DNA from: Clostridiales bacterium
GTDB lineage: Bacteria > Bacillota > Clostridia > Christensenellales > UBA1242
Assembly: GCA_015055745.1 (NCBI GenBank)
Contig: SVHS01000001.1
Span: forward strand, 10,094-74,093
Direction: 5' to 3'
DNA: 64,000 nucleotides
The translations under genes and the position numbers were made by a program. Under the pieces are notes generated by a model that was not told the origin of the DNA, ran no database searches, and saw only the letters and a program-made list of their open reading frames with translations. This document shows, one piece after another, positions 1 to 64,000 of this stretch. The first letter of the stretch is position 1; the number at the start of each line of letters is the position of its first letter.

Positions 1-1241
1 ATCCACCTAAGATGAATGTAGATGCTCCGTTCCAGATGCTAGTATCTTCTACTGAGCAAAATGATTATCTAGGCAAGCTCGCAGTGGGTAAAATCGAGAC
101 AGGTACAGTCAAGCTCAATCAGACAGTGTATATCAAAAATTATTTTGATGAGACAAAGCGATATTCTGGTAAAGTAGTCAATATTTTCAATTTTGAAGGA
201 TTGAAGAGAGAGGCTATAGAGGTAGGTCGCGCTGGAGATATCATCTGTATAGCGGGTATACCAGATATCACCATTGGAGACACAGCTAGTGAGACTCCAG
301 ATATGGAAGCTATACCTTTTGTGAAGATCAGTGAGCCTAGTGTCGAGATGACATTTATGGTAAATGATAGTCCATTCGCTGGTAAAGAAGGTAAATATGT
401 CACCAGTCGTCATATCAAAGATAGACTTTACAAAGAGGCAGTAAAAGACTTGTCTCTACAGGTGCAAGACGGTGATACTGCGGATCAATTTAAGGTAAGA
501 GGTAGAGGAGAGATGCATCTATCTATCCTTATCGAAAATATGCGTCGTGACGGATACGAATTTCAAGTAAGTAGACCTAGAGTATTGTTTAAATATATTG
601 ATGGCGTGAGATGTGAGCCGATAGATAAAGTGGTGCTAGATGTACCAGAGGATAGTGTGGGTACTATTATGCAGTCTATGGGTATCAAAAAGGGTGAATT
701 GATAGATATGTCACCTATTGGTAGTCGTATGAGATTGCAGTTTAAAGTACCTAGCAGAGGACTTTTTGGCTACAAGTCTCAGATGCTCACAGATACTCGT
801 GGTGAAGGTGTGATGTCTAGCATATTTGACTCATACGAGCCATACAAAGGAGAGATCGAGGGTAGAAACTTCGGTTCTCTCATCTCATACGAGACAGGTG
901 AAGCTATCACTTATGGACTATTCAATGCACAAGGTAGAGGTAAGCTTTTGGTGAAAGCTGGAGATAAAGTATATTTAGGTCAAGTCGTGGGTATGAATCC
1001 AAAGGGTGAAGATATCGTGGTGAATGTTTGTAAGAAAAAACAGCTCACTAATACTCGTAGTAGCTCTAGTGATGAGGCTTTGAGACTTACTCCTATCCAG
1101 ACTATGACATTGGAGGAAGCCCTTGAGTTTATCGCCGATGATGAGCTCGTAGAGGTCACTCCTCAGAGTATAAGGATCAGAAAAGCTATACTAGACCATC
1201 AGTTAAGAGCTAAGAGCAAAAAGCCTATAGTGGAGAATTAA
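1..1241 (+). CDS. typA: Translational GTPase TypA/BipA, 5'-truncated by the window edge
   Basis: The reading frame of ORF 12..1241 stays open back to base 3 (PPK-MNVDAPFQMLVSS...). The product reads like BipA domains II-V plus the C-terminal domain (GRGEMHLSILIENMRRDGYEF, LTPIQTMTLEEALEFIADDELVEVTP). Confidence 0.9.
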   Translation, partial: PPKMNVDAPFQMLVSSTEQNDYLGKLAVGKIETGTVKLNQTVYIKNYFDETKRYSGKVVNIFNFEGLKREAIEVGRAGDIICIAGIPDITIGDTASETPDMEAIPFVKISEPSVEMTFMVNDSPFAGKEGKYVTSRHIKDRLYKEAVKDLSLQVQDGDTADQFKVRGRGEMHLSILIENMRRDGYEFQVSRPRVLFKYIDGVRCEPIDKVVLDVPEDSVGTIMQSMGIKKGELIDMSPIGSRMRLQFKVPSRGLFGYKSQMLTDTRGEGVMSSIFDSYEPYKGEIEGRNFGSLISYETGEAITYGLFNAQGRGKLLVKAGDKVYLGQVVGMNPKGEDIVVNVCKKKQLTNTRSSSSDEALRLTPIQTMTLEEALEFIADDELVEVTPQSIRIRKAILDHQLRAKSKKPIVEN

Positions 1242-1489
1242 TGAGAAATAGAAATGAAATTACACAAGGATTTATGAAAGTAGCGAAGCGTATCGCTATT
1301 ACTATCTTGTGTTGCATACCTGTATTGATCATATTTGGATATCTTACTAGGAATATTATCACTCAAGATTGGGTGCAGATTATCTGTTTTATAATAATCA
1401 TGGGTGTGGCTGTATTGATAGAAGAATTGATCGTACGCAATCGTGAAAAAAATAAAAATGATGTGGAGAAAAAAGACGTATTCAAGTAA
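1241..1489 (+). CDS. Small membrane protein (2 predicted TM helices), function unknown
   Basis: The ATG overlaps the typA stop (TAATG). Two hydrophobic stretches are present (IAITILCCIPVLIIFGYL and VQIICFIIIMGVAVLI). Confidence 0.5.
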   Translation: MRNRNEITQGFMKVAKRIAITILCCIPVLIIFGYLTRNIITQDWVQIICFIIIMGVAVLIEELIVRNREKNKNDVEKKDVFK

Positions 1490-1538
1490 TACTTAGTAGT
1501 CTATATCTATTTATTAAAAAACAACAAGGAGAAAAAAT

Positions 1539-2963
1539 ATGGCAGAAAAAGCAAAGATTTTACCGAATGATTTGGAGGCAGAGCAGAGTCTGTTGGGCTG
1601 TTTGTTTATTTCGCAGGACGCTTGTGCGGATATTTTCCCGAGTATAAATGCTAAAGACTTTTACTCCATAGCTCACCAGAAGATTTATCAGGCGATGCTG
1701 GATAATTATTTTAAGGATATCGCTATCGACTACATCACAGTGAGCAAGATATTGGAGGTAAAAGGCGAGCTAGATGAAGTGGGAGGCTTGGGATACATTA
1801 CTGACCTTACAAACTATGTGCCTAGTGCTGCAAATTACAAATATTATGCAGATATTATCCGAAATGATAGTATCTTGCGTCAAATCATTGAGGCTAGTCA
1901 AAAGACTATAAATGATGCTTTTGAGTCTGCTGATGCTTCGGCTATATTGGCTGGTGCGGAAAAGAGTATATTTGATATCGCGCAGACAAGGAGGACCAAC
2001 GACCTTGAGCATATCAAGAAAGGTGTCAATGAGGCGATAGACCTTATGGAGAAAATCTCTATCGACCCTAATGCTAACGCTGGAGTAAAAGTGGGCTTTC
2101 CTACATTGGATAAGTATACAAATGGCTTCAAGTCTGGTGAGCTTATCATTATCGCAGCTCGTCCAGGTATAGGTAAGACTACTTTGGCTGTAAACTTTGC
2201 TATAAATGCCGCTATCAAGTATGGCAAATCAGTGGCTATGTTTGACCTAGAGATGTCTGCATTGCAAGTAGCACAGAGATTTATATGTAGTACTGGTCGT
2301 ATCCCTATGGATATGGTCAAAGGTGGTACAAAGGATAATAATGCTTGGGCGACACTTTTTGAGACTAAGAAATTGTTGGAAAATACAAATATTTATGTAG
2401 ACGATACGACTACTATCACTCCAGCTGAAATCTTGTCTAAGTGTAGGAGGTTGAAAGCTCAGAGCGGATTAGATATGGTCATTATTGACTACTTACAATT
2501 GATGAAGAGTGAGAGACAGACCAAAGATGGCAATCGTCAGCAAGAAGTAGCTGATTTGACTCGTAGTATCAAGCTAGCAGCGAGAGAATTGGGTGTGCCT
2601 ATTCTGCTATTGTCACAGTTAAATCGTGAAAGCGAAAAACGTAGTGATAAGACACCTCAGCTAAGCGACTTGAGAGAGTCAGGAAGTATCGAGCAAGACG
2701 CAGATATAGTAATGTTTATCGCAGATGCAGCATTGGAAGATACAAAAGAAGACAATGATGACGCGATAGATTACACATTAGTCATCGCAAAGCACCGTAA
2801 TGGTATGCGTGGCAATATTCCTATAAAATGGAAGAGTGAGTTTACACAATTTTACGAGCCAGGAAAAGATACATTATACACTAAAAATACTAGCAAGGTG
2901 CAAAAAGATGTGGTCTTGACACCTGTCGAGAGCGATGATATAGATGATGTGTTCAAAGAATAA
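1539..2963 (+). CDS. dnaB: Replicative DNA helicase (DnaB family; called DnaC in Bacillus nomenclature)
   Basis: An AAGGAG ribosome-binding site precedes the start. N-terminal LPNDLEAEQSLLGCL, Walker A ARPGIGKTT, then IDYLQLM, SQLNRE and RESGSIEQDADIV motifs. Confidence 0.95.
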   Translation: MAEKAKILPNDLEAEQSLLGCLFISQDACADIFPSINAKDFYSIAHQKIYQAMLDNYFKDIAIDYITVSKILEVKGELDEVGGLGYITDLTNYVPSAANYKYYADIIRNDSILRQIIEASQKTINDAFESADASAILAGAEKSIFDIAQTRRTNDLEHIKKGVNEAIDLMEKISIDPNANAGVKVGFPTLDKYTNGFKSGELIIIAARPGIGKTTLAVNFAINAAIKYGKSVAMFDLEMSALQVAQRFICSTGRIPMDMVKGGTKDNNAWATLFETKKLLENTNIYVDDTTTITPAEILSKCRRLKAQSGLDMVIIDYLQLMKSERQTKDGNRQQEVADLTRSIKLAARELGVPILLLSQLNRESEKRSDKTPQLSDLRESGSIEQDADIVMFIADAALEDTKEDNDDAIDYTLVIAKHRNGMRGNIPIKWKSEFTQFYEPGKDTLYTKNTSKVQKDVVLTPVESDDIDDVFKE

Positions 2964-2978
2964 AAAGGAGAAACTTTT

Positions 2979-3401
2979 ATGATAATCGATGAAATAAAGA
3001 AAGATAATGTGCAAGCGATGAAAGATAAAAATACTTTAGCACGTGCTATCTACGGTGTGGTGATGAATAAAGTGTTGCTTGCTAGCATTGAGGCTAAAAA
3101 GGACGGCAAAGAGCTACAAGATGCTGACACAGTACAAATATTACAAAAAACAATAAAAGAGCTTAGTGAAGAGAAAGAAAATTATCTCAAAGCAGGTAAT
3201 ACTGCTGAAGCTGAGAATATCGAAACACAAAAAGCAATCATTTCAAAATACCTTCCTCAAATGCTTAGCGAAGAAGAGATCAGGGATATCATCAACAATA
3301 TGGACGACAAGTCTATCCCTAGCGTGATGAAGCACTTCAAAGCGAATTATGCTGGCAAAGTCGATATGGGATTGGTAAATCAAGTTGCACGTTCTTTGTA
3401 A
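2979..3401 (+). CDS. yqeY: GatB/YqeY domain-containing protein
   Basis: 140 aa. Family-typical start (IKKDNVQAMKDKNTLARAIYG) and end (MKHFKANYAGKVDMGLVNQVARSL). Confidence 0.8.
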   Translation: MIIDEIKKDNVQAMKDKNTLARAIYGVVMNKVLLASIEAKKDGKELQDADTVQILQKTIKELSEEKENYLKAGNTAEAENIETQKAIISKYLPQMLSEEEIRDIINNMDDKSIPSVMKHFKANYAGKVDMGLVNQVARSL

Positions 3402-3474
3402 TCGTTTGTGCACATTTGCATAAACAATTATCATTCTGAGAGTGGGCGAAGAATTTAAAAAGGTAAATATATAT

Positions 3475-3912
3475 ATGAGGATTGTAGTAGAGAGAGTAAA
3501 GTCCGCCAAGCTATCAGTAGATAATCAAATAGTTAGCGAGATAGGACAAGGCTTGTTGGTATTTGTAGGTGTGTGCGATGGAGATAGTATATCTATAGTA
3601 CCCAAAGTGGCTAATAAAATAGCTACCATGCGAATATTTGAGCGAGACAATAAAATGAATGAAAGTGTACAGGATATCAATGGCGAGATTTTGTTGGTTT
3701 CAAATTTTACACTTTGTACAAAAGATACGAGTGGTACGAGACCTGACTTTTCATTGTCGGCGGATAAAACTACTGCAAATAATTTGTATATGGCGCTCGC
3801 TAGTGAAATAGATAAGCTAGGAGTACCTGTTAGACTTGGAGTGTTTGGTGCAGATATGCAGATAGATACTCATCTCGACGGACCTATCACTATATACAAG
3901 GAGATAAAATGA
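3475..3912 (+). CDS. dtd: D-aminoacyl-tRNA deacylase
   Basis: The ORF track starts at 3442, but the family-typical start MRIVVERV is at 3475. SNFTL and GADMQI..LDGPITI motifs are present. Confidence 0.9.
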   Translation: MRIVVERVKSAKLSVDNQIVSEIGQGLLVFVGVCDGDSISIVPKVANKIATMRIFERDNKMNESVQDINGEILLVSNFTLCTKDTSGTRPDFSLSADKTTANNLYMALASEIDKLGVPVRLGVFGADMQIDTHLDGPITIYKEIK

Positions 3913-4427
3913 TAAAGCAAACACTCGAGACTAAAGATTTGATTTTGACTCGTAGTAAAAAATATGACGTGGAGAAATTGCATAACAATTTTTTGGGTCA
4001 AGAAGATACTGCAAAGTATATGCTTTGGTCGGTGACGAAGTCTCCTATGGACGCGAAAGAAAAGATGGAAAAATGGCTTGAGAGTCATAGATTGATGTAT
4101 TTAGCTTACGAGAAAGAGAGCGATGAGCCTATAGGCTTCGTGACTATAGACGAGCTAAAGAATAAGCCTACAGTATTTGGAGACATTGGTATTTGCGTAG
4201 GAAAAGAGTATTTGAGAAAAGGCTATGGTAGTCAAATGTTGAATGCTGTATGTACTTATTGCCAAGATGAGCTATGTGCGACGAAATTTATTTACTCGCA
4301 TATGGAGGGTAATATAGCGAGTGAGAGATTGGCGAAGAAATTTGGATTTCAATGTATAGGTACAAAAAAGAAGATGAAAGCAGGTAGAGGATATAAGGAA
4401 ATATTTTACGAGCGTGATATAGACTAA
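3909..4427 (+). CDS. GNAT family N-acetyltransferase (RimJ/RimL-like)
   Basis: ATGA overlap with dtd. Acetyl-CoA motif A-like RKGYGSQML. Size and layout fit the GNAT fold. Confidence 0.75.
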   Translation: MIKQTLETKDLILTRSKKYDVEKLHNNFLGQEDTAKYMLWSVTKSPMDAKEKMEKWLESHRLMYLAYEKESDEPIGFVTIDELKNKPTVFGDIGICVGKEYLRKGYGSQMLNAVCTYCQDELCATKFIYSHMEGNIASERLAKKFGFQCIGTKKKMKAGRGYKEIFYERDID

Positions 4428-4441
4428 AACCAGGGGGAAAT

Positions 4442-5029
4442 GTGGAAAAATTAGTAGATACGAGCAAAACAATTCATGATAAAATCGTGAAAACAATGAT
4501 AAAGTCATTAAAAAATGTGGAAATCAAAAAAGTTATCGACGCAGGTAGTGGAAAAACTAGTGCTAGCATATTGCTAAAATATTTCCCTAATGCTTTAGTA
4601 GATGCTGTTGTTTATCCAGGAGACAATAGGAAGAAAAATCCTTTGGAGAATGCTATCGGCTCAAATAGATTAGAGATTGTCGAAGCAGATATGTGCAAGA
4701 CTTGTATTAGGAAAAAATATGATTTTTGCTTAGCTCATTTGATTTTGGGTGAAGCACACAATTTTGGTAATCATTTTTCTGATTTGTTCCACCAAGTAAT
4801 GGATCTTAAATCAAAATATTATTTGATTGTGGATATACTAGAAGATCCAGCAGTACATTTTAGATATGTAGAACAATACCTAAAAGAAAAGGACTTTAAG
4901 ATACTAAAGAAAAAGAAATTTCGTAATCCAAATCCAGAGCATTATCCAAAATCTAAATACGATAAATATAAGTTAGAGTTTGATAGTAAACATTTTTTGG
5001 CATATTTAGTTGCGCGAAATGAAAATTAA
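4442..5029 (+). CDS. Hypothetical protein, possible class I SAM-dependent methyltransferase fold
   Basis: GTG start 4-5 nt after AGGGGGA. VIDAGSGKTSA resembles methyltransferase motif I. No other family signature was recognised. Confidence 0.4.
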   Translation: MEKLVDTSKTIHDKIVKTMIKSLKNVEIKKVIDAGSGKTSASILLKYFPNALVDAVVYPGDNRKKNPLENAIGSNRLEIVEADMCKTCIRKKYDFCLAHLILGEAHNFGNHFSDLFHQVMDLKSKYYLIVDILEDPAVHFRYVEQYLKEKDFKILKKKKFRNPNPEHYPKSKYDKYKLEFDSKHFLAYLVARNEN

Positions 5030-5076
5030 TAAACAAAAATTTAGTATATTAATAGGAAAAATTTAAGGAGAAAAAC

Positions 5077-7083
5077 ATGGGAAATAAAGAAAAATTTTAT
5101 ATTACAACTGCGATTGCTTATACTTCTGGCAAACCTCATATTGGCAATACATATGAGATTATTTTGTCTGATGCTATAGCGAGAGCAAAACGAATGCAGG
5201 GATATGATGTTTTCTTTATGACTGGCACTGATGAGCATGGACAAAAAATAGAAATGAAGGCTCAAGAGCAAGGTGTCTCTCCAAAAGTTTTTGTAGATGA
5301 TGTGGCGGGGAAAATAAAAAATCTTTGGGATTTGATGAACATTTCATATGATAAATTTATACGTACCACTGATGCTGATCATGAGAAAACTGTGCAAAAG
5401 ATATTTAAAAAGTTTTATGATCAGGGAGATATATATAAAGGACATTATGAAGGAATGTATTGTACACCTTGCGAAAGTTTTTGGACTGAGAGCCAGCTCG
5501 TAGAAGGCAAATGTCCAGATTGTGGTAGAGATGTAAAGCCGAGCCAAGAAGAGGCGTATTTCTTCAAGATGAGCCATTATGCCAAAAAATTGGTAAGACA
5601 CATAGTCGCTCATCCAGAGTTTATACAGCCGGTAGCTAGGAAGAATGAAATGATGAACAATTTCTTACTCGCTGATGAGTTTGTAGGCAAAAGTGATGAG
5701 GAATTGTTGACCGCGATAGAAAATGATAGCATAAAAACGAAATTGCAAGATTTATGTGTAAGTCGTAGCACATTCAAGTGGGGTATCCCAGTAGACTTCG
5801 ATGAAAAACATGTGGTCTATGTTTGGCTTGATGCGCTAAACAATTATATCACTGGTGTTGGCTTTGATACTGAGGAACCAAGCAATAGGTACAAAAAATT
5901 ATGGCCAGCAGATGTGCATGTGGTAGGTAAGGATATCGTAAGATTCCACACTATTTATTGGCCGATTTTCTTGATGGCTTTAGGCGAACCATTGCCAAAG
6001 CAGGTTTTAGGTCACCCTTGGTTATTGCAAGGCGGAGACAAGATGAGTAAGTCAAAAGGCAATGTGCTGTATGCTGATGATTTGGCGTCAGTATTTGGGG
6101 TGGATAGCGTAAGATATTATGTGCTTCGTGAGATGCCTTATGCCGCTGATGGCACTATTACTTGGGAGCTTTTATGTGAAAGAAATAACACGGATTTATC
6201 CAACATATTGGGCAATCTTGTAAAGCGTACTTTGGGTATGAGCAATCAATACTTTGATGGCAAAATCGTAAATTATAATGTTTCTGAGCCAGTAGATGAA
6301 GATCTAAAATCATTGGTAGTATCTATCAAAGATAAAGTAATCAATAAGGTAAATGAATATAAGGTTGCAGATGCATTGGAAGAATTGTGGACTTTATTTA
6401 GGCGAGCAAACAAATACATCGATGAGACTGAGCCATGGAATATCAACAAAGATGAAAACAAAAAAGAAAGACTTTCTACCGTGTTGTACAATTTGTTGGA
6501 ATCAATAAATATTGGTGCCAATTTGTTAACACCATTTATCCCAGAGACTGCTAATAAAATATTTAAAGAATTGAATGTCTCTAGTCGTAATATTGAAGAT
6601 TTGGATAAATTTGGTTTGGTCGAAGAATACAATGTGACTAAAGAACCTCAAATATTATTCAATAGGATAAAATTACCAGATATTCAGCATATCATCGATG
6701 ATATCGTAGCTAAGCAAAAAGCAGACAATGCTCCAAAGATAGAATTTAAAGAAATGGAACCTATCACTATAGATGATTTTGCCAAAGTGCAGATGAAGGT
6801 CGGTACAGTATTGCAGTGTGAGGCAGTGCCAAAGTCAAAACTTTTACACTCTACAGTAAGAGTAGGTACAAAGACTTTGTCTATCCTTAGTGGTATAGCA
6901 AAAGCATATACACCAGAGCAAATGGTGGGTAAAAAAGTAGTAGTAATTACCAATTTACCTCCTAGAGAGATGAAAGGATTACTAAGTGAAGGTATGATTA
7001 TCTGTGCTGAAGATGAGAGTGGCAACATTTCTCTTTTGAGTCCAGAGAGAGACATTATTCCAGACGGTAGCGATATTAGTTAA
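5077..7083 (+). CDS. metG: Methionine--tRNA ligase with C-terminal tRNA-binding (Trbp111/EMAPII-like) domain
   Basis: HIGH-type motif (KPHIGNTYE), KMSKS motif (DKMSKSKGN) and zinc knuckles (CTPCESF, CPDCG). The C-terminal ITIDDFAKVQMKVGTV... region is OB-fold-like. Confidence 0.97.
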   Translation: MGNKEKFYITTAIAYTSGKPHIGNTYEIILSDAIARAKRMQGYDVFFMTGTDEHGQKIEMKAQEQGVSPKVFVDDVAGKIKNLWDLMNISYDKFIRTTDADHEKTVQKIFKKFYDQGDIYKGHYEGMYCTPCESFWTESQLVEGKCPDCGRDVKPSQEEAYFFKMSHYAKKLVRHIVAHPEFIQPVARKNEMMNNFLLADEFVGKSDEELLTAIENDSIKTKLQDLCVSRSTFKWGIPVDFDEKHVVYVWLDALNNYITGVGFDTEEPSNRYKKLWPADVHVVGKDIVRFHTIYWPIFLMALGEPLPKQVLGHPWLLQGGDKMSKSKGNVLYADDLASVFGVDSVRYYVLREMPYAADGTITWELLCERNNTDLSNILGNLVKRTLGMSNQYFDGKIVNYNVSEPVDEDLKSLVVSIKDKVINKVNEYKVADALEELWTLFRRANKYIDETEPWNINKDENKKERLSTVLYNLLESINIGANLLTPFIPETANKIFKELNVSSRNIEDLDKFGLVEEYNVTKEPQILFNRIKLPDIQHIIDDIVAKQKADNAPKIEFKEMEPITIDDFAKVQMKVGTVLQCEAVPKSKLLHSTVRVGTKTLSILSGIAKAYTPEQMVGKKVVVITNLPPREMKGLLSEGMIICAEDESGNISLLSPERDIIPDGSDIS

Positions 7084-7090
7084 TAAAAAG

Positions 7091-7114
7091 ACTGCTAGTT
7101 ATTAGCAGTTTTTT
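7091..7114 (+). terminator. Rho-independent terminator after metG
   Basis: Stem ACTGCTA, loop GTTAT, stem TAGCAGT, followed by a T run. Confidence 0.8.
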
Positions 7115-7134
7115 ATTTATTCATATATTAAAAA

Positions 7135-7163
7135 TTGACAATACATACATTGAAAGGTATAAT
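7135..7163 (+). promoter_or_regulatory. Consensus sigma-A type promoter
   Basis: TTGACA at 7135-7140, exact 17-nt spacer, TATAAT at 7158-7163. Confidence 0.7.
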
Positions 7164-7169
7164 AATCAT

Positions 7170-7509
7170 ATGGAAATGAAGCAAGAAGATTATAGTGAAA
7201 AATATAGAAGAAGAATGTTTGAGCTTATTGATAAGATATACCAATACTCCGTCTATAACTAATCTTATCAAGCATGGGTTTTTATTAAGGTCTAGAAGGG
7301 TAATATTGCAATAGAAGAGTTTAAAGAGCTTATTGAGATTATTACCAATCACAATCCATATATTTATAAATGTATTTAATTGCCAATTACCTAAAGAGCG
7401 AAATAAAAAATTGGATAAATTGTATAATAGTTTGATAGAACGAAATGATGAAATAATACAAATGATTTATAGTCGTAATACACATGAAGAAGAGAATGAC
7501 TTATTTTAA
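7170..7509 (+). pseudogene. Degenerate small gene: a 30-codon ORF at the predicted transcript start, followed by in-frame stops and a frame change
   Basis: ATG at 7170 lies 6 nt after the -10 box and has no Shine-Dalgarno sequence. The frame reads MEMKQEDYSEKYRRRMFELIDKIYQYSVYN, then TAA at 7260 and TAG at 7293, and continues as KGNIAIEEFKELIEIITNHNPYIYKCI*. A further segment (LPKERNKKLDKLYNSLIERNDEIIQMIYSRNTHEEENDLF*) lies in another frame and ends at 7509. Confidence 0.3.
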
Positions 7510-7510
7510 A

Positions 7511-7538
7511 AAAGATGTTTTATAAAGCATCTTTTTTT
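7511..7538 (+). terminator. Rho-independent terminator
   Basis: AAAGATG ... CATCTTT stem followed by a T run (aaagatgttttataaagcatcttttttt). Confidence 0.7.
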
Positions 7539-7551
7539 GTGTGTAATTCAC

Positions 7552-7580
7552 TTGATTTTTTGATAATTTTTCGGTATAAT
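7552..7580 (+). promoter_or_regulatory. Putative gyrBA promoter
   Basis: TTGATT at 7552-7557, 17-nt spacer, TATAAT at 7575-7580. Confidence 0.55.
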
Positions 7581-7581
7581 T

Positions 7582-7605
7582 ATGTTATATATTCATATAT
7601 AACAT
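7582..7605. promoter_or_regulatory. Perfect 11-bp inverted repeat at the predicted gyrB transcript start (operator-like)
   Basis: ATGTTATATAT-TC-ATATATAACAT, starting 2 nt after the -10 box. Confidence 0.5.
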
Positions 7606-7656
7606 AAAATTTTTTTATTATAAAAAGTTTTGTGGTAATATATAACATAAAATTTT
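7595..7656 (+). repeat. 19-bp direct repeat ATATATAACATAAAATTTT (two copies) in the gyrB leader
   Basis: Copies at 7595-7613 and 7638-7656. The first copy includes the right arm of the inverted repeat. Confidence 0.8.
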
Positions 7657-7678
7657 AATTTTTTCAAGGAGAATAAAA

Positions 7679-9637
7679 GTGACAGACGATTTGAAAGTGA
7701 CAGGCGAATATGGTGCAAGTGCTATTCAAGTGTTGGAAGGACTAGAGCCTGTAAGGAAGAGACCTGGTATGTACATTGGCTCTACTGATGAAAAGGGCCT
7801 TCATCATTTGGTGACTGAGATAGTGGATAACTCTATTGATGAAGCATTGGCAGGATATTGTAATGAGATAGGTGTGCTTATCAATGCTGATGGTAGTGTG
7901 AGTGTGAGTGACAATGGTCGAGGTATACCTACAGGTATTCATGAGAAAGAAGGTATCTCTGCTGCAGAGCTGGTACTTACCAAGCTACACGCTGGTGGTA
8001 AATTTGGCGGTGGCGGATACAAGATCTCTGGTGGTCTGCATGGTGTGGGTCTATCCGTGGTAAATGCTCTCAGTGAGACTCTTATATTGGATATTTATCA
8101 AAATGGTAATCATTATCATCAAGAGTATCATAGAGGTATCCCTACAGAAAGATTGGCTATAGTAGGATCAGTGCCTCAAGATCATACGGGTACTACTGTG
8201 ACCTTTATGCCTGATTATGAGATTTTCCCTATCACTGAGTTTAATTATGATTTATTGAAATCTCGTCTTAGAGAGATTGCTTTCCTAAATAAAGGCTTGC
8301 GTATCACTATTGAGGACAGACGTGAAAGCATGGAGCAAAATAATGTCTATCAATTTATGGGTGGTATACAGGAGTTTGTCGCAGACTTGACTGAAAAGAA
8401 AAATTGTATTTTCCCTGAGCCAATATATGTGGACAAGGTTTATAAATACAAGAGAAAAGATGAAAACGGCGAATCTCAAGACGCTACTTGTGAGATAGAG
8501 TTCAGCTTCCAATATACTGACACATATACCGAGAGTATCCATAGTTATTGTAATAATATCAACACCGAAGAGGGTGGTAAGCACGTGGACGGTTTTAAAA
8601 ACAGCCTCATGAAAATCATCAATGACTACGGTATGGAAAACAAGCTCATCAAAGATAAAGTAAAGCTTAGTGGAGAAGATACTAGAGAGGGTATCATTGC
8701 TGTCATTTCTGTCAAGGTAGAAGAGCCTCAGTTTGAAGGACAGACCAAGACCAAGCTAGGTACTGACGAGATAAAAGGTTTTACAGCTAAGGCTATGGAA
8801 GAATTCTTCAAAGATTATCTCGAAGAGCACCCAAAAGAAAGCAAAGAATTGATCAATAAATGTATGCTTTCTCAGCGTGCTAGAGAGGCAGCGAGAAATG
8901 CGAGAGAAGATACTCGTAGAAAGAGTGCATTGGAGTCTACTACTCTACCAGGGAAATTGGCAGACTGTAGTAGTAAAAATGCTGCAGAGTGTGAGATATT
9001 TATAGTCGAGGGAGATTCAGCTGGCGGTACAGCGAAGAATGGTCGTGATAGGCGTTATCAGGCTATTTTGCCTCTTCGTGGTAAGATATTAAATGTAGAG
9101 AAGACTCGTCTAGCTCGTGCACTAGAGAATGCAGAAATAAACTCAATGATTACAGCATTTGGTTGCGGTATTCAAGAAAATTGTGACCCTAAGAAGCTAA
9201 GATACGACAAGATTATCATCATGACAGATGCCGATGTGGACGGTAGTCATATTGAGATTTTGATGTTGACATTCTTCTTTAGATATATGAGACCTCTTAT
9301 CGAAGAAGGTCACGTATATGTAGCTCAGCCACCTCTATATAAAGTGCAGAGGGGTAAGCAGGTGAATTATTATTATACTGAGGAAGAAAAAGTAGCAGCA
9401 TTGCAAGGTATGGAAAAAGGTTATGACATACAGCGATACAAAGGACTAGGTGAAATGGATACAAATCAGCTATGGGAGACTACTATGGATCCAGAGACAA
9501 GGACTCTAAAGAAAGTGACCATGAAAGATGAAGTGGCTTGCAATGAGATATTTGACATACTAATGGGCGATAGACCTGAGGCTAGGAGAGAATTCATTGA
9601 GAAATATGCGACATTGGTTCGTGATCTTGATGTTTAG
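7679..9637 (+). CDS. gyrB: DNA gyrase subunit B
   Basis: GTG start 7 nt after AAGGAG. GHKL ATPase motifs (YGASAIQVLEGLEPVRKRPGMYIGST, DNGRGIP), Toprim motifs (EIFIVEGDSAGG, PLRGKILNVE, IMTDADVDGSHI). It is followed directly by gyrA. Confidence 0.95.
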   Translation: MTDDLKVTGEYGASAIQVLEGLEPVRKRPGMYIGSTDEKGLHHLVTEIVDNSIDEALAGYCNEIGVLINADGSVSVSDNGRGIPTGIHEKEGISAAELVLTKLHAGGKFGGGGYKISGGLHGVGLSVVNALSETLILDIYQNGNHYHQEYHRGIPTERLAIVGSVPQDHTGTTVTFMPDYEIFPITEFNYDLLKSRLREIAFLNKGLRITIEDRRESMEQNNVYQFMGGIQEFVADLTEKKNCIFPEPIYVDKVYKYKRKDENGESQDATCEIEFSFQYTDTYTESIHSYCNNINTEEGGKHVDGFKNSLMKIINDYGMENKLIKDKVKLSGEDTREGIIAVISVKVEEPQFEGQTKTKLGTDEIKGFTAKAMEEFFKDYLEEHPKESKELINKCMLSQRAREAARNAREDTRRKSALESTTLPGKLADCSSKNAAECEIFIVEGDSAGGTAKNGRDRRYQAILPLRGKILNVEKTRLARALENAEINSMITAFGCGIQENCDPKKLRYDKIIIMTDADVDGSHIEILMLTFFFRYMRPLIEEGHVYVAQPPLYKVQRGKQVNYYYTEEEKVAALQGMEKGYDIQRYKGLGEMDTNQLWETTMDPETRTLKKVTMKDEVACNEIFDILMGDRPEARREFIEKYATLVRDLDV

Positions 9638-9645
9638 GAGACGAT

Positions 9646-12129
9646 ATGAAAGAAACATTTGAAAAAATAGACAATACAAAATACATTGACATTGACGTAG
9701 AGCATGAGATGAAAGAGTCTTTCATATCATATGCTATGGCAGTCAATGTATCTCGTGCCATACCAGATGTCAGAGACGGTCTAAAGCCAGTGCATAGACG
9801 TATCATGTATGCTATGGGAGAGATAGGACTCACTCATGACAAACCTTTTAGAAAAAGTGTAAAAGTGGTCGGTGAAGTGTTAGCAAAGTATCACCCACAC
9901 GGTGATAGCTCAGTGTATGACGCTATGGTGCGTTTGGCACAAGACTTTACTATCAATGAGCCTTTGGTGGACGGACATGGAAACTTCGGCTCAGTGGACG
10001 GTGATGGTGCTGCAGCGATGCGTTATACAGAGGCAAGACTTAGCAAGATTGCTGATGAATTGTTGAGAGATATAGAGAAAGATACTGTAGATTTTATGCC
10101 AAACTTTGATGCTACATTATTGGAGCCAAAGGTTTTACCTAGTAGATTTCCAAATTTGCTAGTAAATGGTAGTGATGGTATTGCGGTAGGTATGGCTACA
10201 AATATTCCTCCGCACAATCTAAATGAAGTCATCGATGCTGTAGTAGCTATGATAGACAATCCAAATATTACTATCGATGAATTGATGGAGATTATCCCTG
10301 CGCCAGATTTCCCTACAGGTGGTGAAATCTTGGCCAATGCTGCTATCAAGCAAGCCTATCTCACTGGTCGTGGTGGCGTGGTAATGCGTGCCAAGACTGA
10401 TATAGAATCTTACGATAACGGTAAGAGATGGAGGATAGTCGTAAATGCTATTCCTTATCAAGTAAATAAGGCTAAGCTTATCACACAGATAGCTACGTTG
10501 GTAAAAGACAAAAAGATAGAAGGTATCAGTGATATTCGAGATGAGTCTGATAGAGACGGTATGCGCATCGTGATAGAGCTAAAGAGAGAAGCAAATCCTC
10601 AGATTGTACAAAATTTATTGTTCAAGCAGACTCAGCTTCAATTATCTAGTGGTATCATCATGCTAGCATTGGTAGATGGTCAGCCTAGAGTATTAAATCT
10701 ACAAGAGATTATCTTCCATTATTTAAATTTCCAAAGACAAGTGGTGACTCGTAGGACTCAGTATGAGCTAAACAAAGCAGAAGAGAGACAACATATCTTG
10801 CAAGGCTTGGTGATAGCGGTAAATAATATTGATGAAGTTATCAAGATTATCAAAAATAGTGCTGATAAATCAGTCGCTTTGAAGAGCTTAGAAGAGAGAT
10901 TTGGTCTCACTGAAAGACAGTCTAATGCGATACTTGAGATGAAATTGAGCAGACTCACTGGTCTAGAGGTAGATAAGCTAAATGGAGAATTAAACGAGTT
11001 AGAAATCACTGTAAAAAATCTAAAAGAGATTTTAGCTGATGAAAATAAGATTAGCGAGATTATCAAAAAAGAGTTATTAGAGGTCAAGGCAAAATTCCCT
11101 ACTCCAAGAAAGACTGAAATAATCATGAACTATGACGACATAGATATCGGTGATTTGATTGATCGTCATGATGTAGTGATTTCTCTCACAGGACAAGGTT
11201 ATGTCAAGAGATTGCCAGTCAGCGAATACAAGTCTCAAAACCGTGGCGGTCGTGGAGTAAATGCTCATAAGACCAAAGAGGAAGATTTTGTCAATGATAT
11301 GTTTGTGGTAAATAGCCATGATGATGTAATGTTCTTCACTAGTTTAGGTAAAGTTTATGTGATACGTGCATATAATATCCCAGAGGCTGGTAGACAAAAC
11401 AAGGGTAGAGCACTGGTAAATCTATTGCCACTAGAGAGTGATGAAAAAATCAATACTATCTTAAAATATGAAAACAATAGAGATTCTTATTTAGTACTTG
11501 CTACTAAGAATGGTCAGATCAAGAAAACTAAGATATCAGAGTTTGAAAACATTAGGAAAAATGGTAAGATAGCTATCAAGCTTTTGGACGGAGATGAATT
11601 GATCGGTGCCAAGATAGTAAATGTCGAAGATGAATTGATGGTAATATCAAACAATGGTAAGAGTCTAAGATTTAGAGCCAAAGATGTGCGTACTGTAGGT
11701 AGGTCATCTATGGGAGTCAAAGGTATGAAGATAGAAGCTGATGAAGAGATCATCGATATGATAGTATTAGATCCTGAGCATGATATCTTGACCGTGACAG
11801 AAAAAGGCTATGCAAAGAGGACTCGACCTGAAGATTATCGTTTGCAGGGTAGACGTGGTAAAGGTATCAAAGCAGGTGTGTTCAATGATAAGACAGGTAA
11901 AGTGGTGGCTATCAAGAGCATCACTGCGGATAATGATATTTTGGCAATATCTGCAGATGGCGTGATGATACGTACTCATGCGGATTCTATAAACTTAGTC
12001 GGCAGGACTAGTCTAGGTGTGAGATTGATGAAAGTTAGCGCTCAAGACAGTGTGGTCAGTGTGGCTGTAGTGGATAGGCAAGAAGAGGAAGAAGATATTG
12101 AGTCTACTGAAGAAGTGACAGAAGAATAA
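9646..12129 (+). CDS. gyrA: DNA gyrase subunit A
   Basis: Active-site region AAAMRYTEARL and QRDR-like region HPHGDSSVYDAMVRLAQ. A GyrA-box-like SQNRGGRGV in the C-terminal domain supports GyrA rather than ParC. Acidic tail at the C-terminus. Confidence 0.96.
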   Translation: MKETFEKIDNTKYIDIDVEHEMKESFISYAMAVNVSRAIPDVRDGLKPVHRRIMYAMGEIGLTHDKPFRKSVKVVGEVLAKYHPHGDSSVYDAMVRLAQDFTINEPLVDGHGNFGSVDGDGAAAMRYTEARLSKIADELLRDIEKDTVDFMPNFDATLLEPKVLPSRFPNLLVNGSDGIAVGMATNIPPHNLNEVIDAVVAMIDNPNITIDELMEIIPAPDFPTGGEILANAAIKQAYLTGRGGVVMRAKTDIESYDNGKRWRIVVNAIPYQVNKAKLITQIATLVKDKKIEGISDIRDESDRDGMRIVIELKREANPQIVQNLLFKQTQLQLSSGIIMLALVDGQPRVLNLQEIIFHYLNFQRQVVTRRTQYELNKAEERQHILQGLVIAVNNIDEVIKIIKNSADKSVALKSLEERFGLTERQSNAILEMKLSRLTGLEVDKLNGELNELEITVKNLKEILADENKISEIIKKELLEVKAKFPTPRKTEIIMNYDDIDIGDLIDRHDVVISLTGQGYVKRLPVSEYKSQNRGGRGVNAHKTKEEDFVNDMFVVNSHDDVMFFTSLGKVYVIRAYNIPEAGRQNKGRALVNLLPLESDEKINTILKYENNRDSYLVLATKNGQIKKTKISEFENIRKNGKIAIKLLDGDELIGAKIVNVEDELMVISNNGKSLRFRAKDVRTVGRSSMGVKGMKIEADEEIIDMIVLDPEHDILTVTEKGYAKRTRPEDYRLQGRRGKGIKAGVFNDKTGKVVAIKSITADNDILAISADGVMIRTHADSINLVGRTSLGVRLMKVSAQDSVVSVAVVDRQEEEEDIESTEEVTEE

Positions 12130-12132
12130 ATA

Positions 12133-12157
12133 AACAAGTGAGCGTGGGCTCACTTGT
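12133..12157 (+). terminator. Hairpin after gyrA
   Basis: AACAAGTGAGC-GTG-GGCTCACTTGTT, an 11-bp perfect stem. No clean T run follows. Confidence 0.6.
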
Positions 12158-12341
12158 TGCATTTATCTAATTATTAATTAAAAAATAAATTTATATTTTT
12201 AATAAAATTATTTATTAATATTATTGATTAAATTTAATAATTTGTTTTAATTAAATAAAAATATTAAAAAAATAAATTTTCTAAAAAATCATAAAAAAAT
12301 AAATAAAATTAATTAAATAATAATAAAATATTAAAAAAATT

Positions 12342-13166
12342 ATGAGTAAATGCAGATCATGGACAAAACGAATATTGATACTAATGCTACTTTTGATAGT
12401 GGTGTTTGGTTTGTGTGCATGTAGTAGTGTCAATGCGATGACGATTACCAATACTGATGGTACGGTGGACGAAATTGTCATGATTACTCTTGATGTAGAA
12501 AATGCTGTGGACTATATGACGTTGAAAAACGACATACAGTCTAGAGCTATACAAGAGGCAGAAGAGATTAAGCAGGATCTAAATAATCGTGTCATAGAAG
12601 ATTTATCCAAGACGTCAGATGAAGAAACTATAGAGGCTCTAAATTCGTTTAAAGAAGGAGTGTCGTTGGCGAAAGCAAAGTGGGAAGAAGACACTTTTAC
12701 CATAGCTATTCGTTTTAAGAATGTAGACGTATATAAATATTACTATAGAGTAGAAGACGCCAAACCTGAGACCAAGATAGAGGAGAGTTTCTTCTACGAC
12801 AAAGTGTATTTTTATTATAGTACCATGTATGTAAGGCACAATATGCTGTACAATGAATTGTACGATTATTATTCTAGTGAATATGGGGATATCATAAATA
12901 GCGAAGATAGTAAAGTGATGTATACGTATGTGACTGATCTTAGGCGAGAGCACAGTGATGCAGATCATATTACTAATAGAAATGGGCAATATTATCACAC
13001 ATGGGTATTAGAGAGTCCTAATGACACGATCACGATTTATTACAATGTGGCCAACTCTGGAAATTGGATACTAGTGGCTATCGGTATTACTCTAGTAGTA
13101 TGTTTGATATTGGTCACTATAGGTGTGACTGTATCAAAAAAAAGAAAAAAAGATGATGTAGTATAG
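12342..13166 (+). CDS. Putative lipoprotein with C-terminal TM anchor, function unknown
   Basis: Signal peptide plus lipobox-like LCAC|SS (MSKCRSWTKRILILMLLLIVVFGLCACSS). C-terminal hydrophobic helix WILVAIGITLVVCLILVTIGVTV followed by a KKRKK tail. Confidence 0.6.
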   Translation: MSKCRSWTKRILILMLLLIVVFGLCACSSVNAMTITNTDGTVDEIVMITLDVENAVDYMTLKNDIQSRAIQEAEEIKQDLNNRVIEDLSKTSDEETIEALNSFKEGVSLAKAKWEEDTFTIAIRFKNVDVYKYYYRVEDAKPETKIEESFFYDKVYFYYSTMYVRHNMLYNELYDYYSSEYGDIINSEDSKVMYTYVTDLRREHSDADHITNRNGQYYHTWVLESPNDTITIYYNVANSGNWILVAIGITLVVCLILVTIGVTVSKKRKKDDVV

Positions 13167-13179
13167 CATCATCTTTTTT
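13151..13179. terminator. Bidirectional terminator hairpin
   Basis: AGATGATG-(8-nt loop)-CATCATCT followed by a T run. It overlaps the stop codons of the flanking convergent ORFs. Confidence 0.65.
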
Positions 13180-13339
13180 ACCAATCATATCTTCTGGAAG
13201 GGACTTTTATATCATCATAAAACTTCAAATAATCATCAGTAAATTTATTAGTGGTAGTCTTCACGGGTTTAAAAGAAACTTTCTTTTTATATTCGGTATT
13301 TTGTTTTGGTAATTTTTTTAGTATTTTTATTTTAGCCAT
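13178..13339 (-). CDS. Unannotated 53-aa lysine-rich small ORF
   Basis: Below the ORF-track size cutoff. Minus-strand ATG at 13339 is preceded by AAAGGGA with about 6 nt spacing. Translation: MAKIKILKKLPKQNTEYKKKVSFKPVKTTTNKFTDDYLKFYDDIKVPSRRYDW*. Confidence 0.3.
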   Translation of the reverse strand: MAKIKILKKLPKQNTEYKKKVSFKPVKTTTNKFTDDYLKFYDDIKVPSRRYDW

Positions 13340-13472
13340 AAAATTTCCCTTTATTTTTAATTATTTTAATAATTTTTTAAACTAATATCAAAAATTAATT
13401 AATTTTTAATAATTATATCATATTTTAAAAATTTTTCAATATTATTTTAAAAATTTATAATAAAAAATTCCA

Positions 13473-14030
13473 TCAAATGATTTGACGGAATTTAGAGCTC
13501 TTTTTTTCGTTGTATGGGCTGAGTACTACAGTGTCCATTAGTAGACTAGCTTGGACATCTATGATACGTTGATTACTGCTACCTTTAAATCGAAGAGTAA
13601 TGTCTTTCAATTCTTCCTTAAATTCTCCATCTACCAATATATCGATATATGAGAGTAATTCACGAGTCCAAGGACAGTGTGCTCTACTAGGTTTTAGTAG
13701 CTCATCATCGTATAGATATCCAGTATAGCACCAGATAGTCTTGTTTGGATACAAAGCTTTTACAGTTTTTACAAAATCAATGAGCCCCTTTTGATTGGCA
13801 GGCTCCATAGGTTCGCCACCGAGAAGTGTGAGTCCACTGATATGTGAGGGAGCAAGGGCGGAGATAATCTTTTCTTGCACATCAGATGTGAATGGTGAGC
13901 CGTAGTCAAAGTCCCATGTTTCTTTATTGAAACAATTTTTGCAATGATGTGTACAGCCACTCACAAATAATGAGACTCTCACACCCTCACCATTTGCTAT
14001 GTCATTAAATTTGATATTTGCATAATTCAT
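13473..14030 (-). CDS. nrdG: Anaerobic ribonucleoside-triphosphate reductase activating protein (radical SAM)
   Basis: CX3CX2C motif (GCTHHCKNCFN). N-terminal NYANIKFNDIANGEGVRVSLFVSGC is typical of NrdG. It lies downstream of nrdD. Confidence 0.93.
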   Translation of the reverse strand: MNYANIKFNDIANGEGVRVSLFVSGCTHHCKNCFNKETWDFDYGSPFTSDVQEKIISALAPSHISGLTLLGGEPMEPANQKGLIDFVKTVKALYPNKTIWCYTGYLYDDELLKPSRAHCPWTRELLSYIDILVDGEFKEELKDITLRFKGSSNQRIIDVQASLLMDTVVLSPYNEKKSSKFRQII

Positions 14031-14033
14031 ATT

Positions 14034-16211
14034 TTATAAGTGTAATACTCTGTCTTTTATTTCTTGTGTCCTACCTTGGTTCCAAAATTGGCTACCGATA
14101 TATCCGCAAGTACGTCTTGCTACATTCATCTTTGTCTGATCAGTGTTGCCACAGTTTGGACATTTCCAGATTAGTTTACCGTCTTGTTCTTCTACTTCGA
14201 TTTCACCGTCATAGCTACATACTTGGCAATAATCTGATTTTGTGTTTAGCTCAGCGTACATGATATTGTCGTAGATAAACTTGATGACCTCAAGTACTGC
14301 TTCGATATTGTTTTGCATATTAGGCACTTCTACATAGCTGATAGCACCGCCTGGACTAAGTGCTTGGAATTCACTTTCCAATTGAAGTTTGCTAAATGCA
14401 TCAATAGGTTCAGTCACGTGTACGTGATAGCTGTTTGTGATATAGTTTTTATCAGTCACACCAGGTATGATGCCAAAACGTTTTTGTAAACATTTAGCAA
14501 ACTTGTATGTAGTGCTCTCTAGTGGTGTGCCATATAGTGAATAGTCGATATTTTCAGCTAATTTCCATTTCTTTGTATACTCATTTAGCTTTTTCATGAT
14601 CTCCAAGCCAAGATCTTTACCTTCTGGCTCAGTGAGTTTCTTTCCATTTAGATAATACACAGTCTCCCATAGACCAGCATAGCCTAGAGAGATAGTAGAG
14701 TATCCGCCATGTAAATATTTGTCTATAGTCTCACCAGATTTTAGTCGAGCTAGCGCTCCATGTTGCCACAATATAGGGGCCACGTCTGATACGGTACCAG
14801 TGAGTCGCTCATGTCTGCATTGCAACGCTCTATGGCAAAGTTCCATTCTTTCATCGAAGATTTCCCAAAACTTCTTCATATCTTTGTGAGAAGATAGGGC
14901 AATATCGATAAGATTTACAGTTACGACACCTTGATTAAATCTACCATAATATTTAGGTTGATTGTTTTCATCTACAAATGGAGTCAAGAAGCTACGGCAA
15001 CCCATACAGGTATAGCAGTGACCTTCACCATTTTTATCTACTTTCAATTCTAACATTTTCTTTTCACTGATATAGTCTGGCACTAGTCTCTTTGCTGTAC
15101 ATTTTGCAGCCAACTCAGTGAGATAATAATATTTGCTATCTGGGTGTATATTTGATTCTTCTAGTACATAAATAATCTTTGGGAAAGCAGGTGTCACATA
15201 CACACCTTTTTCATTTTTAACACCTTGATAACGTTGCTCGAGAGTCTCTTCAATGATCATCGCTAAGTCTTCTCGCTCACGTTCATTTTTTGCTTCACCT
15301 AAGTATAAAAATTCTGTGACAAAAGGAGCTTGACCATTAGTAGTCATGAGAGTAATCACTTGATATTGAATAGTCTGTACACCTCGATTGATTTCACGAC
15401 GTACACGTTTTTCTGTGATGGCGTGTAATAATTCGGGGTCTACCTTGCCACAAGCCATTTTTAGCTCGTTTTCTACTTCACTTCTGATTTTTTGTCTGCT
15501 GATATCTACAAATGGAGCAAGGTGAGCAAGGCTGATACTTTGTCCGCCGTATTGACTAGAAGCTACCTGTGCTACGATTTGTGTGGCGATATTACAAGCA
15601 GTAGAGAAAGAGTGAGGCTTATCTATCTTTGTACTAGAGATGACAGTGCCATTTTGTAGCATGTCTTCTAAGTTTACAAGGTCGCAGTTATGCATACGTT
15701 GAGCAAAATAATCTGCATCATGGAAGTGGATTAGTCCGTCTTCGTGTGCTTTCCAAATATCCTCAGGGAGTAAGAATCTTTTGGTCAAGTCCTTACTCAT
15801 TTCGCCAGCCATGTAGTCACGCTGTACACTATTTACAGTAGGATTCTTGTTGCTGTTTTCTTGCTTTACTTCTTCATTTTGACAGTCTATGAGCGAAAAG
15901 ATTTTATCGTCGGTAGTATTTTTTTGTCTAGCGAGCTGTCTATCATAACGATATGTAATGTAGTGCTTTGCTACCTCAAATCTACCTTCTTTCATGATGG
16001 CGAACTCTACCATGTCTTGGATTTCTTCTACACCCACAGCTCTGCCCATAGACTCACATTTTGCAGTGACATCAGTGGTAATCCTCTCGATTTGTTCATC
16101 TGTGAGACGCTTTGATAGCTCATCAATATTATTGTTTGCCTTGGTGACGGCGATACGGATTTTGTCAGCGTTAAATACGACTTCTTGACCGTTTCTCTTG
16201 ATTACTTTCAT
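14034..16211 (-). CDS. nrdD: Anaerobic ribonucleoside-triphosphate reductase (class III)
   Basis: N-terminal ATP-cone (MKVIKRNGQEVVFNADKI), C-terminal Zn ribbon (CQVC...CPNCG) and glycyl-radical motif RRTCGYIG. Confidence 0.97.
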   Translation of the reverse strand: MKVIKRNGQEVVFNADKIRIAVTKANNNIDELSKRLTDEQIERITTDVTAKCESMGRAVGVEEIQDMVEFAIMKEGRFEVAKHYITYRYDRQLARQKNTTDDKIFSLIDCQNEEVKQENSNKNPTVNSVQRDYMAGEMSKDLTKRFLLPEDIWKAHEDGLIHFHDADYFAQRMHNCDLVNLEDMLQNGTVISSTKIDKPHSFSTACNIATQIVAQVASSQYGGQSISLAHLAPFVDISRQKIRSEVENELKMACGKVDPELLHAITEKRVRREINRGVQTIQYQVITLMTTNGQAPFVTEFLYLGEAKNEREREDLAMIIEETLEQRYQGVKNEKGVYVTPAFPKIIYVLEESNIHPDSKYYYLTELAAKCTAKRLVPDYISEKKMLELKVDKNGEGHCYTCMGCRSFLTPFVDENNQPKYYGRFNQGVVTVNLIDIALSSHKDMKKFWEIFDERMELCHRALQCRHERLTGTVSDVAPILWQHGALARLKSGETIDKYLHGGYSTISLGYAGLWETVYYLNGKKLTEPEGKDLGLEIMKKLNEYTKKWKLAENIDYSLYGTPLESTTYKFAKCLQKRFGIIPGVTDKNYITNSYHVHVTEPIDAFSKLQLESEFQALSPGGAISYVEVPNMQNNIEAVLEVIKFIYDNIMYAELNTKSDYCQVCSYDGEIEVEEQDGKLIWKCPNCGNTDQTKMNVARRTCGYIGSQFWNQGRTQEIKDRVLHL

Positions 16212-16325
16212 AATTACTCCCTTTTAGTTTTTTCAAACAATTTGTCCTTTTGTTTGACTTTACGATATCATTATACTATAATGAGAGTGTAAAAAGTGTT
16301 GTTTTTACAACAAAATGAGGTAAAA

Positions 16326-16991
16326 ATGGAACATTTTGAGGATTTGAAAAAAACCAAAATTTTCAGTTCTTCCAATGAGCTTGATTGTCAAGCTATGATG
16401 TTTTGTTTTAAGACTAGGTTCAAGACTTTTGAGAAAAACGAGCGTATCGTATCGCAGGGTGATGATATGGAAGAGGTCGTTTTGATAGTCAAAGGCGCAG
16501 GTATAGTGGAGAATATCGATAGTATGGGCAATATATCGATAGTAGAGAGATTGAGACGTGGAGAGATCTATGGTGTCGAGTCTGCGTACGCTGGAGATAT
16601 TACATATAAAGATAGCTTGATAGCGACGGAAAAAACAATGGTCTTGTTTATGAATAAGCACAGACTTATCAATCCGTGTGAAAATAAATGTAGGCGACAT
16701 GATGCTGTGGTGAAGCATTTGATGCAAATGGTGGCAGAGAGCAATATTAAGCTACTTGAGAAGCTTACGCATATTTCAAAAAAGACTATAAGGGACAAGT
16801 TGTTATCCTACTTTAGCTCCATAGTGGCAAAAAAAGGTTCAAATTATTTTGAGATACCGTTCAATAAGACTGAATTGGCAAATTATCTTTCTGTAGACAG
16901 GAGTGCTATGAGTACCGAGCTAAGTAAGATGAGAGAAGAGGGCATTATAGATTTTGATAAAAAACAGTATCATTTGATAAATAAAAAATAA
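16326..16991 (+). CDS. Crp/Fnr family transcriptional regulator
   Basis: cNMP-binding-like N-terminal domain and C-terminal HTH (ELANYLSVDRSAMSTELSKMREEGII). The start was moved from the GTG at 16296 to the ATG at 16326, which has GAGG 5 nt upstream. Confidence 0.85.
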   Translation: MEHFEDLKKTKIFSSSNELDCQAMMFCFKTRFKTFEKNERIVSQGDDMEEVVLIVKGAGIVENIDSMGNISIVERLRRGEIYGVESAYAGDITYKDSLIATEKTMVLFMNKHRLINPCENKCRRHDAVVKHLMQMVAESNIKLLEKLTHISKKTIRDKLLSYFSSIVAKKGSNYFEIPFNKTELANYLSVDRSAMSTELSKMREEGIIDFDKKQYHLINKK

Positions 16992-17008
16992 GCCGTTGGC
17001 TTATTTTT
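16987..17008. terminator. Bidirectional terminator between the Crp-family gene and degV
   Basis: AATAAGCC-GTT-GGCTTATT flanked by A and T runs. It overlaps both stop codons. Confidence 0.7.
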
Positions 17009-17846
17009 CTTTTCCTATAAAGAACACAGCGATAAGACCTGGGCCTGTGTGACAACCGATCACTTGAGTAAGGTCGGTAATGACAGGCTCTACACCAAGA
17101 GTATATTTTAGAGTGTTGGCAAATTCTTTTGCCTCAGTCTCAGCTAGAGCGTGAGTGATAAATACTTGCTGCTTGTCTGCTATTTTTTCTTCTACTATCT
17201 TCGCCATCTCTTGTAGAGATTTCTTTTTGGTGATGACTTTTTTATAGCTAACTAGTCTACCATTCTCGTCCACTCTTAGTACTGGCTTGATATTTAGTAT
17301 AGTGCCTAATATGCCAGAAAATTTACCCACTCTACCACCGCGTACTAGATATTTTAGCTGGTCAACAGTAAAATAACTACATATGTATGGTATTAGCTTT
17401 TTTACTTCTTCTGCTACTTGGTCTATAGGCATGCCTTGGTCCATATATTCTTTTGCCTTCAATACAAGCAAACCTTCTCCCATAGAAGCATTTAGAGAAT
17501 CTATCACTACGATCTTATTTTCATGAGTATCATTTAGTTCTTTTGCGACTCTAGATAGTGTACCTGTACTTCCACTCAGAGCTGATGAAAATCCGATATG
17601 TAGTATATCTTCGCCTGATTTTAGTAGCTCTTCGAAGTATTCTTTGGCGCCAAACTCATTGATTTGAGCTGTGGTAGGAGTGCTACCATCTTTCATCTTT
17701 TGATAATACTCAGTTATAGGTAAATCATCACTCAGGTCATCATATGTTATGTCGTCCAATATGATTTTTAGAGGTACCATTTTTATATTATATTTTGAGT
17801 AATACTCTTTGGGTAAATTTGCTGTCGAATCTGTGCTTAATATCAT
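17001..17846 (-). CDS. DegV family fatty-acid-binding protein
   Basis: 281 aa, family-typical layout (ILSTDSTANLP..., GFSSALSGSTGT, VDQLKYLVRGGRV). Confidence 0.9.
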   Translation of the reverse strand: MILSTDSTANLPKEYYSKYNIKMVPLKIILDDITYDDLSDDLPITEYYQKMKDGSTPTTAQINEFGAKEYFEELLKSGEDILHIGFSSALSGSTGTLSRVAKELNDTHENKIVVIDSLNASMGEGLLVLKAKEYMDQGMPIDQVAEEVKKLIPYICSYFTVDQLKYLVRGGRVGKFSGILGTILNIKPVLRVDENGRLVSYKKVITKKKSLQEMAKIVEEKIADKQQVFITHALAETEAKEFANTLKYTLGVEPVITDLTQVIGCHTGPGLIAVFFIGKEK

Positions 17847-19106
17847 TTATTTTTTCTCCTTATATTTCAATTTTACCAGTGTCTCCACGCTGTTTGTCTG
17901 AGGGAACATATCAAATGGAATAATTTGCTCCACAGTGTAGTCATCTAACAATATTTTTAAATCTTTCGCTAGGGCGATAGGATTGCAAGAGATATATATT
18001 ATATTCTTGACACCTATGATTTCATGCACACTTTGTCCACAACCCTTTTTAGATGGGTCTAGTACTACAGTGTCTGCGTGCAGATATTTTTTTATCTCTT
18101 TATCAAAGTCGCCAAGTACATTTTGTAGGTTGGAGATATGGTTGTCTCTTTTTAGCTTTTCTGCTGATAGGTGTGCGTTTTTATTGATCTCTATGCCGAC
18201 CACATTTTTTGCTTTGGTTGATAATATGGCACTCAATAGTCCTTGTCCACTAAAGCCATTAATGATACTGTCGCCACATGAGACAAATTCTAGCACTTTT
18301 TTGTACAATTTGTCTTGAATATTTATATTTGTTTGGTGAAATCCAATTAAATCGACAAAATATGTCAAGCCAAAGTTATTTATTTTGATGTTTTTGATAC
18401 CTGCGATATGATTAATTTTACCACTGATGACTACAGAGTCTCGGCGAGTATTGATGATTTCATACAGACCGATAGATGAAAATTCTTGAGATAGTCTAGT
18501 ATAAAAAACTGACAAATCTATATGCTCTCTAGTGACGACTCCTACCAATATCTGATGAGCGATATTTCTTATTACTAGATTTCGTACAGGAGATGTGTCT
18601 GTCACATATACAGCCATAAAATCTCTAAATATCTCCAGTACTTTATTTGTTTGATCGTCTGCAAGAGGGCAATAGCTGATGTCTATGATGTCATCACTTT
18701 TCTCATGCTTGAATCCACATATTTTTTTGTCTACAGAAAATGAAAGTTTGTTTCTATATCCAAAGTCGTGATCACAAGGGACAGTGTCGGATACTGAGAA
18801 ATCTTGTCTTGCGATTTTCTTTAGGGTCTTTTGGACAAGAGTTTTTTTGAAGTGTAATTGCTCAGCATAATCCATATGCTGAAGACTGCACCCACCGCAC
18901 GTAAAAAAGTAAGGGCACTGTGGGGTGATACGGTGAGGACTCTTGCTCACTATATTGTCTACTTTGCCGATAGCATAGTTTCCCTTGTCTGACAGGATAG
19001 AGATTTCGATATTTTCTCCTATGATGGCGCCGTCTATAAGTACGACTTTACCGTCCAGCTTCGCCACACCTTCGCCGTTCATACCATAATCAAATATACT
19101 AACCAT
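17847..19106 (-). CDS. 23S rRNA (uracil-C5)-methyltransferase, RlmCD/RumA (TrmA) family
   Basis: N-terminal TRAM-like domain (GMNGEGVAKLDGKVVLIDGA), Fe-S cysteines (CPYFFTCGGCSLQH) and the catalytic-Cys region ISCNPIALAKDL. Confidence 0.85.
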   Translation of the reverse strand: MVSIFDYGMNGEGVAKLDGKVVLIDGAIIGENIEISILSDKGNYAIGKVDNIVSKSPHRITPQCPYFFTCGGCSLQHMDYAEQLHFKKTLVQKTLKKIARQDFSVSDTVPCDHDFGYRNKLSFSVDKKICGFKHEKSDDIIDISYCPLADDQTNKVLEIFRDFMAVYVTDTSPVRNLVIRNIAHQILVGVVTREHIDLSVFYTRLSQEFSSIGLYEIINTRRDSVVISGKINHIAGIKNIKINNFGLTYFVDLIGFHQTNINIQDKLYKKVLEFVSCGDSIINGFSGQGLLSAILSTKAKNVVGIEINKNAHLSAEKLKRDNHISNLQNVLGDFDKEIKKYLHADTVVLDPSKKGCGQSVHEIIGVKNIIYISCNPIALAKDLKILLDDYTVEQIIPFDMFPQTNSVETLVKLKYKEKK

Positions 19107-19692
19107 AATTGATACAGCCTTTTAATCCGTCTTTGATGATGGTGCTCAGGAAGTCGCGCACATCTTCTAATCTGCAGTCTAGCTTGCCTTTGAGCCAATT
19201 GATATACACTTCTATAGCACCGCCGACGATATATTGTACTACCATTTTAAATCTTTCATAATTTGTCACATATCTCATGACCTTAAAGTTATTTTCGATA
19301 GAGTTTAGTATGATAGTTTTTAGCTTATCCATAAGATTTTCTGTAGTGCTGGCCTGTATGATTAGCTGATAATAATGGATATCTTTATACAATATCTCAT
19401 TTAGCTTGTCTAGTACTAGCTCTGGAGTCTTGTCTATCTCAGTGAGACGAAATTCTTGCTCTATATGTTTAAAATTACCTGCTAATTCATTCTCTATATA
19501 TTTAGCTACACTTTGGATATTGTCAAAATGTAGATAAAAAGTACCTCGATTTATACCAGCTAGCTTGACGATCTCAGTCACATTGAGATTATTTTGATTG
19601 TTTATCAAAAGGTTTAGATATGCAGAGGCTATCTTCCTTTTGCTTTGTATTGAATTTTTATACTCTTGTTTTGCCATGAGACTATAATACAA
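19099..19692 (-). CDS. TetR/AcrR family transcriptional regulator (DhaS-like)
   Basis: HTH NVTEIVKLAGINRGTFYLHFDNIQ. TTG start at 19692 lies 8 nt after AAAGGTG; an alternative ATG is at 19677. The 3' end overlaps the start of the methyltransferase gene by 8 nt. Confidence 0.8.
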   Translation of the reverse strand: MYYSLMAKQEYKNSIQSKRKIASAYLNLLINNQNNLNVTEIVKLAGINRGTFYLHFDNIQSVAKYIENELAGNFKHIEQEFRLTEIDKTPELVLDKLNEILYKDIHYYQLIIQASTTENLMDKLKTIILNSIENNFKVMRYVTNYERFKMVVQYIVGGAIEVYINWLKGKLDCRLEDVRDFLSTIIKDGLKGCINYG

Positions 19693-19836
19693 AAATTAGA
19701 CACCTTTGTCAAATAATGTTGATTATTTTTGGTAATTTTTAGAAATTTTTGTCTTTTTACTAAAAACATTTGTAATTTTATGTAAGACCTATTATAATGA
19801 ATTATAAACAAGTGTTGATTTTTTAGAGGAGATTTT

Positions 19837-20754
19837 ATGAAAAAAGTAGCATTAGTGATAGACAATTCTGGCAGTATGACACCAGAGGAAATGGAGCAAA
19901 TCAAAGTATTGAAGATGATACCTATCTCTTTTATTATTAATGGTGAAGAATATTTTGAAAATAAAAATATGACTTATACTGAATTTTATAACTATTTGAC
20001 TGATAAAAAGACAGATGTGAGCACTTGTCAGCCTAGTATAGAGGTGATAAAAGAAGCTTGGAGAGAGATTTTAAAAGAATACGATGAGATAGTATATATT
20101 ATCTTGTCTAGTGGTCTTAGCGAGTCATGCAATACATCTATCAATGCTAGTCATGAGGAAGAATTTGAGGATAGGGTGTTTGTCGTAAACAATCAGCGTG
20201 TAGCATTCATGAATAAGATGCCTATGTACGAGGCTAGGTATATGATAGACCATGGCAAATCAGGCTGTGAAATAAAAGAATATCTTGAGAAGACAAAAGG
20301 TGAATGTGGAGCATACATCGCAGTAGATACTTTAAAGTATCTCAAAAAAGGTGGTCGTGTGACTCCTGCTGCGGCAGCTATCGGTACATTGCTAAATATC
20401 AAGCCTATCCTACAAGTGCACGGTGGCAAGCTAGACGCTTTTGCTAAAGTGATGTCTATGAAGCAAGCTAAAAACAAGATGATACAAGCGACACGTAAAG
20501 AGATAGAGGAGCGTTTCCCAGAAGAGGCAAAGCAAGGAAAGGTATATATAGGTATGGCTCACAGTATGCAGGACCCAAATTCTCCAGAGCTAAAAGCTTT
20601 TGAGGCTGAGGTACGCGAGCAATTTAGTGATATGCCGTTCTTTACACATGATCCATTGCCATTATTTATCGTATGCCATACAGGTCCAGGAGCTATGGCT
20701 GTAGGATATTGTGTAGATAGAATGGGTGTCATCGCTGATATGATGAAAAAATAA
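19837..20754 (+). CDS. DegV family fatty-acid-binding protein (second copy)
   Basis: VALVIDNSGSMTPEE..., LSSGLSESCNT, VDTLKYLKKGGRVTPAAA. Divergent from the TetR gene. Confidence 0.9.
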   Translation: MKKVALVIDNSGSMTPEEMEQIKVLKMIPISFIINGEEYFENKNMTYTEFYNYLTDKKTDVSTCQPSIEVIKEAWREILKEYDEIVYIILSSGLSESCNTSINASHEEEFEDRVFVVNNQRVAFMNKMPMYEARYMIDHGKSGCEIKEYLEKTKGECGAYIAVDTLKYLKKGGRVTPAAAAIGTLLNIKPILQVHGGKLDAFAKVMSMKQAKNKMIQATRKEIEERFPEEAKQGKVYIGMAHSMQDPNSPELKAFEAEVREQFSDMPFFTHDPLPLFIVCHTGPGAMAVGYCVDRMGVIADMMKK

Positions 20755-20755
20755 T

Positions 20756-20784
20756 AAAAATCACCAGATTACTGGTGATTTTTA
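20756..20784. terminator. Bidirectional terminator
   Basis: ATCACCAG-ATTA-CTGGTGAT flanked by A and T runs. Confidence 0.8.
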
Positions 20785-21063
20785 TTACATTTCGTCCATT
20801 TTGTCGAATGCTTTTTGGAGCTGCATACCGATGCGGACACCTTTGCAGACCAATTGATTTGACGTACATAAGTACAAGTCATCTAACTTAAACATAATCT
20901 CCCAAGACAAGTGGTCTACGAGCTTTTTGTGCTCATCGTCTAGTAGCTCTTTGATAGCATTTTCGTCTTGCTCTATGATTTTTTTGTCTTCTTCACTCAA
21001 TTCATCATTTTTGATAGTCCTTAGTAGATAGTCAGTCAGAAAGCACCAGTCAAAATCTTCCAT
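20785..21063 (-). CDS. Hypothetical acidic 92-aa protein
   Basis: The ORF has an upstream GGAGGTG ribosome-binding site (plus strand: catattttcacctcc). No family was recognised with confidence. Confidence 0.5.
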   Translation of the reverse strand: MEDFDWCFLTDYLLRTIKNDELSEEDKKIIEQDENAIKELLDDEHKKLVDHLSWEIMFKLDDLYLCTSNQLVCKGVRIGMQLQKAFDKMDEM

Positions 21064-21209
21064 ATTTTCACCTCCTTATGAAAATGTTATCATATTAAAT
21101 AAAAAAAGACTTGAGTTCCGCCAAATGGTGGTTTTTTATTTTTACAGGTTATATGCTTGATAAAAATTTTTACAATTGATATAATTAATTTGAATTTACA
21201 GGGATAGAA

Positions 21210-21413
21210 ATGAAAATATTTGCAGAAAGACTACAGGAATTAAGGACAGATATGGGATTGACGCGAAATAAACTTTCAAAACTATTACACGTCGATGATA
21301 TGACAATTACAAGATGGGAACAAGAAGAAAGAATTCCAAATATAGAGCAAATATATAAAATTGCAGTATTTTTTGATGTGACTGTGGATTATTTAATAGG
21401 TATACAAAACTAA
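21210..21413 (+). CDS. XRE family helix-turn-helix transcriptional regulator (67 aa)
   Basis: FAERLQELRTDMGLTRNKLSKLLHVDDMTITRWEQEERIPNIEQIYKIAVFFDVTVDYLIG is a canonical Cro/C1-type HTH. A TTGATA-17-TATAAT promoter lies upstream. Confidence 0.9.
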   Translation: MKIFAERLQELRTDMGLTRNKLSKLLHVDDMTITRWEQEERIPNIEQIYKIAVFFDVTVDYLIGIQN

Positions 21414-21760
21414 TGGACAAGTACGAACTAATAATCAACAAATCAAGATTTATAGCACTAAGATATGAGCTGTCATCTCTAGATGAGGTGGCGGATATTT
21501 TGTCTGCGCTCAAGAAAGAGTACAAAAAAGCGACTCATATCTGCTATGCTTATGTCTACAATCGTGATCAAGTGAGTGAAAAATGTAGTGATGACGGAGA
21601 GCCTGGTGGTACTGCTGGCTATCCTATCCTCAATGTGATAAAGAAAAAGAATCTAACCAATACCATGGTGGTAGTAGTTAGATTCTTCGGAGGTATAAAG
21701 CTCGGAGCAGGAGGTCTTACTCGTGCTTACACCAAGGCTTGCGCTGGTGTACTAAACTAA
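21413..21760 (+). CDS. YigZ/IMPACT family protein, N-terminal (UPF0029) domain only
   Basis: INKSRFIA, ATHICYAY, SDDGEPGGTAGYPIL and VVVRFFGGIKLGAGGLTRAY are family signatures. At 115 aa the usual C-terminal DUF1949-type domain is absent. The ATG overlaps the XRE stop (TAATG). Confidence 0.8.
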   Translation: MDKYELIINKSRFIALRYELSSLDEVADILSALKKEYKKATHICYAYVYNRDQVSEKCSDDGEPGGTAGYPILNVIKKKNLTNTMVVVVRFFGGIKLGAGGLTRAYTKACAGVLN

Positions 21761-23112
21761 TCTATAGTGACCATATGGTTTGCTTGGATAATAGCGTAGC
21801 AGGTCTGACTCACGCCGTCTCTCTCTACTATGATAGTGAGAGTGTCTCCTATGCGCACGTTTAGTAGATAATCTCCAAACTCAAACCATCTATTGATAGT
21901 ATATTCTGTGCTGTTTATTTTTATAGATTTTATGATATCTCCCGCCTCTAATCCCATAAAGTGACCGAGTCCAGTAGATGTCTGTGAAACCGCTGAGATA
22001 GTGCAGTCATCTACGATACTTATTTCACCAGTAGTAGCGTCATATATTGACCTACTATTTTTTGTAGTGCAAGTGATATCTAGATAAACCTTTTTTACTT
22101 GAGAGGCACGATTATTTTGTTTGTAATAATATATAATATTATCCACCACTTTGACCACATTGTCATAAGGTAAAGCGTAGGCGATATTATCTATATCAGA
22201 TGCTACAGCCTTTGCGTTTACTATACCGATAAGCTCGCCTTCGTCGTTGAATAATCCGCCACCAGAGTTTCCGCTATTGATAGCTGTATCTATTCTCATT
22301 ACTCTAAAGTTTAATACTTGAGTGTCGTCGGCGCTATATATTGGTACGATCTCACTTTCTACCGATATGATACCTTCTGTGACGCTGATATTTTCGCCAT
22401 TTGGATTACCTACAGCGATGGCAGCCTCAGCGACATCATAGTCGTCAGCCACAGTGACAGCCTGAGCTGTCTCATTGTATTTCTTGAGGTCAGATGTATT
22501 TACTCTCAATACAGCTAAGTCGTATTCCATAGAGCCGCCTACATAAGTCGCATCTACAGAGCCTTCTCCGTAATGATAATTATTATTTTCATAATACACG
22601 CCTTGTGTGCCGTATTGGTATACCGTTATTTCATTAGAGACATTGCTAATAGTATATTTAGAATACACTACATGATAATTTGTGACAATATAGCTAAATT
22701 GGTCTTCCATTTTGTAGATAACGCCAGCCCCACAGCCTTCATTTGTCCACACGCTCACAGCTGACTGTAGAGCCTTGCTACTAGCGTCTTTTACTGTGTC
22801 TGGATAATATTTTGTCTCGACATAATTCTGTATAAAATCATCAAAATTTATACCATTTTCTGTGAAATATTCTTTGAGTACCTCTATGGTGACATCTTCG
22901 CCGTCTTTGCCATCTTTGCCATTTTCTACAGTGATCAAAGATGTGGAGCCGTCAGAGTAAGAGACAGTGTAGGTGACCTGAGTGCCTTCTATCTCTGTCT
23001 TTTGTATATTTGTCACATATACTACCTTGGCACTACTGAGTGAGCATCCACCCATCACAAATGCTAAAGGTGCTAACAATATTAACAATAAAAAAGATTT
23101 AAATTTTTTCAT
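21757..23112 (-). CDS. Trypsin-like serine protease (HtrA/S1C-like) lipoprotein with C-terminal PDZ-like region
   Basis: Lipobox FVMGGC|S. Catalytic triad context: TNYHVV (His), YDLAVLRV (Asp), NSGNSGGGLF (Ser). Confidence 0.85.
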   Translation of the reverse strand: MKKFKSFLLLILLAPLAFVMGGCSLSSAKVVYVTNIQKTEIEGTQVTYTVSYSDGSTSLITVENGKDGKDGEDVTIEVLKEYFTENGINFDDFIQNYVETKYYPDTVKDASSKALQSAVSVWTNEGCGAGVIYKMEDQFSYIVTNYHVVYSKYTISNVSNEITVYQYGTQGVYYENNNYHYGEGSVDATYVGGSMEYDLAVLRVNTSDLKKYNETAQAVTVADDYDVAEAAIAVGNPNGENISVTEGIISVESEIVPIYSADDTQVLNFRVMRIDTAINSGNSGGGLFNDEGELIGIVNAKAVASDIDNIAYALPYDNVVKVVDNIIYYYKQNNRASQVKKVYLDITCTTKNSRSIYDATTGEISIVDDCTISAVSQTSTGLGHFMGLEAGDIIKSIKINSTEYTINRWFEFGDYLLNVRIGDTLTIIVERDGVSQTCYAIIQANHMVTID

Positions 23113-23247
23113 ACCCCACCTTAGTATTTATTATGCTTAATATTATACAAATTATTTTTTGAATGCGCAACTAATTTTTGCTTTAAAATAATAAAAAGAA
23201 CATTGACATAAAAAATATAATTTGATACTATTGTGATGAGGGGATTT

Positions 23248-24492
23248 ATGGATACGATAAAGAAAAAGATCAATCATTTGATACAAAATTTTGATTTCAA
23301 AATGGAAGAATTGGGTGAAGTAGAGAAGATGTATAGAGGTCAGTTTTTTGACCCGAAAGACAAAGCATATGTGAGACTCTTGAAGCTTTCTCGTGAGCTT
23401 TGCACAGAGTTTTCTTCTCTCAATGGTCAGATAAACCAAGATACTACAAAAAAAGAAAGGAAAGCAATCCGCCGTAGAAGGCATCAAATCATCAACCTTC
23501 TATTCCCTATACATGGTATATTGTCAGGCGTGGGTGATCGTCTCAGTGTGGTGATAGGTACGGTAGACTTTTTGGGTTGCGGATATATGAATCGAGCAGT
23601 GCATTTTTCACCTTACACATTAGTGGAGTGTAAAAATTACACCATTTTCGCTACCAAGATAGATGTAGGAGATGAAGAAGTCGAGAGATTAGGAAACCTT
23701 ATCAAGTTAAATCGTGTCCGTATAGGTAAAAACACTTGGATATGTGCTGGAGTAAAGATAGCTGGCGGAGTGAGTATCGGAGACGGTACAGTCATCGGTG
23801 CGGGTGCTGAGGTAAAAGATTCCATACCGAGCAATGTATTGGCGGTGGGTAGACCGTGTAAGGTGGTGAAAAAAGTCACTCGTCAGCCTCTAGACAAATA
23901 TCATGAAGTAAATTTGGAGAAGAAACAAAAAATATTGGCTCACTTGGCGAGTCTTGGATTTACTCGTGGATTAAATGGCTACATAAAAATGCTAGAGGGG
24001 AAGAAGTTTAACTCTATCGATGTAGTATTGGGCAAGCTCTTCAATCTTTCTCATGAGTTATCCAATGAATACAACAATCCAAACACTTCCAAGGCTAGGA
24101 AAGAAGATATATTGGATATTCTCTTCCCGCATCATGGTGTTAATCTCAAGGTTGGCACAGACTTGTATGTAGATATGTTGGGTATGACGGAGATAGGAGA
24201 TAATGTCACTATCGGCAAGTCGGTATATATGTCTGGAGCGGTCACTATAGGTGACAATGTAAGTATAGGTGACAATGTATTGCTCTATGGTACAGGTCAT
24301 AGTATAGTAGCAAACGAGCGAAAAGTCGGATTTTCTGTCACCAAAGGGTTGTACGAATATTCTCAATCAAGCCCTATAGAGATAAAAGGAAATAAAAAGA
24401 TAGGAAAAAATTCTATCATTTCACCAAATAGCATAGTAGATGAGGATTTAAAAGAAAATTCATTATATGTGCGAAATAAAGTGATAAAATAG
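23248..24492 (+). CDS. Tandem (duplicated) maltose/galactoside O-acetyltransferase-like hexapeptide-repeat protein
   Basis: There are two consecutive Mac-N-like plus left-handed beta-helix modules. The first is EKMYRGQFFDPKDK...IGKNTWICAGVKIAGGVSIGDGTVIGAGAEVKDSIPSNVLAVGRPCKVVKKV. The second is MLEGKKFNS...IGDNVTIGKSVYMSGAVTIGDNVSIGDNVLLYGTGHSIV.... The likely start is the ATG at 23248 after GAGGGG (ORF track: GTG at 23233). Confidence 0.75.
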   Translation: MDTIKKKINHLIQNFDFKMEELGEVEKMYRGQFFDPKDKAYVRLLKLSRELCTEFSSLNGQINQDTTKKERKAIRRRRHQIINLLFPIHGILSGVGDRLSVVIGTVDFLGCGYMNRAVHFSPYTLVECKNYTIFATKIDVGDEEVERLGNLIKLNRVRIGKNTWICAGVKIAGGVSIGDGTVIGAGAEVKDSIPSNVLAVGRPCKVVKKVTRQPLDKYHEVNLEKKQKILAHLASLGFTRGLNGYIKMLEGKKFNSIDVVLGKLFNLSHELSNEYNNPNTSKARKEDILDILFPHHGVNLKVGTDLYVDMLGMTEIGDNVTIGKSVYMSGAVTIGDNVSIGDNVLLYGTGHSIVANERKVGFSVTKGLYEYSQSSPIEIKGNKKIGKNSIISPNSIVDEDLKENSLYVRNKVIK

Positions 24493-24516
24493 TCAAAAAT
24501 ACTATAAAAAATAATC

Positions 24517-24543
24517 AAACTCTACTCACAGTAGAGTTTTTTT
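24517..24543 (+). terminator. Rho-independent terminator
   Basis: AAACTCTAC-TCACA-GTAGAGTTT followed by a T run. Confidence 0.85.
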
Positions 24544-24678
24544 GTATCCTTTTCTAATGAAATTATATACAAGTGTTGATTTCTAATTTTGATAAATTGA
24601 TGTTTAGAGAACAAATTGCCATTTTCTCTTGAAAAACGAGTACAATATTTATACAATAATCTCAACCAAAGGAGGATT

Positions 24679-25473
24679 ATGGACAAAGAAGATCAGCGAG
24701 TTATCTATTTTAAAGATGAGCTCAATGATGAGTTTTGTGATAAGGTCGCCATAGAAAAGACTATAGACAAATCTTATGTCTATATCAAGAAAAATCCTTT
24801 TTGGCATATTGGTCGATTTATACTGTATAGATTGATCGCTACACCACTAGCTTGGCTCTATCTTAAAATCAAATTTCATCACAAGATAGAAAATAAGAAA
24901 GTGCTAAAGCAAGCCAAAAAATCAGGATATTATCTTTATGGTAATCATACGCAAGAGTTAGCCGATGCCCTTATTCCTTCTATGGTTTCTTACCCAAAAC
25001 AGTCGTTTGTTGTGGTCAATCCTAGCAATCTGGCAATAAAGGGTATAGGGAAAGTTGCTCCTATACTGGGAGCGCTTCCCCTACCTAGCGATATCGCTAG
25101 TACAAAAAATTTTTTGGAGGCATTAAAATACCACGGAGACAAGCGTCACTCTATAGTGATATATCCAGAGGCGCATATTTGGCCGTATTACACCAAGATA
25201 CGCCCATTTAGGTCGGCTTCATTTAGATATCCTATCAAAAATGACTTGCCTGTCTATTGCTTTACAAACACGTATCAGAAGAGACGTGGTAAGACTCCAA
25301 AGATAGTCACTTATGTAGATGGCCCATTTTATCCAAATAAGGATTTACCTTATAAAGATATGGAGCAAGACTTGAGAGATAGAGTGTATCATGCGATGTG
25401 TGAGAGGAGCAGACAAAGCACTGTCGAGGTAATCAAATATATACGAATGAATGATGACGACAACGGTGAATAA
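24679..25473 (+). CDS. Lysophospholipid acyltransferase (PlsC/LPLAT) family protein
   Basis: The start was moved to the ATG at 24679 behind AAGGAGG (ORF track: TTG at 24616). N-terminal TM segment, GNHTQELAD and IYPEAHIWPY acyltransferase-like motifs. Confidence 0.7.
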   Translation: MDKEDQRVIYFKDELNDEFCDKVAIEKTIDKSYVYIKKNPFWHIGRFILYRLIATPLAWLYLKIKFHHKIENKKVLKQAKKSGYYLYGNHTQELADALIPSMVSYPKQSFVVVNPSNLAIKGIGKVAPILGALPLPSDIASTKNFLEALKYHGDKRHSIVIYPEAHIWPYYTKIRPFRSASFRYPIKNDLPVYCFTNTYQKRRGKTPKIVTYVDGPFYPNKDLPYKDMEQDLRDRVYHAMCERSRQSTVEVIKYIRMNDDDNGE

Positions 25474-25496
25474 ATTAACTGATTAAGGAGATGAAA

Positions 25497-26348
25497 ATGA
25501 TTAATGTGTTGTTTTCGGGGAATGAGAAGGTGTTTGATGGTGTGCTGACTTGTATGCTATCAATATTCAAAAGAACTGACACGACCGAACCATTTAGATT
25601 TTATGTCTTTACCATGGATATCTCTAGGATAAAGCCTGAATACACAGCTATATCTGATGAAATGATAAATTTTTTGGATAAAGTGAGTAAAAAGTACAAT
25701 AAAGACAATCAAGTAATCAAAGTAGATGTCACAGATTTGTATGATAAGGAATTTGCTCATTGTCCAAATGAAGGCGCATACTGCTCACCATATACATTGC
25801 TTAGATTGTTTGCAGACTTGGTGGCAGACATACCAGAAAAATTATTATACTTAGATGTGGACATTATGTTCAATCGAGATATTAGATTGCTTTATGATAT
25901 TGATGTGAGTGATTACGAATATGCTGCAGCTAGAGACCATTATGGTAAGTTTTTCTTAAATCCAAATTATATCAACGCTGGTGTATTGCTTTTCAATATG
26001 ACAAAGATAAAAGAGACAGGTCTCTTAGAGAAAGCTAGACAGCTTATCAAGACTAAGAAACTGCTCTTCGCAGACCAAGATGCTGTATATCAGTCTACTA
26101 CTAAAAAGCTTATGCTCCCACAAAAATTTAATGATCAAAAATTTTTGAAGAAAGAGACTATTGTGAGACATTTTAGCAAGAGATTGTTTTGGACACCTTA
26201 TCCACATACAGATAATATCAAACAGTGGCATATAGATAAAATGCATAAAAGATTTAAATACCATCAGTTTGACGATATATTAAATGAATATTTAGATTTG
26301 AAGAAAGAATTTGAAAATGATAAAATAAAGGAGAATTATTATGAATAA
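25497..26348 (+). CDS. Glycosyltransferase family 8
   Basis: NVLFSGNEKVFDG..., YLDVDIMF (DxD), NAGVLLFN. An alternative ATG is at 25491. Confidence 0.8.
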   Translation: MINVLFSGNEKVFDGVLTCMLSIFKRTDTTEPFRFYVFTMDISRIKPEYTAISDEMINFLDKVSKKYNKDNQVIKVDVTDLYDKEFAHCPNEGAYCSPYTLLRLFADLVADIPEKLLYLDVDIMFNRDIRLLYDIDVSDYEYAAARDHYGKFFLNPNYINAGVLLFNMTKIKETGLLEKARQLIKTKKLLFADQDAVYQSTTKKLMLPQKFNDQKFLKKETIVRHFSKRLFWTPYPHTDNIKQWHIDKMHKRFKYHQFDDILNEYLDLKKEFENDKIKENYYE

Positions 26349-27303
26349 AACAAAAGAAATTCCAATTTTCTTTTCTTGTGATGACAATTATATCCCATAT
26401 CTAGCAGTGTCTCTGGAGTCTTTGGAGGCAAACGCCAATAAAGAGTATAGGTATTTGATAAAAGTTCTCCATACAAATACTATTAGTCCTAGCAATCAAG
26501 CAGTGATAAACAAAAAATATCACAAAGATTGTTTTGATATAGAGTTTGTAGATATTTCACAATATGTGGACGACATAGCTAGCAAGCTACATACGAGAGA
26601 CTATTATTCAAAGTGTACATATTATAGATTATTTATTCCTAATCTATATCCTCAGTATGACAAAGCTTTGTACCTAGATAGTGATATCACTATAGTCGGA
26701 GATATTTCAGAGCTTTATAATACTGATTTAGGTACTAATCTAGTAGGTGCTATACCAGATGAGAGTGTGCAAAATATCGAACCGTTCCAAATCTATGTAG
26801 AAAAAAGGATTCATTGCAATAGTTATACAGAGTATTTCAATGCAGGTATTTTGGTGATGAATTTAAAAGAATTGAGGACATTTGACTTTGAGACTAAGTT
26901 TATAAACATGATTTCTCAAGTCACTTTTAATGTGGCTCAAGACCAAGATTATCTAAATGCTATTTGTAGAAATAGAGTAAAGCTAATATCCACTGTTTGG
27001 AATAAAATGCCTATGCCAAATCCAAATGTGAAAGAAGAAGATATTAGATTGATGCACTTCAACCTAGATATGAAACCATGGCAAAGAGATGGTGTAATGT
27101 ATGAAACTAAATTTTGGGAGTATGCTCGTCTTACAGACTTTTATGAAGACATAGTAGAGTATAAGAAAAATTATCCACCTGCATGGCTAAAAGATAGAGA
27201 AAGAGAGACAATCGAGCTTATCGCACTTACTCAAAAACAATCAGAAGAGACAGAAGAAAATAAAAGAATATTAAATGTAATCAATAAGATTTGTAATAAT
27301 TAG
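26341..27303 (+). CDS. Glycosyltransferase family 8 (second copy)
   Basis: IPIFFSCDDNYIPYLAV, YLDSDITIVGD (DxD), FNAGILVMNL, HFNLDMKPW. Overlaps the previous gene by 8 nt. Confidence 0.85.
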   Translation: MNKTKEIPIFFSCDDNYIPYLAVSLESLEANANKEYRYLIKVLHTNTISPSNQAVINKKYHKDCFDIEFVDISQYVDDIASKLHTRDYYSKCTYYRLFIPNLYPQYDKALYLDSDITIVGDISELYNTDLGTNLVGAIPDESVQNIEPFQIYVEKRIHCNSYTEYFNAGILVMNLKELRTFDFETKFINMISQVTFNVAQDQDYLNAICRNRVKLISTVWNKMPMPNPNVKEEDIRLMHFNLDMKPWQRDGVMYETKFWEYARLTDFYEDIVEYKKNYPPAWLKDRERETIELIALTQKQSEETEENKRILNVINKICNN

Positions 27304-27311
27304 GAGATAAA

Positions 27312-28160
27312 ATGAGTGACCAAGTAGTAAAGAATCCAGAAAGAGTAGCGATATTGCAGAAGATCGAAGAACTGGAGAAAAAAGGTATCTTTGATCAAGA
27401 TGCGGAAAACGACCCAGAAGGCAGAGAATTGTTGCCAAATGAAGTGGATTATCTTTGCAAAAAGCTTTCTAGCAAAATAGCGAGAAAAATGGCGTATAGT
27501 CAGTCACATAAATTCGCAAAAAAAATGATGAAAGCAGGTCAGCTGGTAATCAAAGATATAAGAGGTATAGAGTATTTAAAAAATATGGCCACAGGTGCTA
27601 TGATTACGTGTAATCACTTTCATCCATTCGATAGCTTTGCTATAGAGATAGGTTTTGAGGCAGCAGGATTTAAGAAAAGGAAAATGCACAGGATTATAGA
27701 CGAGAAAAACTATACTAGCATGCAAGGGTTTTTCGGATTTTTGATGCGCAATTATTACACTTTACCACTCAGTAGAAACAAGCGTACTATGGTGAATATG
27801 ATGAAAGCTGTAGATACACTTTTGGCTAAAAGACATTTTGTATTGGTGTACCCAGAGCAGAGCTTGTGGTGGAATTATAGGAAACCAAAGCCACTCAAAG
27901 ACGGAGCATATAAGCTCGCTGTAAGAAATAATACACCAGTAGTGCCAGTATTTATCACTATGGAAGATACTGATGTGTTAGATGGAGATGGATATCCTGT
28001 ACAAGCATATACTATACATATCTGTAAACCTATATATCCTAAAGAAAATCTATCAAAGCAAGAAAATATTGCTTATATGCGTGATGAAAACTATCGCGTA
28101 TGGAAAGAAGTGTATGAAAATACATACGGTATACCTCTCACATATACAACAGTACAATAA
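27312..28160 (+). CDS. LPLAT/PlsC-like acyltransferase (second copy)
   Basis: HX4D motif (NHFHPFD) and VYPEQSLWW block. Confidence 0.7.
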   Translation: MSDQVVKNPERVAILQKIEELEKKGIFDQDAENDPEGRELLPNEVDYLCKKLSSKIARKMAYSQSHKFAKKMMKAGQLVIKDIRGIEYLKNMATGAMITCNHFHPFDSFAIEIGFEAAGFKKRKMHRIIDEKNYTSMQGFFGFLMRNYYTLPLSRNKRTMVNMMKAVDTLLAKRHFVLVYPEQSLWWNYRKPKPLKDGAYKLAVRNNTPVVPVFITMEDTDVLDGDGYPVQAYTIHICKPIYPKENLSKQENIAYMRDENYRVWKEVYENTYGIPLTYTTVQ

Positions 28161-28186
28161 AAAACTGAGCTTCATGCTCAATTTTT

Positions 28187-29464
28187 TTATCTAAATACTA
28201 TGTAAAATATCGTATCTTCTACAAACATAATGAGTCCGATGACGATGAGTGGTATAAGTAAAGCTTTGTTGAATTTTGTCTTAGTAGATTTTTTGTTGTT
28301 TTTGATGATCATCACTATCACGCCGACTAACAATGAGATACCTACTATACCTAGCTGATAAAGCATGGATATATATGCGTTGTGACTACTCATCTTATTT
28401 ACCACATTTGCACCCAAGCCATTGCCGAATATGAGTGTCTTTGGGTGAGTAAATATATAGCTGAGGTACTCTAACCATAGGTTTACACGACCTGTAGTGA
28501 TCATATTTAATACATCTTTAAAATCTCGACACTCTTGTAGTGAGCCCAAGAATCTTTCGAAAAACAGAGAGCTTACCTTTGGGAAAATTAGTATGATAAG
28601 CAAGCCACAGCTTATGACTATGCCTGTAATGATGAGTGTGCGTTTTGGATTTTTCTTTACTAACCAAATGAATATACATAAACATATAATAAATAAGGTA
28701 ATAATATAAGTCTTTGATAATGTGAGTAATCCAAGAACTGCCAAGACACCAAACAATATACTAAATTTTAACTTTTTTTCTTTTGTGATGATCATGCAGG
28801 CTAGTAGAGATAGTACGATTTCACATGCCATAGCAAATACATTTGTGTGGTCAAACAATGCTTGGAATCTTACGATATCTCCTGCGGTATTGATTCTAAA
28901 TATATTTTGTAGATGAGGTGAGATGTGATATGTAAGACTAAATGCTGATGCGATGATAAAGGCATAGCTGACCATACATATATTTAGCTCAGGTCTAAAT
29001 GTATTTGGTCTTAGCGAAAATATGATGATGGCTAGCAATATAAACAATATAAGGCATAGCTTGAGCCAAACATTATTATTGTATTCTCCGATAGGTAGTA
29101 GACAATATACTACAAATACTGCAAGACTGATGATTAATCGACGATTGAGCTGTTTTTTTTCTTTGACGAATATTATGATGCAAAGCTTTATGATATATAG
29201 CACTATAGCGACAAAGTAGAGTAAGGTGCTAAGATGAGGATTTAGCATGCAGAAAGGTATGCCGAATACTATATAAGAAAATCCGTTTTCTAGATTGTCG
29301 GACAAGACCATGACTGTGAGTACAGGGAAACTAATCCATATCATCTCACCCCAAAAGCAATTTATAAAAAATAAATATAAAAGAAAAACACAATTTATTA
29401 TCAATCGATCTTTGATATATTGTGTTTTAAAATCCTGCCAAAAATTTTTCTTATTGTTGTGCAT
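28187..29464 (-). CDS. O-antigen ligase/polymerase family (Wzy-like) membrane protein
   Basis: About 10 or more hydrophobic helices. Family-typical block GNGLGANVVNKMSSHNAYISMLYQLGIVG. Confidence 0.75.
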   Translation of the reverse strand: MHNNKKNFWQDFKTQYIKDRLIINCVFLLYLFFINCFWGEMIWISFPVLTVMVLSDNLENGFSYIVFGIPFCMLNPHLSTLLYFVAIVLYIIKLCIIIFVKEKKQLNRRLIISLAVFVVYCLLPIGEYNNNVWLKLCLILFILLAIIIFSLRPNTFRPELNICMVSYAFIIASAFSLTYHISPHLQNIFRINTAGDIVRFQALFDHTNVFAMACEIVLSLLACMIITKEKKLKFSILFGVLAVLGLLTLSKTYIITLFIICLCIFIWLVKKNPKRTLIITGIVISCGLLIILIFPKVSSLFFERFLGSLQECRDFKDVLNMITTGRVNLWLEYLSYIFTHPKTLIFGNGLGANVVNKMSSHNAYISMLYQLGIVGISLLVGVIVMIIKNNKKSTKTKFNKALLIPLIVIGLIMFVEDTIFYIVFR

Positions 29465-30263
29465 TGTCGTCAGTAGTCACCTTTATCTCTATATCTTTAT
29501 TATGTAGGTCTGGCTGATAGGTGATTTTACCTTTGGTGTCACCAAGCTCTTTTGCTAGAGCATGACCTTTGTCATATTGTTCTTGAGTGATTTTGCCTGT
29601 GCGTAGTAGATAATCTGGGTAATAGTAGTCTCTATTGCCTTCTCCAGCACCCTCGCTACTACCACCATTGTCCTTTTTAAATATAGATATCACTGTCTTA
29701 AATAATATCTTGACATCACCCCAAAAAGTAATGTTTTCTGCATATTGTCTATCTTTTTCAAATATATCTTCCCAAGAAGCATCAGTCCTACCACCTGATA
29801 GCTGAGATATACAAGTAATACCTGGTCTACAATTGTAAGACTTTAAGACATCTTCATCATAGAAGATAGCGTCTTTTGCTTGTCTAGGTCGAGGTCCTAC
29901 TATACTCATATCTCCTTTCAAGATATTTACGAGCTGAGCCAATTCGTCTATAGAAGTCTTCCTCAAAAATTTACCAAACTTTGTCACTCTATATTTATCG
30001 TGGAGGAGATTGCCGTTTTCATCTTTTTTATTGTTCATACTTCTAAATTTATATATACGGAATATCTTGCCATTTTTTCCATGTCTGTAGTGGGAGTATA
30101 TAGGTGGCCAACCGTGAAAGCATAGTTCCAGTATGATGACTATCAAAAATAAAGGCGAAAGTACAATCAAGCCTATGAGAGAAAGTATGAAATCAAAAAA
30201 TCTCTTGAAAAACAATTCATATAAAGTGCGTCTTTTTTTCTTTTGTTTTACTTCTTTTGACAT
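29451..30263 (-). CDS. Undecaprenyl-phosphate sugar phosphotransferase (bacterial sugar transferase family; priming enzyme)
   Basis: FKRFFDFILSLIGLIVLSPLFL, FRIYKFRSM, GDMSIVGPRP. The likely start is M19 of the tracked ORF (30263), behind AAAGGGA. About 70 aa of C-terminal extension has no recognised family. Confidence 0.88.
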   Translation of the reverse strand: MSKEVKQKKKRRTLYELFFKRFFDFILSLIGLIVLSPLFLIVIILELCFHGWPPIYSHYRHGKNGKIFRIYKFRSMNNKKDENGNLLHDKYRVTKFGKFLRKTSIDELAQLVNILKGDMSIVGPRPRQAKDAIFYDEDVLKSYNCRPGITCISQLSGGRTDASWEDIFEKDRQYAENITFWGDVKILFKTVISIFKKDNGGSSEGAGEGNRDYYYPDYLLRTGKITQEQYDKGHALAKELGDTKGKITYQPDLHNKDIEIKVTTDDNAQQ

Positions 30264-30376
30264 AAAAAATATCCCTTTAAAAATTTTTATTTTTTTTGAG
30301 TAAATATATAATAACACATTAAATTTTATTTTTCAAGGGATTATCTACTAAATTACAATGTTTTTACTTGTCATTT

Positions 30377-30745
30377 TTATAAATCAATTATTTCTTCATC
30401 TCTACACATTAGAGAAAAATCTTTTATCTTATCATTTAATGTATCAAATATTGTGGTCAAAGTGTGTAGATTTGTGGATAAAGTGTATTTATCCATCGTG
30501 GCATACAAAGTGTGGTAGACTTCTATGGAATACAATTCTTCATTTAGCAGCGTAAATGCGTGATCCAATAGTCCAATTTTTTCAAAAAGTTTTAGATATA
30601 TGGATTTCAATTTTTTGCTTAATAAAGCAGTTTTTATATAAATATCGTCATCTGATATGCCGATATTTTTAGCACAAAGTATCTCGCTTTTCGCGATTTT
30701 GATATAATCTTCTATGAGAGATAATTTTATCTTGTTTTTTGTCAT
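30377..30745 (-). CDS. Hypothetical 122-aa protein at the head of the minus-strand glycan operon
   Basis: ORF only; predicted helical and no family recognised. Confidence 0.4.
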   Translation of the reverse strand: MTKNKIKLSLIEDYIKIAKSEILCAKNIGISDDDIYIKTALLSKKLKSIYLKLFEKIGLLDHAFTLLNEELYSIEVYHTLYATMDKYTLSTNLHTLTTIFDTLNDKIKDFSLMCRDEEIIDL

Positions 30746-30833
30746 AATTTTCCTCTTGCATAGTCTATGTAAAAAAATAAAAAGTTATGAGGTAAGATGT
30801 GTAAAATTTTTATCTTGATATCTACAAAAAATC

Positions 30834-30862
30834 TTGACAATTGTATATCCTTGTGATAAAAT
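30834..30862 (+). promoter_or_regulatory. Promoter of the T-box/aspS-asnS operon
   Basis: TTGACA at 30834-30839, 17-nt spacer, extended -10 TGATAAAAT ending at 30862. Confidence 0.7.
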
Positions 30863-30867
30863 CTAAT

Positions 30868-31066
30868 CAAGATAATGACGAAGAGAGTAATTGCACAGTA
30901 GGATTTATGAGTGAGGTGAGGATAGTGCGAACTTGCCAAATCTGGTGTAATGAAGGACACTTCCGAGTCTGTAGTTTAATCAAAGTGGTCGCTTTGTGGC
31001 GACAAGTTAGGTGGCACCGCGGTGATTTCATCGTCCTAATGCATTTTTGCGTTAGGGCGTTTTTTG
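30868..31066 (+). promoter_or_regulatory. T-box riboswitch leader (probable Asp specifier GAC)
   Basis: Stem I GA motif GAAGAGAGTA (about 30880-30889). Candidate specifier loop GAAG-GAC-A, with GAC at 30956-30958. Conserved T-box sequence AAGTTAGGTGGCACCGCGG (about 31004-31022). Terminator CGTCCTAATGC-ATTTTT-GCGTTAGGGCG plus a T run (31032-31065). Confidence 0.85.
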
Positions 31067-31102
31067 TTTTAACGCATTCGATTGCTATATTCAAGCAATT
31101 AT

Positions 31103-31200
31103 AATTGAAAAGGAGAGTATTATATTGAAACAAGTTCAATATAGATAATCTCTTGTCACTTGCGATTTGCAAGCATCACAATTGAAAAGGAGAGTATTAT
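31103..31200 (+). repeat. 21-bp direct duplication of the aspS ribosome-binding region
   Basis: AATTGAAAAGGAGAGTATTAT occurs at 31103-31123 and 31180-31200. The second copy ends in the aspS ATG. The first is followed by TTG AAA CAA GTT CAA TAT AGA TAA (31125-31148). Confidence 0.9.
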
Positions 31201-32482
31201 GATTACACAAATTTCAAAATTAGCAGTGGGTAGAGTAGATTTTTATGCTATGGTAGACACAGTGCGAGACAAAAAGAGTATGCAGTTTATCGTCGTAAAA
31301 GATTTTTCTGGCAAAATTCAATTATTTGTAGATAAGGAAAAATATCCAGAGGTGGCAGAGACATTTTTACACTTAGTACCAGGTGCGACGGTAAAAGTAT
31401 CTGGAGAATTGGTAAAAAGCGAATATGTAAAAATGGGTGGACAAGAGGTACTAGTAGATGCAGTAGAAGTGACTAGTCATGCTGAGCCAAATCCTATCGC
31501 CGATGATAGTACTATCGATTATAGGTTAAATTATCGCTGGATAGACCTAAGGACAGAGAAGAACCTATTGCTATTTAAGGTACAGACAGCTTTTGTCAAT
31601 GCGATGAGAGAGTTTTTGGTAGAAAAAGAGTTTGTGGAGATTCATTCACCAAAACTAATCGCCACAGCTAGTGAAAGTGGCTCAGAAGTATTTGAAGTAA
31701 AATATTTTGACACAAAGGCATATCTTGCGCAGAGTCCACAGTTTTATAAACAAATGGCTATGGCGGGCGGTCTAGGTAGAATATTTGAATGCGGACCTGT
31801 GTTTAGAGCAGAAAAGTCTCACTCGAGGAAGCATGCTACTGAGTTTACAGGATTTGACTTGGAGTTTTCAAATATAGAAAGCGTAGAAGATGTCATGGTG
31901 ATGGAAGAAGAGCTTTTGGCTTACGCACTAAAGGTGGTAAACGAAAAATATGGCGAGCAAATAAAGGAAGTCTTTGGAGTAGAGGTGATTACTCCTACTG
32001 TGCCATTCCCAAGAATTAAGCTTGCAGACTTGTATAAGGAATTGGAAGCACGTTATGGTTATACTTGTCCAGTAGAAGAGCAAGATGATTTGACTACCGA
32101 GGCAGAAAAATTGTGTGAAAAGTTTACAAAAGAAAAATATGGTCATGAGTTTGTATTTGTCACGGATTTTGGTGCTAGAAAGCGTGCATTCTATCATATG
32201 AGAAAAGATGGTATACCTCAAGGATATGATTTGATCTGGAAAGGTGTGGAGATTACTACAGGAGCACAGAGAGAGCATAGATTTGATATTCTATTACAGC
32301 AAGCTCAGGAGAAAGGTTTGGATAAAGATGTAGAGTTTTATCTACAATTCTTCAAATACGGTTGTCCTCCCCATGGTGGATTTGGATTGGGTATCGACCG
32401 TATCACTATGAATTTGTTAGAGCTAGCAAATATCAAAGAATCAATGTTCTTATTCCGTGGTCCAGATAGGCTCACACCATAG
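31199..32482 (+). CDS. aspS: Aspartate--tRNA ligase, archaeal/eukaryal-type (short, about 430 aa)
   Basis: ATG at 31199 behind AAAGGAGAG (ORF track: in-frame TTG at 31160). Class IIb motifs are present: FVEIHSPKL, QSPQFYKQ, FRAEKSHSRKHATEFTGFD, GGFGLGIDR. The bacterial-type insertion domain is absent. Confidence 0.85.
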   Translation: MITQISKLAVGRVDFYAMVDTVRDKKSMQFIVVKDFSGKIQLFVDKEKYPEVAETFLHLVPGATVKVSGELVKSEYVKMGGQEVLVDAVEVTSHAEPNPIADDSTIDYRLNYRWIDLRTEKNLLLFKVQTAFVNAMREFLVEKEFVEIHSPKLIATASESGSEVFEVKYFDTKAYLAQSPQFYKQMAMAGGLGRIFECGPVFRAEKSHSRKHATEFTGFDLEFSNIESVEDVMVMEEELLAYALKVVNEKYGEQIKEVFGVEVITPTVPFPRIKLADLYKELEARYGYTCPVEEQDDLTTEAEKLCEKFTKEKYGHEFVFVTDFGARKRAFYHMRKDGIPQGYDLIWKGVEITTGAQREHRFDILLQQAQEKGLDKDVEFYLQFFKYGCPPHGGFGLGIDRITMNLLELANIKESMFLFRGPDRLTP

Positions 32483-32497
32483 TAAAAGGAGTATTTT

Positions 32498-33883
32498 ATG
32501 CAAAGAATAGAGATAAAAGATTTACAGAAGACATACAAGGACTACGCAGATCAAGAAATCACTGTATGTGGCTGGACAAGGACTATCAGAGATAGTAAAA
32601 ATATCGCTTTTGTAGAACTTAATGATGGTGCTTTCAAGAGTGTGCAGATTGTAGTAGAGAAAGACAAGGTGTCAAACTATGACGAGATAGTAAAGCAAAA
32701 TGTAGGGTCATCATTTAGTGTCAAGGGTTTATTGGTACTTACTCCAAATGCACAACAACCTTTTGAGGTGAGTGCTAGACAGGTGACAATATTGGGAGAG
32801 AGCGAGGCTGATTATCCGCTTCAAAAGAAAGGTCACTCTATAGAGTATTTGAGAAGTATTCCTACTATCAGACCTAGGAGCAATCTATTTAACGCTGTAT
32901 TTAGGATTCGCTCAGTGGCAGCTTTTGCTATTCATAAATATTTCAATGAGAGAAATTTTGTGTATGTGCATACTCCTATCATTACATCAAACGACTGTGA
33001 AGGTGCTGGAGAGATGTTTCAGGTGACTACTCTAGATTTGGATAGGGTGGCTAGCAGTGGCAAGGTAGATTATACTAAAGATTTCTTCAATAAAAAAGTA
33101 TCTTTGACAGTATCTGGTCAGCTTCATGAAGAGTGTATCACTCATGCTTTTGGCAAGACTTATACTTTCGGGCCTACATTTAGAGCAGAAAATTCAAATA
33201 CTACACGTCATGCGGCAGAGTTTTGGATGATGGAGCCAGAGATTTGTTTTTGCGACTTAGACGAGCTAATGGACAATGAAGAAGAGATGATAAAATATGT
33301 CATTTCTTATGTGATGATTGAGTGTAGAGATGAGCTAGAGTTTTTAAATAAATTTATAGACAAAGGTCTTATCGCTAGACTTACCAATATCGTAGAAAAC
33401 GAATTTGTGCGTCTTGACTACACTGAGGCTATCGAGATGTTGACCAAAGTCAAAGATAGATTTACGTTCCCTGTAGAGTGGGGTGTAGATCTGCAGAGCG
33501 AGCATGAGAGATATATCACAGAGGAAATCTTTAAAAAGCCAGTATTCCTAAAAAATTATCCTAAGGATATAAAAGCTTTCTATATGCGCCAAAATGATGA
33601 TGGCAAGACGGTGGCGGCTGCAGATTTGCTAGTGCCAGGCATTGGTGAATTGATCGGTGGTAGCCAAAGAGAAGAGCGCCTTGATAAGCTTACAGAGAGG
33701 ATCAACGAGCTAGGTATGAATATGGAAGACTATGCTTGGTATGTAAATACTAGAAGATATGGTACCAATGTTCATTCAGGTTATGGCTTAGGCTTCGAGA
33801 GACTGGTGATGTACCTCACTGGTGTGAGCAATATTCGTGATGTCGAGCTTTATCCTCGTACAGTCGGCAACATTTTATATTAA
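32498..33883 (+). CDS. asnS: Asparagine--tRNA ligase
   Basis: VCGWTRTIRDSKNIAFVELNDG, FRAENSNTTRHAAEFWMMEPE, GGSQREER, GYGLGFERLVMY. Confidence 0.93.
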   Translation: MQRIEIKDLQKTYKDYADQEITVCGWTRTIRDSKNIAFVELNDGAFKSVQIVVEKDKVSNYDEIVKQNVGSSFSVKGLLVLTPNAQQPFEVSARQVTILGESEADYPLQKKGHSIEYLRSIPTIRPRSNLFNAVFRIRSVAAFAIHKYFNERNFVYVHTPIITSNDCEGAGEMFQVTTLDLDRVASSGKVDYTKDFFNKKVSLTVSGQLHEECITHAFGKTYTFGPTFRAENSNTTRHAAEFWMMEPEICFCDLDELMDNEEEMIKYVISYVMIECRDELEFLNKFIDKGLIARLTNIVENEFVRLDYTEAIEMLTKVKDRFTFPVEWGVDLQSEHERYITEEIFKKPVFLKNYPKDIKAFYMRQNDDGKTVAAADLLVPGIGELIGGSQREERLDKLTERINELGMNMEDYAWYVNTRRYGTNVHSGYGLGFERLVMYLTGVSNIRDVELYPRTVGNILY

Positions 33884-33890
33884 TAAAGAG

Positions 33891-33917
33891 ACGACCGTTA
33901 TAAGCGGTCGTTTTTTT
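33891..33917 (+). terminator. Rho-independent terminator after asnS
   Basis: ACGACCG-TTATAAG-CGGTCGT followed by a T run. Confidence 0.85.
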
Positions 33918-34082
33918 ATATCTGTTTTTGTACAAAATGTCTATTTTTGTAATATTTAGTTGACATTCTAGACCTTTTGGAGTTATTATCCATATAAAAA
34001 GTAAACTATCATAAAAATGTCGAAAATTCTGTGTATGTATTGATACAATTAATTTTGCACAATACATTTATAGGGAGAAATT

Positions 34083-34850
34083 ATGAGTGAAGATAAATTG
34101 GCTTGTTCTGTCGTGATTACTGTATATAATGCAGAAAAATTTATAGAGCAAACCGTACGCTCTGTTATGAATCAAACAGTAAAAAATATAGAGATTATTT
34201 GTGTAAATGATTGCTCTAAAGACAATAGCGTAGAGATTATCAAAAGGCTAATGACGGAAGATAGTCGTATCGTGCTTTTGGAAAATGATACAAATCTTAA
34301 AGTATCTCAGACTAGGAATAAAGGTATCCAATATAGTCATGCAAATTGGATAGCTTTGCTAGACTCTGATGATATGTGGGAGCCTGAGTTTTTGGAGAGG
34401 GTAATAGCTAGACGCGACGAGACTGGTGGAAGAGTAATACACACATCATATAGATTTATGGCTCATGATGGCAAAATACTTGATTCTACATTTATAGTAG
34501 ATGACAGTATTACTTACAAACAATTATTTAAACAAAATAAAATATTGCCATCAGCATCTTTTATAGAGAAAAGTTTGTTGCTCAAATATCCATTTTATGC
34601 TGATAATGTGCATGAAGATTTTGTATGCTGGTTGAGTATATTGAAGGAAATCAATGTGGCATATGGAGTCAAAGAGCCGTCTATGCTTTATCGCTTGACC
34701 GAAGGATCAAAATCTAGAAACAAGTTTAAGGCAATCAAAATGTCATATAATACGTACAAAGCACACGGTGTTCCTTTCTTCAAAAGATGGTATTACACAT
34801 TTTGCAACGCTATAAACGGCTTAAAAAAATATAGTAAGATAAAGAAGTGA
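34083..34850 (+). CDS. Glycosyltransferase family 2
   Basis: SVVITVYNAEKFIEQTVRSVMNQT, NDCSKDNS, ALLDSDDMW (DxD). Confidence 0.88.
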   Translation: MSEDKLACSVVITVYNAEKFIEQTVRSVMNQTVKNIEIICVNDCSKDNSVEIIKRLMTEDSRIVLLENDTNLKVSQTRNKGIQYSHANWIALLDSDDMWEPEFLERVIARRDETGGRVIHTSYRFMAHDGKILDSTFIVDDSITYKQLFKQNKILPSASFIEKSLLLKYPFYADNVHEDFVCWLSILKEINVAYGVKEPSMLYRLTEGSKSRNKFKAIKMSYNTYKAHGVPFFKRWYYTFCNAINGLKKYSKIKK

Positions 34851-34853
34851 CAA

Positions 34854-37196
34854 ATGAAAAAACTGGTTAATTATTTTTATCATAAGGAGTTTTTCACGCA
34901 AGGTTTATTATGCGTCCTTATTTCTTTTAGTTTGATAGGAACGTTGGTATCATCATGTGAAAAGTTTTTTTTGATTATTTCGGCGATTTTATTTACTATA
35001 ATATGTGTTGTATTAAATATTGAAAAATGTTTTTCTATATTGATGTTTTTGATAAGTTTTAGAGCTATAGGTGGTAATATCTTAGGTAATATCTCTTTAT
35101 ACAACATATTCATGTTTGTATTTTGTGTAGTTTTTGGTATCAAATATATCATATCACTTATAAAAAAGAAAGCAAGATTTTATCGATTACCAGTTATTTT
35201 TAGTTGCCTGTTGATTTTATATTCATTTATCAATTTCAACAAATCTAATATTGCAGATATTTTATTTGTTGCTATATTACTAGGTATATCATATCTCTTG
35301 TTTGTTAATTACAAAAATATTAATATTTACAAAGTAATCAAATATTTTATTTTTGGAATTATTTTCTCTGCATTAATTGGTAGTATCTTAGTAGTTATAC
35401 CTGCTACTAAAGGTATTGTATTATATATACCAGAGGTTAGATTTCAAGCTTTGGTAGAACATTCAAATCATTTACAGATACTTTGTTTGATTGGGTTGTC
35501 TTTGCTGGTATGGATGTTTTTTAAACAGAAAATCAAAATTATTCCATTTATATTATTATGTACTATTTTGTCTGTAATAGGTTTGACGACAAAATCTAAA
35601 GCATTTATAGTGATTTTCGCTGCGTTGTTGTTAGTTTTCTTATTTGCTTTATTTATGAAAAACAAAAAGCAAGGAATAGTCACTTTTGCTAGTATTTTAT
35701 TTTTTGGAGTTATCGCTTATATCATTTTCAATGATGAGTTTACTTCCTTAATAAATAGATTTACCAAGTACGATTATTCCAATTTTATGGACATGATCTT
35801 GACTGGAAGGTGGACAATATGGGGGACTTATTTAAAGGTATGGAGTTCTTCACCTTTCCATATATTATTTGGTTGTGGAATGACTGCAGGACAGGTGGGC
35901 TATTTTGGTACTCATAATTTGTTTATCAATTTGATTTATAAAATAGGAATTTTGGGGATATTGCTAATCATTGCGTTGGTTGTATCTTATTTGGTGTTAG
36001 TAAATGCAAAAATTAAGAGGCTAAACATCTTAAATTTGATACCATTAGTAGTATTGTTATTGACTTCATGTACAGAAACAATTTGGGGTGCATCAACATT
36101 GTTTTTCCCATTAATAGCGATGACTATTTTTAATCCAGAGAAAAAAATGCAGATCAAAAATGATAGCATAAAAAAATCAAGTAAAGAATATGGTATGGAA
36201 AGTAAAAAAATTAGTGTAATAATCCCTGTGTATATGGTAGAAAATTATCTAAGAAAGGGTATAGAAAGTGTAATCAATCAAACATATATCAATTTAGAAA
36301 TAATATTGATAGACGATGGAAGCAAAGATGCTTGTTCTAAAATTTGTGATGAGTATGCATTAAAAGATCGAAGAGTCAAGGTAATCCATAAGGATAATGA
36401 GGGTGTAGCTATAGCTCGCAATACTGGTCTAAATTTTGTCAATGGCGATTATGTGACATTTATGGATCCAGATGATATATTGGATTTGACCATGTATGAA
36501 AAATTGGCAAACAAGCTAGAAGAAGAAAATGCCGATTTGGCGATGTGTGGTATAAAACATATTTTTGAAAAAGATGGATCAGAAAAACTCTTTATTGAAA
36601 ACAATTTAGAAAAAGTCAAGACAGAGTCTATATATCCTTATTTCCTAAAAGTCGGCAGTTTGGAGCATGATGGTGCTATATACACTGAGAATATTATGGG
36701 TAGCGTCTGGAGATGCCTATTTACAAAAGAAATTATTAAGAATATTGAATTTCAAAATTTGAAATTGTGTGAAGATTTAGTATATTTGATAGAGGTGTTT
36801 AATAGAAAGCCAAAAGTGGCAATAGTAAATGAAGCATTGTATGGATATTTACAAAGAGAATCTAGTGCAATGCACGCTTTCAATGAAGAAAAACTAAATG
36901 AAAAGATAAAAGCCTTTAAAATGGTATTGGAGAAAATAGAAGATAAAGTAAGTAAAGATCAACACAATGCATATAAATTTCATGTTTATTCTAGTTTGGT
37001 GAATGAATTGGTTAAAAATAAGCAATCAGATAAAGTTGTAAAACTAGTAGAAACAGATTTTATGAAATCATTATATTCAAAAGAAAATTATAAGCTGGCA
37101 TTGAAGAATGCTGAAGGTATAAGGCATAAAATTGCATACTTCTTAATCTTCCATAAGATGATAAAAGTATATTCCTTATTGTTAAAATTTATCTAA
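34854..37196 (+). CDS. Fusion protein: N-terminal Wzy/O-antigen-ligase-like polytopic membrane domain plus C-terminal GT2 glycosyltransferase domain
   Basis: About the first 440 aa are polytopic, with the family block GCGMTAGQVGYFGTHNLFINLIYKIGILG. The C-terminal ~330 aa are GT2 (ISVIIPVYMVENYLRKGIESVINQTY, IDDGSKD, FMDPDD) and parallel the 39344 gene product along their length. Confidence 0.8.
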   Translation: MKKLVNYFYHKEFFTQGLLCVLISFSLIGTLVSSCEKFFLIISAILFTIICVVLNIEKCFSILMFLISFRAIGGNILGNISLYNIFMFVFCVVFGIKYIISLIKKKARFYRLPVIFSCLLILYSFINFNKSNIADILFVAILLGISYLLFVNYKNINIYKVIKYFIFGIIFSALIGSILVVIPATKGIVLYIPEVRFQALVEHSNHLQILCLIGLSLLVWMFFKQKIKIIPFILLCTILSVIGLTTKSKAFIVIFAALLLVFLFALFMKNKKQGIVTFASILFFGVIAYIIFNDEFTSLINRFTKYDYSNFMDMILTGRWTIWGTYLKVWSSSPFHILFGCGMTAGQVGYFGTHNLFINLIYKIGILGILLIIALVVSYLVLVNAKIKRLNILNLIPLVVLLLTSCTETIWGASTLFFPLIAMTIFNPEKKMQIKNDSIKKSSKEYGMESKKISVIIPVYMVENYLRKGIESVINQTYINLEIILIDDGSKDACSKICDEYALKDRRVKVIHKDNEGVAIARNTGLNFVNGDYVTFMDPDDILDLTMYEKLANKLEEENADLAMCGIKHIFEKDGSEKLFIENNLEKVKTESIYPYFLKVGSLEHDGAIYTENIMGSVWRCLFTKEIIKNIEFQNLKLCEDLVYLIEVFNRKPKVAIVNEALYGYLQRESSAMHAFNEEKLNEKIKAFKMVLEKIEDKVSKDQHNAYKFHVYSSLVNELVKNKQSDKVVKLVETDFMKSLYSKENYKLALKNAEGIRHKIAYFLIFHKMIKVYSLLLKFI

Positions 37197-37208
37197 AGGA
37201 ATTAAAGA

Positions 37209-38159
37209 ATGATGAAAGTAAGTGTTATTGTACCAGTGTACAAAGTAGAAAAATATCTAGATAAATGTGTGGAAAGTGTGGTCAATCAGACATACAAAAA
37301 TCTAGAAATAATTTTAGTAGATGATGGTAGCCCAGACAAGTGTCCGCAGATGTGTGATGAATGGGCAAAGAAAGATGAAAGAATAAAGGTTGTACACAAA
37401 CAAAATGGAGGTCTTAGCAGTGCTAGAAATGCTGGCATAGAAATAGCTAAAGGCGAATTTTTGATGTTTGTGGATTCAGATGATACAATCAATCCTCAAA
37501 TGATAGAAATCTTAATAAGGATCCAAAGTGAAACTTCATCAGATATCACAATGTGTTCGTGGAAAAAGGTCCATGATATCAATAATCCTAAAAATAAGAC
37601 TTATGACGTAGAAAAATTGGTTTGTGTAGTATATGAGAATGATGAGGTTTTTGCGCTTCTTTATAATAAAAAAGTACCTCTTATCATGGCTGCGTGGGCT
37701 AAAATTTATAAAAGAAATTTGTTTACAGATGTGCGTTATCCAGAGGGTAAAATACATGAAGATGAGGCTGTCATTCATGAGATATTGAATAATTGTAAAA
37801 AGTTAAGTTTTATTGATTATCCAATGTATAACAATACGCAACGCCGTGATAGTATTACTGCTACTACTTTTAATGTAAAGAGACTTGTTATGTTGGAAAT
37901 CATGAAGGGGCGTATTGATTTCATGGAAAAAAACAAGCCTCAATTTATCGACTCAGCCATTCATCATTATGTGAAAATTTTGATTTTGTATTACCACTAT
38001 GTAAAATGGGCAAAGATGTCTCAGAGTATATTGAATCAAATCAAGGCAGAAATTGATCAATATTGTGCTCAAGGATATACTAGCAAAATCACTAAGATGT
38101 TTTATAAATTTCCAATAATACTTGATTGGGTATTAAGAATCAGAGAAAAGATTATATAA
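37209..38159 (+). CDS. Glycosyltransferase family 2
   Basis: VSVIVPVYKVEKYLDKCVESVVNQTY, VDDGSPD, FVDSDD. Confidence 0.9.
   Translation: MMKVSVIVPVYKVEKYLDKCVESVVNQTYKNLEIILVDDGSPDKCPQMCDEWAKKDERIKVVHKQNGGLSSARNAGIEIAKGEFLMFVDSDDTINPQMIEILIRIQSETSSDITMCSWKKVHDINNPKNKTYDVEKLVCVVYENDEVFALLYNKKVPLIMAAWAKIYKRNLFTDVRYPEGKIHEDEAVIHEILNNCKKLSFIDYPMYNNTQRRDSITATTFNVKRLVMLEIMKGRIDFMEKNKPQFIDSAIHHYVKILILYYHYVKWAKMSQSILNQIKAEIDQYCAQGYTSKITKMFYKFPIILDWVLRIREKII
37233..37432 (+). repeat. 200-bp near-identical direct repeat, copy A (5' part of a GT2 gene)
   Basis: By-eye alignment with 39368-39567 gives 2 mismatches in 200 nt. The flanking parts of the two genes are diverged. Confidence 0.9.
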
Positions 38160-38168
38160 GAGGCAAAA

Positions 38169-39335
38169 ATGAAAGATATAGTATTTGTTTTAAATATTGG
38201 ATGTTATCCTGTCCCGGCTATAAAAGGTGGTGCAGTGGAATCTTTGTTGACTGCATTGATAGATGAAAATGAAAAACAAAAAAAGTTCAATTTTCATGTA
38301 ATAATGTGCAAAGATAAAAATGATATTACCCAATATGACTATTCAAGCTATCAAAATACGAAATTTTATGACTATTATCAAGGTGGCTTGAAGTTTAAGA
38401 TTGGTCGTATAGTAAATGGTGTAAATAAAAGGTTAAATTATGCATTGCCTTTATATTCAGCTTATGAGAAATTTATAATAAAGACTATAGACAAAATAAA
38501 TCCAGATTTTATGGTTTTTGAGGGTTCGTTTAATGCTACTCTTAGAAAATTATCAAAAAAATATGATAAAGATAAATTGATACTACATGTACATCATCAA
38601 ATCTTACCTAAATACAAGATAGATAAATATTTTGGTAGAATGTGGTGCGTCAGTGAATTTATCAAAAATGATTGGATTGCGAGTAAAAAGCTATCACCTG
38701 ATTTCAAGTATCAAGTTTTAAACAATGTATTGACTTCTTATTCATTTTACAATGAGATTAGCAAAGAAGAAATTAAAGATTTAAGAGAAAAATTAGGATT
38801 TGCAGATGATGATTTTGTGGTAATATATTGTGGCAGATTAGTAGAGGTCAAAGGCATAGATATTTTAGTAAAAGCTATAAAAGAGATTGATAATGAGCAT
38901 ATAAAACTCATGGTGGTGGGAGAGTCAGGATTTAAAGATTCAAAACCTCAACCATTTATACAGACATTAAAAGATATAGTTTGCAATGACGATAAAATAG
39001 TATTTACAGGCTATGTGGAAAATAAAGATCTATATAAATATTATTCAATAGCTGATTTGCAAGTGATTCCTTCAGTGTGGGAAGAAGCTGCAGGTATCGT
39101 GGCACTAGAGGGTAAAGTAAGAGGTTTGCCTCAGATTATTACTAATTCTGGTGGCTTGCCAGAATATGCTCGAAAAGATGCCGTCGTATTGGATAAGGAA
39201 GACAATTTACAGCAAAATCTTGTAAAAGAGATATCAAATTTTTACAATAGGAAATATGATTTTGACAAAACTAAAGCTTTTGCACCAAGTGTTAAAGAAT
39301 ATTATGAGCAATTTATAAAAATCATAGAAGAATAG
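38169..39335 (+). CDS. Glycosyltransferase family 4 (GT1 fold)
   Basis: The C-terminal half carries the typical GRLVEVKGIDILV..., VPSVWEEAAGIVALEG... E-x7-E region. Confidence 0.85.
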   Translation: MKDIVFVLNIGCYPVPAIKGGAVESLLTALIDENEKQKKFNFHVIMCKDKNDITQYDYSSYQNTKFYDYYQGGLKFKIGRIVNGVNKRLNYALPLYSAYEKFIIKTIDKINPDFMVFEGSFNATLRKLSKKYDKDKLILHVHHQILPKYKIDKYFGRMWCVSEFIKNDWIASKKLSPDFKYQVLNNVLTSYSFYNEISKEEIKDLREKLGFADDDFVVIYCGRLVEVKGIDILVKAIKEIDNEHIKLMVVGESGFKDSKPQPFIQTLKDIVCNDDKIVFTGYVENKDLYKYYSIADLQVIPSVWEEAAGIVALEGKVRGLPQIITNSGGLPEYARKDAVVLDKEDNLQQNLVKEISNFYNRKYDFDKTKAFAPSVKEYYEQFIKIIEE

Positions 39336-39343
39336 GGTTATAT

Positions 39344-40342
39344 ATGAGTAAAATTTCAGTTATCATTCCAGTGTACAAAGTAGAAAAATATCTAGATAAA
39401 TGTGTGGAAAGTGTGGTCAATCAGACATACAAAAATCTAGAAATAATTTTAGTAGATGATGGTAGTCCAGACAGGTGTCCGCAGATGTGTGATGAATGGG
39501 CAAAGAAAGATGAAAGAATAAAGGTTGTACACAAACAAAATGGAGGTCTTAGCAGTGCTAGAAATGCGGGTATGGAAGTGGCCACAGGTGAATATATAGC
39601 ATTTTTAGACTCCGATGATTTTGTAGATATTACAATGTATCAAAAGTTATATGATAAAATGCTAGAAGAAAGGTCTGATATATGTATGTGCGGGATTACT
39701 CATGTATACGAAGATGGAAATACGCAAATCATTAAGGAAACTAATCTTACTAATCTAAATAAAGAAAATGTCTTCAAATATTTAATTGTATATAATAGTT
39801 ATGTAGAAAAAAATATATTTTATACTGATAATATTATGGGAAGCGTATGGCGTTCTTTGTATAAAAAAGAACTATTGGACAATTTATTGTTCACAAATAT
39901 TTACTGTGAAGATATTATCTTTATGATAGATGTCTTTCAACGAGTAAACAAGATTTCTGCAGTAGATGAAAATCTTTATTATTATTTACAAAGGCAGGGC
40001 AGTATTACAAAAGTATGTAATGAGTCACAAATACGTAAACATATAGATTTTGCTAAATTAATGAAAGAAAAGATTTATGGTTATGTAGATGAAGATGCGT
40101 ATAAAGCGCAATTATTCCACATGTACGAAACTCCAGTATCTATGTGTATATATTATAAAAACAAGGAACTATTTAAAAGGTCTGTAAATGACAAGTTTTT
40201 AAGCAGTTTGAATACTAAAGAAAATTATAAGGCAAGGCAAAATTTAGATAAAAACTTTAAAAGAAAAATTTTAAATTTTTTGGTACATCATAAAATGTAC
40301 ACTATGGCTAGAATTCTTTATAGACTTGTGGGAAAGTCGTAA
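39344..40342 (+). CDS. Glycosyltransferase family 2
   Basis: ISVIIPVYKVEKYLDKCVESVVNQTY, VDDGSPD, FLDSDD. The C-terminal part is paralogous to the C-terminus of the 34854 fusion protein. Confidence 0.9.
   Translation: MSKISVIIPVYKVEKYLDKCVESVVNQTYKNLEIILVDDGSPDRCPQMCDEWAKKDERIKVVHKQNGGLSSARNAGMEVATGEYIAFLDSDDFVDITMYQKLYDKMLEERSDICMCGITHVYEDGNTQIIKETNLTNLNKENVFKYLIVYNSYVEKNIFYTDNIMGSVWRSLYKKELLDNLLFTNIYCEDIIFMIDVFQRVNKISAVDENLYYYLQRQGSITKVCNESQIRKHIDFAKLMKEKIYGYVDEDAYKAQLFHMYETPVSMCIYYKNKELFKRSVNDKFLSSLNTKENYKARQNLDKNFKRKILNFLVHHKMYTMARILYRLVGKS
39368..39567 (+). repeat. 200-bp near-identical direct repeat, copy B
   Basis: Partner of 37233-37432. Confidence 0.9.
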
Positions 40343-40389
40343 GGCATAGGATAAAATTAATAAAGATAGGAGAGAGAAGTAAAAAATAC

Positions 40390-41907
40390 ATGGCTAGAAA
40401 GGAAAGAACAGTAAAAAATAGTATTGCTGCAATATTTAGATATGTAGTAAAATTGATATTGCAATTTGTAATACGTACAATGCTGATCTATAAGCTCGGT
40501 GTAGAATATGTCGGGTTAGATTCTTTGTATGCAAATATTATTTCTATGTTGTCTCTTGCTGAGCTCGGTATAGGTAGTGCGATAGTGTTTAGTATGTACA
40601 AACCTATAGCTGAAAATGATGTAGAAAAACTGAAAAGTCTAAATGCCTTATACAAAAAGCTATACATGATCATTACGATAGTTGTGTTGGTTGTTGGTAT
40701 AGCGTTGATGCCGTTTATTGAGTTTTTTATCAGTGGTGAACCTAATGTAAATGTAAATTTATATGTTGTATATGTGATATTTTTGGCGAATACAGTGATT
40801 AGTTATTTGGGAGCTCACAAGCGTTCATTGCTATTTGCAAATCAGAGAAATGATATAGAAAACAATATACTTACCACGCAAATAATAATCATGTCAATTG
40901 TGCAAATTGCGGTGTTGGTGATTTTCAAAAATTATTATTTATATGCTATTATGATTCCTTTGTTTACATTGGTAGAAGTAATAGCTGTAGTGATTGTTGC
41001 TAATAAATTATATCCAGAAATAAATGGAAAGGCAAAACCCCTAGATAAAGAAACAAAAAAAACCATATCTAAAAATATAGTGGCTACAGCTTGTCATCAT
41101 TTAGGTTCAGTAGTAGTCATGAGTACTGACAATTTATTGATATCAAAATTTTTTGGACTTACGATGTTGGGTACGATTTCTAATTACATATTGATTTATA
41201 ATGCAATAAATTCTCTAATACAATTGTTTATTGGTGCGGTTCAAGCTAGTGTAGGAAACATGATAGCCACTACCGATAAGGAAAAGGTATATAAATTTTA
41301 TAAACTTTTAAATTGGTTTTTTGCATGTGTGACTGGTTTTTGTAGTATAGCTTTGATGTGTTTGTATCAACCATTTATGACTATATGGGTAGGAGATATA
41401 AATGCATTGGCGACTATTTGGGTGGTTTTGTCGATAGTAGTTCGTTTTTATGTCACTCAAATGCGATGTGTCACCAATATGTTTAAGACGTGTGCAGGAT
41501 TAATGTGGAATGATAGGTTTAAGCCTATCATTGAATCAGTCATAAATATTGTGGCGTCTATCATATGTATTCAATTTTTTGGAGTAGCTGGAATTTTTAT
41601 AGGTACAATTATTTCTACTATTTGCGCTCCATTGTGGGTAGAACCTCTTGTGTTGTACAAAAATTATTTTAATAAAAGTTTGAAAGAATTTTTTACTCAA
41701 TATATAATATTTACCATTGTGACACTAATTGCAGGAGGATTAACATATTTTGTTTGTACTTTACTACCAACAGTAGGGGTATTATATTTTATATTAAAGA
41801 TGGCAATTTGTATCTTTGTACCGTTAATGATTTACCTATTATTCTATTTCAAGACGGATTATTTCAAACAATGTATTGTGTATGCAAAAAATATATTAAA
41901 AAAATAG
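40390..41907 (+). CDS. wzx: Polysaccharide flippase (Wzx, MOP superfamily)
   Basis: 505 aa with about 12-14 TM helices. Typical N-terminus KNSIAAIFRYVVKLILQFVIRTMLIYKLGVEYVGL. Confidence 0.85.
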   Translation: MARKERTVKNSIAAIFRYVVKLILQFVIRTMLIYKLGVEYVGLDSLYANIISMLSLAELGIGSAIVFSMYKPIAENDVEKLKSLNALYKKLYMIITIVVLVVGIALMPFIEFFISGEPNVNVNLYVVYVIFLANTVISYLGAHKRSLLFANQRNDIENNILTTQIIIMSIVQIAVLVIFKNYYLYAIMIPLFTLVEVIAVVIVANKLYPEINGKAKPLDKETKKTISKNIVATACHHLGSVVVMSTDNLLISKFFGLTMLGTISNYILIYNAINSLIQLFIGAVQASVGNMIATTDKEKVYKFYKLLNWFFACVTGFCSIALMCLYQPFMTIWVGDINALATIWVVLSIVVRFYVTQMRCVTNMFKTCAGLMWNDRFKPIIESVINIVASIICIQFFGVAGIFIGTIISTICAPLWVEPLVLYKNYFNKSLKEFFTQYIIFTIVTLIAGGLTYFVCTLLPTVGVLYFILKMAICIFVPLMIYLLFYFKTDYFKQCIVYAKNILKK

Positions 41908-41910
41908 TTA

Positions 41911-41938
41911 AAAAAGGACCTCATGTGAGGTCCTTTTT
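41911..41938. terminator. Bidirectional terminator between wzx and res
   Basis: AAAAAGGACCTCATGTGAGGTCCTTTTT, a palindromic stem flanked by A and T runs. Confidence 0.85.
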
Positions 41939-44136
41939 TATTTGAATATTTGGCTCAAGATTTTCCAGTCTTCAGATTGGATATCTTCATTATAGTTTTC
42001 CATACAAATGCACAATTCGTCTGATTGCTTGTCACAGCGGACAAAGCCACCTTTGAGATTGTATTTTTGTAGATATCTTTTTAGTTCTACAAATTTCTTT
42101 GATGAAAATGGATCTATATCTTCACTTTTTCCAGTGCGAGTAAATCCACCTTTTGTCTCGATAATCCAAATCTCACCCTTCAATGAAACAATATAGTCGG
42201 GATAGAAAAGTTTTTGGTGGTTTGAATTGTCTAGGTATACGATGGATAAATATTCCTCGCCTTTGTCTCCGTTTTTATAATACCATTCTACTGCATTGCA
42301 TTTTTCACAAAGTTTTTCAAATTTTCTCTCAGATGCAGATCTTGGTTCGGCAGAAAGTAGATATCCGTTGTATACATTTTTTGAGCTTTCTGTTTGGTCT
42401 TTGTTGGTGATATCGTAGGTAAATAATGTCTCAGTAGGGATTTTAAATTCTTTTTGAGATATTTCTTTGACATCTAGTACTAGCTGAGCTAATACTGTAG
42501 CCATAGCCTCACAGATAGTGTGCTTTAATAAATCTATATTGTTGATTACAAAGGCATATAGCTGACGAGTCGTGAGTGATAATAATTTATCATAATACTC
42601 AGTCTTGTCTACAAATAATTTTCCAAGTATTGTATTCATATAAGAATACTCCAAACCTATTTCTAGACCTAGACGGCTGACATTGTCATGATATACTCTA
42701 CCATGAGTATGAGTGTTTATAGATTCGCCAGCATTGATTTTATTAAATTCATTTTGGTTTATAGGTTTATCTAGTAAAGAAACTTTTCCAGATAAACTTG
42801 TGATTATGATATTGTCGGAGAAGATAAATCCTCTCGTTTCCAATCTGGTCTTATTTTCTGATTTGTTGTTTGTAAGACCAAACTCTTGCTTCATGTACAA
42901 AACGATAGACTGTAGTGCTTTCCTAGGGTCTCTTATGTCAGTCACCATTTTTCTTTGCTCTTTAGTCAATGTAAATTTTTTAAATTCGTTTTTCAAAAAC
43001 AAGGTCTTGGCATCTAATGCATTTTTACCTAAGCTTGATTTTACGCCAGCAGTAAATTTGCTATCAAAGGTATATAGATAACAGCTATCCAACAAGTCAC
43101 TGCCATAATGCTTTGCTTCTGGCATGCGTCTGATACGTCCGATAGTCTGTATCTCAAATGTCTCATCCATATTTTCACGAAGCTTTACTAATATGCTAGC
43201 TCTTGGACAGTCCCAGCCAGTAGCTACAGCTTGCTTTATGATGACGGCTATTTGCTCTGAGTTGTTTACCGAAATATTTTCTAGATTTTCATGTCTACCA
43301 GACAACCATAAAGACAATTTATTGTTTTGATAGTTTATACCTTTTTCTTCAAAAAACTTTTCTACTATAGACAATAGAGTATCTGAATTGTTTGGTAACT
43401 GGACGATGATCAATGGATTGATATTGACATTTCGGACCAAATATTGCTGATGAAGCTCTTGCTGTTTTGCTAAAGCTTTGTCCAATAAGTAGTTTGTAAG
43501 ATTATCTGTAGAGACTTCCTGTGGGAAATTTTCATTGATCACCAATAGCTTTTTTATCAAGCCTTCTGCTATAACGTCTTCTTCACTGACTTCTATCAAT
43601 TTTGCTTTTTTGTCAGGGAGTGGGGTAGCAGAGCATCGAATGATTTTATCTGTTTTAAAATACTGTACTATCTCATCAGCCTTACCAGTAAAGTTTTGAT
43701 GACTTTCATCTATTATTACTTTAAATTTTAAACCATCTGCGAAAGCTCTTTCTATGTATTCTAGGAAATTTGTCCTTTCGCTGTCTTTCAAAGCAGTGTT
43801 TCCTTTCTTCGTGAGTTTTTCCCAGTTTATAAAGCAGTTATCATTTTCTTCAAATCCGCTAGTCATGACATCGCATAAGAGTTTTGTCTGAGCGTTGTGG
43901 ATATATCTATCCATCTTTTCTTTGCTTTGTTCTTCTAGATTTCCTTTACCAGGGGTCAGCCAAACAAAGACTGTCTTAGAGTGGCCTTTGATGTATTCGT
44001 CCATAAAGTGGGTGAGAATAATTGTTTTACCACTACCAGTAGGACTCTTCAAGATGATGTCTCTTGTATCTTCTTCCATACTTTCCAATAATAATTTTAT
44101 GGTTTTTAATTGAAAATTAGCTAATCGTATATTCAT
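41938..44136 (-). CDS. res: Type III restriction enzyme, Res subunit
   Basis: SF2 helicase motif I SPTGSGKT and motif II IIDESHQ. C-terminal PD-(D/E)xK-like YPDYIV...IWIIETKG. It lies 1 nt downstream of the mod gene. Confidence 0.85.
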   Translation of the reverse strand: MNIRLANFQLKTIKLLLESMEEDTRDIILKSPTGSGKTIILTHFMDEYIKGHSKTVFVWLTPGKGNLEEQSKEKMDRYIHNAQTKLLCDVMTSGFEENDNCFINWEKLTKKGNTALKDSERTNFLEYIERAFADGLKFKVIIDESHQNFTGKADEIVQYFKTDKIIRCSATPLPDKKAKLIEVSEEDVIAEGLIKKLLVINENFPQEVSTDNLTNYLLDKALAKQQELHQQYLVRNVNINPLIIVQLPNNSDTLLSIVEKFFEEKGINYQNNKLSLWLSGRHENLENISVNNSEQIAVIIKQAVATGWDCPRASILVKLRENMDETFEIQTIGRIRRMPEAKHYGSDLLDSCYLYTFDSKFTAGVKSSLGKNALDAKTLFLKNEFKKFTLTKEQRKMVTDIRDPRKALQSIVLYMKQEFGLTNNKSENKTRLETRGFIFSDNIIITSLSGKVSLLDKPINQNEFNKINAGESINTHTHGRVYHDNVSRLGLEIGLEYSYMNTILGKLFVDKTEYYDKLLSLTTRQLYAFVINNIDLLKHTICEAMATVLAQLVLDVKEISQKEFKIPTETLFTYDITNKDQTESSKNVYNGYLLSAEPRSASERKFEKLCEKCNAVEWYYKNGDKGEEYLSIVYLDNSNHQKLFYPDYIVSLKGEIWIIETKGGFTRTGKSEDIDPFSSKKFVELKRYLQKYNLKGGFVRCDKQSDELCICMENYNEDIQSEDWKILSQIFK

Positions 44137-44137
44137 T

Positions 44138-45805
44138 TTAACCCTCCATATCTTTGTAGTAATAGTCAGGTATTACGCTTGTTTTGATATTCTTTTTCTT
44201 AAATAAGTCTTCTTGCTCCTTAGTAGGTAGCACATCAAGACCTAAATATATGGCTTTACACTCAGCAGGAATGTGACTAATGAATTCATCTAGCTCTTGA
44301 TCGGTCAATATGATGGCTACTTCGTTACTGGTGTCTATATCTATACCATTTTCTAATTCGATTAACTCTTTTGTGTGTTTCAAAAGCTCATCAGCGTATT
44401 CATAATAAAGCTGGTCTGATATAGGCACAAAATCTACTTTCATATATTTTAGGCTAGCTTTGTAGTCTTCTTCTTGAATAACTCTTTTCACTCTTTCGTA
44501 AGTCACATCTCGGCAAATATTATTTTCATTATTTGTACAGAGTATAAACTTACGATTTCCGTCATCTTCTGCATTAAGTTTCATCACTGCATGTCCAGTC
44601 GTACCACTGCCAGCGAAGAAATCCAATACAATCGCATTTTTTTTGTCAGCGATTACGGCATAAAGGCAGTCATATACGTTCCAAAGAGATTTTGGGAAAT
44701 CAAATGGAGATTCTGGCACAAGATGATTTATGATTTTCTTTCCATATTCATTTGAATCATAGCGAGAATCTATCCATACTGTTCTATAAGTTCCAAATGT
44801 TTTGCCCAATTCTATTTCATAAGTATTTTTATTTTTCTTTACCCTTAATAGATTTTGAATGTTTTCTACAGTTTGTCGAGCATATCTCCACTTTCTTTCT
44901 ATGCCTTTTATATCGATAGGGTAAATATAGTACAAGTCATCTATTTTTTCACATTGCTTTGGATGAATTGCCTCGTCGTATAAGACGTCTCCAAAACCAA
45001 CGATCTTCTCGCCATCTGTAATTATAGGATAAAAACAATTACGAGCATCTGATCTTAAAGATTCTCCACCATTGTCTCTTAGATTTCTCCAATCAATTTC
45101 TTCTTCTGAAATTTTTCTACCACCAATTATCTTTTCACCTTTAGGTATTACAAAATAGGCAAATTCATTTGTGTATGAAAAGTTTTTTCCTTGTATTCCT
45201 CTTGGGTTGTGCACAATAGTGACGCAAACATATTCATATCCTTCGCCAAAAATTTCTTCGAGTAATAATTTTAATGTGGCAACCTCATTTTCATCTATCG
45301 CACATATCAAGACGCCTTTAGGGGTAAGCAATTTTTTACACTTTGCCAATCTTTCACTCATCATGCTAAGCCATTTACTGTGTTTGTACATATCATTTGA
45401 ATCAACATAATCATTATTATATTTCCACGTTTTAGATCCTGTATTATATGGTGGATCAATGTATATTAAGTCGATCGCTCCTTTGTGGGTTTTTTCTAGT
45501 AGATTAAGAGAAGCGAGGTTATCACCTTCGATTAGGAAATTCATTTGCCCGTCATTGTTTATATACAAATCTTTATCTTCTACAAGTATAGGAGTATTGT
45601 TTTCTAAGATTTCATCGATAGCTTCTTTATGCTTTTCGTACACGATACCAAATTTTTTTCCTTTAATATCATTTTTTATATCCGCAATGTATGAAAGAAG
45701 TCTTGACGTATTTTCGTCTTGAGGACTAGCTGTGATAAACTGTTCGATTTGATTTATCTTATTTACGAGACTTTCTCTTTTTTCCTTTGAGATATTAGTA
45801 TCCAT
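44138..45805 (-). CDS. mod: Type III DNA methyltransferase, Mod subunit (beta-class N6A/N4C)
   Basis: Motif IV IYIDPPYNTG lies upstream of motif I LDFFAGSGTTGHA. The mod-then-res order is typical of Type III systems. Confidence 0.88.
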   Translation of the reverse strand: MDTNISKEKRESLVNKINQIEQFITASPQDENTSRLLSYIADIKNDIKGKKFGIVYEKHKEAIDEILENNTPILVEDKDLYINNDGQMNFLIEGDNLASLNLLEKTHKGAIDLIYIDPPYNTGSKTWKYNNDYVDSNDMYKHSKWLSMMSERLAKCKKLLTPKGVLICAIDENEVATLKLLLEEIFGEGYEYVCVTIVHNPRGIQGKNFSYTNEFAYFVIPKGEKIIGGRKISEEEIDWRNLRDNGGESLRSDARNCFYPIITDGEKIVGFGDVLYDEAIHPKQCEKIDDLYYIYPIDIKGIERKWRYARQTVENIQNLLRVKKNKNTYEIELGKTFGTYRTVWIDSRYDSNEYGKKIINHLVPESPFDFPKSLWNVYDCLYAVIADKKNAIVLDFFAGSGTTGHAVMKLNAEDDGNRKFILCTNNENNICRDVTYERVKRVIQEEDYKASLKYMKVDFVPISDQLYYEYADELLKHTKELIELENGIDIDTSNEVAIILTDQELDEFISHIPAECKAIYLGLDVLPTKEQEDLFKKKNIKTSVIPDYYYKDMEG

Positions 45806-46017
45806 GTCTTACTCCTGTATAACTTTTAACTTTGTTTTGTGACATATAAATAAATTATAACATATTTTTAAGATTTTGGTAAGCTTTTATGGCTAAATTA
45901 TATCAAAACTCTAAAATAATAGTTCGAATCTATCCTAGGAATTGAACAATGAAAAAAAACCTTTAGTTTACGCAAGCAAATATACAATATTGCTTATAAA
46001 CCAAAGGGAGTTTTCTA

Positions 46018-46063
46018 TGGAGCTGTTACCGGGATTGGAACCCGGGACCTTCCACCTTACCAA
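46018..46063 (-). pseudogene. 3' half of a tRNA-Thr-like gene (anticodon loop to CCA), orphaned
   Basis: The minus strand reads TTGGTAAGGTGG-AAGGTC-CCGGG-TTCCAAT-CCCGG-TAACAGC-T-CCA. No matching 5' half lies adjacent. Confidence 0.7.
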
Positions 46064-46181
46064 CTCGATTTCGGGCTTGTATATGATTAACTACACTCCA
46101 TATTGTGTTTTAATTTTTATATCTTTCAATATCTTGTGTTCAATAATTTTCATTTTGTTCATTTTATGCAGTTTTTTGCGT

Positions 46182-46227
46182 TTTGTATACCAATTTGTAT
46201 ACCAAAAAGTATGCCAAAAGTATGCCA
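46182..46227 (+). repeat. Tandem short repeats: 2 x TTTGTATACCAA, then 2 x AAAGTATGCCA
   Basis: Four consecutive units with 11-12 bp periodicity, read directly. The related core GTATACCA recurs at 56452-56471. Confidence 0.9.
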
Positions 46228-46411
46228 TTTTATAGATGTTTATCGAGGGTTAAGGGTTAAAAATTTAGTAAAATTTTAATATTTTTGAAGGTGGATTTTT
46301 ATACAAATCCACTAATTTTTTATAGCCAAAGAAAGCAATATTGTAAAATATAATGCATTTTTAGATAAAATATGCTATACTTAATATTATAAATTTGGTT
46401 TAGGAGTTTTT

Positions 46412-47482
46412 ATGAATATTAATAAAATAGATGAAACTATAAAACTATACAAAAATTATTTGAGACATAATAATCAATCTAAAAATGATTTTAATGATAG
46501 AAAGGCTAGAATAGCGTATTATCAAAAATTTAATAAAGAAAGTTTTTTAAAAATAACAGAAGAAGATTTTATTGAGTTTATCGGAAAATTGTGGGCTTCT
46601 TCAATGTATGGTAGTAAAAAATATTTAGTAGATCAAATGATATTAAGTAATAAAGGGTTTGACAACTTAAAGTTGATTCTTGCGGATTTTATATATGGAA
46701 AACAAGATTTGTCATCAAGGTGGGATAAATTCCTAAAAGAAGCAAAGTTTTTTGGTCCTTCATATATGAGTGAAATATTGGGGTATATTTATCCAAATGA
46801 TTATGCATTGGCAAACAATCAGGTTATTAAAGCCTTGGATTATCTAGAAATGCCAAAAGTTCCACATTACAACTATCAATTTACTGGTAAAAAATATTTA
46901 GAAATTTGTGATACTGTTAAACATTTAGCAAAAAGACTTGGCGACGCTGGGGTAGATTGTGAAAATCTGCTCGCTGTAGATTATTACTTGTGGGAAGTGA
47001 CAAGATTAACAGCCGATAAATCTTTGAATGAAATTAAGACAGCCGAAAAACCTATAACTAATAAAGAACAGGAGTTTATTCACAAAGAAATAATTGACAA
47101 GATTGTTGAAATTGGTGGATTGCTTGGATTTGAAGCAAAATCTGAAGTTAAAGTTGGAAAAGGTGCAATTGTGGATGCTGTTTGGAGTATAAATATTGGA
47201 AATATGGGTCAAATAATGTATGTTTTTGAAGTCCAAACAAAAGGAAGTATTGATAGTTTGCTTTTAAATTTGCAAAAAGCTAACAATAATAAATCTGTCC
47301 AATCGATAGTGGCGGTTTCGGACGAAGTTCAACTTCAAAAGATTAAAAATGAAAGCGAAGAAATTGATACGCTGAAAGATTTGAAACTGTGGGACTATAA
47401 AGATGTTCTAAATGTTTATGATTCTTTAAATAATGCTATGACTTCTATAAATAAGCTGGGATTGGTGCCAAAAAGCTTTTAG
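46412..47482 (+). CDS. Uncharacterised 356-aa protein; the C-terminal region has a PD-(D/E)xK-like pattern (candidate nuclease)
   Basis: A TAGGAG ribosome-binding site precedes the start. C-terminal ...IVEIGGLLGFEAKSEVKVGKGAIVDAVW...(about 19 aa)...VFEVQTKGSIDSLLLNLQKA. The N-terminal ~200 aa are helical and of no confidently recognised family. Confidence 0.55.
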   Translation: MNINKIDETIKLYKNYLRHNNQSKNDFNDRKARIAYYQKFNKESFLKITEEDFIEFIGKLWASSMYGSKKYLVDQMILSNKGFDNLKLILADFIYGKQDLSSRWDKFLKEAKFFGPSYMSEILGYIYPNDYALANNQVIKALDYLEMPKVPHYNYQFTGKKYLEICDTVKHLAKRLGDAGVDCENLLAVDYYLWEVTRLTADKSLNEIKTAEKPITNKEQEFIHKEIIDKIVEIGGLLGFEAKSEVKVGKGAIVDAVWSINIGNMGQIMYVFEVQTKGSIDSLLLNLQKANNNKSVQSIVAVSDEVQLQKIKNESEEIDTLKDLKLWDYKDVLNVYDSLNNAMTSINKLGLVPKSF

Positions 47483-47531
47483 TAAAATGTGAATAAAATT
47501 TTACTGATTGAGATTTACTGTAAAATATTTT

Positions 47532-47564
47532 AACAAATTTGTTGAAAATGCTTGACAAATTTGT
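47532..47564. promoter_or_regulatory. Two copies of the palindrome ACAAATTTGT, 22 bp centre to centre, overlapping a TTGACA -35 box upstream of the Type I operon
   Basis: AACAAATTTGTT at 47532-47543, ACAAATTTGT at 47555-47564, TTGACA at 47552-47557. Confidence 0.5.
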
Positions 47565-47609
47565 TTTTTTATGCTAGTTTAATTTTGAAAAATAACAAGA
47601 GGAGGGTTT

Positions 47610-48167
47610 ATGCAGCTTAAAGATGTCGCTGAAATTCAATATTCCATACCTGTTGCAACCAAAAAGAAAGAAATAGTGAATGGTAGATGGCTAAATGGAT
47701 CTGGATTGTTAGAAAATAATCAAACAATTACGATTGATACATCGTATGAATATGATTTCAAGTCGGTACTTCAGGTTTCGCAAGATGATTTATTGTTGAA
47801 AAGGATATCTCCAACATTTGTAAATATTTATGAGGATATTCAAAGTGCTTATATAGGCACAAATATTATTCGCATTCGTGTTAAAGAAGAATATGATCCT
47901 TATTTTGTTATGTTGGTTTTGGAAAATCATCTAAAAGAACTTAATGAAAAATCAAATAATGGTACACGCATAAGTGCGATTAATAGGGAATCCTTAGAAA
48001 GTGTTGAAATTCCGAATGTTGAAATTAAACAACAAAAGAGAATAGGAAACTGGATAAAACTAAAATACAAATCAATGCTCCTTCAAGAAGAGCTGCATAA
48101 CAAGATTGCATTAAAAAACAAATTAATAGAAAAACAAATTTTATTAAAAATAAAGGGAGAAAATTAA
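47610..48167 (+). CDS. hsdS: Half-size Type I specificity subunit (one target-recognition domain plus one conserved helical region)
   Basis: 185 aa. LKDVAEIQYS is a TRD-type start. The C-terminal coiled-coil region IKQQKRIGNWIKLKYKSMLLQEELHNKIALKNKLIEKQIL resembles HsdS conserved regions. The gene ends 2 nt before hsdM. Confidence 0.7.
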   Translation: MQLKDVAEIQYSIPVATKKKEIVNGRWLNGSGLLENNQTITIDTSYEYDFKSVLQVSQDDLLLKRISPTFVNIYEDIQSAYIGTNIIRIRVKEEYDPYFVMLVLENHLKELNEKSNNGTRISAINRESLESVEIPNVEIKQQKRIGNWIKLKYKSMLLQEELHNKIALKNKLIEKQILLKIKGEN

Positions 48168-48169
48168 TT

Positions 48170-49768
48170 ATGGAAATTAAGAAAACTACAAAAAGTGATA
48201 TAACTAAGGCTTTATGGGCGGGAGCTGATACATTTAGGGATAATATAGATGCGTCAAACTATAAAGATTACGTTTTGTCAATGCTATTTGTTAAGTATTT
48301 GAGTGATACTTTTAAAGAAAATGTTGACAATTTAAAGAAAGAATATGAAGGTATAAGATTAGAAAGACAAATTCAAAACTTACCTTTTGTATTAAAGGAA
48401 GAAAGCACATTTGACTACTTATATAAAAATAGAAGCAATATCGATATTGGTTCCTTAATTTGTCAAGCACTAACAGAAATTGAAACTTCGAATCCTATTT
48501 TGGCAGGTGTGTTTAGAGGTATAGATTTTAACAGCGAAGCAAATTTGGGTAAGAAAGAACAAAAGAATCCCGTTCTAAGATCTTTGCTAGAAGATTTTGC
48601 AGGTTTAGATTTAAGACCTAGCATGATAGAAACAAAAGAAGGTGAAGTTCCTGCTGATGTTATTGGTGATGCTTATGAATATATGATTGGCGAATTTGCA
48701 ACTATGGCTGGTAAAAAGGCGGGATCATTCTATACTCCACAAGCAGTTTCTGAAATTATGGCTCAAATTGTTGACCCTCAACCTAGAGATAGAGTTTACG
48801 ACCCAACATGTGGATCAGGTTCTTTATTGATTAGGGCAGCTAAAAAGGGTGGTTTAGATAAAGTTTCAATTTACGGACAAGAAAAAAATAATAGTGCAAT
48901 TTCAATGGCTAGAATGAATATGTTTTTGCATGAAATTAAAGATGCTAAAATTGCATGGGGCGATACATTGGCAAATCCTCAACATCTAGATAGTGATGGC
49001 AACTTAATGAAATTTGACTGTATTGTTGCTAATATGCCATTTAGTTTAGATAAGTGGGCAAATGGATTTAATCCTGGCGGTGAAGTGGTCTCAGACGATG
49101 ATGAAAAATCTGCAAAGAAAAAAGTTGAGTTTAAGATGGAACCGGGATTGGATAGATGGCATCGTTTTGATTTGGGTGTTCCTCCTGCAAGTAAAGGTGA
49201 TTGGGCATTCTTACTACATATGATTTACAGCATGAGTGGTGACGGAAGAATTGCGGCAGTTGCACCACATGGGGTTTTGTTTAGAGGTGCAAGTGAGGGA
49301 AAAATTCGTAAAGAAATTATTGATAAGAACCTCATTGATGCTGTTATTGGATTACCTGAAAACTTGTTCTATGGCACAAGCATTCCTGCAAGCATTATTG
49401 TATTTAGAAAGAACAAGACTAATACAGATGTTTTGTTTATTGATGCATCTAAAGATTGCGATAAAGTAAAAGCAAAAAATCAATTAAACGAAGAAACTCA
49501 CGTTAAAACAATTGTAGATACATATCAAGCTTATAAAAATGGTGATTACACTGCGGCAGAAAAAGAAAAATATAGCCATGTTGCAACATTGGAAGAAATT
49601 AAGTCTAATGACTATAACCTAAACATTCCTAGATATGTTGATACTTTTGAAGAAGAACCAGAAATTGATATAAATCAAGTAAATGCTGATATTGCACAAA
49701 TAAAATCTGAACTTGCAGAAGTTGAAAAGCAAATGCAACAATATTTAAAAGAGTTGGGTTTGGAGTAG
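48170..49768 (+). CDS. hsdM: Type I restriction-modification system methyltransferase subunit
   Basis: N-terminal HsdM_N-like region (LWAGADTFRDNIDASNYKDYVLSMLFVKYLSD), motif I DPTCGSGSLL and motif IV NMPFS. Confidence 0.93.
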   Translation: MEIKKTTKSDITKALWAGADTFRDNIDASNYKDYVLSMLFVKYLSDTFKENVDNLKKEYEGIRLERQIQNLPFVLKEESTFDYLYKNRSNIDIGSLICQALTEIETSNPILAGVFRGIDFNSEANLGKKEQKNPVLRSLLEDFAGLDLRPSMIETKEGEVPADVIGDAYEYMIGEFATMAGKKAGSFYTPQAVSEIMAQIVDPQPRDRVYDPTCGSGSLLIRAAKKGGLDKVSIYGQEKNNSAISMARMNMFLHEIKDAKIAWGDTLANPQHLDSDGNLMKFDCIVANMPFSLDKWANGFNPGGEVVSDDDEKSAKKKVEFKMEPGLDRWHRFDLGVPPASKGDWAFLLHMIYSMSGDGRIAAVAPHGVLFRGASEGKIRKEIIDKNLIDAVIGLPENLFYGTSIPASIIVFRKNKTNTDVLFIDASKDCDKVKAKNQLNEETHVKTIVDTYQAYKNGDYTAAEKEKYSHVATLEEIKSNDYNLNIPRYVDTFEEEPEIDINQVNADIAQIKSELAEVEKQMQQYLKELGLE

Positions 49769-49771
49769 ATT

Positions 49772-50452
49772 ATGATAGAATTTGATTATAAAGCAAAAAC
49801 TTACACATGTCCTTATTGTGGAAATAAACAAGCATTTGAATATAATTGTAAAGTTCAATCATGTGGATATAATAGGTCGTGGAGTGTAAGAGGAGATTGG
49901 GTTAAATCTGATGTGAAAGTTTATCACATAGAATGTTCAAATGAAAAATGTAAACAGATGTCTGTAATAGGATTTATTGAATCTGGAAACAGTCAGTTTG
50001 ATATAATCCCAAGTTTTACTTGTAAGACATTTCCTAATTATGTACCTAAACAAATAAGAGATGATTATCAAGAAGCATGCTCAATAATAGAATTGTCTCC
50101 TAAGGCTGCTGCAACGTTGCTAAGAAGATGCCTACAAGGAATGCTTCATGATTTTTGGGATATACATGGAAAAAATTTAAATGCAGAAATAACACAATTA
50201 AAAGATAGGGTATCAACAAGCCAATGGAAGGCAATAGATGGCGTTAGAAGTATTGGAAATATTGGAGCTCACATGGAACAAGACATTAATTTGATTATTG
50301 ATATAGATTTGGGAGAAGCAAAAAAATTACAATCTTTAATCGAACTTTTGGTTGATAAGTGGTATATAAGCAGGCATGATGAAGAGGCCTTGTTTGATGA
50401 TATATCAAATATTTCCGAAGAAAAGGAAAAAGAAAGAAAAGGCGAAAATTAA
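49772..50452 (+). CDS. DUF4145-like protein with an N-terminal Cys-rich (zinc-ribbon-like) region
   Basis: CPYCGNK...CKVQSCG...ECSNEKCKQ, followed by the DUF4145-type core (IRDDYQEACSIIELSPKAAATLLRRCLQGML...IDGVRSIGNIGAHME). Confidence 0.7.
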   Translation: MIEFDYKAKTYTCPYCGNKQAFEYNCKVQSCGYNRSWSVRGDWVKSDVKVYHIECSNEKCKQMSVIGFIESGNSQFDIIPSFTCKTFPNYVPKQIRDDYQEACSIIELSPKAAATLLRRCLQGMLHDFWDIHGKNLNAEITQLKDRVSTSQWKAIDGVRSIGNIGAHMEQDINLIIDIDLGEAKKLQSLIELLVDKWYISRHDEEALFDDISNISEEKEKERKGEN

Positions 50453-50456
50453 ATTT

Positions 50457-51599
50457 ATGGAGAAAATTATGAGAGAGATTCCAGCCGGGTGGCACACTGT
50501 AACATTAAAAGAAGTTTATGATTTCAAAAATGGTTTAAACAAAGAGAAAGAGGCGTTTGGAAAAGGTACACCAATAGTAAATTACATGGATGTGTATAAA
50601 AACTACGAGTTAACTGTTTCAAAGTTAAAAGGCTTAGTTTCTTTAAGCACTAATGAAATACATAACTTTAATGTGAAAAGAGGAGATGTTTTCTTTACTA
50701 GAACTTCTGAAACGATTGAAGAAATAGGTTTTTCTGCAGTGATGAATGACGAGTGTGAAAATGTTGTGTTTAGCGGATTTGTTTTAAGGGCTAGGCCTAA
50801 AAATAATATTATAACTAGCAACTATGCTAAATATTGCTTTTTATCTTGGCCAGTGAGAGAAGAAATAAAAAGAAAAAGTTCATATACAACTAGAGCTTTA
50901 ACAAGTGGAAAGATGTTGGGTGATGTGGAAGTTGTTTTACCTAAAACAGCAGAAGAACAAGATAGAATTGTTTCCATATTAGATTGCTGGGCGAAGGCTA
51001 TTGCATTGCAAGAGAACAAAATTAAGAAGTTGGAAGAAAAGAAAAAAGCTCTTATGCAAAAACTTTTAAAACCTAAAGAAGATTGGAAATCATTTAAACT
51101 TGGCGATGCATGTGAAATAAAAACTGGTAAACTTGATGCAAATCAGATGGAAAATAATGGTAAATATCCGTTTTTTACATGTTCAAAAGAAATATATGCT
51201 ATTAATAATTATGCTTTTGATTGTGAAGCTCTCTTAATGGCGGGGAATGGAGAAATTGGGGATATTAAATATTATAACGGCAAATTTAATGCTTATCAAA
51301 GAACCTATGTGTTGTCAAATTTTAAATTTAATATAAAATATGTAATGTTTTACTTATTGCATAATTTTGATAAATCTGTGTGTAAGGGTGTTCAAAAAAG
51401 CTCTATGCCGTATATAAAATTGGAATTATTGAGCAATGCTATAATTTATTATCCACAGAACTACGATAAGATAGTAAAATTATTTGATACGATAGAGTCA
51501 AAATTGCAGAAACAAAAAGATTTATTAAACAATTATAAATTACAACAAAAAGCTTTAATGCAAAAATTATTAACAGGAAAGGTAAGAGTTAATGGATAA
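50457..51599 (+). CDS. hsdS: Type I specificity subunit, full length (two target-recognition domains)
   Basis: The start was moved to the ATG at 50457 (the tracked ORF start at 50376 overlaps the upstream gene). TRD1 is WHTVTLKEVYDFKNG... with central conserved region EEQDRIVSILDCWAKAIALQENKIKKLEEKKKALMQKLL. TRD2 is FKLGDACEIKTGKLD... with distal region LQKQKDLLNNYKLQQKALMQKLLTGKVRV. Confidence 0.9.
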   Translation: MEKIMREIPAGWHTVTLKEVYDFKNGLNKEKEAFGKGTPIVNYMDVYKNYELTVSKLKGLVSLSTNEIHNFNVKRGDVFFTRTSETIEEIGFSAVMNDECENVVFSGFVLRARPKNNIITSNYAKYCFLSWPVREEIKRKSSYTTRALTSGKMLGDVEVVLPKTAEEQDRIVSILDCWAKAIALQENKIKKLEEKKKALMQKLLKPKEDWKSFKLGDACEIKTGKLDANQMENNGKYPFFTCSKEIYAINNYAFDCEALLMAGNGEIGDIKYYNGKFNAYQRTYVLSNFKFNIKYVMFYLLHNFDKSVCKGVQKSSMPYIKLELLSNAIIYYPQNYDKIVKLFDTIESKLQKQKDLLNNYKLQQKALMQKLLTGKVRVNG

Positions 51600-52407
51600 T
51601 TTGGGTGTTATTTCAATTGCTGTTGCTGCGGTTTCTTGTTTAATTTCTTTATTTAGTTATTTTAATAATAGAAATAAAGAGTATATTGAAAAGCTTGATG
51701 CATGGAGAAATAATTTTAGCAATAAGATCAATAATTTCTTAGAATTTTGTGGAGAAAATAATGCTTTTGCGTTTAAATTTGATTATTCTAATAGCTTAAT
51801 GTTTAATTTCAATTCAAAAAAGGATTCAGAGCAGTATAATGCTTATGTAAAATCAATTGTTGTACAAAGAGATAAACTTAATACCTTGTATCAAGAAGCA
51901 AATGCTGTTATACATATATCTTTCGATGAAAAAGATGAAAATCAACTTTTAATTGAGAAAATGATTAATGAATTGTTTTTATGTATGGACAACCACTTGT
52001 CATACATCTTAGATTTGAACGATACTAGAGAAAAGTTCTTTTGTAATATGCTAAGAGAAAAAGATGTTATGGATTTATTGAATGAAATGTTCGATAATAT
52101 AAAGAATTTAACATTATTGCATCGTTCAATATCAAGGCTGAAGAATGAAACAGTAAACAGTATAGATTTAAACTTAATAAACAATAGAAATATTTTAAAT
52201 TTTTCAACTAAAAAACTATTAAAGTTAATGGTTAATAATCTTAATAGTTTTGATGAGTTTAAGTTTTATAATAGTAAAAACAATGATGGGTTGAAAAAAG
52301 AATTTTGTGAATGGTTAGTTAGATTTGAAAAAGAGATAGATACAAACAAAGAAGAAATTTTAAGTATATTAAAATGTGCTAAACGAAATTTTCAAAGAGG
52401 TATATAA
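51592..52407 (+). CDS. Uncharacterised membrane-anchored 271-aa protein embedded between hsdS and hsdR
   Basis: The start overlaps the hsdS stop by 8 nt, and the stop overlaps the hsdR ATG (ATAATGA). N-terminal TM helix LGVISIAVAAVSCLISLFSYF. The remainder is Asn/Lys-rich and helical, with no family recognised. Confidence 0.6.
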   Translation: MDNLGVISIAVAAVSCLISLFSYFNNRNKEYIEKLDAWRNNFSNKINNFLEFCGENNAFAFKFDYSNSLMFNFNSKKDSEQYNAYVKSIVVQRDKLNTLYQEANAVIHISFDEKDENQLLIEKMINELFLCMDNHLSYILDLNDTREKFFCNMLREKDVMDLLNEMFDNIKNLTLLHRSISRLKNETVNSIDLNLINNRNILNFSTKKLLKLMVNNLNSFDEFKFYNSKNNDGLKKEFCEWLVRFEKEIDTNKEEILSILKCAKRNFQRGI

Positions 52408-55400
52408 TGAAACATACGATATTTAATGAAAGACCTGAATGTCAAGACAGGTTAATAAAAGTTTTAGTTGGATTGGGGTATAAATATATATCTAGATCTG
52501 AAGCCGAAGAAAAAAGAGGAAACTTAAAAAATGTTTTATTTGTCGATGAACTGACAAAGTTTTTAAGCATGCAAACTTATAAGTATAAAAACACTAAATA
52601 TCGTTTTTCTGGCGAGTCTATTGTTAATGCTACAAGAGCAATTGATGCATCTCTTTTGCAAGGTTTGTCAATGGCTACTAAAGAAATATATAATCTGTTG
52701 ACTTTAGGTATTAGCGTTGAGGAAACTGTTGGCGTGGATAAAGATATGCCTATTAAGCAATCGTTTGATTTGCACTTTATAGATTTTGATCATCCGGAAA
52801 ACAATATTTGGCAAGTTACAGAAGAGTTTTCTGTTGAAAGAAATAATGGACAGTTTGCAAGACCTGATATTGTTATTATGGTTAATGGTATTCCATTAGC
52901 AGTTATTGAATGTAAGAAATCAAGTGTTGATGTAAAAGAAGGAATTAATCAAAATGTAAGAAACATGTTGCCTGACTATATACCGAATTTGTTTAAGTTT
53001 AGTCAGTTGGTTTTTGCTGTCAATCCAAATAAAGTGAAATATGGAACTTGTGGTACAGGTGCAGATTATTTTGTTGAATGGAGAGAAGATAAAGACTTAT
53101 TAAATTGGCAAAAAGATGTGTGTGAAAGAATTGTTCCTGATAAGCAAATTTTAGAGCAAGATAAAATTGCTGTATCAATGTTATCACAAAAAAGATTTTT
53201 AGATTTAATAAACAACTATATTTTATTTGATGGAAATATTAAAAAGGTTGCAAGACATCAACAATTTTTTGCTGTTAATAAGGCAATGGATAGATTGAAT
53301 GGTGTTGATAATGTTGATGCTGAAGGCGGTGTTATTTGGCATACCCAAGGAAGCGGCAAATCTCTTACAATGGTTATGCTTGTAAAAAAGATTTTAAAAG
53401 GAAAAGCTTCAGATAATCCCAGATTTGTTATTGTTACAGATAGAATAGATTTAGATAAACAAATTAAAGATAATTTTGCCAAAACGGCAATGAATCCGGT
53501 TAGAGCTGGAACTGGTAAAGGACTCAAAGCTTTGCTTAAAGATAAAAGTAATATTATTATAACCACACTGATTAATAAATTTGAAACTGTTATAAAGAAT
53601 AGATATATTGAACAAAGTTCTGATAATGTATATGTCTTAATTGATGAAGCACATCGTAGTAATTATAGTGCTATGTACAATTACATGAAAGAAGTTTTAC
53701 CTCACTCTAAAATGATTGCATTTACAGGAACTCCATTAATTGCAAATCAAGACAAAAATACTATTAAGAAGTTTGGTGATTTAATTCACAGTTATACAAT
53801 GAAGAGAGCAATAGAAGATGGGATTACTGTCCCGTTGGTTTATGAAGGAAGAAAGGTTGTACAAAATGACCCAACAAAAACTATTGATAATTATTTTGAA
53901 AGCCTAACAACTGGTTTATTGGAAGAACAAAAGAAGGAATTAAAAGAAAAATTTAGCAAGTTTAAAAGGTTGGCAGAGGCTACAAGTAGAATTAACTTAT
54001 TGGCTTTCGATATTTGTGATCATTTTAGATCTTATTGTTTACCAAAAGGATTAAAAGCAATGGTTGTTTGTTCGTCAAGAGCTGCAGCTGTTGAAATGTT
54101 TGAAATCATTAAACAAAATAGTCGTGGAGATATACAACCAGCAGTTTGTATTTCTTTTGGTGCAAATGATGAAGATGAGGAAAATATTACAAATAGTGAT
54201 TTAAAGAAAATAAACAATTATCATAAAACATATGTTGAAAAGTTATTTGGAAATAACGATGAAAGGTATGATGAATCAATAACAGATAGATTTAAGAATC
54301 CGGAAGGTGATGTCAATATGTTGATAGTAAAAGACAAGCTTTTGACAGGTTTTGATGCGCCAGTTGCAGGAGTTCTTTATGTAGATAAGCCAATTCAACA
54401 ACATTCATTGTTACAAGCTATTGCTAGGGTTAACCGTGTATATAAAGGTAAAGATTTTGGTTTAATAGTTGACTATTGGGGAATATTCACAAAGTTAAAT
54501 AAAGCTATCGATATGTATGACGATGCTGAGTCTGGTTTTAATCAATTTGATAAAAGTGATATTGAAGATACCATATTTGGTGCTGTTGATGAAAAGAATA
54601 ATCTAGAAAAAAGTTATTCTACTTTAAAAGAATTCTTTACATTATCAGAGAACGCTACAAGTAATGAATGGCAAGAATACTTAAAAGAAGAGGCTGTAAG
54701 AAAAGAATTTTATGAAAAACTTAAAGATTTTGAAAAAAGATTGTTTTTGGCTTTATCTAATAGAAGTATTTTTGTTGAGGTTGGTATTGATAAAATAGAA
54801 TTTTACAAAAACAAATGGTTGTTCTTTAAAAAATTGAGAGAAGCGGTTTCAATGCGTTATGATGAGGTTTCAGATTTTGCGAAATATGAAGAAGGAATGA
54901 AGAATCTAATAAATACATTTGTCAATGCTACCGATGTTGTGACGGTGGTTAAACCAGTGTCAATTGGTGATGAAAAAGGTATGGAAGATGCTATTAAACA
55001 AATGGATTCTAAAGCAGCAAAAGCAGACTTTATTAAAACTAGAATTGAAGCCAGGTTAAAACAGGCTAGATATGAAGATCCATTATTGTTTGAAGAATTT
55101 TCGGATAAAATTAAAAAAACATTAGCGGAATATGAAATATCAAGAAATGCAGATGTGTATTTAACTGAAATGGAAGAGATGGCAAACGATATTAGGAATG
55201 GTATTACAACAAAAGAATATCCTTCTTCTATTAAATCAGATACTGATGCTAAAGTTTTCTATGGTTCAATAGTCAATAGGATAACTAAGACTGTTGGGAA
55301 GATAAGTTTGAATCAGGAAGAAATGGTTGCTGATTTTGCTATCAAAATTAAAGAGGCAATAATAGATAATACAAAAAGAGATTGGAAATATAATGAATCG

Positions 55401-55547
55401 GTTCATAAGCAAATACACAGAGTATTAGATGATATAATTTTTGATTTGTTTGATGAATTGTTGATTGATACAAATAAAGAAGAAAATATTGATATTATTG
55501 ACTTAATAGAAGATGATATTATGAAGGCTGCAGTTGTGAGGTATTAA
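52407..55547 (+). CDS. hsdR: Type I restriction enzyme, R subunit
   Basis: N-terminal PD-(D/E)xK (RPDIVIMVNGIPLAVIECKK), helicase motif I TQGSGKSLTM, motif II IDEAHRS, later QAIARVNR. Confidence 0.95.
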   Translation: MKHTIFNERPECQDRLIKVLVGLGYKYISRSEAEEKRGNLKNVLFVDELTKFLSMQTYKYKNTKYRFSGESIVNATRAIDASLLQGLSMATKEIYNLLTLGISVEETVGVDKDMPIKQSFDLHFIDFDHPENNIWQVTEEFSVERNNGQFARPDIVIMVNGIPLAVIECKKSSVDVKEGINQNVRNMLPDYIPNLFKFSQLVFAVNPNKVKYGTCGTGADYFVEWREDKDLLNWQKDVCERIVPDKQILEQDKIAVSMLSQKRFLDLINNYILFDGNIKKVARHQQFFAVNKAMDRLNGVDNVDAEGGVIWHTQGSGKSLTMVMLVKKILKGKASDNPRFVIVTDRIDLDKQIKDNFAKTAMNPVRAGTGKGLKALLKDKSNIIITTLINKFETVIKNRYIEQSSDNVYVLIDEAHRSNYSAMYNYMKEVLPHSKMIAFTGTPLIANQDKNTIKKFGDLIHSYTMKRAIEDGITVPLVYEGRKVVQNDPTKTIDNYFESLTTGLLEEQKKELKEKFSKFKRLAEATSRINLLAFDICDHFRSYCLPKGLKAMVVCSSRAAAVEMFEIIKQNSRGDIQPAVCISFGANDEDEENITNSDLKKINNYHKTYVEKLFGNNDERYDESITDRFKNPEGDVNMLIVKDKLLTGFDAPVAGVLYVDKPIQQHSLLQAIARVNRVYKGKDFGLIVDYWGIFTKLNKAIDMYDDAESGFNQFDKSDIEDTIFGAVDEKNNLEKSYSTLKEFFTLSENATSNEWQEYLKEEAVRKEFYEKLKDFEKRLFLALSNRSIFVEVGIDKIEFYKNKWLFFKKLREAVSMRYDEVSDFAKYEEGMKNLINTFVNATDVVTVVKPVSIGDEKGMEDAIKQMDSKAAKADFIKTRIEARLKQARYEDPLLFEEFSDKIKKTLAEYEISRNADVYLTEMEEMANDIRNGITTKEYPSSIKSDTDAKVFYGSIVNRITKTVGKISLNQEEMVADFAIKIKEAIIDNTKRDWKYNESVHKQIHRVLDDIIFDLFDELLIDTNKEENIDIIDLIEDDIMKAAVVRY

Positions 55548-56272
55548 TGATAAAAAGTAAATTAGAGCTTGGTAAAATAAACGGGGATATTTATGTTCTA
55601 ATTGAAAAAAAAGATATAAAAAATGTTCACTTGAAAGTATTTAGGGATTTGTCAGTAAAATTATCGGTGCCTAATAAAGTTCCGGATGATTGGATAATAT
55701 CTTTTTTAGAGAAGAAAAAGGAATGGATAAATAAACAGATATTTAAGTATAAACAGTCTTCAGGATCTAACAATATGGTATACTTAAAAAATGGTTGTTC
55801 GATTCAAATGTTGGGTAAAGATTTCCGAATATATATAAAATCAGGTAAAAAGAAAATTGTAAAAGAAGAGAAAAAACTTATTATATATCTTGAGGATGTT
55901 TCTGATTTGGAAACAGCTACAAAAATTTTTGATGATTGGTGGAAGAAAGAATCTAAGATATTATATGAAGTCAAAGTGAAAGAGTTTTATAATTCTATAT
56001 TTAAAAAATATAAAATAAATATTCCAACAATTCAAATTAGAAAAATGAAGACAATGTGGGGTAATTGTTGTCCGCAAAAGTCGTTAATCACTTTAAATAA
56101 TTATTTGTTCAAAGCTAATACTTTAGGTATAGAATATGTGATTATGCACGAAATGGCACATCTTTTATATCCAAAGCATAATGAAAATTTTTATTCATTC
56201 ATGACTATTCATATGCCTGATTGGAAAGAAAGAAAGCAAATTTTGGATTTGGATGTCGTTCAGGGAGTTTAA
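55547..56272 (+). CDS. DUF45/YgjP-like (M48-related, SprT-like) zinc metallopeptidase
   Basis: WGNCCPQKSLITLN plus HExxH (VIMHEMAHLLYPKH). The ATG overlaps the hsdR stop (TAATGA). Confidence 0.8.
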   Translation: MIKSKLELGKINGDIYVLIEKKDIKNVHLKVFRDLSVKLSVPNKVPDDWIISFLEKKKEWINKQIFKYKQSSGSNNMVYLKNGCSIQMLGKDFRIYIKSGKKKIVKEEKKLIIYLEDVSDLETATKIFDDWWKKESKILYEVKVKEFYNSIFKKYKINIPTIQIRKMKTMWGNCCPQKSLITLNNYLFKANTLGIEYVIMHEMAHLLYPKHNENFYSFMTIHMPDWKERKQILDLDVVQGV

Positions 56273-56279
56273 AAAAATA

Positions 56280-56302
56280 CGAACCTTTTTGGTTCGTTTT
56301 TT
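56280..56302. terminator. Hairpin terminator between the Type I operon and the tRNA 3' end
   Basis: CGAACC-TTTTT-GGTTCG flanked by A and T runs. Confidence 0.75.
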
Positions 56303-56378
56303 TGGAGCTAATGACGGGAATCGAACCCGTGACCTCCACCTTACCGGAGTGGTGCTCTACCTACTGAGCTACATTAGC
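56303..56378 (-). tRNA. tRNA-Thr(GGU)-like, 76 nt with encoded CCA; the anticodon loop reads CCGGTAA
   Basis: The minus strand reads GCTAATG-TA-GCTC-AGTAGGTA-GAGC-A-CCACT-CCGGTAA-GGTGG-AGGTC-ACGGG-TTCGATT-CCCGT-CATTAGC-T-CCA. It folds by eye into a clean cloverleaf, but positions 32 and 33 are both C. Confidence 0.75.
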
Positions 56379-56444
56379 ATATACGTGATTTTAGGCTGTT
56401 TTTGAGTTTTTGGGGTAAATTTTTTACTTTGATTTTACATTTTT

Positions 56445-56471
56445 TGGTATAGTATACCAGTGTGTATACCA
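56445..56471. repeat. TGGTATA-G-TATACCA palindrome plus a second GTATACCA 12 bp downstream
   Basis: GTATACCA at 56452-56459 and 56464-56471. Same core and periodicity as the array at 46182-46227. Confidence 0.85.
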
Positions 56472-56567
56472 CTGTTGATAAGAACTATATATAGCGGCGA
56501 GCCAATAAAACCGTCTATATATTGTGGTCAAAATACGGTTAATGTAAGGGTTTAATACGCTTTTTCA

Positions 56568-56609
56568 GGCCTTACCAAGGCAGCCCTCTACCTACTGAGG
56601 TACATCAGC
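56568..56609 (-). pseudogene. 5' half of a tRNA-Thr(GGU) gene (acceptor 5' strand to anticodon loop), orphaned
   Basis: The minus strand reads GCTGATG-TA-CCTC-AGTAGGTA-GAGG-G-CTGCC-TTGGTAA-GGcc. tRNA-like sequence then stops. Confidence 0.7.
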
Positions 56610-56844
56610 GTGATGAAATTTTAGGTGATTTTTAAGATATGGATTTTGGCACTTTTTATTTACCAGGGTAGTGCGATACCTCTGCTAAAATAGCAAATTA
56701 AACCGCAATGACAGTTAGATAATACCAACAAATTTTAAAATAGTCAATAGATTTAAAAATATTTTATAACTTAATAAAAAACATTTGCCAAAAAGGAATA
56801 AAAAGTTTATAATAACAGTATCTTAATATAAAAGGAGAAAGGTT

Positions 56845-57075
56845 ATGAAAGGAATGGTTAAATGGTTTGAAAATGCTCCATTGTGGCTAAAAGTTATCTT
56901 CGCTCTTCCTGGATTGGATATCATCTGGGCTATCTTCCGTATCGTGAAAGGTGCGGCTTATGGAAAGACTGGTCTTGTCCTTGTAGGTATTCTATGGTTA
57001 TTACTAGGTTGGGCTATCCTTTGGATTATTGACATTGTTTCTATTCTCATTAAGAAACATCCTATTCTTGCTTAG
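56845..57075 (+). CDS. Small membrane protein (76 aa, 2-3 TM helices)
   Basis: AAAGGAGAAAGG ribosome-binding site. Hydrophobic, Trp-rich helices (LWLKVIFALPGLDIIWAIF, LVLVGILWLLLGWAILWIIDIVSILI). Confidence 0.55.
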   Translation: MKGMVKWFENAPLWLKVIFALPGLDIIWAIFRIVKGAAYGKTGLVLVGILWLLLGWAILWIIDIVSILIKKHPILA

Positions 57076-57091
57076 TGCAGAAAATGAAAAA

Positions 57092-57108
57092 ACTGACTAT
57101 TTGTCAGT
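57092..57108. terminator. Bidirectional terminator hairpin
   Basis: ACTGAC-TATTT-GTCAGT flanked by A and T runs. It overlaps the stop of the RSH gene. Confidence 0.7.
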
Positions 57109-58923
57109 TTTTTTCTTTGTTTCTATAGGCTTCCAAAATGCCTCTATCAGTCTTGATTCTCTAAAGTAGCTCACATTTGGACAAATCTTTCTGTGTATGA
57201 TGACGCCACGACCTGCTGAGATAAATCCTATGATGTCGTCTCCATACATTGGATGACAACAATTTGCAAACTTCAATAAAATATTGTTCAGTCCATTTAG
57301 AGAGATTTGTTTCTCAGTGGGCTGAGCTAGGGTAATGGTACTAGTATGAGGTGATACAAAGGTCTCTTCTTTAATTTGTTTTTGATAGATAGACGCCAGT
57401 TTGTTTGCTATCATTTTTGGTGCGATAGCGTTGGTGCCAATGTTTGCAAACAGTTCATCTTCCTCAGTGTAATTGTAATTTTCCAAGATAGTGCTAAGAC
57501 CTTTTTGCATGAGTTTGCTTACGGAGTAGCCTTTTTCTTTGATAGCATTTTCTAGCATGGATTTGCCGAGTTTGATAGTCTCCTCTTTCATATTTTTCTT
57601 AAAGAAGCTATTGATTTTTCCTCGAGCTTCACTTGTTTTACATATCTTTAGCCAATCACGAGACGGTCCTTTTGAGTTTGGATTTGTGATGATTTCTACT
57701 ACATCACCATTATGTAGCTCGGACTGAGTAGGAGCCATTTTACCATTAACTTTAGCACCTACGCATTTATTTCCGATTTCACTATGAATACTATATGCAA
57801 AATCTATTGGTGTGGAACCGCTAGGTAAATATACTACTTTCCCTTTTGGAGTTTGTACAAAAATTTCGCTATTATATATGTCTTGATTTAGTGAAGATGC
57901 GAGCTCGTCGATAGAAGTATTGTCATCTTCCATCATTTGTCTGAGCCAAGCTAGTCTCATATCTAAGCTATCTTGCTTGTTTTTCTTTTCTTTATATAGC
58001 CAGTGTGCTGCGATACCGTACTCAGCGTACTTATGCATTTCTTCTGTCCTTATCTGTATTTCCACAGGGAAACTTTCGAAAAGTACTGTGGTGTGCAAAG
58101 ACTGATATCCATTTGGCTTCGGTGTTGCAATGTAGTCTTTAAATCTTCCTTCAAAAGGAACTACTATAGAATGCAATCTACCTAAAAGAGCATAACAATC
58201 TGATACTGATTTTACTATGGCGCGCACTGCTATAAGGTCATAAATATTGTCTAGAGAGTGGTCTTGTAATTTTTTGTATATACTGTAAATATGTTTTTTT
58301 CTGCCGTAAACTTTGCCTTGAATGTCAAGGTCCTGCATACAGTTTTCCACCAAAGCTTTTAATCTTTCCACTATTGGTTGACGTTTGTGGAAGCGTTTGT
58401 CTACTTCAGCTTGGATTTCGGCTTGCAGCTTTGGATTGCTTAGTCTAAAAGCTCCGTCCTCTAACTCTGTCTTGTAGCCTGATAGTCCTAATCTTGCAGA
58501 TAATGGAGCGAAGAGCGAAAATATTCCGTTTGCCAAATCTTTCTTCTCGTTATCTGATTTGTCGTCTAGATTTCTAAGCTCGGTCACTACAAAAGCAATC
58601 TTTAGCATGATGGTCCTGATGTCTTTTGTAATGGCAAAAAACATCTTACGGATATTTTCTGCCTCAGTCTCTTGCTGAGAATAATTTATCTTGTCTAGTT
58701 TGTCTAATATTTGGATATTCCTGTGTATTTCTGCAGGATATTTCTTTTCGATTTCTTCCAATGTTAGCTTGTTGTTTTTGAGAGCGTAGTAGAGCACTCC
58801 TTCTAGCTTGACATCATTTCCTAGGTTCATGTCTGATAAGATGTCTAAAAAGTCGCTTAGCTTCTTTTGGTCAAAATCTTTTAATAAATCCAACACTTCA
58901 TTTATCTGATTATTCATATACAA
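57097..58923 (-). CDS. rel: Long RelA/SpoT homologue: (p)ppGpp synthetase with a degenerate N-terminal hydrolase domain and no C-terminal ACT/RRM domain
   Basis: Synthetase motifs are present: GRKKHIYSIYKKL, DLIAVRAIV, RFKDYIATPKPNGYQSLHTTV, VEIQIRTEEMHKYAEYGIAAHWLYKE. TGS domain (VFVQTPKGKVVYLPSGSTPIDFAYSIHSEIG) and Cys-rich region (CCHPMYGDDIIGFISAGRGVIIHRKICPN). No His-Asp hydrolase signature is seen in the first ~190 aa. Confidence 0.88.
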   Translation of the reverse strand: MYMNNQINEVLDLLKDFDQKKLSDFLDILSDMNLGNDVKLEGVLYYALKNNKLTLEEIEKKYPAEIHRNIQILDKLDKINYSQQETEAENIRKMFFAITKDIRTIMLKIAFVVTELRNLDDKSDNEKKDLANGIFSLFAPLSARLGLSGYKTELEDGAFRLSNPKLQAEIQAEVDKRFHKRQPIVERLKALVENCMQDLDIQGKVYGRKKHIYSIYKKLQDHSLDNIYDLIAVRAIVKSVSDCYALLGRLHSIVVPFEGRFKDYIATPKPNGYQSLHTTVLFESFPVEIQIRTEEMHKYAEYGIAAHWLYKEKKNKQDSLDMRLAWLRQMMEDDNTSIDELASSLNQDIYNSEIFVQTPKGKVVYLPSGSTPIDFAYSIHSEIGNKCVGAKVNGKMAPTQSELHNGDVVEIITNPNSKGPSRDWLKICKTSEARGKINSFFKKNMKEETIKLGKSMLENAIKEKGYSVSKLMQKGLSTILENYNYTEEDELFANIGTNAIAPKMIANKLASIYQKQIKEETFVSPHTSTITLAQPTEKQISLNGLNNILLKFANCCHPMYGDDIIGFISAGRGVIIHRKICPNVSYFRESRLIEAFWKPIETKKKTDK

Positions 58924-59116
58924 TCATATTAGCACAATATTAAAAATTTGACAATTAATTTTAGCAAATAAAAAAATGTTTTAAAACCATCAAAAATCCA
59001 AAAAACATACAAAAAATATTAATTTTAATTAGATTTATTGAGATTTTTACAATTTTTTAAACAAAATTATTTTGTTCTATTTCATCGGACAGGCAAATAA
59101 AATAATTTGAGGCAGT

Positions 59117-61750
59117 ATGTACAAATTAAATATCAATGAAGTTTATCAAAATTTGCAGTCTAGTAAAGAAGGATTATCTATCAACGAAGCTAGCGAGAGA
59201 CTCAAGAAGTATGGTAAAAATGAGCTAGAAAAAACCAAAAAGCAATCTTTCATTGTTCGCTTTTTCAAACAATTTCTAAATATTATGATTATTATACTTT
59301 TGGTGTCAGCCGTGGTGTCGCTTGCTATAGCTATTATCAATAAAAAGTATGCCGATTTATTTGAAGGGATAGTGATATTATTTATTGTGGTGATGAATGC
59401 TTTGATAGGAGTCTTCCAAGAGAGTAAAGCTCAGGCATGTATCGATGACTTGCAAAAATACAACAAGACGTCAGTAAGGGTAATACGCAGTGGTGTGTCT
59501 ATGAAGGTGGATAGCACTGAGATCACAGTCGGAGATATTGTAGAAATGGAAGCTGGTAATATCGTTATGGCGGATATCAGACTGATCGAGACTAATAATT
59601 TTGCTTGTGATGAAAGTTCGCTCACTGGTGAAAGCGTCCCTGCTGATAAAAATGCAGAAGTGGTATTGAAGAAAAACACAGTGCTCGGTGAACGTATAAA
59701 TATGGCGTATTCTGGCAGTATGGTGACAAAAGGTAAGGCAAAAGGTGTCGTCGTGGCAGTGGGTAAAGATACAGAGATAGGTAAAATAGCTAATATTTTA
59801 TTTACATCTAAAAAAGAAGTGACACCTCTACAAAAGTCCATCGATAAAATCGGAAAATTTATCACGTGGACTGTATTGGCTATTTCTCTCGCTATACTTG
59901 TGATAGAGCTCTTTAGTGGCAATTCGGTAGTAAATGCTATGATGACAGCTGTAGCTCTCGCTGTGGCGGCAATACCGGAGAGCTTACCTGCTGTGATTAC
60001 TATCATCATGGCACTCGGAGTACAGCAATTGGCAAAAAGAAAATGTATCATCAGGCGCTTGCATGCTGTTGAGACATTGGGTAGCTGTGAAATAATTTGT
60101 TCGGACAAAACAGGTACACTCACTATGAATAAAATGCAAGTGGTCGATGTGTACAATAATAATATTTACAATCCTGATAGTAAATGTATAGATCTAGATT
60201 TTTTGCGATGTGCTTATATTTGTAATAATGCTAAACTAGAAAACAAAAAAGTGGTAGGTGAACCTACCGAAGTGGCAATGTATGAATATGCAAAAAACAA
60301 TTGTGAAATAGTACCTTCAAAGATTATTCATGAGATTCCTTTTAATAGTACTAGGAAGATGATGACAGTACTTATCAATGAGAATGGAATCAGAAGCTTC
60401 ACAAAAGGTGCGCCAGAAATTTTGATAAAAAAATGTAAATTTATAAAAATTGATGGTAAAATACAACCTTTTTCTGATAATTTGCGCGAAAAAGTCAAAA
60501 AAATTAATAATGAAATGACGGATAAAGCATTAAGAGTAATAGGCTTGTGTTGCAAAAATTACGATGTATTTAATCCAAATGATGTCTTAGAAGATGATAT
60601 GGTCTTTTTGGGTTTGATGGGGCTGATGGATAATCCTCGTCCAGAGGCTAAGGAAAGTATTGAGAACTGTTTTAAAGCTGGGCTAAAGCCGATCATGATT
60701 ACTGGAGATCACAAGAGGACAGCTTTTGCCATAGCTCATAAATTAGGTATAGCGAAAAGTCTAGATGAGGTTATCACAGGAGAAGAATTAGATAAATTGT
60801 CTGATAAAGATTTGAAAAAAATGTGCCATCAATATACGGTATATGCTAGAGTTAGTCCTGAGCATAAAGTAAGGATAGTGAAGGCGTATAAAAAACTAGA
60901 TAAAATTGTGGCTATGACAGGAGACGGAGTGAATGATGCGCCGAGTCTAAAAATAGCGGACATCGGCGTAGGTATGGGAAAGTCAGGTACAGATGTGGTA
61001 AAAAATGTAGCCGACATGGTGGTGACTGATGATAACTTTGCAAGTATCGTCGTAGCAGTGGAAGAAGGAAGAAAAGTATATAGCAATATCCAAAAAGCAC
61101 TACAATTTTTGATATCTACAAATTGTGTAGAAGTGTTTGGAATGTTGGTAGCGTTATTATTTTTTCCAAAATATACATTTTTACTTCCTGCACAAATGTT
61201 ATTTATCAATCTGGTGACGGATAGTTTACCCGCATTTGCTCTTGGTATGGAAAAGGTAGAAAAAGAAGTCATGCTATCTCCACCTAGGAATAGTAAAGCA
61301 GGATTGTTTGGAGGCAAAGTAGGCGTAGCTATCATTTATCAGTCTATATTGCAGACTGTGTTGGTGCTAGCAGTGTTTGTTATAGGAGTGTATTGCTATT
61401 CTCCTGATGTGGCTAGTACTATGGTGTTCTTCACTATCATTTTCATGCAGCTACTACATAGCGTCAATTGCAAGACGAACAATAGCATCTTTGAGAAAAA
61501 TCTTTTTGACAACAAGACGTTTAATCTTTGCTTTTTGATTACATTGGGTATAAACCTGCTGGTAGCTTGCGTGCCATTTATGTATACATTGTTTGGATTG
61601 GAGTTTTTAAATTTATCTCAATGGATCATGGTGATAATCACTTCTGTATTGATAATACCGTCATGTGAATTATTTAAAGTGCTATTGTCAAATAATAAAA
61701 AATTTATAAAAAACATAAAAAAATCGTCAAAAAATGCAAAAAATAGTTAA
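59117..61750 (+). CDS. P-type Ca2+-transporting ATPase (type IIA, YloB/PMR1-like)
   Basis: TGES, phosphorylation site CSDKTGTLT, IPESLP, MITGDH and MTGDGVNDAPSLK, with 10 TM segments. Confidence 0.93.
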   Translation: MYKLNINEVYQNLQSSKEGLSINEASERLKKYGKNELEKTKKQSFIVRFFKQFLNIMIIILLVSAVVSLAIAIINKKYADLFEGIVILFIVVMNALIGVFQESKAQACIDDLQKYNKTSVRVIRSGVSMKVDSTEITVGDIVEMEAGNIVMADIRLIETNNFACDESSLTGESVPADKNAEVVLKKNTVLGERINMAYSGSMVTKGKAKGVVVAVGKDTEIGKIANILFTSKKEVTPLQKSIDKIGKFITWTVLAISLAILVIELFSGNSVVNAMMTAVALAVAAIPESLPAVITIIMALGVQQLAKRKCIIRRLHAVETLGSCEIICSDKTGTLTMNKMQVVDVYNNNIYNPDSKCIDLDFLRCAYICNNAKLENKKVVGEPTEVAMYEYAKNNCEIVPSKIIHEIPFNSTRKMMTVLINENGIRSFTKGAPEILIKKCKFIKIDGKIQPFSDNLREKVKKINNEMTDKALRVIGLCCKNYDVFNPNDVLEDDMVFLGLMGLMDNPRPEAKESIENCFKAGLKPIMITGDHKRTAFAIAHKLGIAKSLDEVITGEELDKLSDKDLKKMCHQYTVYARVSPEHKVRIVKAYKKLDKIVAMTGDGVNDAPSLKIADIGVGMGKSGTDVVKNVADMVVTDDNFASIVVAVEEGRKVYSNIQKALQFLISTNCVEVFGMLVALLFFPKYTFLLPAQMLFINLVTDSLPAFALGMEKVEKEVMLSPPRNSKAGLFGGKVGVAIIYQSILQTVLVLAVFVIGVYCYSPDVASTMVFFTIIFMQLLHSVNCKTNNSIFEKNLFDNKTFNLCFLITLGINLLVACVPFMYTLFGLEFLNLSQWIMVIITSVLIIPSCELFKVLLSNNKKFIKNIKKSSKNAKNS

Positions 61751-61880
61751 AATTTTGATAAAAAATCAAAAAATGTCATATATTAGGTGAAAATACAGCT
61801 CGGAAAGAGTTGTATTTTTAGATTTTATATATGTGAATAAAAATTGATTTTTAGATAACAATATAGGTAAGGGAGGGAAT

Positions 61881-62318
61881 ATGAGTATAAGAAATAAGAG
61901 AGCTTTATCTACATTGGTGTATTACACTTTGGCTATAATGACATTTTTATTATCTGCATTCTTTGTGTATGCGTTGATGGTGAAAGATGTAGTGATTTGG
62001 GCTAGAGTGATTTACTTTATCTGGATAGGTCTAGTGATAGGTGTGGTAATCTTTGATATCATCTGTACTAGAAATAAAGAAGCAAAGACTATCTCAGGAT
62101 TGATTATCTATGTGCTTAGCGTATTGGCTGTCATTATGGCTGTATTATTGTATGCGATGAATAGCGGTGCTACAGGTCTTGCTACAAGCTTCTTCAATCT
62201 ATTTATTTCTATCTCCATCATTTCATTGATGACTACTGGACTCATGATAGCTACATGGTGTGTGGGTGAACATATGGTAGAGCATCAGACTGTGGAAGAT
62301 GAGATGGAAGGAGAATAA
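61881..62318 (+). CDS. Membrane protein, 4 TM helices, function unknown
   Basis: GGGAGGGAA ribosome-binding site and four hydrophobic helices. Confidence 0.55.
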   Translation: MSIRNKRALSTLVYYTLAIMTFLLSAFFVYALMVKDVVIWARVIYFIWIGLVIGVVIFDIICTRNKEAKTISGLIIYVLSVLAVIMAVLLYAMNSGATGLATSFFNLFISISIISLMTTGLMIATWCVGEHMVEHQTVEDEMEGE

Positions 62319-62324
62319 AAAAAC

Positions 62325-62349
62325 GAGTGGAATGGTCCACTCTTTTTTT
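62325..62349. terminator. Bidirectional terminator
   Basis: GAGTGGA-ATGG-TCCACTC flanked by A and T runs. Confidence 0.85.
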
Positions 62350-63073
62350 ACAAACTAAATCCTCCGTCTACAGAGATTATTTGACCAGTGATAAAGCTAG
62401 CGTCATCACTAAGTAAAAATTTTACTAATGATGCTACATCTTTGGGCTGTCCTATTCGAGAGATAGGAGTATCGTTTATAATAGCTTGGATACTATCTTT
62501 GTCTATAGAACTATTCATTTTACCCTCTATTAGTCCAGGACAAACAGCATTTACCGTAATATTTGATGGACCCAGCTCTTTAGCTAGAGCTAGAGTGAGG
62601 CTGTTGATAGCACCCTTGCTAGCAGAATATACACTTTCCATACTAGCGCCTACTTTTCCCCACATAGAAGAGATGTTTACTATCCTACCATATTGTGCGC
62701 TAATCATATGCTTTGATACTAATGCGGTGGTCATGACGAGTGATTTTACATTATTATCAAATACTGTGTAATAATCTTCTTCCGTAGTGTCTTGAATTTG
62801 CTGTATTTTTGATATGCCTGCCACATTTACAAGTCCATCTATTTGTATATGGTTTTTAATAATTTTATTAACTAAGTTAGTAATTTGTGAGATGTCTGTC
62901 AAATCGCATTGATAATCAAAAACTTTGGCCTTTTTTATCTCTTTTTTTAGAGATACGATAGGCTCATGGTGATGATTGTATATCAATATTAAATTGTTAT
63001 TTTCTTGGTCTAGTGATTTTGCTATAGACAAACCGATGTCTCCACTAGCTCCTGTGATTAGAATTGTTTTCAT
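62348..63073 (-). CDS. Short-chain dehydrogenase/reductase (FabG-like)
   Basis: TGASGDIGLSIA (TGxxxGxG), NISS...YSASKGA (S-YxxxK) and the C-terminal ITGQIISVDGGFSL. Confidence 0.85.
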   Translation of the reverse strand: MKTILITGASGDIGLSIAKSLDQENNNLILIYNHHHEPIVSLKKEIKKAKVFDYQCDLTDISQITNLVNKIIKNHIQIDGLVNVAGISKIQQIQDTTEEDYYTVFDNNVKSLVMTTALVSKHMISAQYGRIVNISSMWGKVGASMESVYSASKGAINSLTLALAKELGPSNITVNAVCPGLIEGKMNSSIDKDSIQAIINDTPISRIGQPKDVASLVKFLLSDDASFITGQIISVDGGFSL

Positions 63074-63182
63074 GACATGATTTTAGCATATATTTTTATA
63101 TTTTGCAAGAGGGTAAAAATATTAGATTATTTTTCTTTGAGAAAATATTGACTTTTGAAATATTAATTATTATAATTAAAAT

Positions 63183-64000
63183 ATGAAGAAATTTTTAAAG
63201 ATTTTGATTATAGTGTTATTGGTGGCTGCAGCGGTTTGTGCTACTGTGTTTGTTTTCTTTAGACAAAAAGGAGAGCGAGATGTCAACACTGGCTCAATAG
63301 TAGCTTATATTGGTTCTATAGAAAAAAAGACTTTTAATAGCAATATGGAGACATTGTCTAATAATGTGAAAGCCTACAATGCTAATGATACTCGATTTGA
63401 TTTTGTGGAAGATACGAGTGACAATCTAGACACTATCTTAGAGACATTGATTACATATTACATGGCTGACGATACAAATATCGCCGATGCAGATATAAAG
63501 TCTCAGTTTGAGTCGGTCAAGGCTTCTAGAGCACGCGTAGATGATATGTATACAGAGTTTGATATCAAAAAAGATTCTAAATGGTTCGCTAGAGACAAGG
63601 GAGCAAATGATATCTACAGACAAATATCAGACTATCTTGTGAAATATGCTGATTTGGTAAATCTAATCAATGCAGATGTGCAAATTGCAAATAAAAATGT
63701 GGATATCAAGTTTGCCATGTTTGAGATATATGCCAATGTGGTATCAAATACTTTTAAAGAATTTGAGACTGATGCCAATCAGCTTGTGTCTGTAAAGAAA
63801 ATCGAAAATATAGATTTATTAAATGATGAGATGTTTGTACAAAATTCATACATAGAGTCAGCCAAAGCATTTACTAGTACTTGCAATGATTTTATAAAGT
63901 ATTACAATCAATGCGACAAACAAGAGTTTGCTAAAAATTTAGCTGGCAATGTGGAAATAGATGCTATCACAGAAGACTCTTCAAATATAGAAAAAGCTAC
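63183..64000 (+). CDS. Hypothetical membrane-anchored protein, 3'-truncated by the window edge
   Basis: Not in the ORF track because no stop is reached. I translated from the ATG at 63183 to base 64000 with no stop (MKKFLKILIIVLLVAAAVCATVFVFFRQKGERD...). N-terminal TM helix. Confidence 0.6.
   Translation, partial: MKKFLKILIIVLLVAAAVCATVFVFFRQKGERDVNTGSIVAYIGSIEKKTFNSNMETLSNNVKAYNANDTRFDFVEDTSDNLDTILETLITYYMADDTNIADADIKSQFESVKASRARVDDMYTEFDIKKDSKWFARDKGANDIYRQISDYLVKYADLVNLINADVQIANKNVDIKFAMFEIYANVVSNTFKEFETDANQLVSVKKIENIDLLNDEMFVQNSYIESAKAFTSTCNDFIKYYNQCDKQEFAKNLAGNVEIDAITEDSSNIEKA

What the first reader, a model, noticed from the sequence alone, without database searches (positions are those of the whole stretch)
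46018..56609. tRNA-Thr gene apparently split in its anticodon loop by a ~10.5 kb island flanked by a 9-bp direct repeat
Minus strand 56609->56568 reads GCTGATGTACCTCAGTAGGTAGAGGGCTGCCTTGGTAAGGCC. That is the acceptor 5' strand, D arm, anticodon stem and loop (TTGGTAA, anticodon GGU) of a tRNA-Thr; tRNA-like sequence then stops. About 10.5 kb to the left, minus strand 46063->46018 reads TTGGTAAGGTGGAAGGTCCCGGGTTCCAATCCCGGTAACAGCTCCA, which is the rest of the anticodon arm, the T arm, the acceptor 3' strand and CCA. The two halves share TTGGTAAGG (plus strand CCTTACCAA at 46055-46063 and 56570-56578), as expected for an att core duplicated by site-specific integration. Joined, they pair by eye as a cloverleaf: 6 of 7 acceptor pairs, and an anticodon stem with two G-U pairs. 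The 3' half shows decay (T loop TTCCAAT, one extra variable-loop base). The insert carries an intact tRNA-Thr-like gene, an unknown candidate nuclease and a seven-gene Type I R-M operon. I see no integrase, excisionase or transposase ORF, so the element is either decayed or mobilised in trans. The ~90 bp upstream of the orphan 5' half (56610-56700) also looks like a diverged copy of the region upstream of the intact tRNA (56379-56470). An alternative origin is therefore homologous replacement between paralogous tRNA units.
Basis: partly seen in the sequence, partly recalled or inferred. Interest (0 to 1): 0.7.

Follow-up and report, generated by a model that had tools for sequence, protein, structure and literature searches.

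The report
Defence island that overwrites tRNA-Thr gene
A 10.5 kb restriction-modification island has inserted into the anticodon loop of a threonine tRNA gene without repairing it and supplies its own replacement tRNA; related gut bacteria show repeated insertions of this kind, which leave stacks of dead tRNA 5' halves.

Summary
An orphan tRNA-Thr(GGU) 5' half (56609..56569, minus strand) and a 3' fragment (46063..46018) flank a low-GC 10.5 kb island. The island carries an intact tRNA-Thr(GGU), a Type I R-M operon and no integrase.

A same-species metagenome contig (L036, 100% identical flank) has the uninterrupted tRNA. Its identity to the window ends exactly at the anticodon loop. A third allele (L033) has a different insertion at the same nucleotide.

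- The 3' fragment is not the matching half. It differs from the intact allele at 11 of 48 aligned columns and is closest to another tRNA type.
- An older, decayed 5' half lies at 56694..56660.
- The event belongs to a family. Four species show intact and occupied alleles, and about 40 orphan 5' halves in 10 spacer classes all end 0-4 nt after TTGGTAA.

In relatives the inserted DNA is spacer, new tRNA-Thr and defence cargo, and in several cases also a tyrosine integrase (with MobL in one).

The closest known mechanism is "tRNA-dependent lysogeny" of actinobacteriophages. Here it occurs in non-phage defence islands and happens repeatedly at one site. I rate it a new variant of a known kind. The window copy is an integrase-less member, probably moved in trans.

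The parts
56719..56747 (-). Sigma-70-like promoter (TTGACT-17-TATTAT, with TG) upstream of the first, oldest tRNA position. It is probably the resident promoter of the locus.
   Evidence: Consensus scan only. The position is conserved in same-species contigs.
56660..56694 (-). Older, decayed orphan 5' half of a tRNA-Thr, ending in CTGGTAA. It is the scar of an earlier insertion.
   Evidence: It aligns with a well-kept half in L021 (A3). On its own it is not significant in the covariance model (7.8 bits). Same-species contigs L034 and L038 end at 56664 and L035 at 56673.
56610..56659 (-). Spacer/leader ('E type') that came in with the tRNA now represented by the orphan half.
   Evidence: Homologous to the spacer in the same position in L021.
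56569..56609 (-). Orphan 5' half of tRNA-Thr(GGU): positions 1-38 plus GGC. This is the attL side.
   Evidence: 36.0 bits together with the next part. It is identical to the 5' part of the intact tRNA in L036. Identity ends at 56569 for L036 and at 56570 for L033; contig L037 starts at 56569.
56572..56578 (-). Core TTGGTAA (the anticodon loop) at the left junction.
   Evidence: It is the only block shared by all junction classes.
56534..56568 (-). Start of the element's left arm. It looks like a vestigial, decayed tRNA 3' half, with CATTAAC at the acceptor position.
   Evidence: Shuffle test 0-7 of 2000 in the three copies of this element type. Rfam 19.1 bits over 56537-56609. R1 alignment.
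56379..56533 (-). Rest of the left arm, with two direct TGGTATAC repeats (56452-56459 and 56464-56471) plus an inverted partial copy. These are candidate arm-type integrase sites. The leader of the replacement tRNA also lies here.
   Evidence: 14 TGGYATAC in the window against 3.0 expected. 82-86% identical to L013 and L021.
56303..56378 (-). Intact replacement tRNA-Thr(GGU) carried by the element. Its anticodon loop reads CCGGTAA (C32, C33) instead of TTGGTAA.
   Evidence: ARAGORN; Rfam 70.9 bits; R1 97.7 bits. Identical to the tRNA in L021.
56279..56297 (.). Bidirectional terminator hairpin between the tRNA and the convergent cargo operon.
47610..56272 (+). Cargo, a Type I R-M operon: half-size hsdS (47610-48167), hsdM (48170-49768), DUF4145/PD-T7-4 (49772-50452), hsdS (50376-51599), unknown 271 aa (51592-52407), hsdR (52407-55547) and a YgjP-like metallopeptidase (55547-56272).
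   Evidence: Pfam; PADLOC.
46412..47482 (+). Cargo ORF of 356 aa, function unknown. It is not a recognisable recombinase.
   Evidence: No hit in Pfam, PADLOC, NCBIfam, PHROGs or PDB sequences. No homologue in the L021 copy of the element.
46064..46320 (-). Conserved non-coding right arm of the element, with four direct TGGYATAC repeats (46185-46227).
   Evidence: 87% identical to L021 17602-17907 over 306 bp and nearly identical over the last ~230 bp, although the hosts' RelA proteins are only 67% identical.
46057..46063 (-). Core TTGGTAA at the right junction (attR).
46018..46056 (-). Displaced tRNA-Thr 3' fragment (anticodon-stem 3' strand, T arm, acceptor 3' strand, CCA). It comes from a tRNA type other than the orphan half.
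   Evidence: R1 27.7 bits, E 7e-6. 40/46 identical to L002/L004-type 3' halves against 36/46 to the L036 type. Similarity to L021 ends at the CCA.

Best explanation
Window 46064-56571 is an integrase-less member of a family of integrative islands found in Onthoplasma-like gut Clostridia.

Proposed mechanism:
- A tyrosine integrase recombines the island's attP with the 7-bp anticodon loop (TTGGTAA) of the resident tRNA-Thr(GGU) gene.
- Unlike classical tRNA islands, the island does not rebuild the gene at the junction. In this island type the 3' half in attP has decayed to a vestige.
- Instead the island carries a complete, promoter-equipped tRNA-Thr(GGU) 41-190 bp inside its left end. This copy takes over the function.
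- The old 5' half is left as a dead stub just upstream. The old 3' part is displaced to the far end.
- Because the new tRNA sits at almost the same place, it becomes the next target. Repeated insertions stack 5' halves.
- Loss of older cargo removes most 3' fragments. The likely route is recombination between the new tRNA's 3' part and the displaced fragment.
- Cargo is mainly anti-phage defence; in the window it is Type I R-M plus PD-T7-4.

Shown: the anatomy, the empty and occupied alleles, the recurrent breakpoint, the conserved ends with swapped cargo, and integrases in sister elements.

Inferred: catalysis by those integrases, mobilisation of the window copy in trans, complementation by the carried tRNA, and the route of cargo loss.
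For: 1. Allelic states in four species, with 99.6-100% identical flanks that break at the anticodon loop or, for the P0103 species, with a shared upstream promoter region:
- window against L036 (intact) and L033 (a different insert);
- L040/L042 against L043/L041;
- L076/L079 against L075;
- the P0103 species, L053 (tRNA reads as uninterrupted up to the contig end) against L051/L052/L057/L058.

2. About 40 orphan 5' halves but only 3 orphan 3' fragments in 1.08 Mb of related loci. There are ten spacer classes, each joined to several different halves, and all junctions lie 0-4 nt after TTGGTAA.

3. In the occupied alleles the inserted DNA begins with a spacer and a new tRNA-Thr. In L040, L058, L060 and L076 a tyrosine integrase lies within about 1.3 kb of that tRNA. 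These integrases have Phage_int_SAM_3, Phage_int_M and Phage_integrase domains and are 45-98% identical to each other. An Xis-like ORF accompanies the integrase in L040 and L060, and an 86-aa ORF and a MobL relaxase accompany it in L076.

4. The window element's two ends are 82-95% identical to those in L021 and L013, whose RelA proteins are 67% and 79% identical to the window's. The cargo differs and similarity stops exactly at the tRNA's CCA and at the right core.

5. TGGYATAC repeats lie in both arms, laid out like arm-type sites.

6. All 13 distinct intact tRNA variants keep a perfect cloverleaf: 273 of 273 cells are paired and 14 of 21 pairs covary. The carried copies are therefore under selection as tRNAs.

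7. The island is compositionally foreign.

8. There is a published precedent for the principle: tRNA-dependent lysogeny (PMC10865867).
Against: - No integrase is present in the window, and the rest of the genome could not be searched. Mobility of this particular copy is therefore inferred.
- No excised circle or attP junction was found. The one metagenome scan gave only a chance hit, and five viral-contig scans and the phage and plasmid BLAST searches gave nothing.
- The 3' fragment does not match the orphan half, so at least one extra event has to be assumed. This could be an earlier resident tRNA, a 3'-half swap by a classical element such as the one in L050, or deletion between fragments.
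- Integrases of this family at about 50% identity also sit at another tRNA (L069). Homology alone does not prove target specificity.
- All comparison data are metagenome contigs or MAGs. Short repeats can break or misjoin assemblies, although the same arrays recur in independent assemblies from JGI, ENA, Logan and NCBI.
- Whether tRNA-Thr(GGU) is single-copy or essential here is unknown.
Confidence: 0.75

Rival explanations
1. Simple single insertion. One tRNA-Thr was cut once, and the orphan 5' half and the 3' fragment are its two halves. The fragment has since decayed.
For: The shared TTGGTAAGG at both junctions, 6/7 acceptor pairs, and the ARAGORN call on the chimera. The breakpoint is confirmed by the empty allele L036.
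Against: The same-species intact allele has a 3' half that differs from the fragment at 11 of 48 aligned columns, while the 5' half and 1.37 kb of flank are 100% identical. The fragment keeps a perfectly compensated T stem (CCGGG/CCCGG) and is closest to L002/L004-type tRNAs. That pattern fits a different functional tRNA, not random decay. L036's downstream DNA is absent from the 46 kb to the left. An older half at 56694..56660 shows more than one event.
Confidence: 0.12
2. Classical tRNA island. The intact tRNA at 56378..56303 is the regenerated target (attL), the island supplied its 3' half, and the fragment at 46063..46018 is the displaced original 3' end. The orphan 5' half would then be an unrelated older pseudogene.
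For: The layout of tRNA, island and 3' fragment in direct orientation is the textbook one (Islander definition, PMC4383910). GGTAAGGTGGA is shared by the intact tRNA and the fragment. A classical-looking case exists in a relative: L050 has an intact tRNA, a same-type 3' fragment and no 5' half.
Against: Same-species alleles diverge at the orphan half's loop, not inside the intact tRNA. The spacer plus intact tRNA travels as one conserved module with the right arm in three lineages. The intact tRNA's loop is CCGGTAA while both junction cores are TTGGTAA, so the crossover did not take place in that tRNA.
Confidence: 0.08
3. No site-specific recombinase is involved. Tandem duplication, unequal crossing-over or homologous replacement between paralogous tRNA units created the truncated copies.
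For: Some arrays hold identical units with a fixed period, which unequal crossing-over could amplify: L060 has 3 x 80 bp, and L008 and L052 have about 100 bp units. Homologous recombination probably does contribute to cargo loss.
Against: Breakpoints fall within 4 nt of one another in about 40 halves joined to ten unrelated spacer sequences. The inserted DNA carries integrases in several alleles. Both arms hold ordered repeat motifs.
Confidence: 0.04
4. The 5' halves are functional products, for example decoy or regulatory tRNA-half RNAs or leader elements, kept by selection rather than being scars.
For: They lie between a promoter-like site and the live tRNA and may be co-transcribed. Many are perfectly conserved copies.
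Against: Older halves visibly decay: window 56694..56660, L003, L004 and L016. The number of halves varies from 0 to 3 among strains of one species. Intact alleles without any half exist (L036 has only the decayed remnant; L041, L075 and L007 have none).
Confidence: 0.02

Closest known systems
tRNA-dependent lysogeny of actinobacteriophages (Fionnbharth and other Cluster K4/L phages; Guerrero-Bustamante & Hatfull, mBio 2024, PMC10865867)
   Same: A tyrosine-integrase attP shares only a short core (~10 bp there, 7-9 bp here) with an attB inside a host tRNA gene. The tRNA is not rebuilt at the junction. [quoted passage not shown] Sister elements with related integrases use the classical long-core mode at the same site (Boilgate there, L050-like here). 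Putative arm-type sites flank the core.
   Different: The elements here are not phages. No phage genes are seen, and there are no matches in phage collections or IMG/VR. Cargo is defence systems, one element carries a MobL relaxase, and many copies lack an integrase. The replacement tRNA sits 41-190 bp from the core rather than elsewhere in the genome. It therefore re-creates the target in place, and insertions repeat, leaving arrays of 5' halves, which that paper does not describe in the parts I read. The target is tRNA-Thr(GGU), and tRNA-Ile(GAU) in L069, in Clostridia. The requirement for the carried tRNA has not been tested here.
Classical tRNA/tmRNA-integrating genomic islands (Islander definition, PMC4383910; anticodon-loop sublocation class of Williams 2002, cited from my own knowledge)
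   Same: Tyrosine-integrase family. The crossover lies in the 7-nt anticodon loop flanked by the symmetric stem. A displaced 3' fragment marks the far end. Island growth occurs next to a tRNA.
   Different: [quoted passage not shown] The junction product is a pseudo-tRNA (19 bits in Rfam, below the 29-bit threshold). A separate full gene is supplied instead, so orphan 5' halves accumulate, which classical integration does not produce.
Tycheposons of Prochlorococcus (bioRxiv 10.1101/2020.12.28.424599)
   Same: Integrase-carrying elements specific to particular tRNAs. New arrivals push older ones further into the island. Degenerate elements and partial tRNAs build a variable island. Cargo includes defence and niche genes.
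   Different: Tycheposons are flanked by partial tRNA copies in the classical way and the proximal tRNA is kept. Stacks of 5' halves and carried full tRNA genes do not appear in the passages I searched. The host phylum and integrase lineage differ.
CIMEs and accretion-mobilisation of ICESt-type elements in streptococci (cited from my own knowledge: Pavlovic et al. 2004; Bellanger et al. 2011)
   Same: An element bounded by functional-looking att sites that lacks its own recombination genes, presumably mobilised when a related integrase-bearing element is present. Tandem accretion occurs at one site.
   Different: Those elements integrate at the 3' end of a protein-coding gene (fda). They do not carry a replacement for the target. 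Mobilisation in trans has not been shown for the window element.

Membership tests
Classical tRNA-integrating genomic island (Islander criteria) | Integration splits a tRNA gene site-specifically | tested here: met
   The same-species intact allele L036 and the alternative allele L033 diverge from the window at 56569/56570, at the 3' edge of the anticodon loop.
Classical tRNA-integrating genomic island (Islander criteria) | Island sequence restores a functional tRNA at the junction | tested here: not met
   The junction product 56609..56534 scores 19.1 bits in Rfam (threshold 29) and 36 bits against 97.7 bits for the real gene in the clade model. Its T arm is destroyed.
Classical tRNA-integrating genomic island (Islander criteria) | A displaced tRNA fragment marks the other end | tested here: met
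   The 3' fragment 46063..46018 scores 27.7 bits, E 7e-6. It is of a different tRNA type from the orphan half.
Classical tRNA-integrating genomic island (Islander criteria) | A tyrosine integrase is encoded in the island | tested here: not met
   None in the island or in the 64 kb window. Present in sister elements L040, L058, L060 and L076.
tRNA-dependent-lysogeny-type integration (PMC10865867) | [quoted passage not shown] | tested here: met
   The common block is TTGGTAA plus 0-4 nt across 10 junction classes. It is TTGGTAAGG in the window.
tRNA-dependent-lysogeny-type integration (PMC10865867) | [quoted passage not shown] | tested here: met
   tRNA-Thr(GGU) at 56378..56303 lies inside the inserted DNA. 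The same holds in every occupied allele examined.
tRNA-dependent-lysogeny-type integration (PMC10865867) | Recombination is catalysed by an element-encoded tyrosine integrase with arm-type sites | tested here: inconclusive
   The integrase is absent from the window copy. Related copies encode one. TGGYATAC repeats lie in both arms. There is no biochemical test.
tRNA-dependent-lysogeny-type integration (PMC10865867) | The element is a temperate phage | tested here: not met
   No phage structural genes among the island ORFs. No match in 50,697 phage records or IMG/VR. One sister element carries a MobL relaxase.
tRNA-dependent-lysogeny-type integration (PMC10865867) | The carried tRNA is required for viability of the integrant | not testable with these tools
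   This needs genetics and the full tRNA gene set of the genome. Indirect evidence only: all 13 carried or terminal tRNA variants keep a perfect cloverleaf with 14 covarying pairs.
Cis-mobilisable element (CIME-like, integrase-less, att-flanked) | Flanked by both att junctions of an integrase-bearing element family but lacking recombination genes | tested here: met
   Both arms and both cores are present, and no integrase is found. L021 carries the same arms, also without an integrase inside.
Cis-mobilisable element (CIME-like, integrase-less, att-flanked) | Mobilised in trans by a related element | not testable with these tools
   Suggested only by the 87-95% identity of the arms across hosts with 67% RelA identity and by strain-level presence and absence.
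Integron-type cassette array | A fixed platform integrase with attI and promoterless cassettes bounded by attC | tested here: not met
   There is no platform integrase next to the array. Units are bounded by tRNA halves, and the integrase, when present, is inside a unit.

The most novel reading that the evidence does not exclude
These islands compete for a single tRNA slot. Each newcomer destroys the resident tRNA-Thr copy and makes the cell depend on the copy it brings, which is an addiction-like hold. The row of 5' halves is then a chronological record of past invasions.

The island type in this window may have gone one step further. Its tRNA has CC instead of TT at loop positions 32-33, exactly within the crossover core. 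That change would make it refractory to being overwritten by rivals, acting as a 'lock'. This tRNA type is the terminal copy in all three lineages that have it. It is never seen as an orphan half among about 40 halves.

The same overwrite strategy also appears at tRNA-Ile(GAU) next to a related integrase (L069). This would point to a wider, undescribed class of mobilisable defence islands in gut Clostridia.
Probability: 0.25. Interest if true: 0.8.

Novelty: new variant of a known kind. Interest (0 to 1): 0.64.

Why it matters
Genomic-island finders and tRNA annotators assume that an island rebuilds its tRNA target and that only 3' fragments are left behind. In this case that assumption fails, so such tools would mis-delimit the island.

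The finding extends 'tRNA-dependent' integration, published in 2024 for actinobacteriophages, to non-phage and partly integrase-less defence islands of uncultured gut Clostridia. It also shows a consequence not noted before. Because the replacement gene recreates the target in place, insertions repeat, and the stubs give a readable order of events.

The locus is polymorphic within species in metagenomes. It is therefore a live hotspot of defence-system turnover, with R-M, PD-T7-4, Gabija-like, Hachiman, AbiE, reverse-transcriptase and other cargo.

If the loop-mutant tRNA really blocks further insertion, it would be an example of competition between mobile elements acted out on an essential host gene. 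It would also be a functional bacterial elongator tRNA without U33.

Tried and rejected
Searches that found nothing useful:
No further metagenome scan was allowed afterwards.
- Five viral-contig scans (right junction, TGGYATAC array, three spacer types) found nothing.
- BLAST of the right arm against phages found nothing. Against plasmids it found only the tRNA-like 44 nt.
- Looking up the Type III Mod protein to find alternative contexts for the 3' fragment returned only the same arrangement.
- One look-up (P0021) failed because the server did not answer.
It has no hit in Pfam, PADLOC, NCBIfam, PHROGs or PDB, and the L021 copy of the element lacks it. I therefore treat it as cargo.

Tests that did not discriminate:
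- ARAGORN on the joined halves, because intact-5' plus fragment-3' is also called a tRNA.
- Matching the fragment to the older half: acceptor pairing is only 5/7 by eye, so the fragment's original partner remains unassigned.

Ideas considered and rejected:
- That the halves are DNA copies of anticodon-nuclease cleavage products. They end after position 38-42, not at the wobble base, and each is fused to an element spacer.
- That contig ends at the cores prove polymorphism. Repeats alone can break assemblies, so I rely on L036, L033, L043, L041, L075 and L053, which read through or into the alternative allele.

Full report
**1. What is in the window**

On the minus strand, reading from relA (57097-58923) towards lower coordinates, the features are as follows.
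- A conserved 76-aa membrane-protein gene on the opposite strand (56845-57075).
- A promoter-like site (56747..56719).
- A decayed tRNA 5' half (56694..56660) and a 50-nt spacer.
- A well-preserved tRNA-Thr 5' half (56609..56569) ending in the anticodon loop TTGGTAA plus GGC.
- A 190-nt spacer.
- An intact tRNA-Thr(GGU) (56378..56303; ARAGORN; Rfam 70.9 bits) and a terminator hairpin.
- A convergent block of cargo genes (46412-56272).
- A 257-nt non-coding stretch (46320..46064).
- TTGGTAA followed by a tRNA 3' fragment ending in CCA (46063..46018).
- A Type III R-M pair (mod 44138-45805, res 41938-44136).

The cargo is a Type I R-M operon: hsdM, two hsdS genes (one half-size), hsdR and a YgjP-like peptidase. 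It has an embedded DUF4145/PD-T7-4 gene and two unknown ORFs.

**2. Are the pieces tRNA-derived?**

I built a covariance model from 13 distinct intact tRNA-Thr(GGU) genes of this clade and ran it over all 64 kb with filters off.
- Intact gene: 97.7 bits.
- Orphan half plus the sequence after it: 36.0 bits (E 3e-8).
- 3' fragment: 27.7 bits (E 7e-6).
- Older half: 7.8 bits, not significant alone.
- No other fragment is found anywhere in the window.

Rfam's general tRNA model gives the orphan region 19.1 bits, below its 29-bit threshold, and does not report the 3' fragment. I also confirm that no integrase is present in the window: tblastn with three related integrases gives a best E of 0.99. 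The segment 46064-56571 has the lowest GC (0.296 against 0.347) and the most deviant tetranucleotide profile of all 10.5 kb windows.

**3. The empty site exists in the same species**

I looked up the exact 76-aa protein and recovered 10 contigs of the same species.
- Three contigs (L030-L032) repeat the window.
- L036 is 100% identical to window 56569-57940. It then continues into a complete tRNA-Thr(GGU), made of the orphan 5' half plus TTGGTAAGGCAGATGCCACGGGTTCGATCCCCGTCATCAGCTCCA. Different DNA follows it.
- L033 is 99.97% identical down to 56570. It then continues with another spacer, another 5' half and a further spacer.
- Other contigs stop at 56569, 56588, 56664 and 56673, that is, at the two cores.

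This species therefore has at least three alleles that diverge at the same nucleotide, the 3' edge of the anticodon loop.

**4. The 3' fragment is not the other half**

- L036's 3' half and the window fragment agree at only 37 of 48 aligned columns, although the 5' half and 1.37 kb of flank are identical.
- The fragment is closer to the 3' halves of L002/L004-type tRNAs (40/46) than to the L036 type (36/46).
- It keeps a perfectly compensated T stem, which random decay would not give.
- L036's downstream DNA is absent from the window.
- In the 13 intact variants every one of 273 stem positions pairs, and 14 of 21 pairs covary. The orphan-plus-fragment chimera has one mismatch and three G-U pairs.

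The fragment is therefore a genuine attR-side relic of a different resident tRNA. More than one event is needed to explain the locus. The older half at 56694..56660, which aligns with a well-kept half in L021, points the same way.

**5. A family, not a one-off**

A scan of one genome per GTDB species with RelA returned 28 loci from Candidatus Onthoplasma and related uncultured Clostridia.
- Ten of these loci have a tRNA-Thr(GGU) downstream of relA, and most of those carry 1-3 orphan 5' halves directly upstream of it.
- Three further look-ups of homologues of the 76-aa protein gave three more species with several alleles each.
- In 1.08 Mb of loci, profile searches find 32 intact copies and about 40 orphan 5' halves. 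They find 2 orphan Thr 3' fragments (L021, L050); the window's fragment, detected only by the covariance model, makes 3. Many contigs are redundant, and most loci hold little downstream DNA.
- The junction table shows ten unrelated spacer classes. Each is joined to several different halves, and every junction lies 0-4 nt after TTGGTAA. The only sequence common to all junctions is the 7-nt anticodon loop, which is the size of a tyrosine-recombinase overlap region.

**6. Same-species intact and occupied pairs**

- L043 and L041 (intact) against L040 and L042 (half, 41-nt spacer, new tRNA). Identity between L040 and L043 is 99.96% up to the core.
- L075 (intact) against L076 and L079. Identity is 99.64% and breaks at TTGGTAAG.
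- In the P0103 species, L053 reads as an uninterrupted tRNA up to its contig end. L051 has one half, L057 and L058 have two, and L052 has three.

In L040, L058, L060 and L076 the DNA just beyond the new tRNA encodes a convergent tyrosine integrase with Phage_int_SAM_3, Phage_int_M and Phage_integrase domains.
- L040 and L060 also have an 85-aa Xis-like ORF, and L040 has a weakly Rep-like ORF. L076 has an 86-aa ORF and a MobL relaxase.
- The integrases form two subgroups. L040, L060 and L062 are 65-98% identical to each other. L058 and L076 are 70% identical. Identity between the subgroups is about 45%.
- A truncated relative lies 2.7 kb beyond the 3' fragment in L021.

**7. The window element as a module**

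- Its left module (spacer plus tRNA) is 86% identical to L021 and 82% identical to L013.
- Its right arm is 87% identical to L021 over 306 bp and nearly identical over the last ~230 bp.
- The hosts' RelA proteins are only 67% (L021) and 79% (L013) identical to the window's.
- Similarity stops exactly at the tRNA's CCA on one side and at the end of the 3' fragment on the other.
- The cargo between the ends differs. The window has Type I R-M and PD-T7-4. L021 has a methyltransferase, a specificity subunit and a MazE-like protein. L013 has an SDH-type protease and an hsdS.
- Both arms carry TGGYATAC repeats: four direct copies at 46185-46227, and two direct copies plus an inverted partial copy at 56452-56471. 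The window holds 14 copies against 3.0 expected. This is the layout of arm-type integrase sites in a lambda-like attP. Similar (T/C)GGCATA repeats occur in the long spacers of L052 and L058.
- The first 38 nt of this spacer type retain significant similarity to a tRNA 3' half (0-7 of 2000 shuffles in the three copies). This suggests an attP that was once classical and decayed after the element acquired a whole tRNA gene, one of the routes discussed for phages in PMC10865867.

**8. Mechanism**

My best account is that a tyrosine integrase recombines attP with the anticodon loop of the resident tRNA-Thr(GGU). The gene is not rebuilt. The element's own tRNA, 41-190 bp inside the left end, replaces it and becomes the next target. 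The window copy has both arms and cores but no integrase, so it is a cis-mobilisable member.

The excess of 5' halves over 3' fragments needs an explanation. In the P0103 species the ~315 bp after the tRNA are shared by alleles with different tRNAs and different cargo. L050's displaced fragment carries the same downstream sequence. Recombination between the new tRNA's 3' part and the displaced fragment would delete cargo and leave one more half-plus-spacer scar. This step is inferred, not shown.

**9. Cargo**

Cargo across the family is mostly anti-phage defence:
- R-M systems of several types;
- AbiEii;
- a DUF2326/CTD12 pair (Pfam describes CTD12 as a domain of ABC-three-component systems);
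- a reverse transcriptase;
- an OLD-TOPRIM ATPase with a UvrD helicase (Gabija-like);
- HamA with a helicase (Hachiman);
- Abi_C;
- DUF2290 with a helicase.

**10. Comparison with what is known**

- The principle of a short core, no reconstruction and a carried tRNA of the same isotype is 'tRNA-dependent lysogeny', shown experimentally for mycobacteriophages in 2024 and suspected for a Lactobacillus prophage.
- The differences here are: non-phage islands, some mobilisable and many integrase-less; defence cargo; a different phylum and a different tRNA; and a replacement tRNA placed right next to the core. That placement makes the process repeat and leaves arrays of 5' halves.
- Classical tRNA islands (Islander) and tycheposons share the island-growth logic but restore the tRNA.
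- I found no paper describing stacks of orphan 5' tRNA halves. The literature tool does not cover subscription journals, and Williams 2002 could not be read.

**11. Verdict**

The kind of system is known, and this is a new variant of it.

The main uncertainties are:
- whether the window copy is still mobile;
- which enzyme moves it;
- the exact history of the 3' fragment;
- reliance on metagenome assemblies, although the same structures recur in independent assemblies.

Noticed in passing
window 56340-56346 (minus strand, anticodon loop of the intact tRNA); also L013 8018-8093 and L021 14368-14443: The carried tRNA-Thr(GGU) has the loop CCGGUAA, so position 33 is C instead of the almost universal U33. 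The two changed bases lie in the crossover core TTGGTAA. This tRNA type is always the terminal live copy and never appears as an orphan half.
   Followed up: partly
L069 14031-14412 (minus strand): The same architecture occurs at another tRNA. Two orphan 5' halves of tRNA-Ile(GAU), each cut right after the loop CTGATAA and followed by a spacer, precede an intact tRNA-Ile. AbiEii, HipA, a related integrase (49% identical to the L040 integrase), MobL and a Type I R-M lie 4-13 kb downstream.
   Followed up: partly
window 41938-44136 (Type III res); L066 7726-9867, L068 2627-4236: Same-species metagenome contigs carry different inactivating changes in the Type III res gene. L066 has a stop and a 1-nt deletion near the start. 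L068 has a 1-nt deletion in GGCC. The mod gene is identical in all of them. This suggests population-level loss of restriction with methylation kept.
   Followed up: partly
window 30317-33883 compared with L002, L003, L013, L040, L060: In most relatives the tRNA array lies directly upstream of a divergent aspS-asnS pair. In the window these two synthetase genes (31160-32482 and 32498-33883) lie 23 kb downstream of the tRNA, beyond the Type III R-M and an 8 kb glycosyltransferase cluster. The conserved aspS leader (30870-31065) is not followed by any tRNA remnant. The rearrangement is unexplained.
   Followed up: partly
window 49772-50452 and 47610-48167: A DUF4145 gene matching the PADLOC candidate defence family PD-T7-4 is embedded between hsdM and hsdS. 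It overlaps hsdS by 77 nt. A half-size hsdS precedes hsdM.
   Followed up: no
L060 12654-12851; L008 18700-18937; L052 277-513: Some arrays hold identical half-plus-spacer units at a fixed period: 3 x 80 bp in L060, and about 100 bp units in L008 and L052. They could arise from repeated insertion of the same element type or from unequal crossing-over.
   Followed up: no
L075-L079, e.g. L075 6967-7010 (plus strand): About 145 nt upstream of the array, on the opposite strand, all alleles of this species carry GCTTTGCC-TTGGTAA-GGCAGAGG followed by GTATACCATAC. This is a perfect Thr-GGU-type anticodon stem-loop in inverted orientation next to an arm-repeat-like motif. Its origin is unknown.
   Followed up: no
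L050 192-2937: One allele of the P0103 species looks like a classical insertion at the same site. It has an intact tRNA with no 5' half, a 2.6 kb island, and then a same-type 3' fragment followed by the resident downstream sequence. Classical and overwrite modes therefore seem to coexist, as they do for Boilgate and Fionnbharth in PMC10865867.
   Followed up: partly

Follow-up and report, generated by a model that had tools for sequence, protein, structure and literature searches.

Seven open reading frames on the plus strand at positions 47610–56272 of a 64,000-nucleotide stretch of Clostridial DNA (the window) encode HsdM, HsdS and HsdR, a half-size HsdS and three further proteins, raising the question of whether the additional genes form one accessory module, are exchangeable cargo of a common backbone or are mere passengers. 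Comparison with approximately 30 related loci (L-numbered) makes it probable that the operon is built on a backbone of half-HsdS, HsdM, HsdS, HsdR and a YgjP/M48-like metallohydrolase, with two slots that are prone to recombination and in which further defence genes gather. In the present operon, slot A (hsdM–hsdS) holds a homologue of RAZR and slot B (hsdS–hsdR) a protein designated X.

Operon organization

The ORF list and junction sequences bear out the tight co-directional packing described in an earlier note on this DNA, all junctions lying between −8 and +4 nt. The half-hsdS gene is followed after 2 nt by hsdM, hsdM after 3 nt by the DUF4145 gene and the latter after 4 nt by hsdS, given ATG 50457 as the hsdS start; hsdS (ending at 51599) overlaps the 271-residue ORF (from 51592) by 8 nt, the end of this ORF and the start of hsdR have ATAATGA in common, and the end of hsdR and the start of the peptidase gene have TAATGA in common. 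Six junctions in a row of at most 4 nt compare with eight such junctions among the 28 co-directional gene pairs elsewhere in the window, corresponding to a naive probability of ~5e-4.

A probable promoter, read directly from the sequence and kept in position in sister loci, lies on the plus strand at 47552–47580 (TTGACA at 47552–47557, a 17 nt spacer and TGc-TAGTTT at 47575–47580); it aligns by position with TTGACA-17-TG-TATAAT 5′ of half-hsdS in L003 and L018. Its weak −10 hexamer explains its absence from the output of a generic promoter scan. The peptidase gene is followed by an intrinsic terminator on the same strand (56279–56304, with the hairpin and T-run at 56279–56297) consisting of a 7 bp stem (ACGAACC/GGTTCGT), a 5 nt loop and a T-run, and no convincing internal terminator was found in the operon. 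The locus is confirmed as an operon with a single promoter, kept in position in sister loci, and a single terminator, and dN/dS values indicate purifying selection on every gene.

Restriction–modification subunits

Profile searches upheld the families previously assigned to the products (HsdM, HsdR, HsdS, half-size HsdS, DUF4145 and a DUF45/M48-like HExxH protein). HsdM (532 residues; 48170–49768, plus strand) contains N6_Mtase and HsdM_N domains, scores 286 bits against TIGR00497 (cut-off 242.75) and has motif I (DPTCGSG) at residue 211. Motif IV, at residue 288 in the window, takes the form NMPF there and in L005, L018 and L019, and NPPF in the other HsdM proteins examined; the strong purifying selection on hsdM (dN/dS of 0.04–0.06) argues for HsdM function. 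Full-length HsdS (380 residues from ATG 50457; 50457–51599, plus strand) contains two target-recognition domains, matching Methylase_S in two stretches (6.6e-29) and PADLOC Specificity_I models at up to 8e-49. Its open frame extends upstream to 50376, and an alternative start at ATG 50469 has a better Shine–Dalgarno sequence (GGAG) and corresponds in the alignment to the start called for L001/L003. The restriction/translocase subunit HsdR (1046 residues; 52407–55547, plus strand) scores 505 bits against TIGR00348 (cut-off 284.55), possesses HSDR_N, SWI2_SNF2 and T1R_D3-like domains and a DEAH motif at residue 413, and is 99% identical to HsdR of L005 and 76–88% identical to that of Clostridia MAG loci. 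By the predicted functions of HsdM, HsdS and HsdR, encoded together, the locus is a Type I restriction–modification (R-M) operon.

The half-size HsdS (185 residues; 47610–48167, plus strand) comprises one target-recognition domain and a C-terminal helical conserved region. It matches Pfam Methylase_S in one stretch (1.5e-6, profile positions 8–165 of 168) as well as many PADLOC Specificity_I models, its gene has a dN/dS of 0.10–0.17, and a first-position counterpart of 183–199 residues is found in L003, L005–L007, L009, L018–L021, L023, L024, L031 and, in Acetobacter, L027. BlihIA of Bacillus licheniformis likewise combines a single-domain and a two-domain HsdS in one operon without shuffling repeats, and both of its S subunits co-purify with the complex (PMC12429846); embedded cargo is not reported for BlihIA, which is likened to the present locus by this half-S feature. 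The locus does not fit a phase-variable (shuffling) hsdS locus, as no repeat of 16 nt or longer is common to half-hsdS and full hsdS and no recombinase-family match was found in any operon gene or scanned adjacent gene; pairwise comparison of the two proteins also gave no similarity.

The RAZR-like protein of slot A

The gene between hsdM and hsdS (49772–50452, plus strand) encodes a 226-residue protein with an N-terminal Cys zinc ribbon and a DUF4145 HEPN RNase domain. Residues 5–222 match positions 8–206 of 211 in the PADLOC PD-T7-4 profile (PDLC04109; 2.6e-21), PF13643 matches at 1.2e-11, and phmmer aligns PDB entry 9y9c chain OA (3.7e-12), chiefly across the linker and the HEPN domain. The segment RSIGNIGAH aligns to RIVGNQAVH of 9y9c, so that R159-x7-H167 corresponds to the catalytic R-x7-H, the catalytic residues of E. 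coli RAZR being R146 and H154. The zinc-ribbon cysteines (CPYC at 13–16 and C55-x4-C60) lie in a region that aligns weakly to CPHC of 9y9c, and C13, C16, C60, R159, N163 and H167 are invariant among 15 homologues. By sequence, the protein is a full-length homologue of the abortive-infection RNase RAZR/PD-T7-4.

E. coli RAZR is a characterized Zn-ribbon and HEPN abortive-infection RNase that is triggered by ring-shaped phage proteins (PMC13017515, 9y9c). The two proteins share the Cys zinc ribbon, the linker and the DUF4145 HEPN domain with R-x7-H and are of similar length (226 versus 219 residues), but their sequence similarity is low and the zinc-finger domain in the window is divergent and ~14 residues longer. 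Since this is the trigger-recognizing domain in E. coli RAZR, the present protein may respond to another trigger. The gene for PD-T7-4 in E. coli stands by itself beside an integrase and acts alone, whereas in the Clostridial subfamily all three homologues sampled are flanked by hsdM and hsdS, which could reflect a closer functional link with R-M than carriage as cargo would imply.

A backbone with two variable slots

The related loci carry at least seven alternative cargoes in slot A, the DUF4145 gene among them: DUF3644/PDC-S19 (L005 and L018), SMODS with NucC (L003) or a NucC-like gene (L001 and L002), KwaB with KwaA (Kiwa; L007 and L009), TIR/PDC-S35 (L019 and L020, and fused to HsdM in L006), DUF6680 (L023) and DUF4145 (L021 and L024). 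Slot B is empty in L018, contains DUF4160 in L019, L020 and L023 and contains an X-like gene in L021 and L001–L009. The half-S, M, S, R and peptidase genes persist while the contents of both slots vary (L001–L009 and L018–L024). Some sister loci lie on mobile elements carrying an integrase and MobL.

DNA homology with L005 begins at 47492, breaks exactly at the end of hsdM, resumes in hsdS, where alignment is limited to two conserved regions, one central (50943–51089) and one distal (from 51522), and ends at 56273 with the peptidase stop codon; homology with L018 resumes at the hsdR start codon. The dS between the window and L005 is specific to each module, ranging from 0.10 (hsdR) to 1.48 (half-S), which indicates a recombinational mosaic. 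With same-strand non-hsd genes nested in it and cargo that differs between homologous backbones, the locus belongs, as judged from gene content, with the Type I-embedded defence genes (`guilt-by-embedding').

The metallohydrolase downstream of hsdR

The last gene (55547–56272, plus strand) encodes a 241-residue YgjP-like (DUF45; annotated M48/SprT family) zinc metallohydrolase, matching PF01863 at 2.4e-45 (155.5 bits against a cut-off of 26), with a weak SprT-like match (7e-7). Its HEMAH motif (201–205), part of HEMAH-x5-H at 201–211, is kept in ten further loci. The distance from the hsdR stop to the peptidase start is −4 to +5 nt in ten loci with HsdR identities of 99% to 30%, and the junction is kept across three phyla (Bacillota, Pseudomonadota and Cyanobacteriota). 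By this gene order, the YgjP/M48-like gene is a constant partner of hsdR.

A tentative possibility is that the protein is a dedicated HsdR protease acting in restriction alleviation, clearing HsdR that is stalled on or attacking host DNA much as ClpXP does for EcoKI; ClpXP-mediated restriction alleviation is described in PMC11109961. The near-invariant hsdR–peptidase junction, the HExxH-x5-H site, which is intact in all loci compared, and the weak similarity to SprT-like/WLM proteins, that is, to DNA–protein-crosslink protease families, are consistent with such a role. The family is not confined to hsd loci, however, the closest plasmid homologue (Cetobacterium) not being beside one, and the peptidase copy in L001 is split. 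A further argument against a protease is the annotation of E. coli YgjP as a nucleotide pyrophosphatase. The paper on the EPEC RRDM operon also leaves the role of its M48 protein open (PMC12255303).

Protein X of slot B

Protein X (271 residues; 51592–52407, plus strand) has one N-terminal hydrophobic, transmembrane helix (approximately residues 4–24) and an all-α body predicted to be cytoplasmic, in keeping with its earlier description as membrane-anchored and without a recognizable family. Pfam, NCBIfam and PADLOC profiles gave no match, nor did Foldseek, BFVD or a sequence search of the PDB; X is not captured in PADLOC-DB v2.0.0 because there is no PADLOC model for it. The AF2 model is all helical (pLDDT 84, pTM 0.80). 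Three close and approximately six distant relatives were found among 5.8e9 and 1.84e9 proteins, amounting to about ten clusters, with no conserved catalytic-looking residues in the family, and a dN/dS of 0.07–0.17 indicates purifying selection. Every X-family gene with known context adjoins hsdR, in three HsdR backgrounds (78–99, 38 and 21% identical to HsdR of the window). The simplest view of protein X, resting on guilt by embedding only, is that it would be an additional embedded component serving defence or sensing at the inner membrane. The X family is the sole new element here, the embedded arrangement having already been described.

It is rather doubtful that X is a PrrC-like guardian, namely a membrane-anchored sensor or effector that is bound to HsdR or the holoenzyme and fires upon inhibition by phage anti-restriction factors, for example by damaging the membrane. 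Purifying selection, translational coupling to hsdR and the invariable position beside it in three HsdR backgrounds would fit this role, such exclusivity being reported for PrrC among embedded systems, but the sample is small (about ten clusters and three independent contexts only), X is dispensable for the backbone (L018, L019 and L023 are without it) and profile, sequence and structure searches gave no similarity to PrrC or to any effector. Unlikely is the wider proposal that X is the first member of a new class of guardians dependent on Type I R-M, in which a single-pass, all-helical inner-membrane protein made in step with HsdR would tether or monitor the complex at the point of phage DNA entry, or kill via the membrane once the complex is disabled, with the YgjP/M48 hydrolase as the matching dedicated HsdR protease.

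Origin of the additional genes

A purely selfish or neutral status of the extra genes, as addiction modules, hitch-hikers or similar passengers that contribute nothing to defence, is very improbable. The slots do resemble recombination hot spots within a mosaic operon, and integrase- and MobL-bearing elements host some of the sister loci, but the great majority of slot A cargoes are established or candidate defence genes (RAZR, Kiwa, SMODS with NucC, TIR and PDC-S19), dN/dS is at most 0.17 for all of the extra genes and profile searches found no transposase or toxin–antitoxin signature in X or the RAZR-like gene.

All three accessory genes have homologues that show a strong association with Type I loci, contrary to the absence of enrichment that the earlier note named as a refutation of its reading. 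Its proposal that the DUF4145 protein, X and the peptidase constitute one co-evolved module coupled to the Type I enzyme is nonetheless extremely improbable, despite this enrichment and their translational coupling in one operon, as the three genes assort independently in the ~30 loci, DUF4145 and X being swapped separately and the peptidase, like half-S, belonging to the constant backbone: L005 has X and the peptidase with DUF3644 replacing DUF4145, L018 has the peptidase and neither of the others, L021 has X with a far more distant DUF4145 protein (~22% identical; PD-T7-4 3e-7), L024 has this distant type without X and with an hsdS–hsdR gap of ~360 nt containing no called ORF, L029 and L034 have DUF4145 but lack both X and the peptidase, and in L014 X is accompanied by neither the peptidase nor DUF4145. 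The suggested backup or abortive-infection layer stands for at least one embedded gene product, the RAZR homologue, which keeps the zinc-ribbon cysteines and R-x7-H, and not for the extra genes as a single module.

Proposed working of the operon

With a constant backbone and exchangeable cargo, the Type I enzyme would restrict unmodified incoming DNA as a first layer. Escaping phages would be detected at a late stage, at which the portal or another ring-forming phage protein would seed the assembly of RAZR-like oligomers; the HEPN sites of these oligomers would then cut RNA and abort the infection. These steps are modelled on E. coli RAZR, the only protein for which higher-order oligomers around ring-shaped phage proteins, ssRNA cleavage and abortive infection are known (PMC13017515). 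By analogy with BlihIA and the known dimerization of half-S subunits, half-HsdS may join the same HsdM and HsdR and add or modify a specificity. The conserved translational coupling suggests that the metallohydrolase may act on or with HsdR. Its substrate might be HsdR that has stalled or attacks the cell's own DNA, the removal of which would amount to restriction alleviation, or else an anti-restriction protein that it would break down.

Relationship to known systems

The exact gene combination is new and the kind of arrangement is known. Defence genes embedded in Type I loci have been published, comprising PrrC, TgvAB, the `guilt-by-embedding' set and the EPEC island RptR-HsdMS-DarTG-HsdR-M48 (PMC12255303); the view that this is not a described system thus holds for the gene combination alone, a seven-ORF Type I island with M48 being among those reported. 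EPEC RRDM (RptR-HsdM-HsdS-DarT-DarG-HsdR-M48) is also a seven-ORF, single-promoter Type I R-M operon with an M48-family metallopeptidase gene after hsdR and a separate defence system between hsdS and hsdR, a site that its authors consider to be a potential recombination hotspot (PMC12255303). It differs in that its cargo is DarTG2 and not RAZR or X, its first gene encodes the repressor RptR and not half-HsdS, its hsdM–hsdS slot is unoccupied and its host is a Gammaproteobacterium and not a member of the Clostridia.

The analogy to PrrC drawn in the earlier note is apt in spirit, as in EcoprrI an RNase suicide effector is also coded within, and co-expressed with, a Type I hsd locus. However, PrrC is an ABC-ATPase-like anticodon nuclease that is kept latent by the R-M enzyme and freed by phage Stp, whereas RAZR is triggered by ring-shaped phage proteins and not by R-M inhibition; in profile searches, an ABC-ATPase-like N-domain with an anticodon-nuclease C-domain was absent from all seven operon proteins. 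The `guilt-by-embedding' systems, many of which are independent defence systems (Payne et al., bioRxiv 2024.01.29.577857), and TgvAB of V. cholerae VPI-2 similarly have same-strand genes nested between hsd genes; the two-slot backbone with natural cargo swaps described here represents one specific Clostridial lineage.

Operon organization

The seven ORFs on the forward strand encode a half-size S subunit of 185 residues (half-S; 47610–48167), HsdM (48170–49768), a 226-residue DUF4145 protein (49772–50452), HsdS (50457–51599), a 271-residue protein referred to here as X (51592–52407), the 1046-residue HsdR (52407–55547) and a 241-residue YgjP-like protein (55547–56272). The ORF list and the junction sequences (+2, +3, +4, −8, −1 and −1 nt in gene order, with the overlaps ATAATGA and TAATGA among them) bear out the tightly packed, single-strand operon described in the earlier note. 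Six junctions of ≤4 nt follow in succession, compared with 8 of 28 among the other co-directional gene pairs of the window; naive multiplication gives a value of ~5e-4 for such a run. The start of hsdS is ambiguous, with the reading frame open to 50376 and a better Shine–Dalgarno sequence (GGAG) at ATG 50469, the counterpart of the called hsdS start in the related loci L001 and L003, than at 50457.

A probable promoter, TTGACA-17-(TGc)TAGTTT (47552–47580, + strand), aligns with the near-consensus TTGACA-17-TG-TATAAT of two sister loci, and a 7 bp GC-containing hairpin followed by a T-run (56279–56297, + strand) lies 3′ of the final stop codon. Given a promoter at the 5′ end and a terminator-like element at the 3′ end, the most economical reading of the sequence is that all seven genes would be carried on one transcript. 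Inverted repeats of 16–17 nt (47557–47574 and 48108–48141, 94% complementary) lie on either side of half-hsdS, one arm falling inside the promoter spacer; being A/T-rich, they are probably chance matches and were rejected as a meaningful element. A tRNA-Thr (GGT) gene (56303–56378, − strand) directly past the terminator may represent an island boundary or an integration site.

HsdM, HsdS and HsdR score well over curated cut-offs, and the 185-residue protein is an S subunit with a single target-recognition domain (TRD). Motif IV of HsdM (residues 288–291; 49031–49042) is NMPF where NPPF is usual, a variant that is kept in L005 (a close sister locus), L018 (a sister without X) and L019, with NPPF in the six other HsdM sequences examined.

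Comparison with related loci

The contigs of X relatives were compared together with seven GTDB loci retrieved with HsdR, the HsdR identity being 76–99% in six of the latter and 65% in L022, a 3.5 kb contig with hsdR only. A backbone of half-S, HsdM, HsdS, HsdR and the YgjP-like protein is kept in Clostridia MAGs, and the contents of two intervals vary. The hsdM–hsdS interval (slot A) holds DUF4145 in the window, L021 and L024, DUF3644 (PDC-S19) in L005 and L018, a minimal CBASS-like pair of SMODS and NucC in L003 (2869–4427), a NucC-like gene in L001 and L002, KwaB and KwaA (Kiwa) in L007 (5277–6779) and L009, a CAP12/Pycsar-type TIR gene (PDC-S35) in L019 and L020, and DUF6680 in L023; in L006 (4498–6759) a TIR domain is joined to the C-terminus of HsdM, in the position of the DUF4145 gene. 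The hsdS–hsdR interval (slot B) is occupied by an X-family gene in the window, L001–L009 and L021 and by DUF4160 in L019, L020 and L023, and is empty in L018.

The DNA homology between the window and L005 spans the promoter, half-S and hsdM (47492–49758), is lost across the slot A cargo and TRD1, is regained in the central conserved region of hsdS (50943–51089) and continues at 51522–56273, ending at the peptidase stop codon. In L018 the homology to the window resumes at 52410, the start of hsdR. Since the synonymous divergence from L005 is far from uniform across the modules of the window operon (hsdR 0.10, hsdM 0.30, X 0.66, peptidase 0.81 and half-S 1.48), the operon reads as a recombinational mosaic. 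All of its genes are under purifying selection (dN/dS 0.04–0.17).

Slot B of three RAZR-bearing Type I loci (L029, 9483–10622; L034, 9344–10261; L035, 7521–8453) holds a membrane family of 305–379 residues (family Y) that is unrelated to X, so different membrane families recur just 5′ of hsdR. Pfam gave nothing significant for family Y (Claudin_2 was sub-threshold, at 18.7 bits against a cut-off of 29.1) and PADLOC gave no match; a small ORF of no assigned family lies just 5′ of it. Remote kinship with X was rejected, with hmmsearch E values of 0.6–0.9 and, by reading of sequence and consensus, a multi-pass appearance as against the single N-terminal transmembrane helix of X. Genes for a MobL or Mob_Pre relaxase, RepA_N, TnpV or a tyrosine integrase lie beside several sister Type I operons (L006, 14178–16864; L008, 7184–10070; L032, 1–4440; L033, 2060–2983), indicating that the backbone is carried on mobile elements too.

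The slot A cargo: a RAZR-like protein

The DUF4145 protein is matched over its full length by the PADLOC PD-T7-4 model (2.6e-21) and also by the cryo-EM chain 9y9c_OA, with RSIGNIGAH opposite RIVGNQAVH. Residues Cys13, Cys16, Cys60, Arg159, Asn163 and His167 are invariant in an alignment of 15 homologues. RAZR (formerly PD-T7-4) is an RNase combining a zinc finger with a divergent HEPN (DUF4145) domain, which polymerises on ring-shaped phage proteins (Gp77 or a T7-type portal) and then cuts ssRNA, leading to abortive infection; Arg146 and His154 are essential (PMC13017515). DUF4145 was listed in 2013 as a HEPN family 'in operon with R-M' (PMC3710099).

The family is abundant (1126 clusters at E ≤ 1e-5), and a protein identical to the window gene product is annotated in a Clostridiales MAG. 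For all three sampled homologues (56–58% identity) the gene is flanked by hsdM and hsdS, and the Type I systems concerned have unrelated HsdM and HsdR families. The Clostridial subfamily thus has a marked preference for this position, whereas RAZR of Escherichia coli acts alone, beside an integrase. Because this prototype acts alone, the RAZR-like protein is probably autonomous in mechanism.

The slot B cargo: protein X

Protein X has no match in Pfam, NCBIfam or PADLOC. In a set of 5.8 billion clustered proteins it has three close relatives (91, 73 and 52% identity). A few distant ones came from an exhaustive profile search of 1.84 billion representatives and from a wider profile search of the larger set, the latter contributing two further clusters only; scanning GTDB with the alignment of X yielded no relative. 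In all members a single hydrophobic helix at the N-terminus has basic residues on its C-terminal side, and by the 'positive-inside' rule the helical body is therefore most likely in the cytoplasm. A model from four close sequences was discarded (pLDDT 44); an AlphaFold model from eight sequences, with four distant relatives added, is confident (pLDDT 84, pTM 0.80) and wholly helical. Foldseek searches of this model against the PDB and BFVD returned generic helical bundles only (E > 0.01), a profile comparison with PDB sequences and permissive Pfam scans returned nothing, and no catalytic-looking conserved residues were seen in the family. X adjoins hsdR in three backgrounds (HsdR identities of 78–99, 38 and 21%), in the last of which it lies 3′ of hsdR rather than 5′. 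The family is unannotated and has so far been found solely adjoining hsdR.

The backbone genes half-S and YgjP

The last gene matches PF01863 (YgjP-like, formerly DUF45; 2.4e-45), contains the motif HEMAH-x5-H and is a backbone gene. Its homologues, which are annotated as SprT- or M48-family metalloproteases, lie −4 to +5 nt past hsdR in IncF plasmids of Klebsiella (a genus that accounts for 355 of the 492 matching plasmid records), in Acetobacter and in Synechocystis pSYSX, with the metal site intact in all three. COG1451 was reportedly listed with Type I R-M by Makarova et al. in 2011. One Cetobacterium homologue has no hsd linkage. On the metagenomic contig of L001 (6282–7008) the gene is broken into two ORFs, either by pseudogenization or through an assembly error.

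Half-S likewise belongs to the backbone, and it is also the first gene of the Acetobacter locus. A role for half-hsdS as a shuffling spare was rejected, given that it has no repeats of 16 nt or more in common with hsdS and that no recombinase turned up among the operon genes and the adjacent genes scanned. In BlihIA a half-size S subunit co-purifies with the complex (PMC12429846), and work on Staphylococcus xylosus, as cited in that paper, holds that methylation requires both S subunits.

Relation to known systems and proposed mechanism

PrrC is embedded in the EcoprrI Type I locus, and RloF of Campylobacter and TgvAB of Vibrio cholerae are other defence genes inside such loci. Embedded genes are frequent in Type I R-M, BREX and DISARM (17,432 non-redundant across the three), and 96.7% of those in Hma, BREX, DISARM and Type I R-M are co-oriented with the flanking system (bioRxiv 2024.01.29.577857). 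The EPEC RRDM is a seven-ORF RptR-HsdM-HsdS-DarT-DarG-HsdR-M48 operon active in phage defence, whose authors regard the hsdS–hsdR site as a recombination hotspot (PMC12255303). The present locus differs in its own cargo (the RAZR-like protein and X), in having both slots filled and in its first gene, which is half-S rather than a repressor.

The earlier note did not recognise this gene combination as a described system. Arrangements of this kind are already known from PrrC, TgvAB, the embedding survey and EPEC RRDM, and overall the locus is an unremarkable case of the published principle that defence genes nest in Type I R-M operons. The three extra genes do not form one accessory module as had been proposed: they are a slot A cargo, a slot B cargo and a backbone gene. 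Profile searches placed two of them, the DUF4145 protein with PD-T7-4/RAZR and the peptidase with PF01863, and left X in no family. The suggested layering of defence is supported in so far as the RAZR-like protein is a homologue of an abortive RNase. The novelty that is left lies in X, with neither a PADLOC model nor a Pfam family, and in the hsdR–YgjP/M48 pairing, which is very widespread.

In the mechanism proposed here, the first layer of defence would be a Type I enzyme expressed from a single promoter, and the second, abortive layer the RAZR-like HEPN RNase, which, if it behaves like E. coli RAZR, would respond to phage ring proteins late in infection. Half-S would probably add or tune specificity. 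The metallohydrolase probably targets HsdR or an inhibitor of HsdR, a suggestion drawn solely from the conserved coupling of peptidase and hsdR. X could be one more embedded defence gene that works autonomously, or else a guardian of the PrrC type linked to HsdR.

The operon resembles a natural 'cassette rack', in which a conserved backbone offers two slots that swap RAZR, Kiwa, a CBASS-like pair, TIR and several unknowns; this swapping makes X, DUF6680, DUF4160, DUF2513 and the polytopic membrane family good defence candidates. The translationally coupled hsdR–YgjP/M48 pair could be relevant to the way in which Type I enzymes other than EcoKI escape self-restriction.

Neighbouring genes

Pfam, NCBIfam and PADLOC gave no match for a 356-residue ORF (46412–47482, + strand) that separates the Type III from the Type I system. 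It was rejected as an operon member and placed outside the Type I cassette because the L005 homology begins past it, at 47492; sister loci carry other genes there, and the ORF of the same length in L034 is unrelated. Its homologues are hypothetical proteins of a Monoglobus pectinilyticus plasmid (48% identity), of haloarchaeal plasmids and of Methanothermobacter pRMAS01 (34%), the last with an N6 methylase and a nuclease-related protein nearby. The ORF could be considered a candidate for a defence gene that stands alone. A Type III R-M pair (41938–45805, − strand), divergent from the Type I operon, consists of mod (44138–45805; PADLOC MTase_III, 1e-92) and res (41938–44136; ResIII; REase_III, 1e-15). 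Together the Type III pair and the Type I operon form a small defence island bordered by glycosyltransferase genes and relA/spoT.
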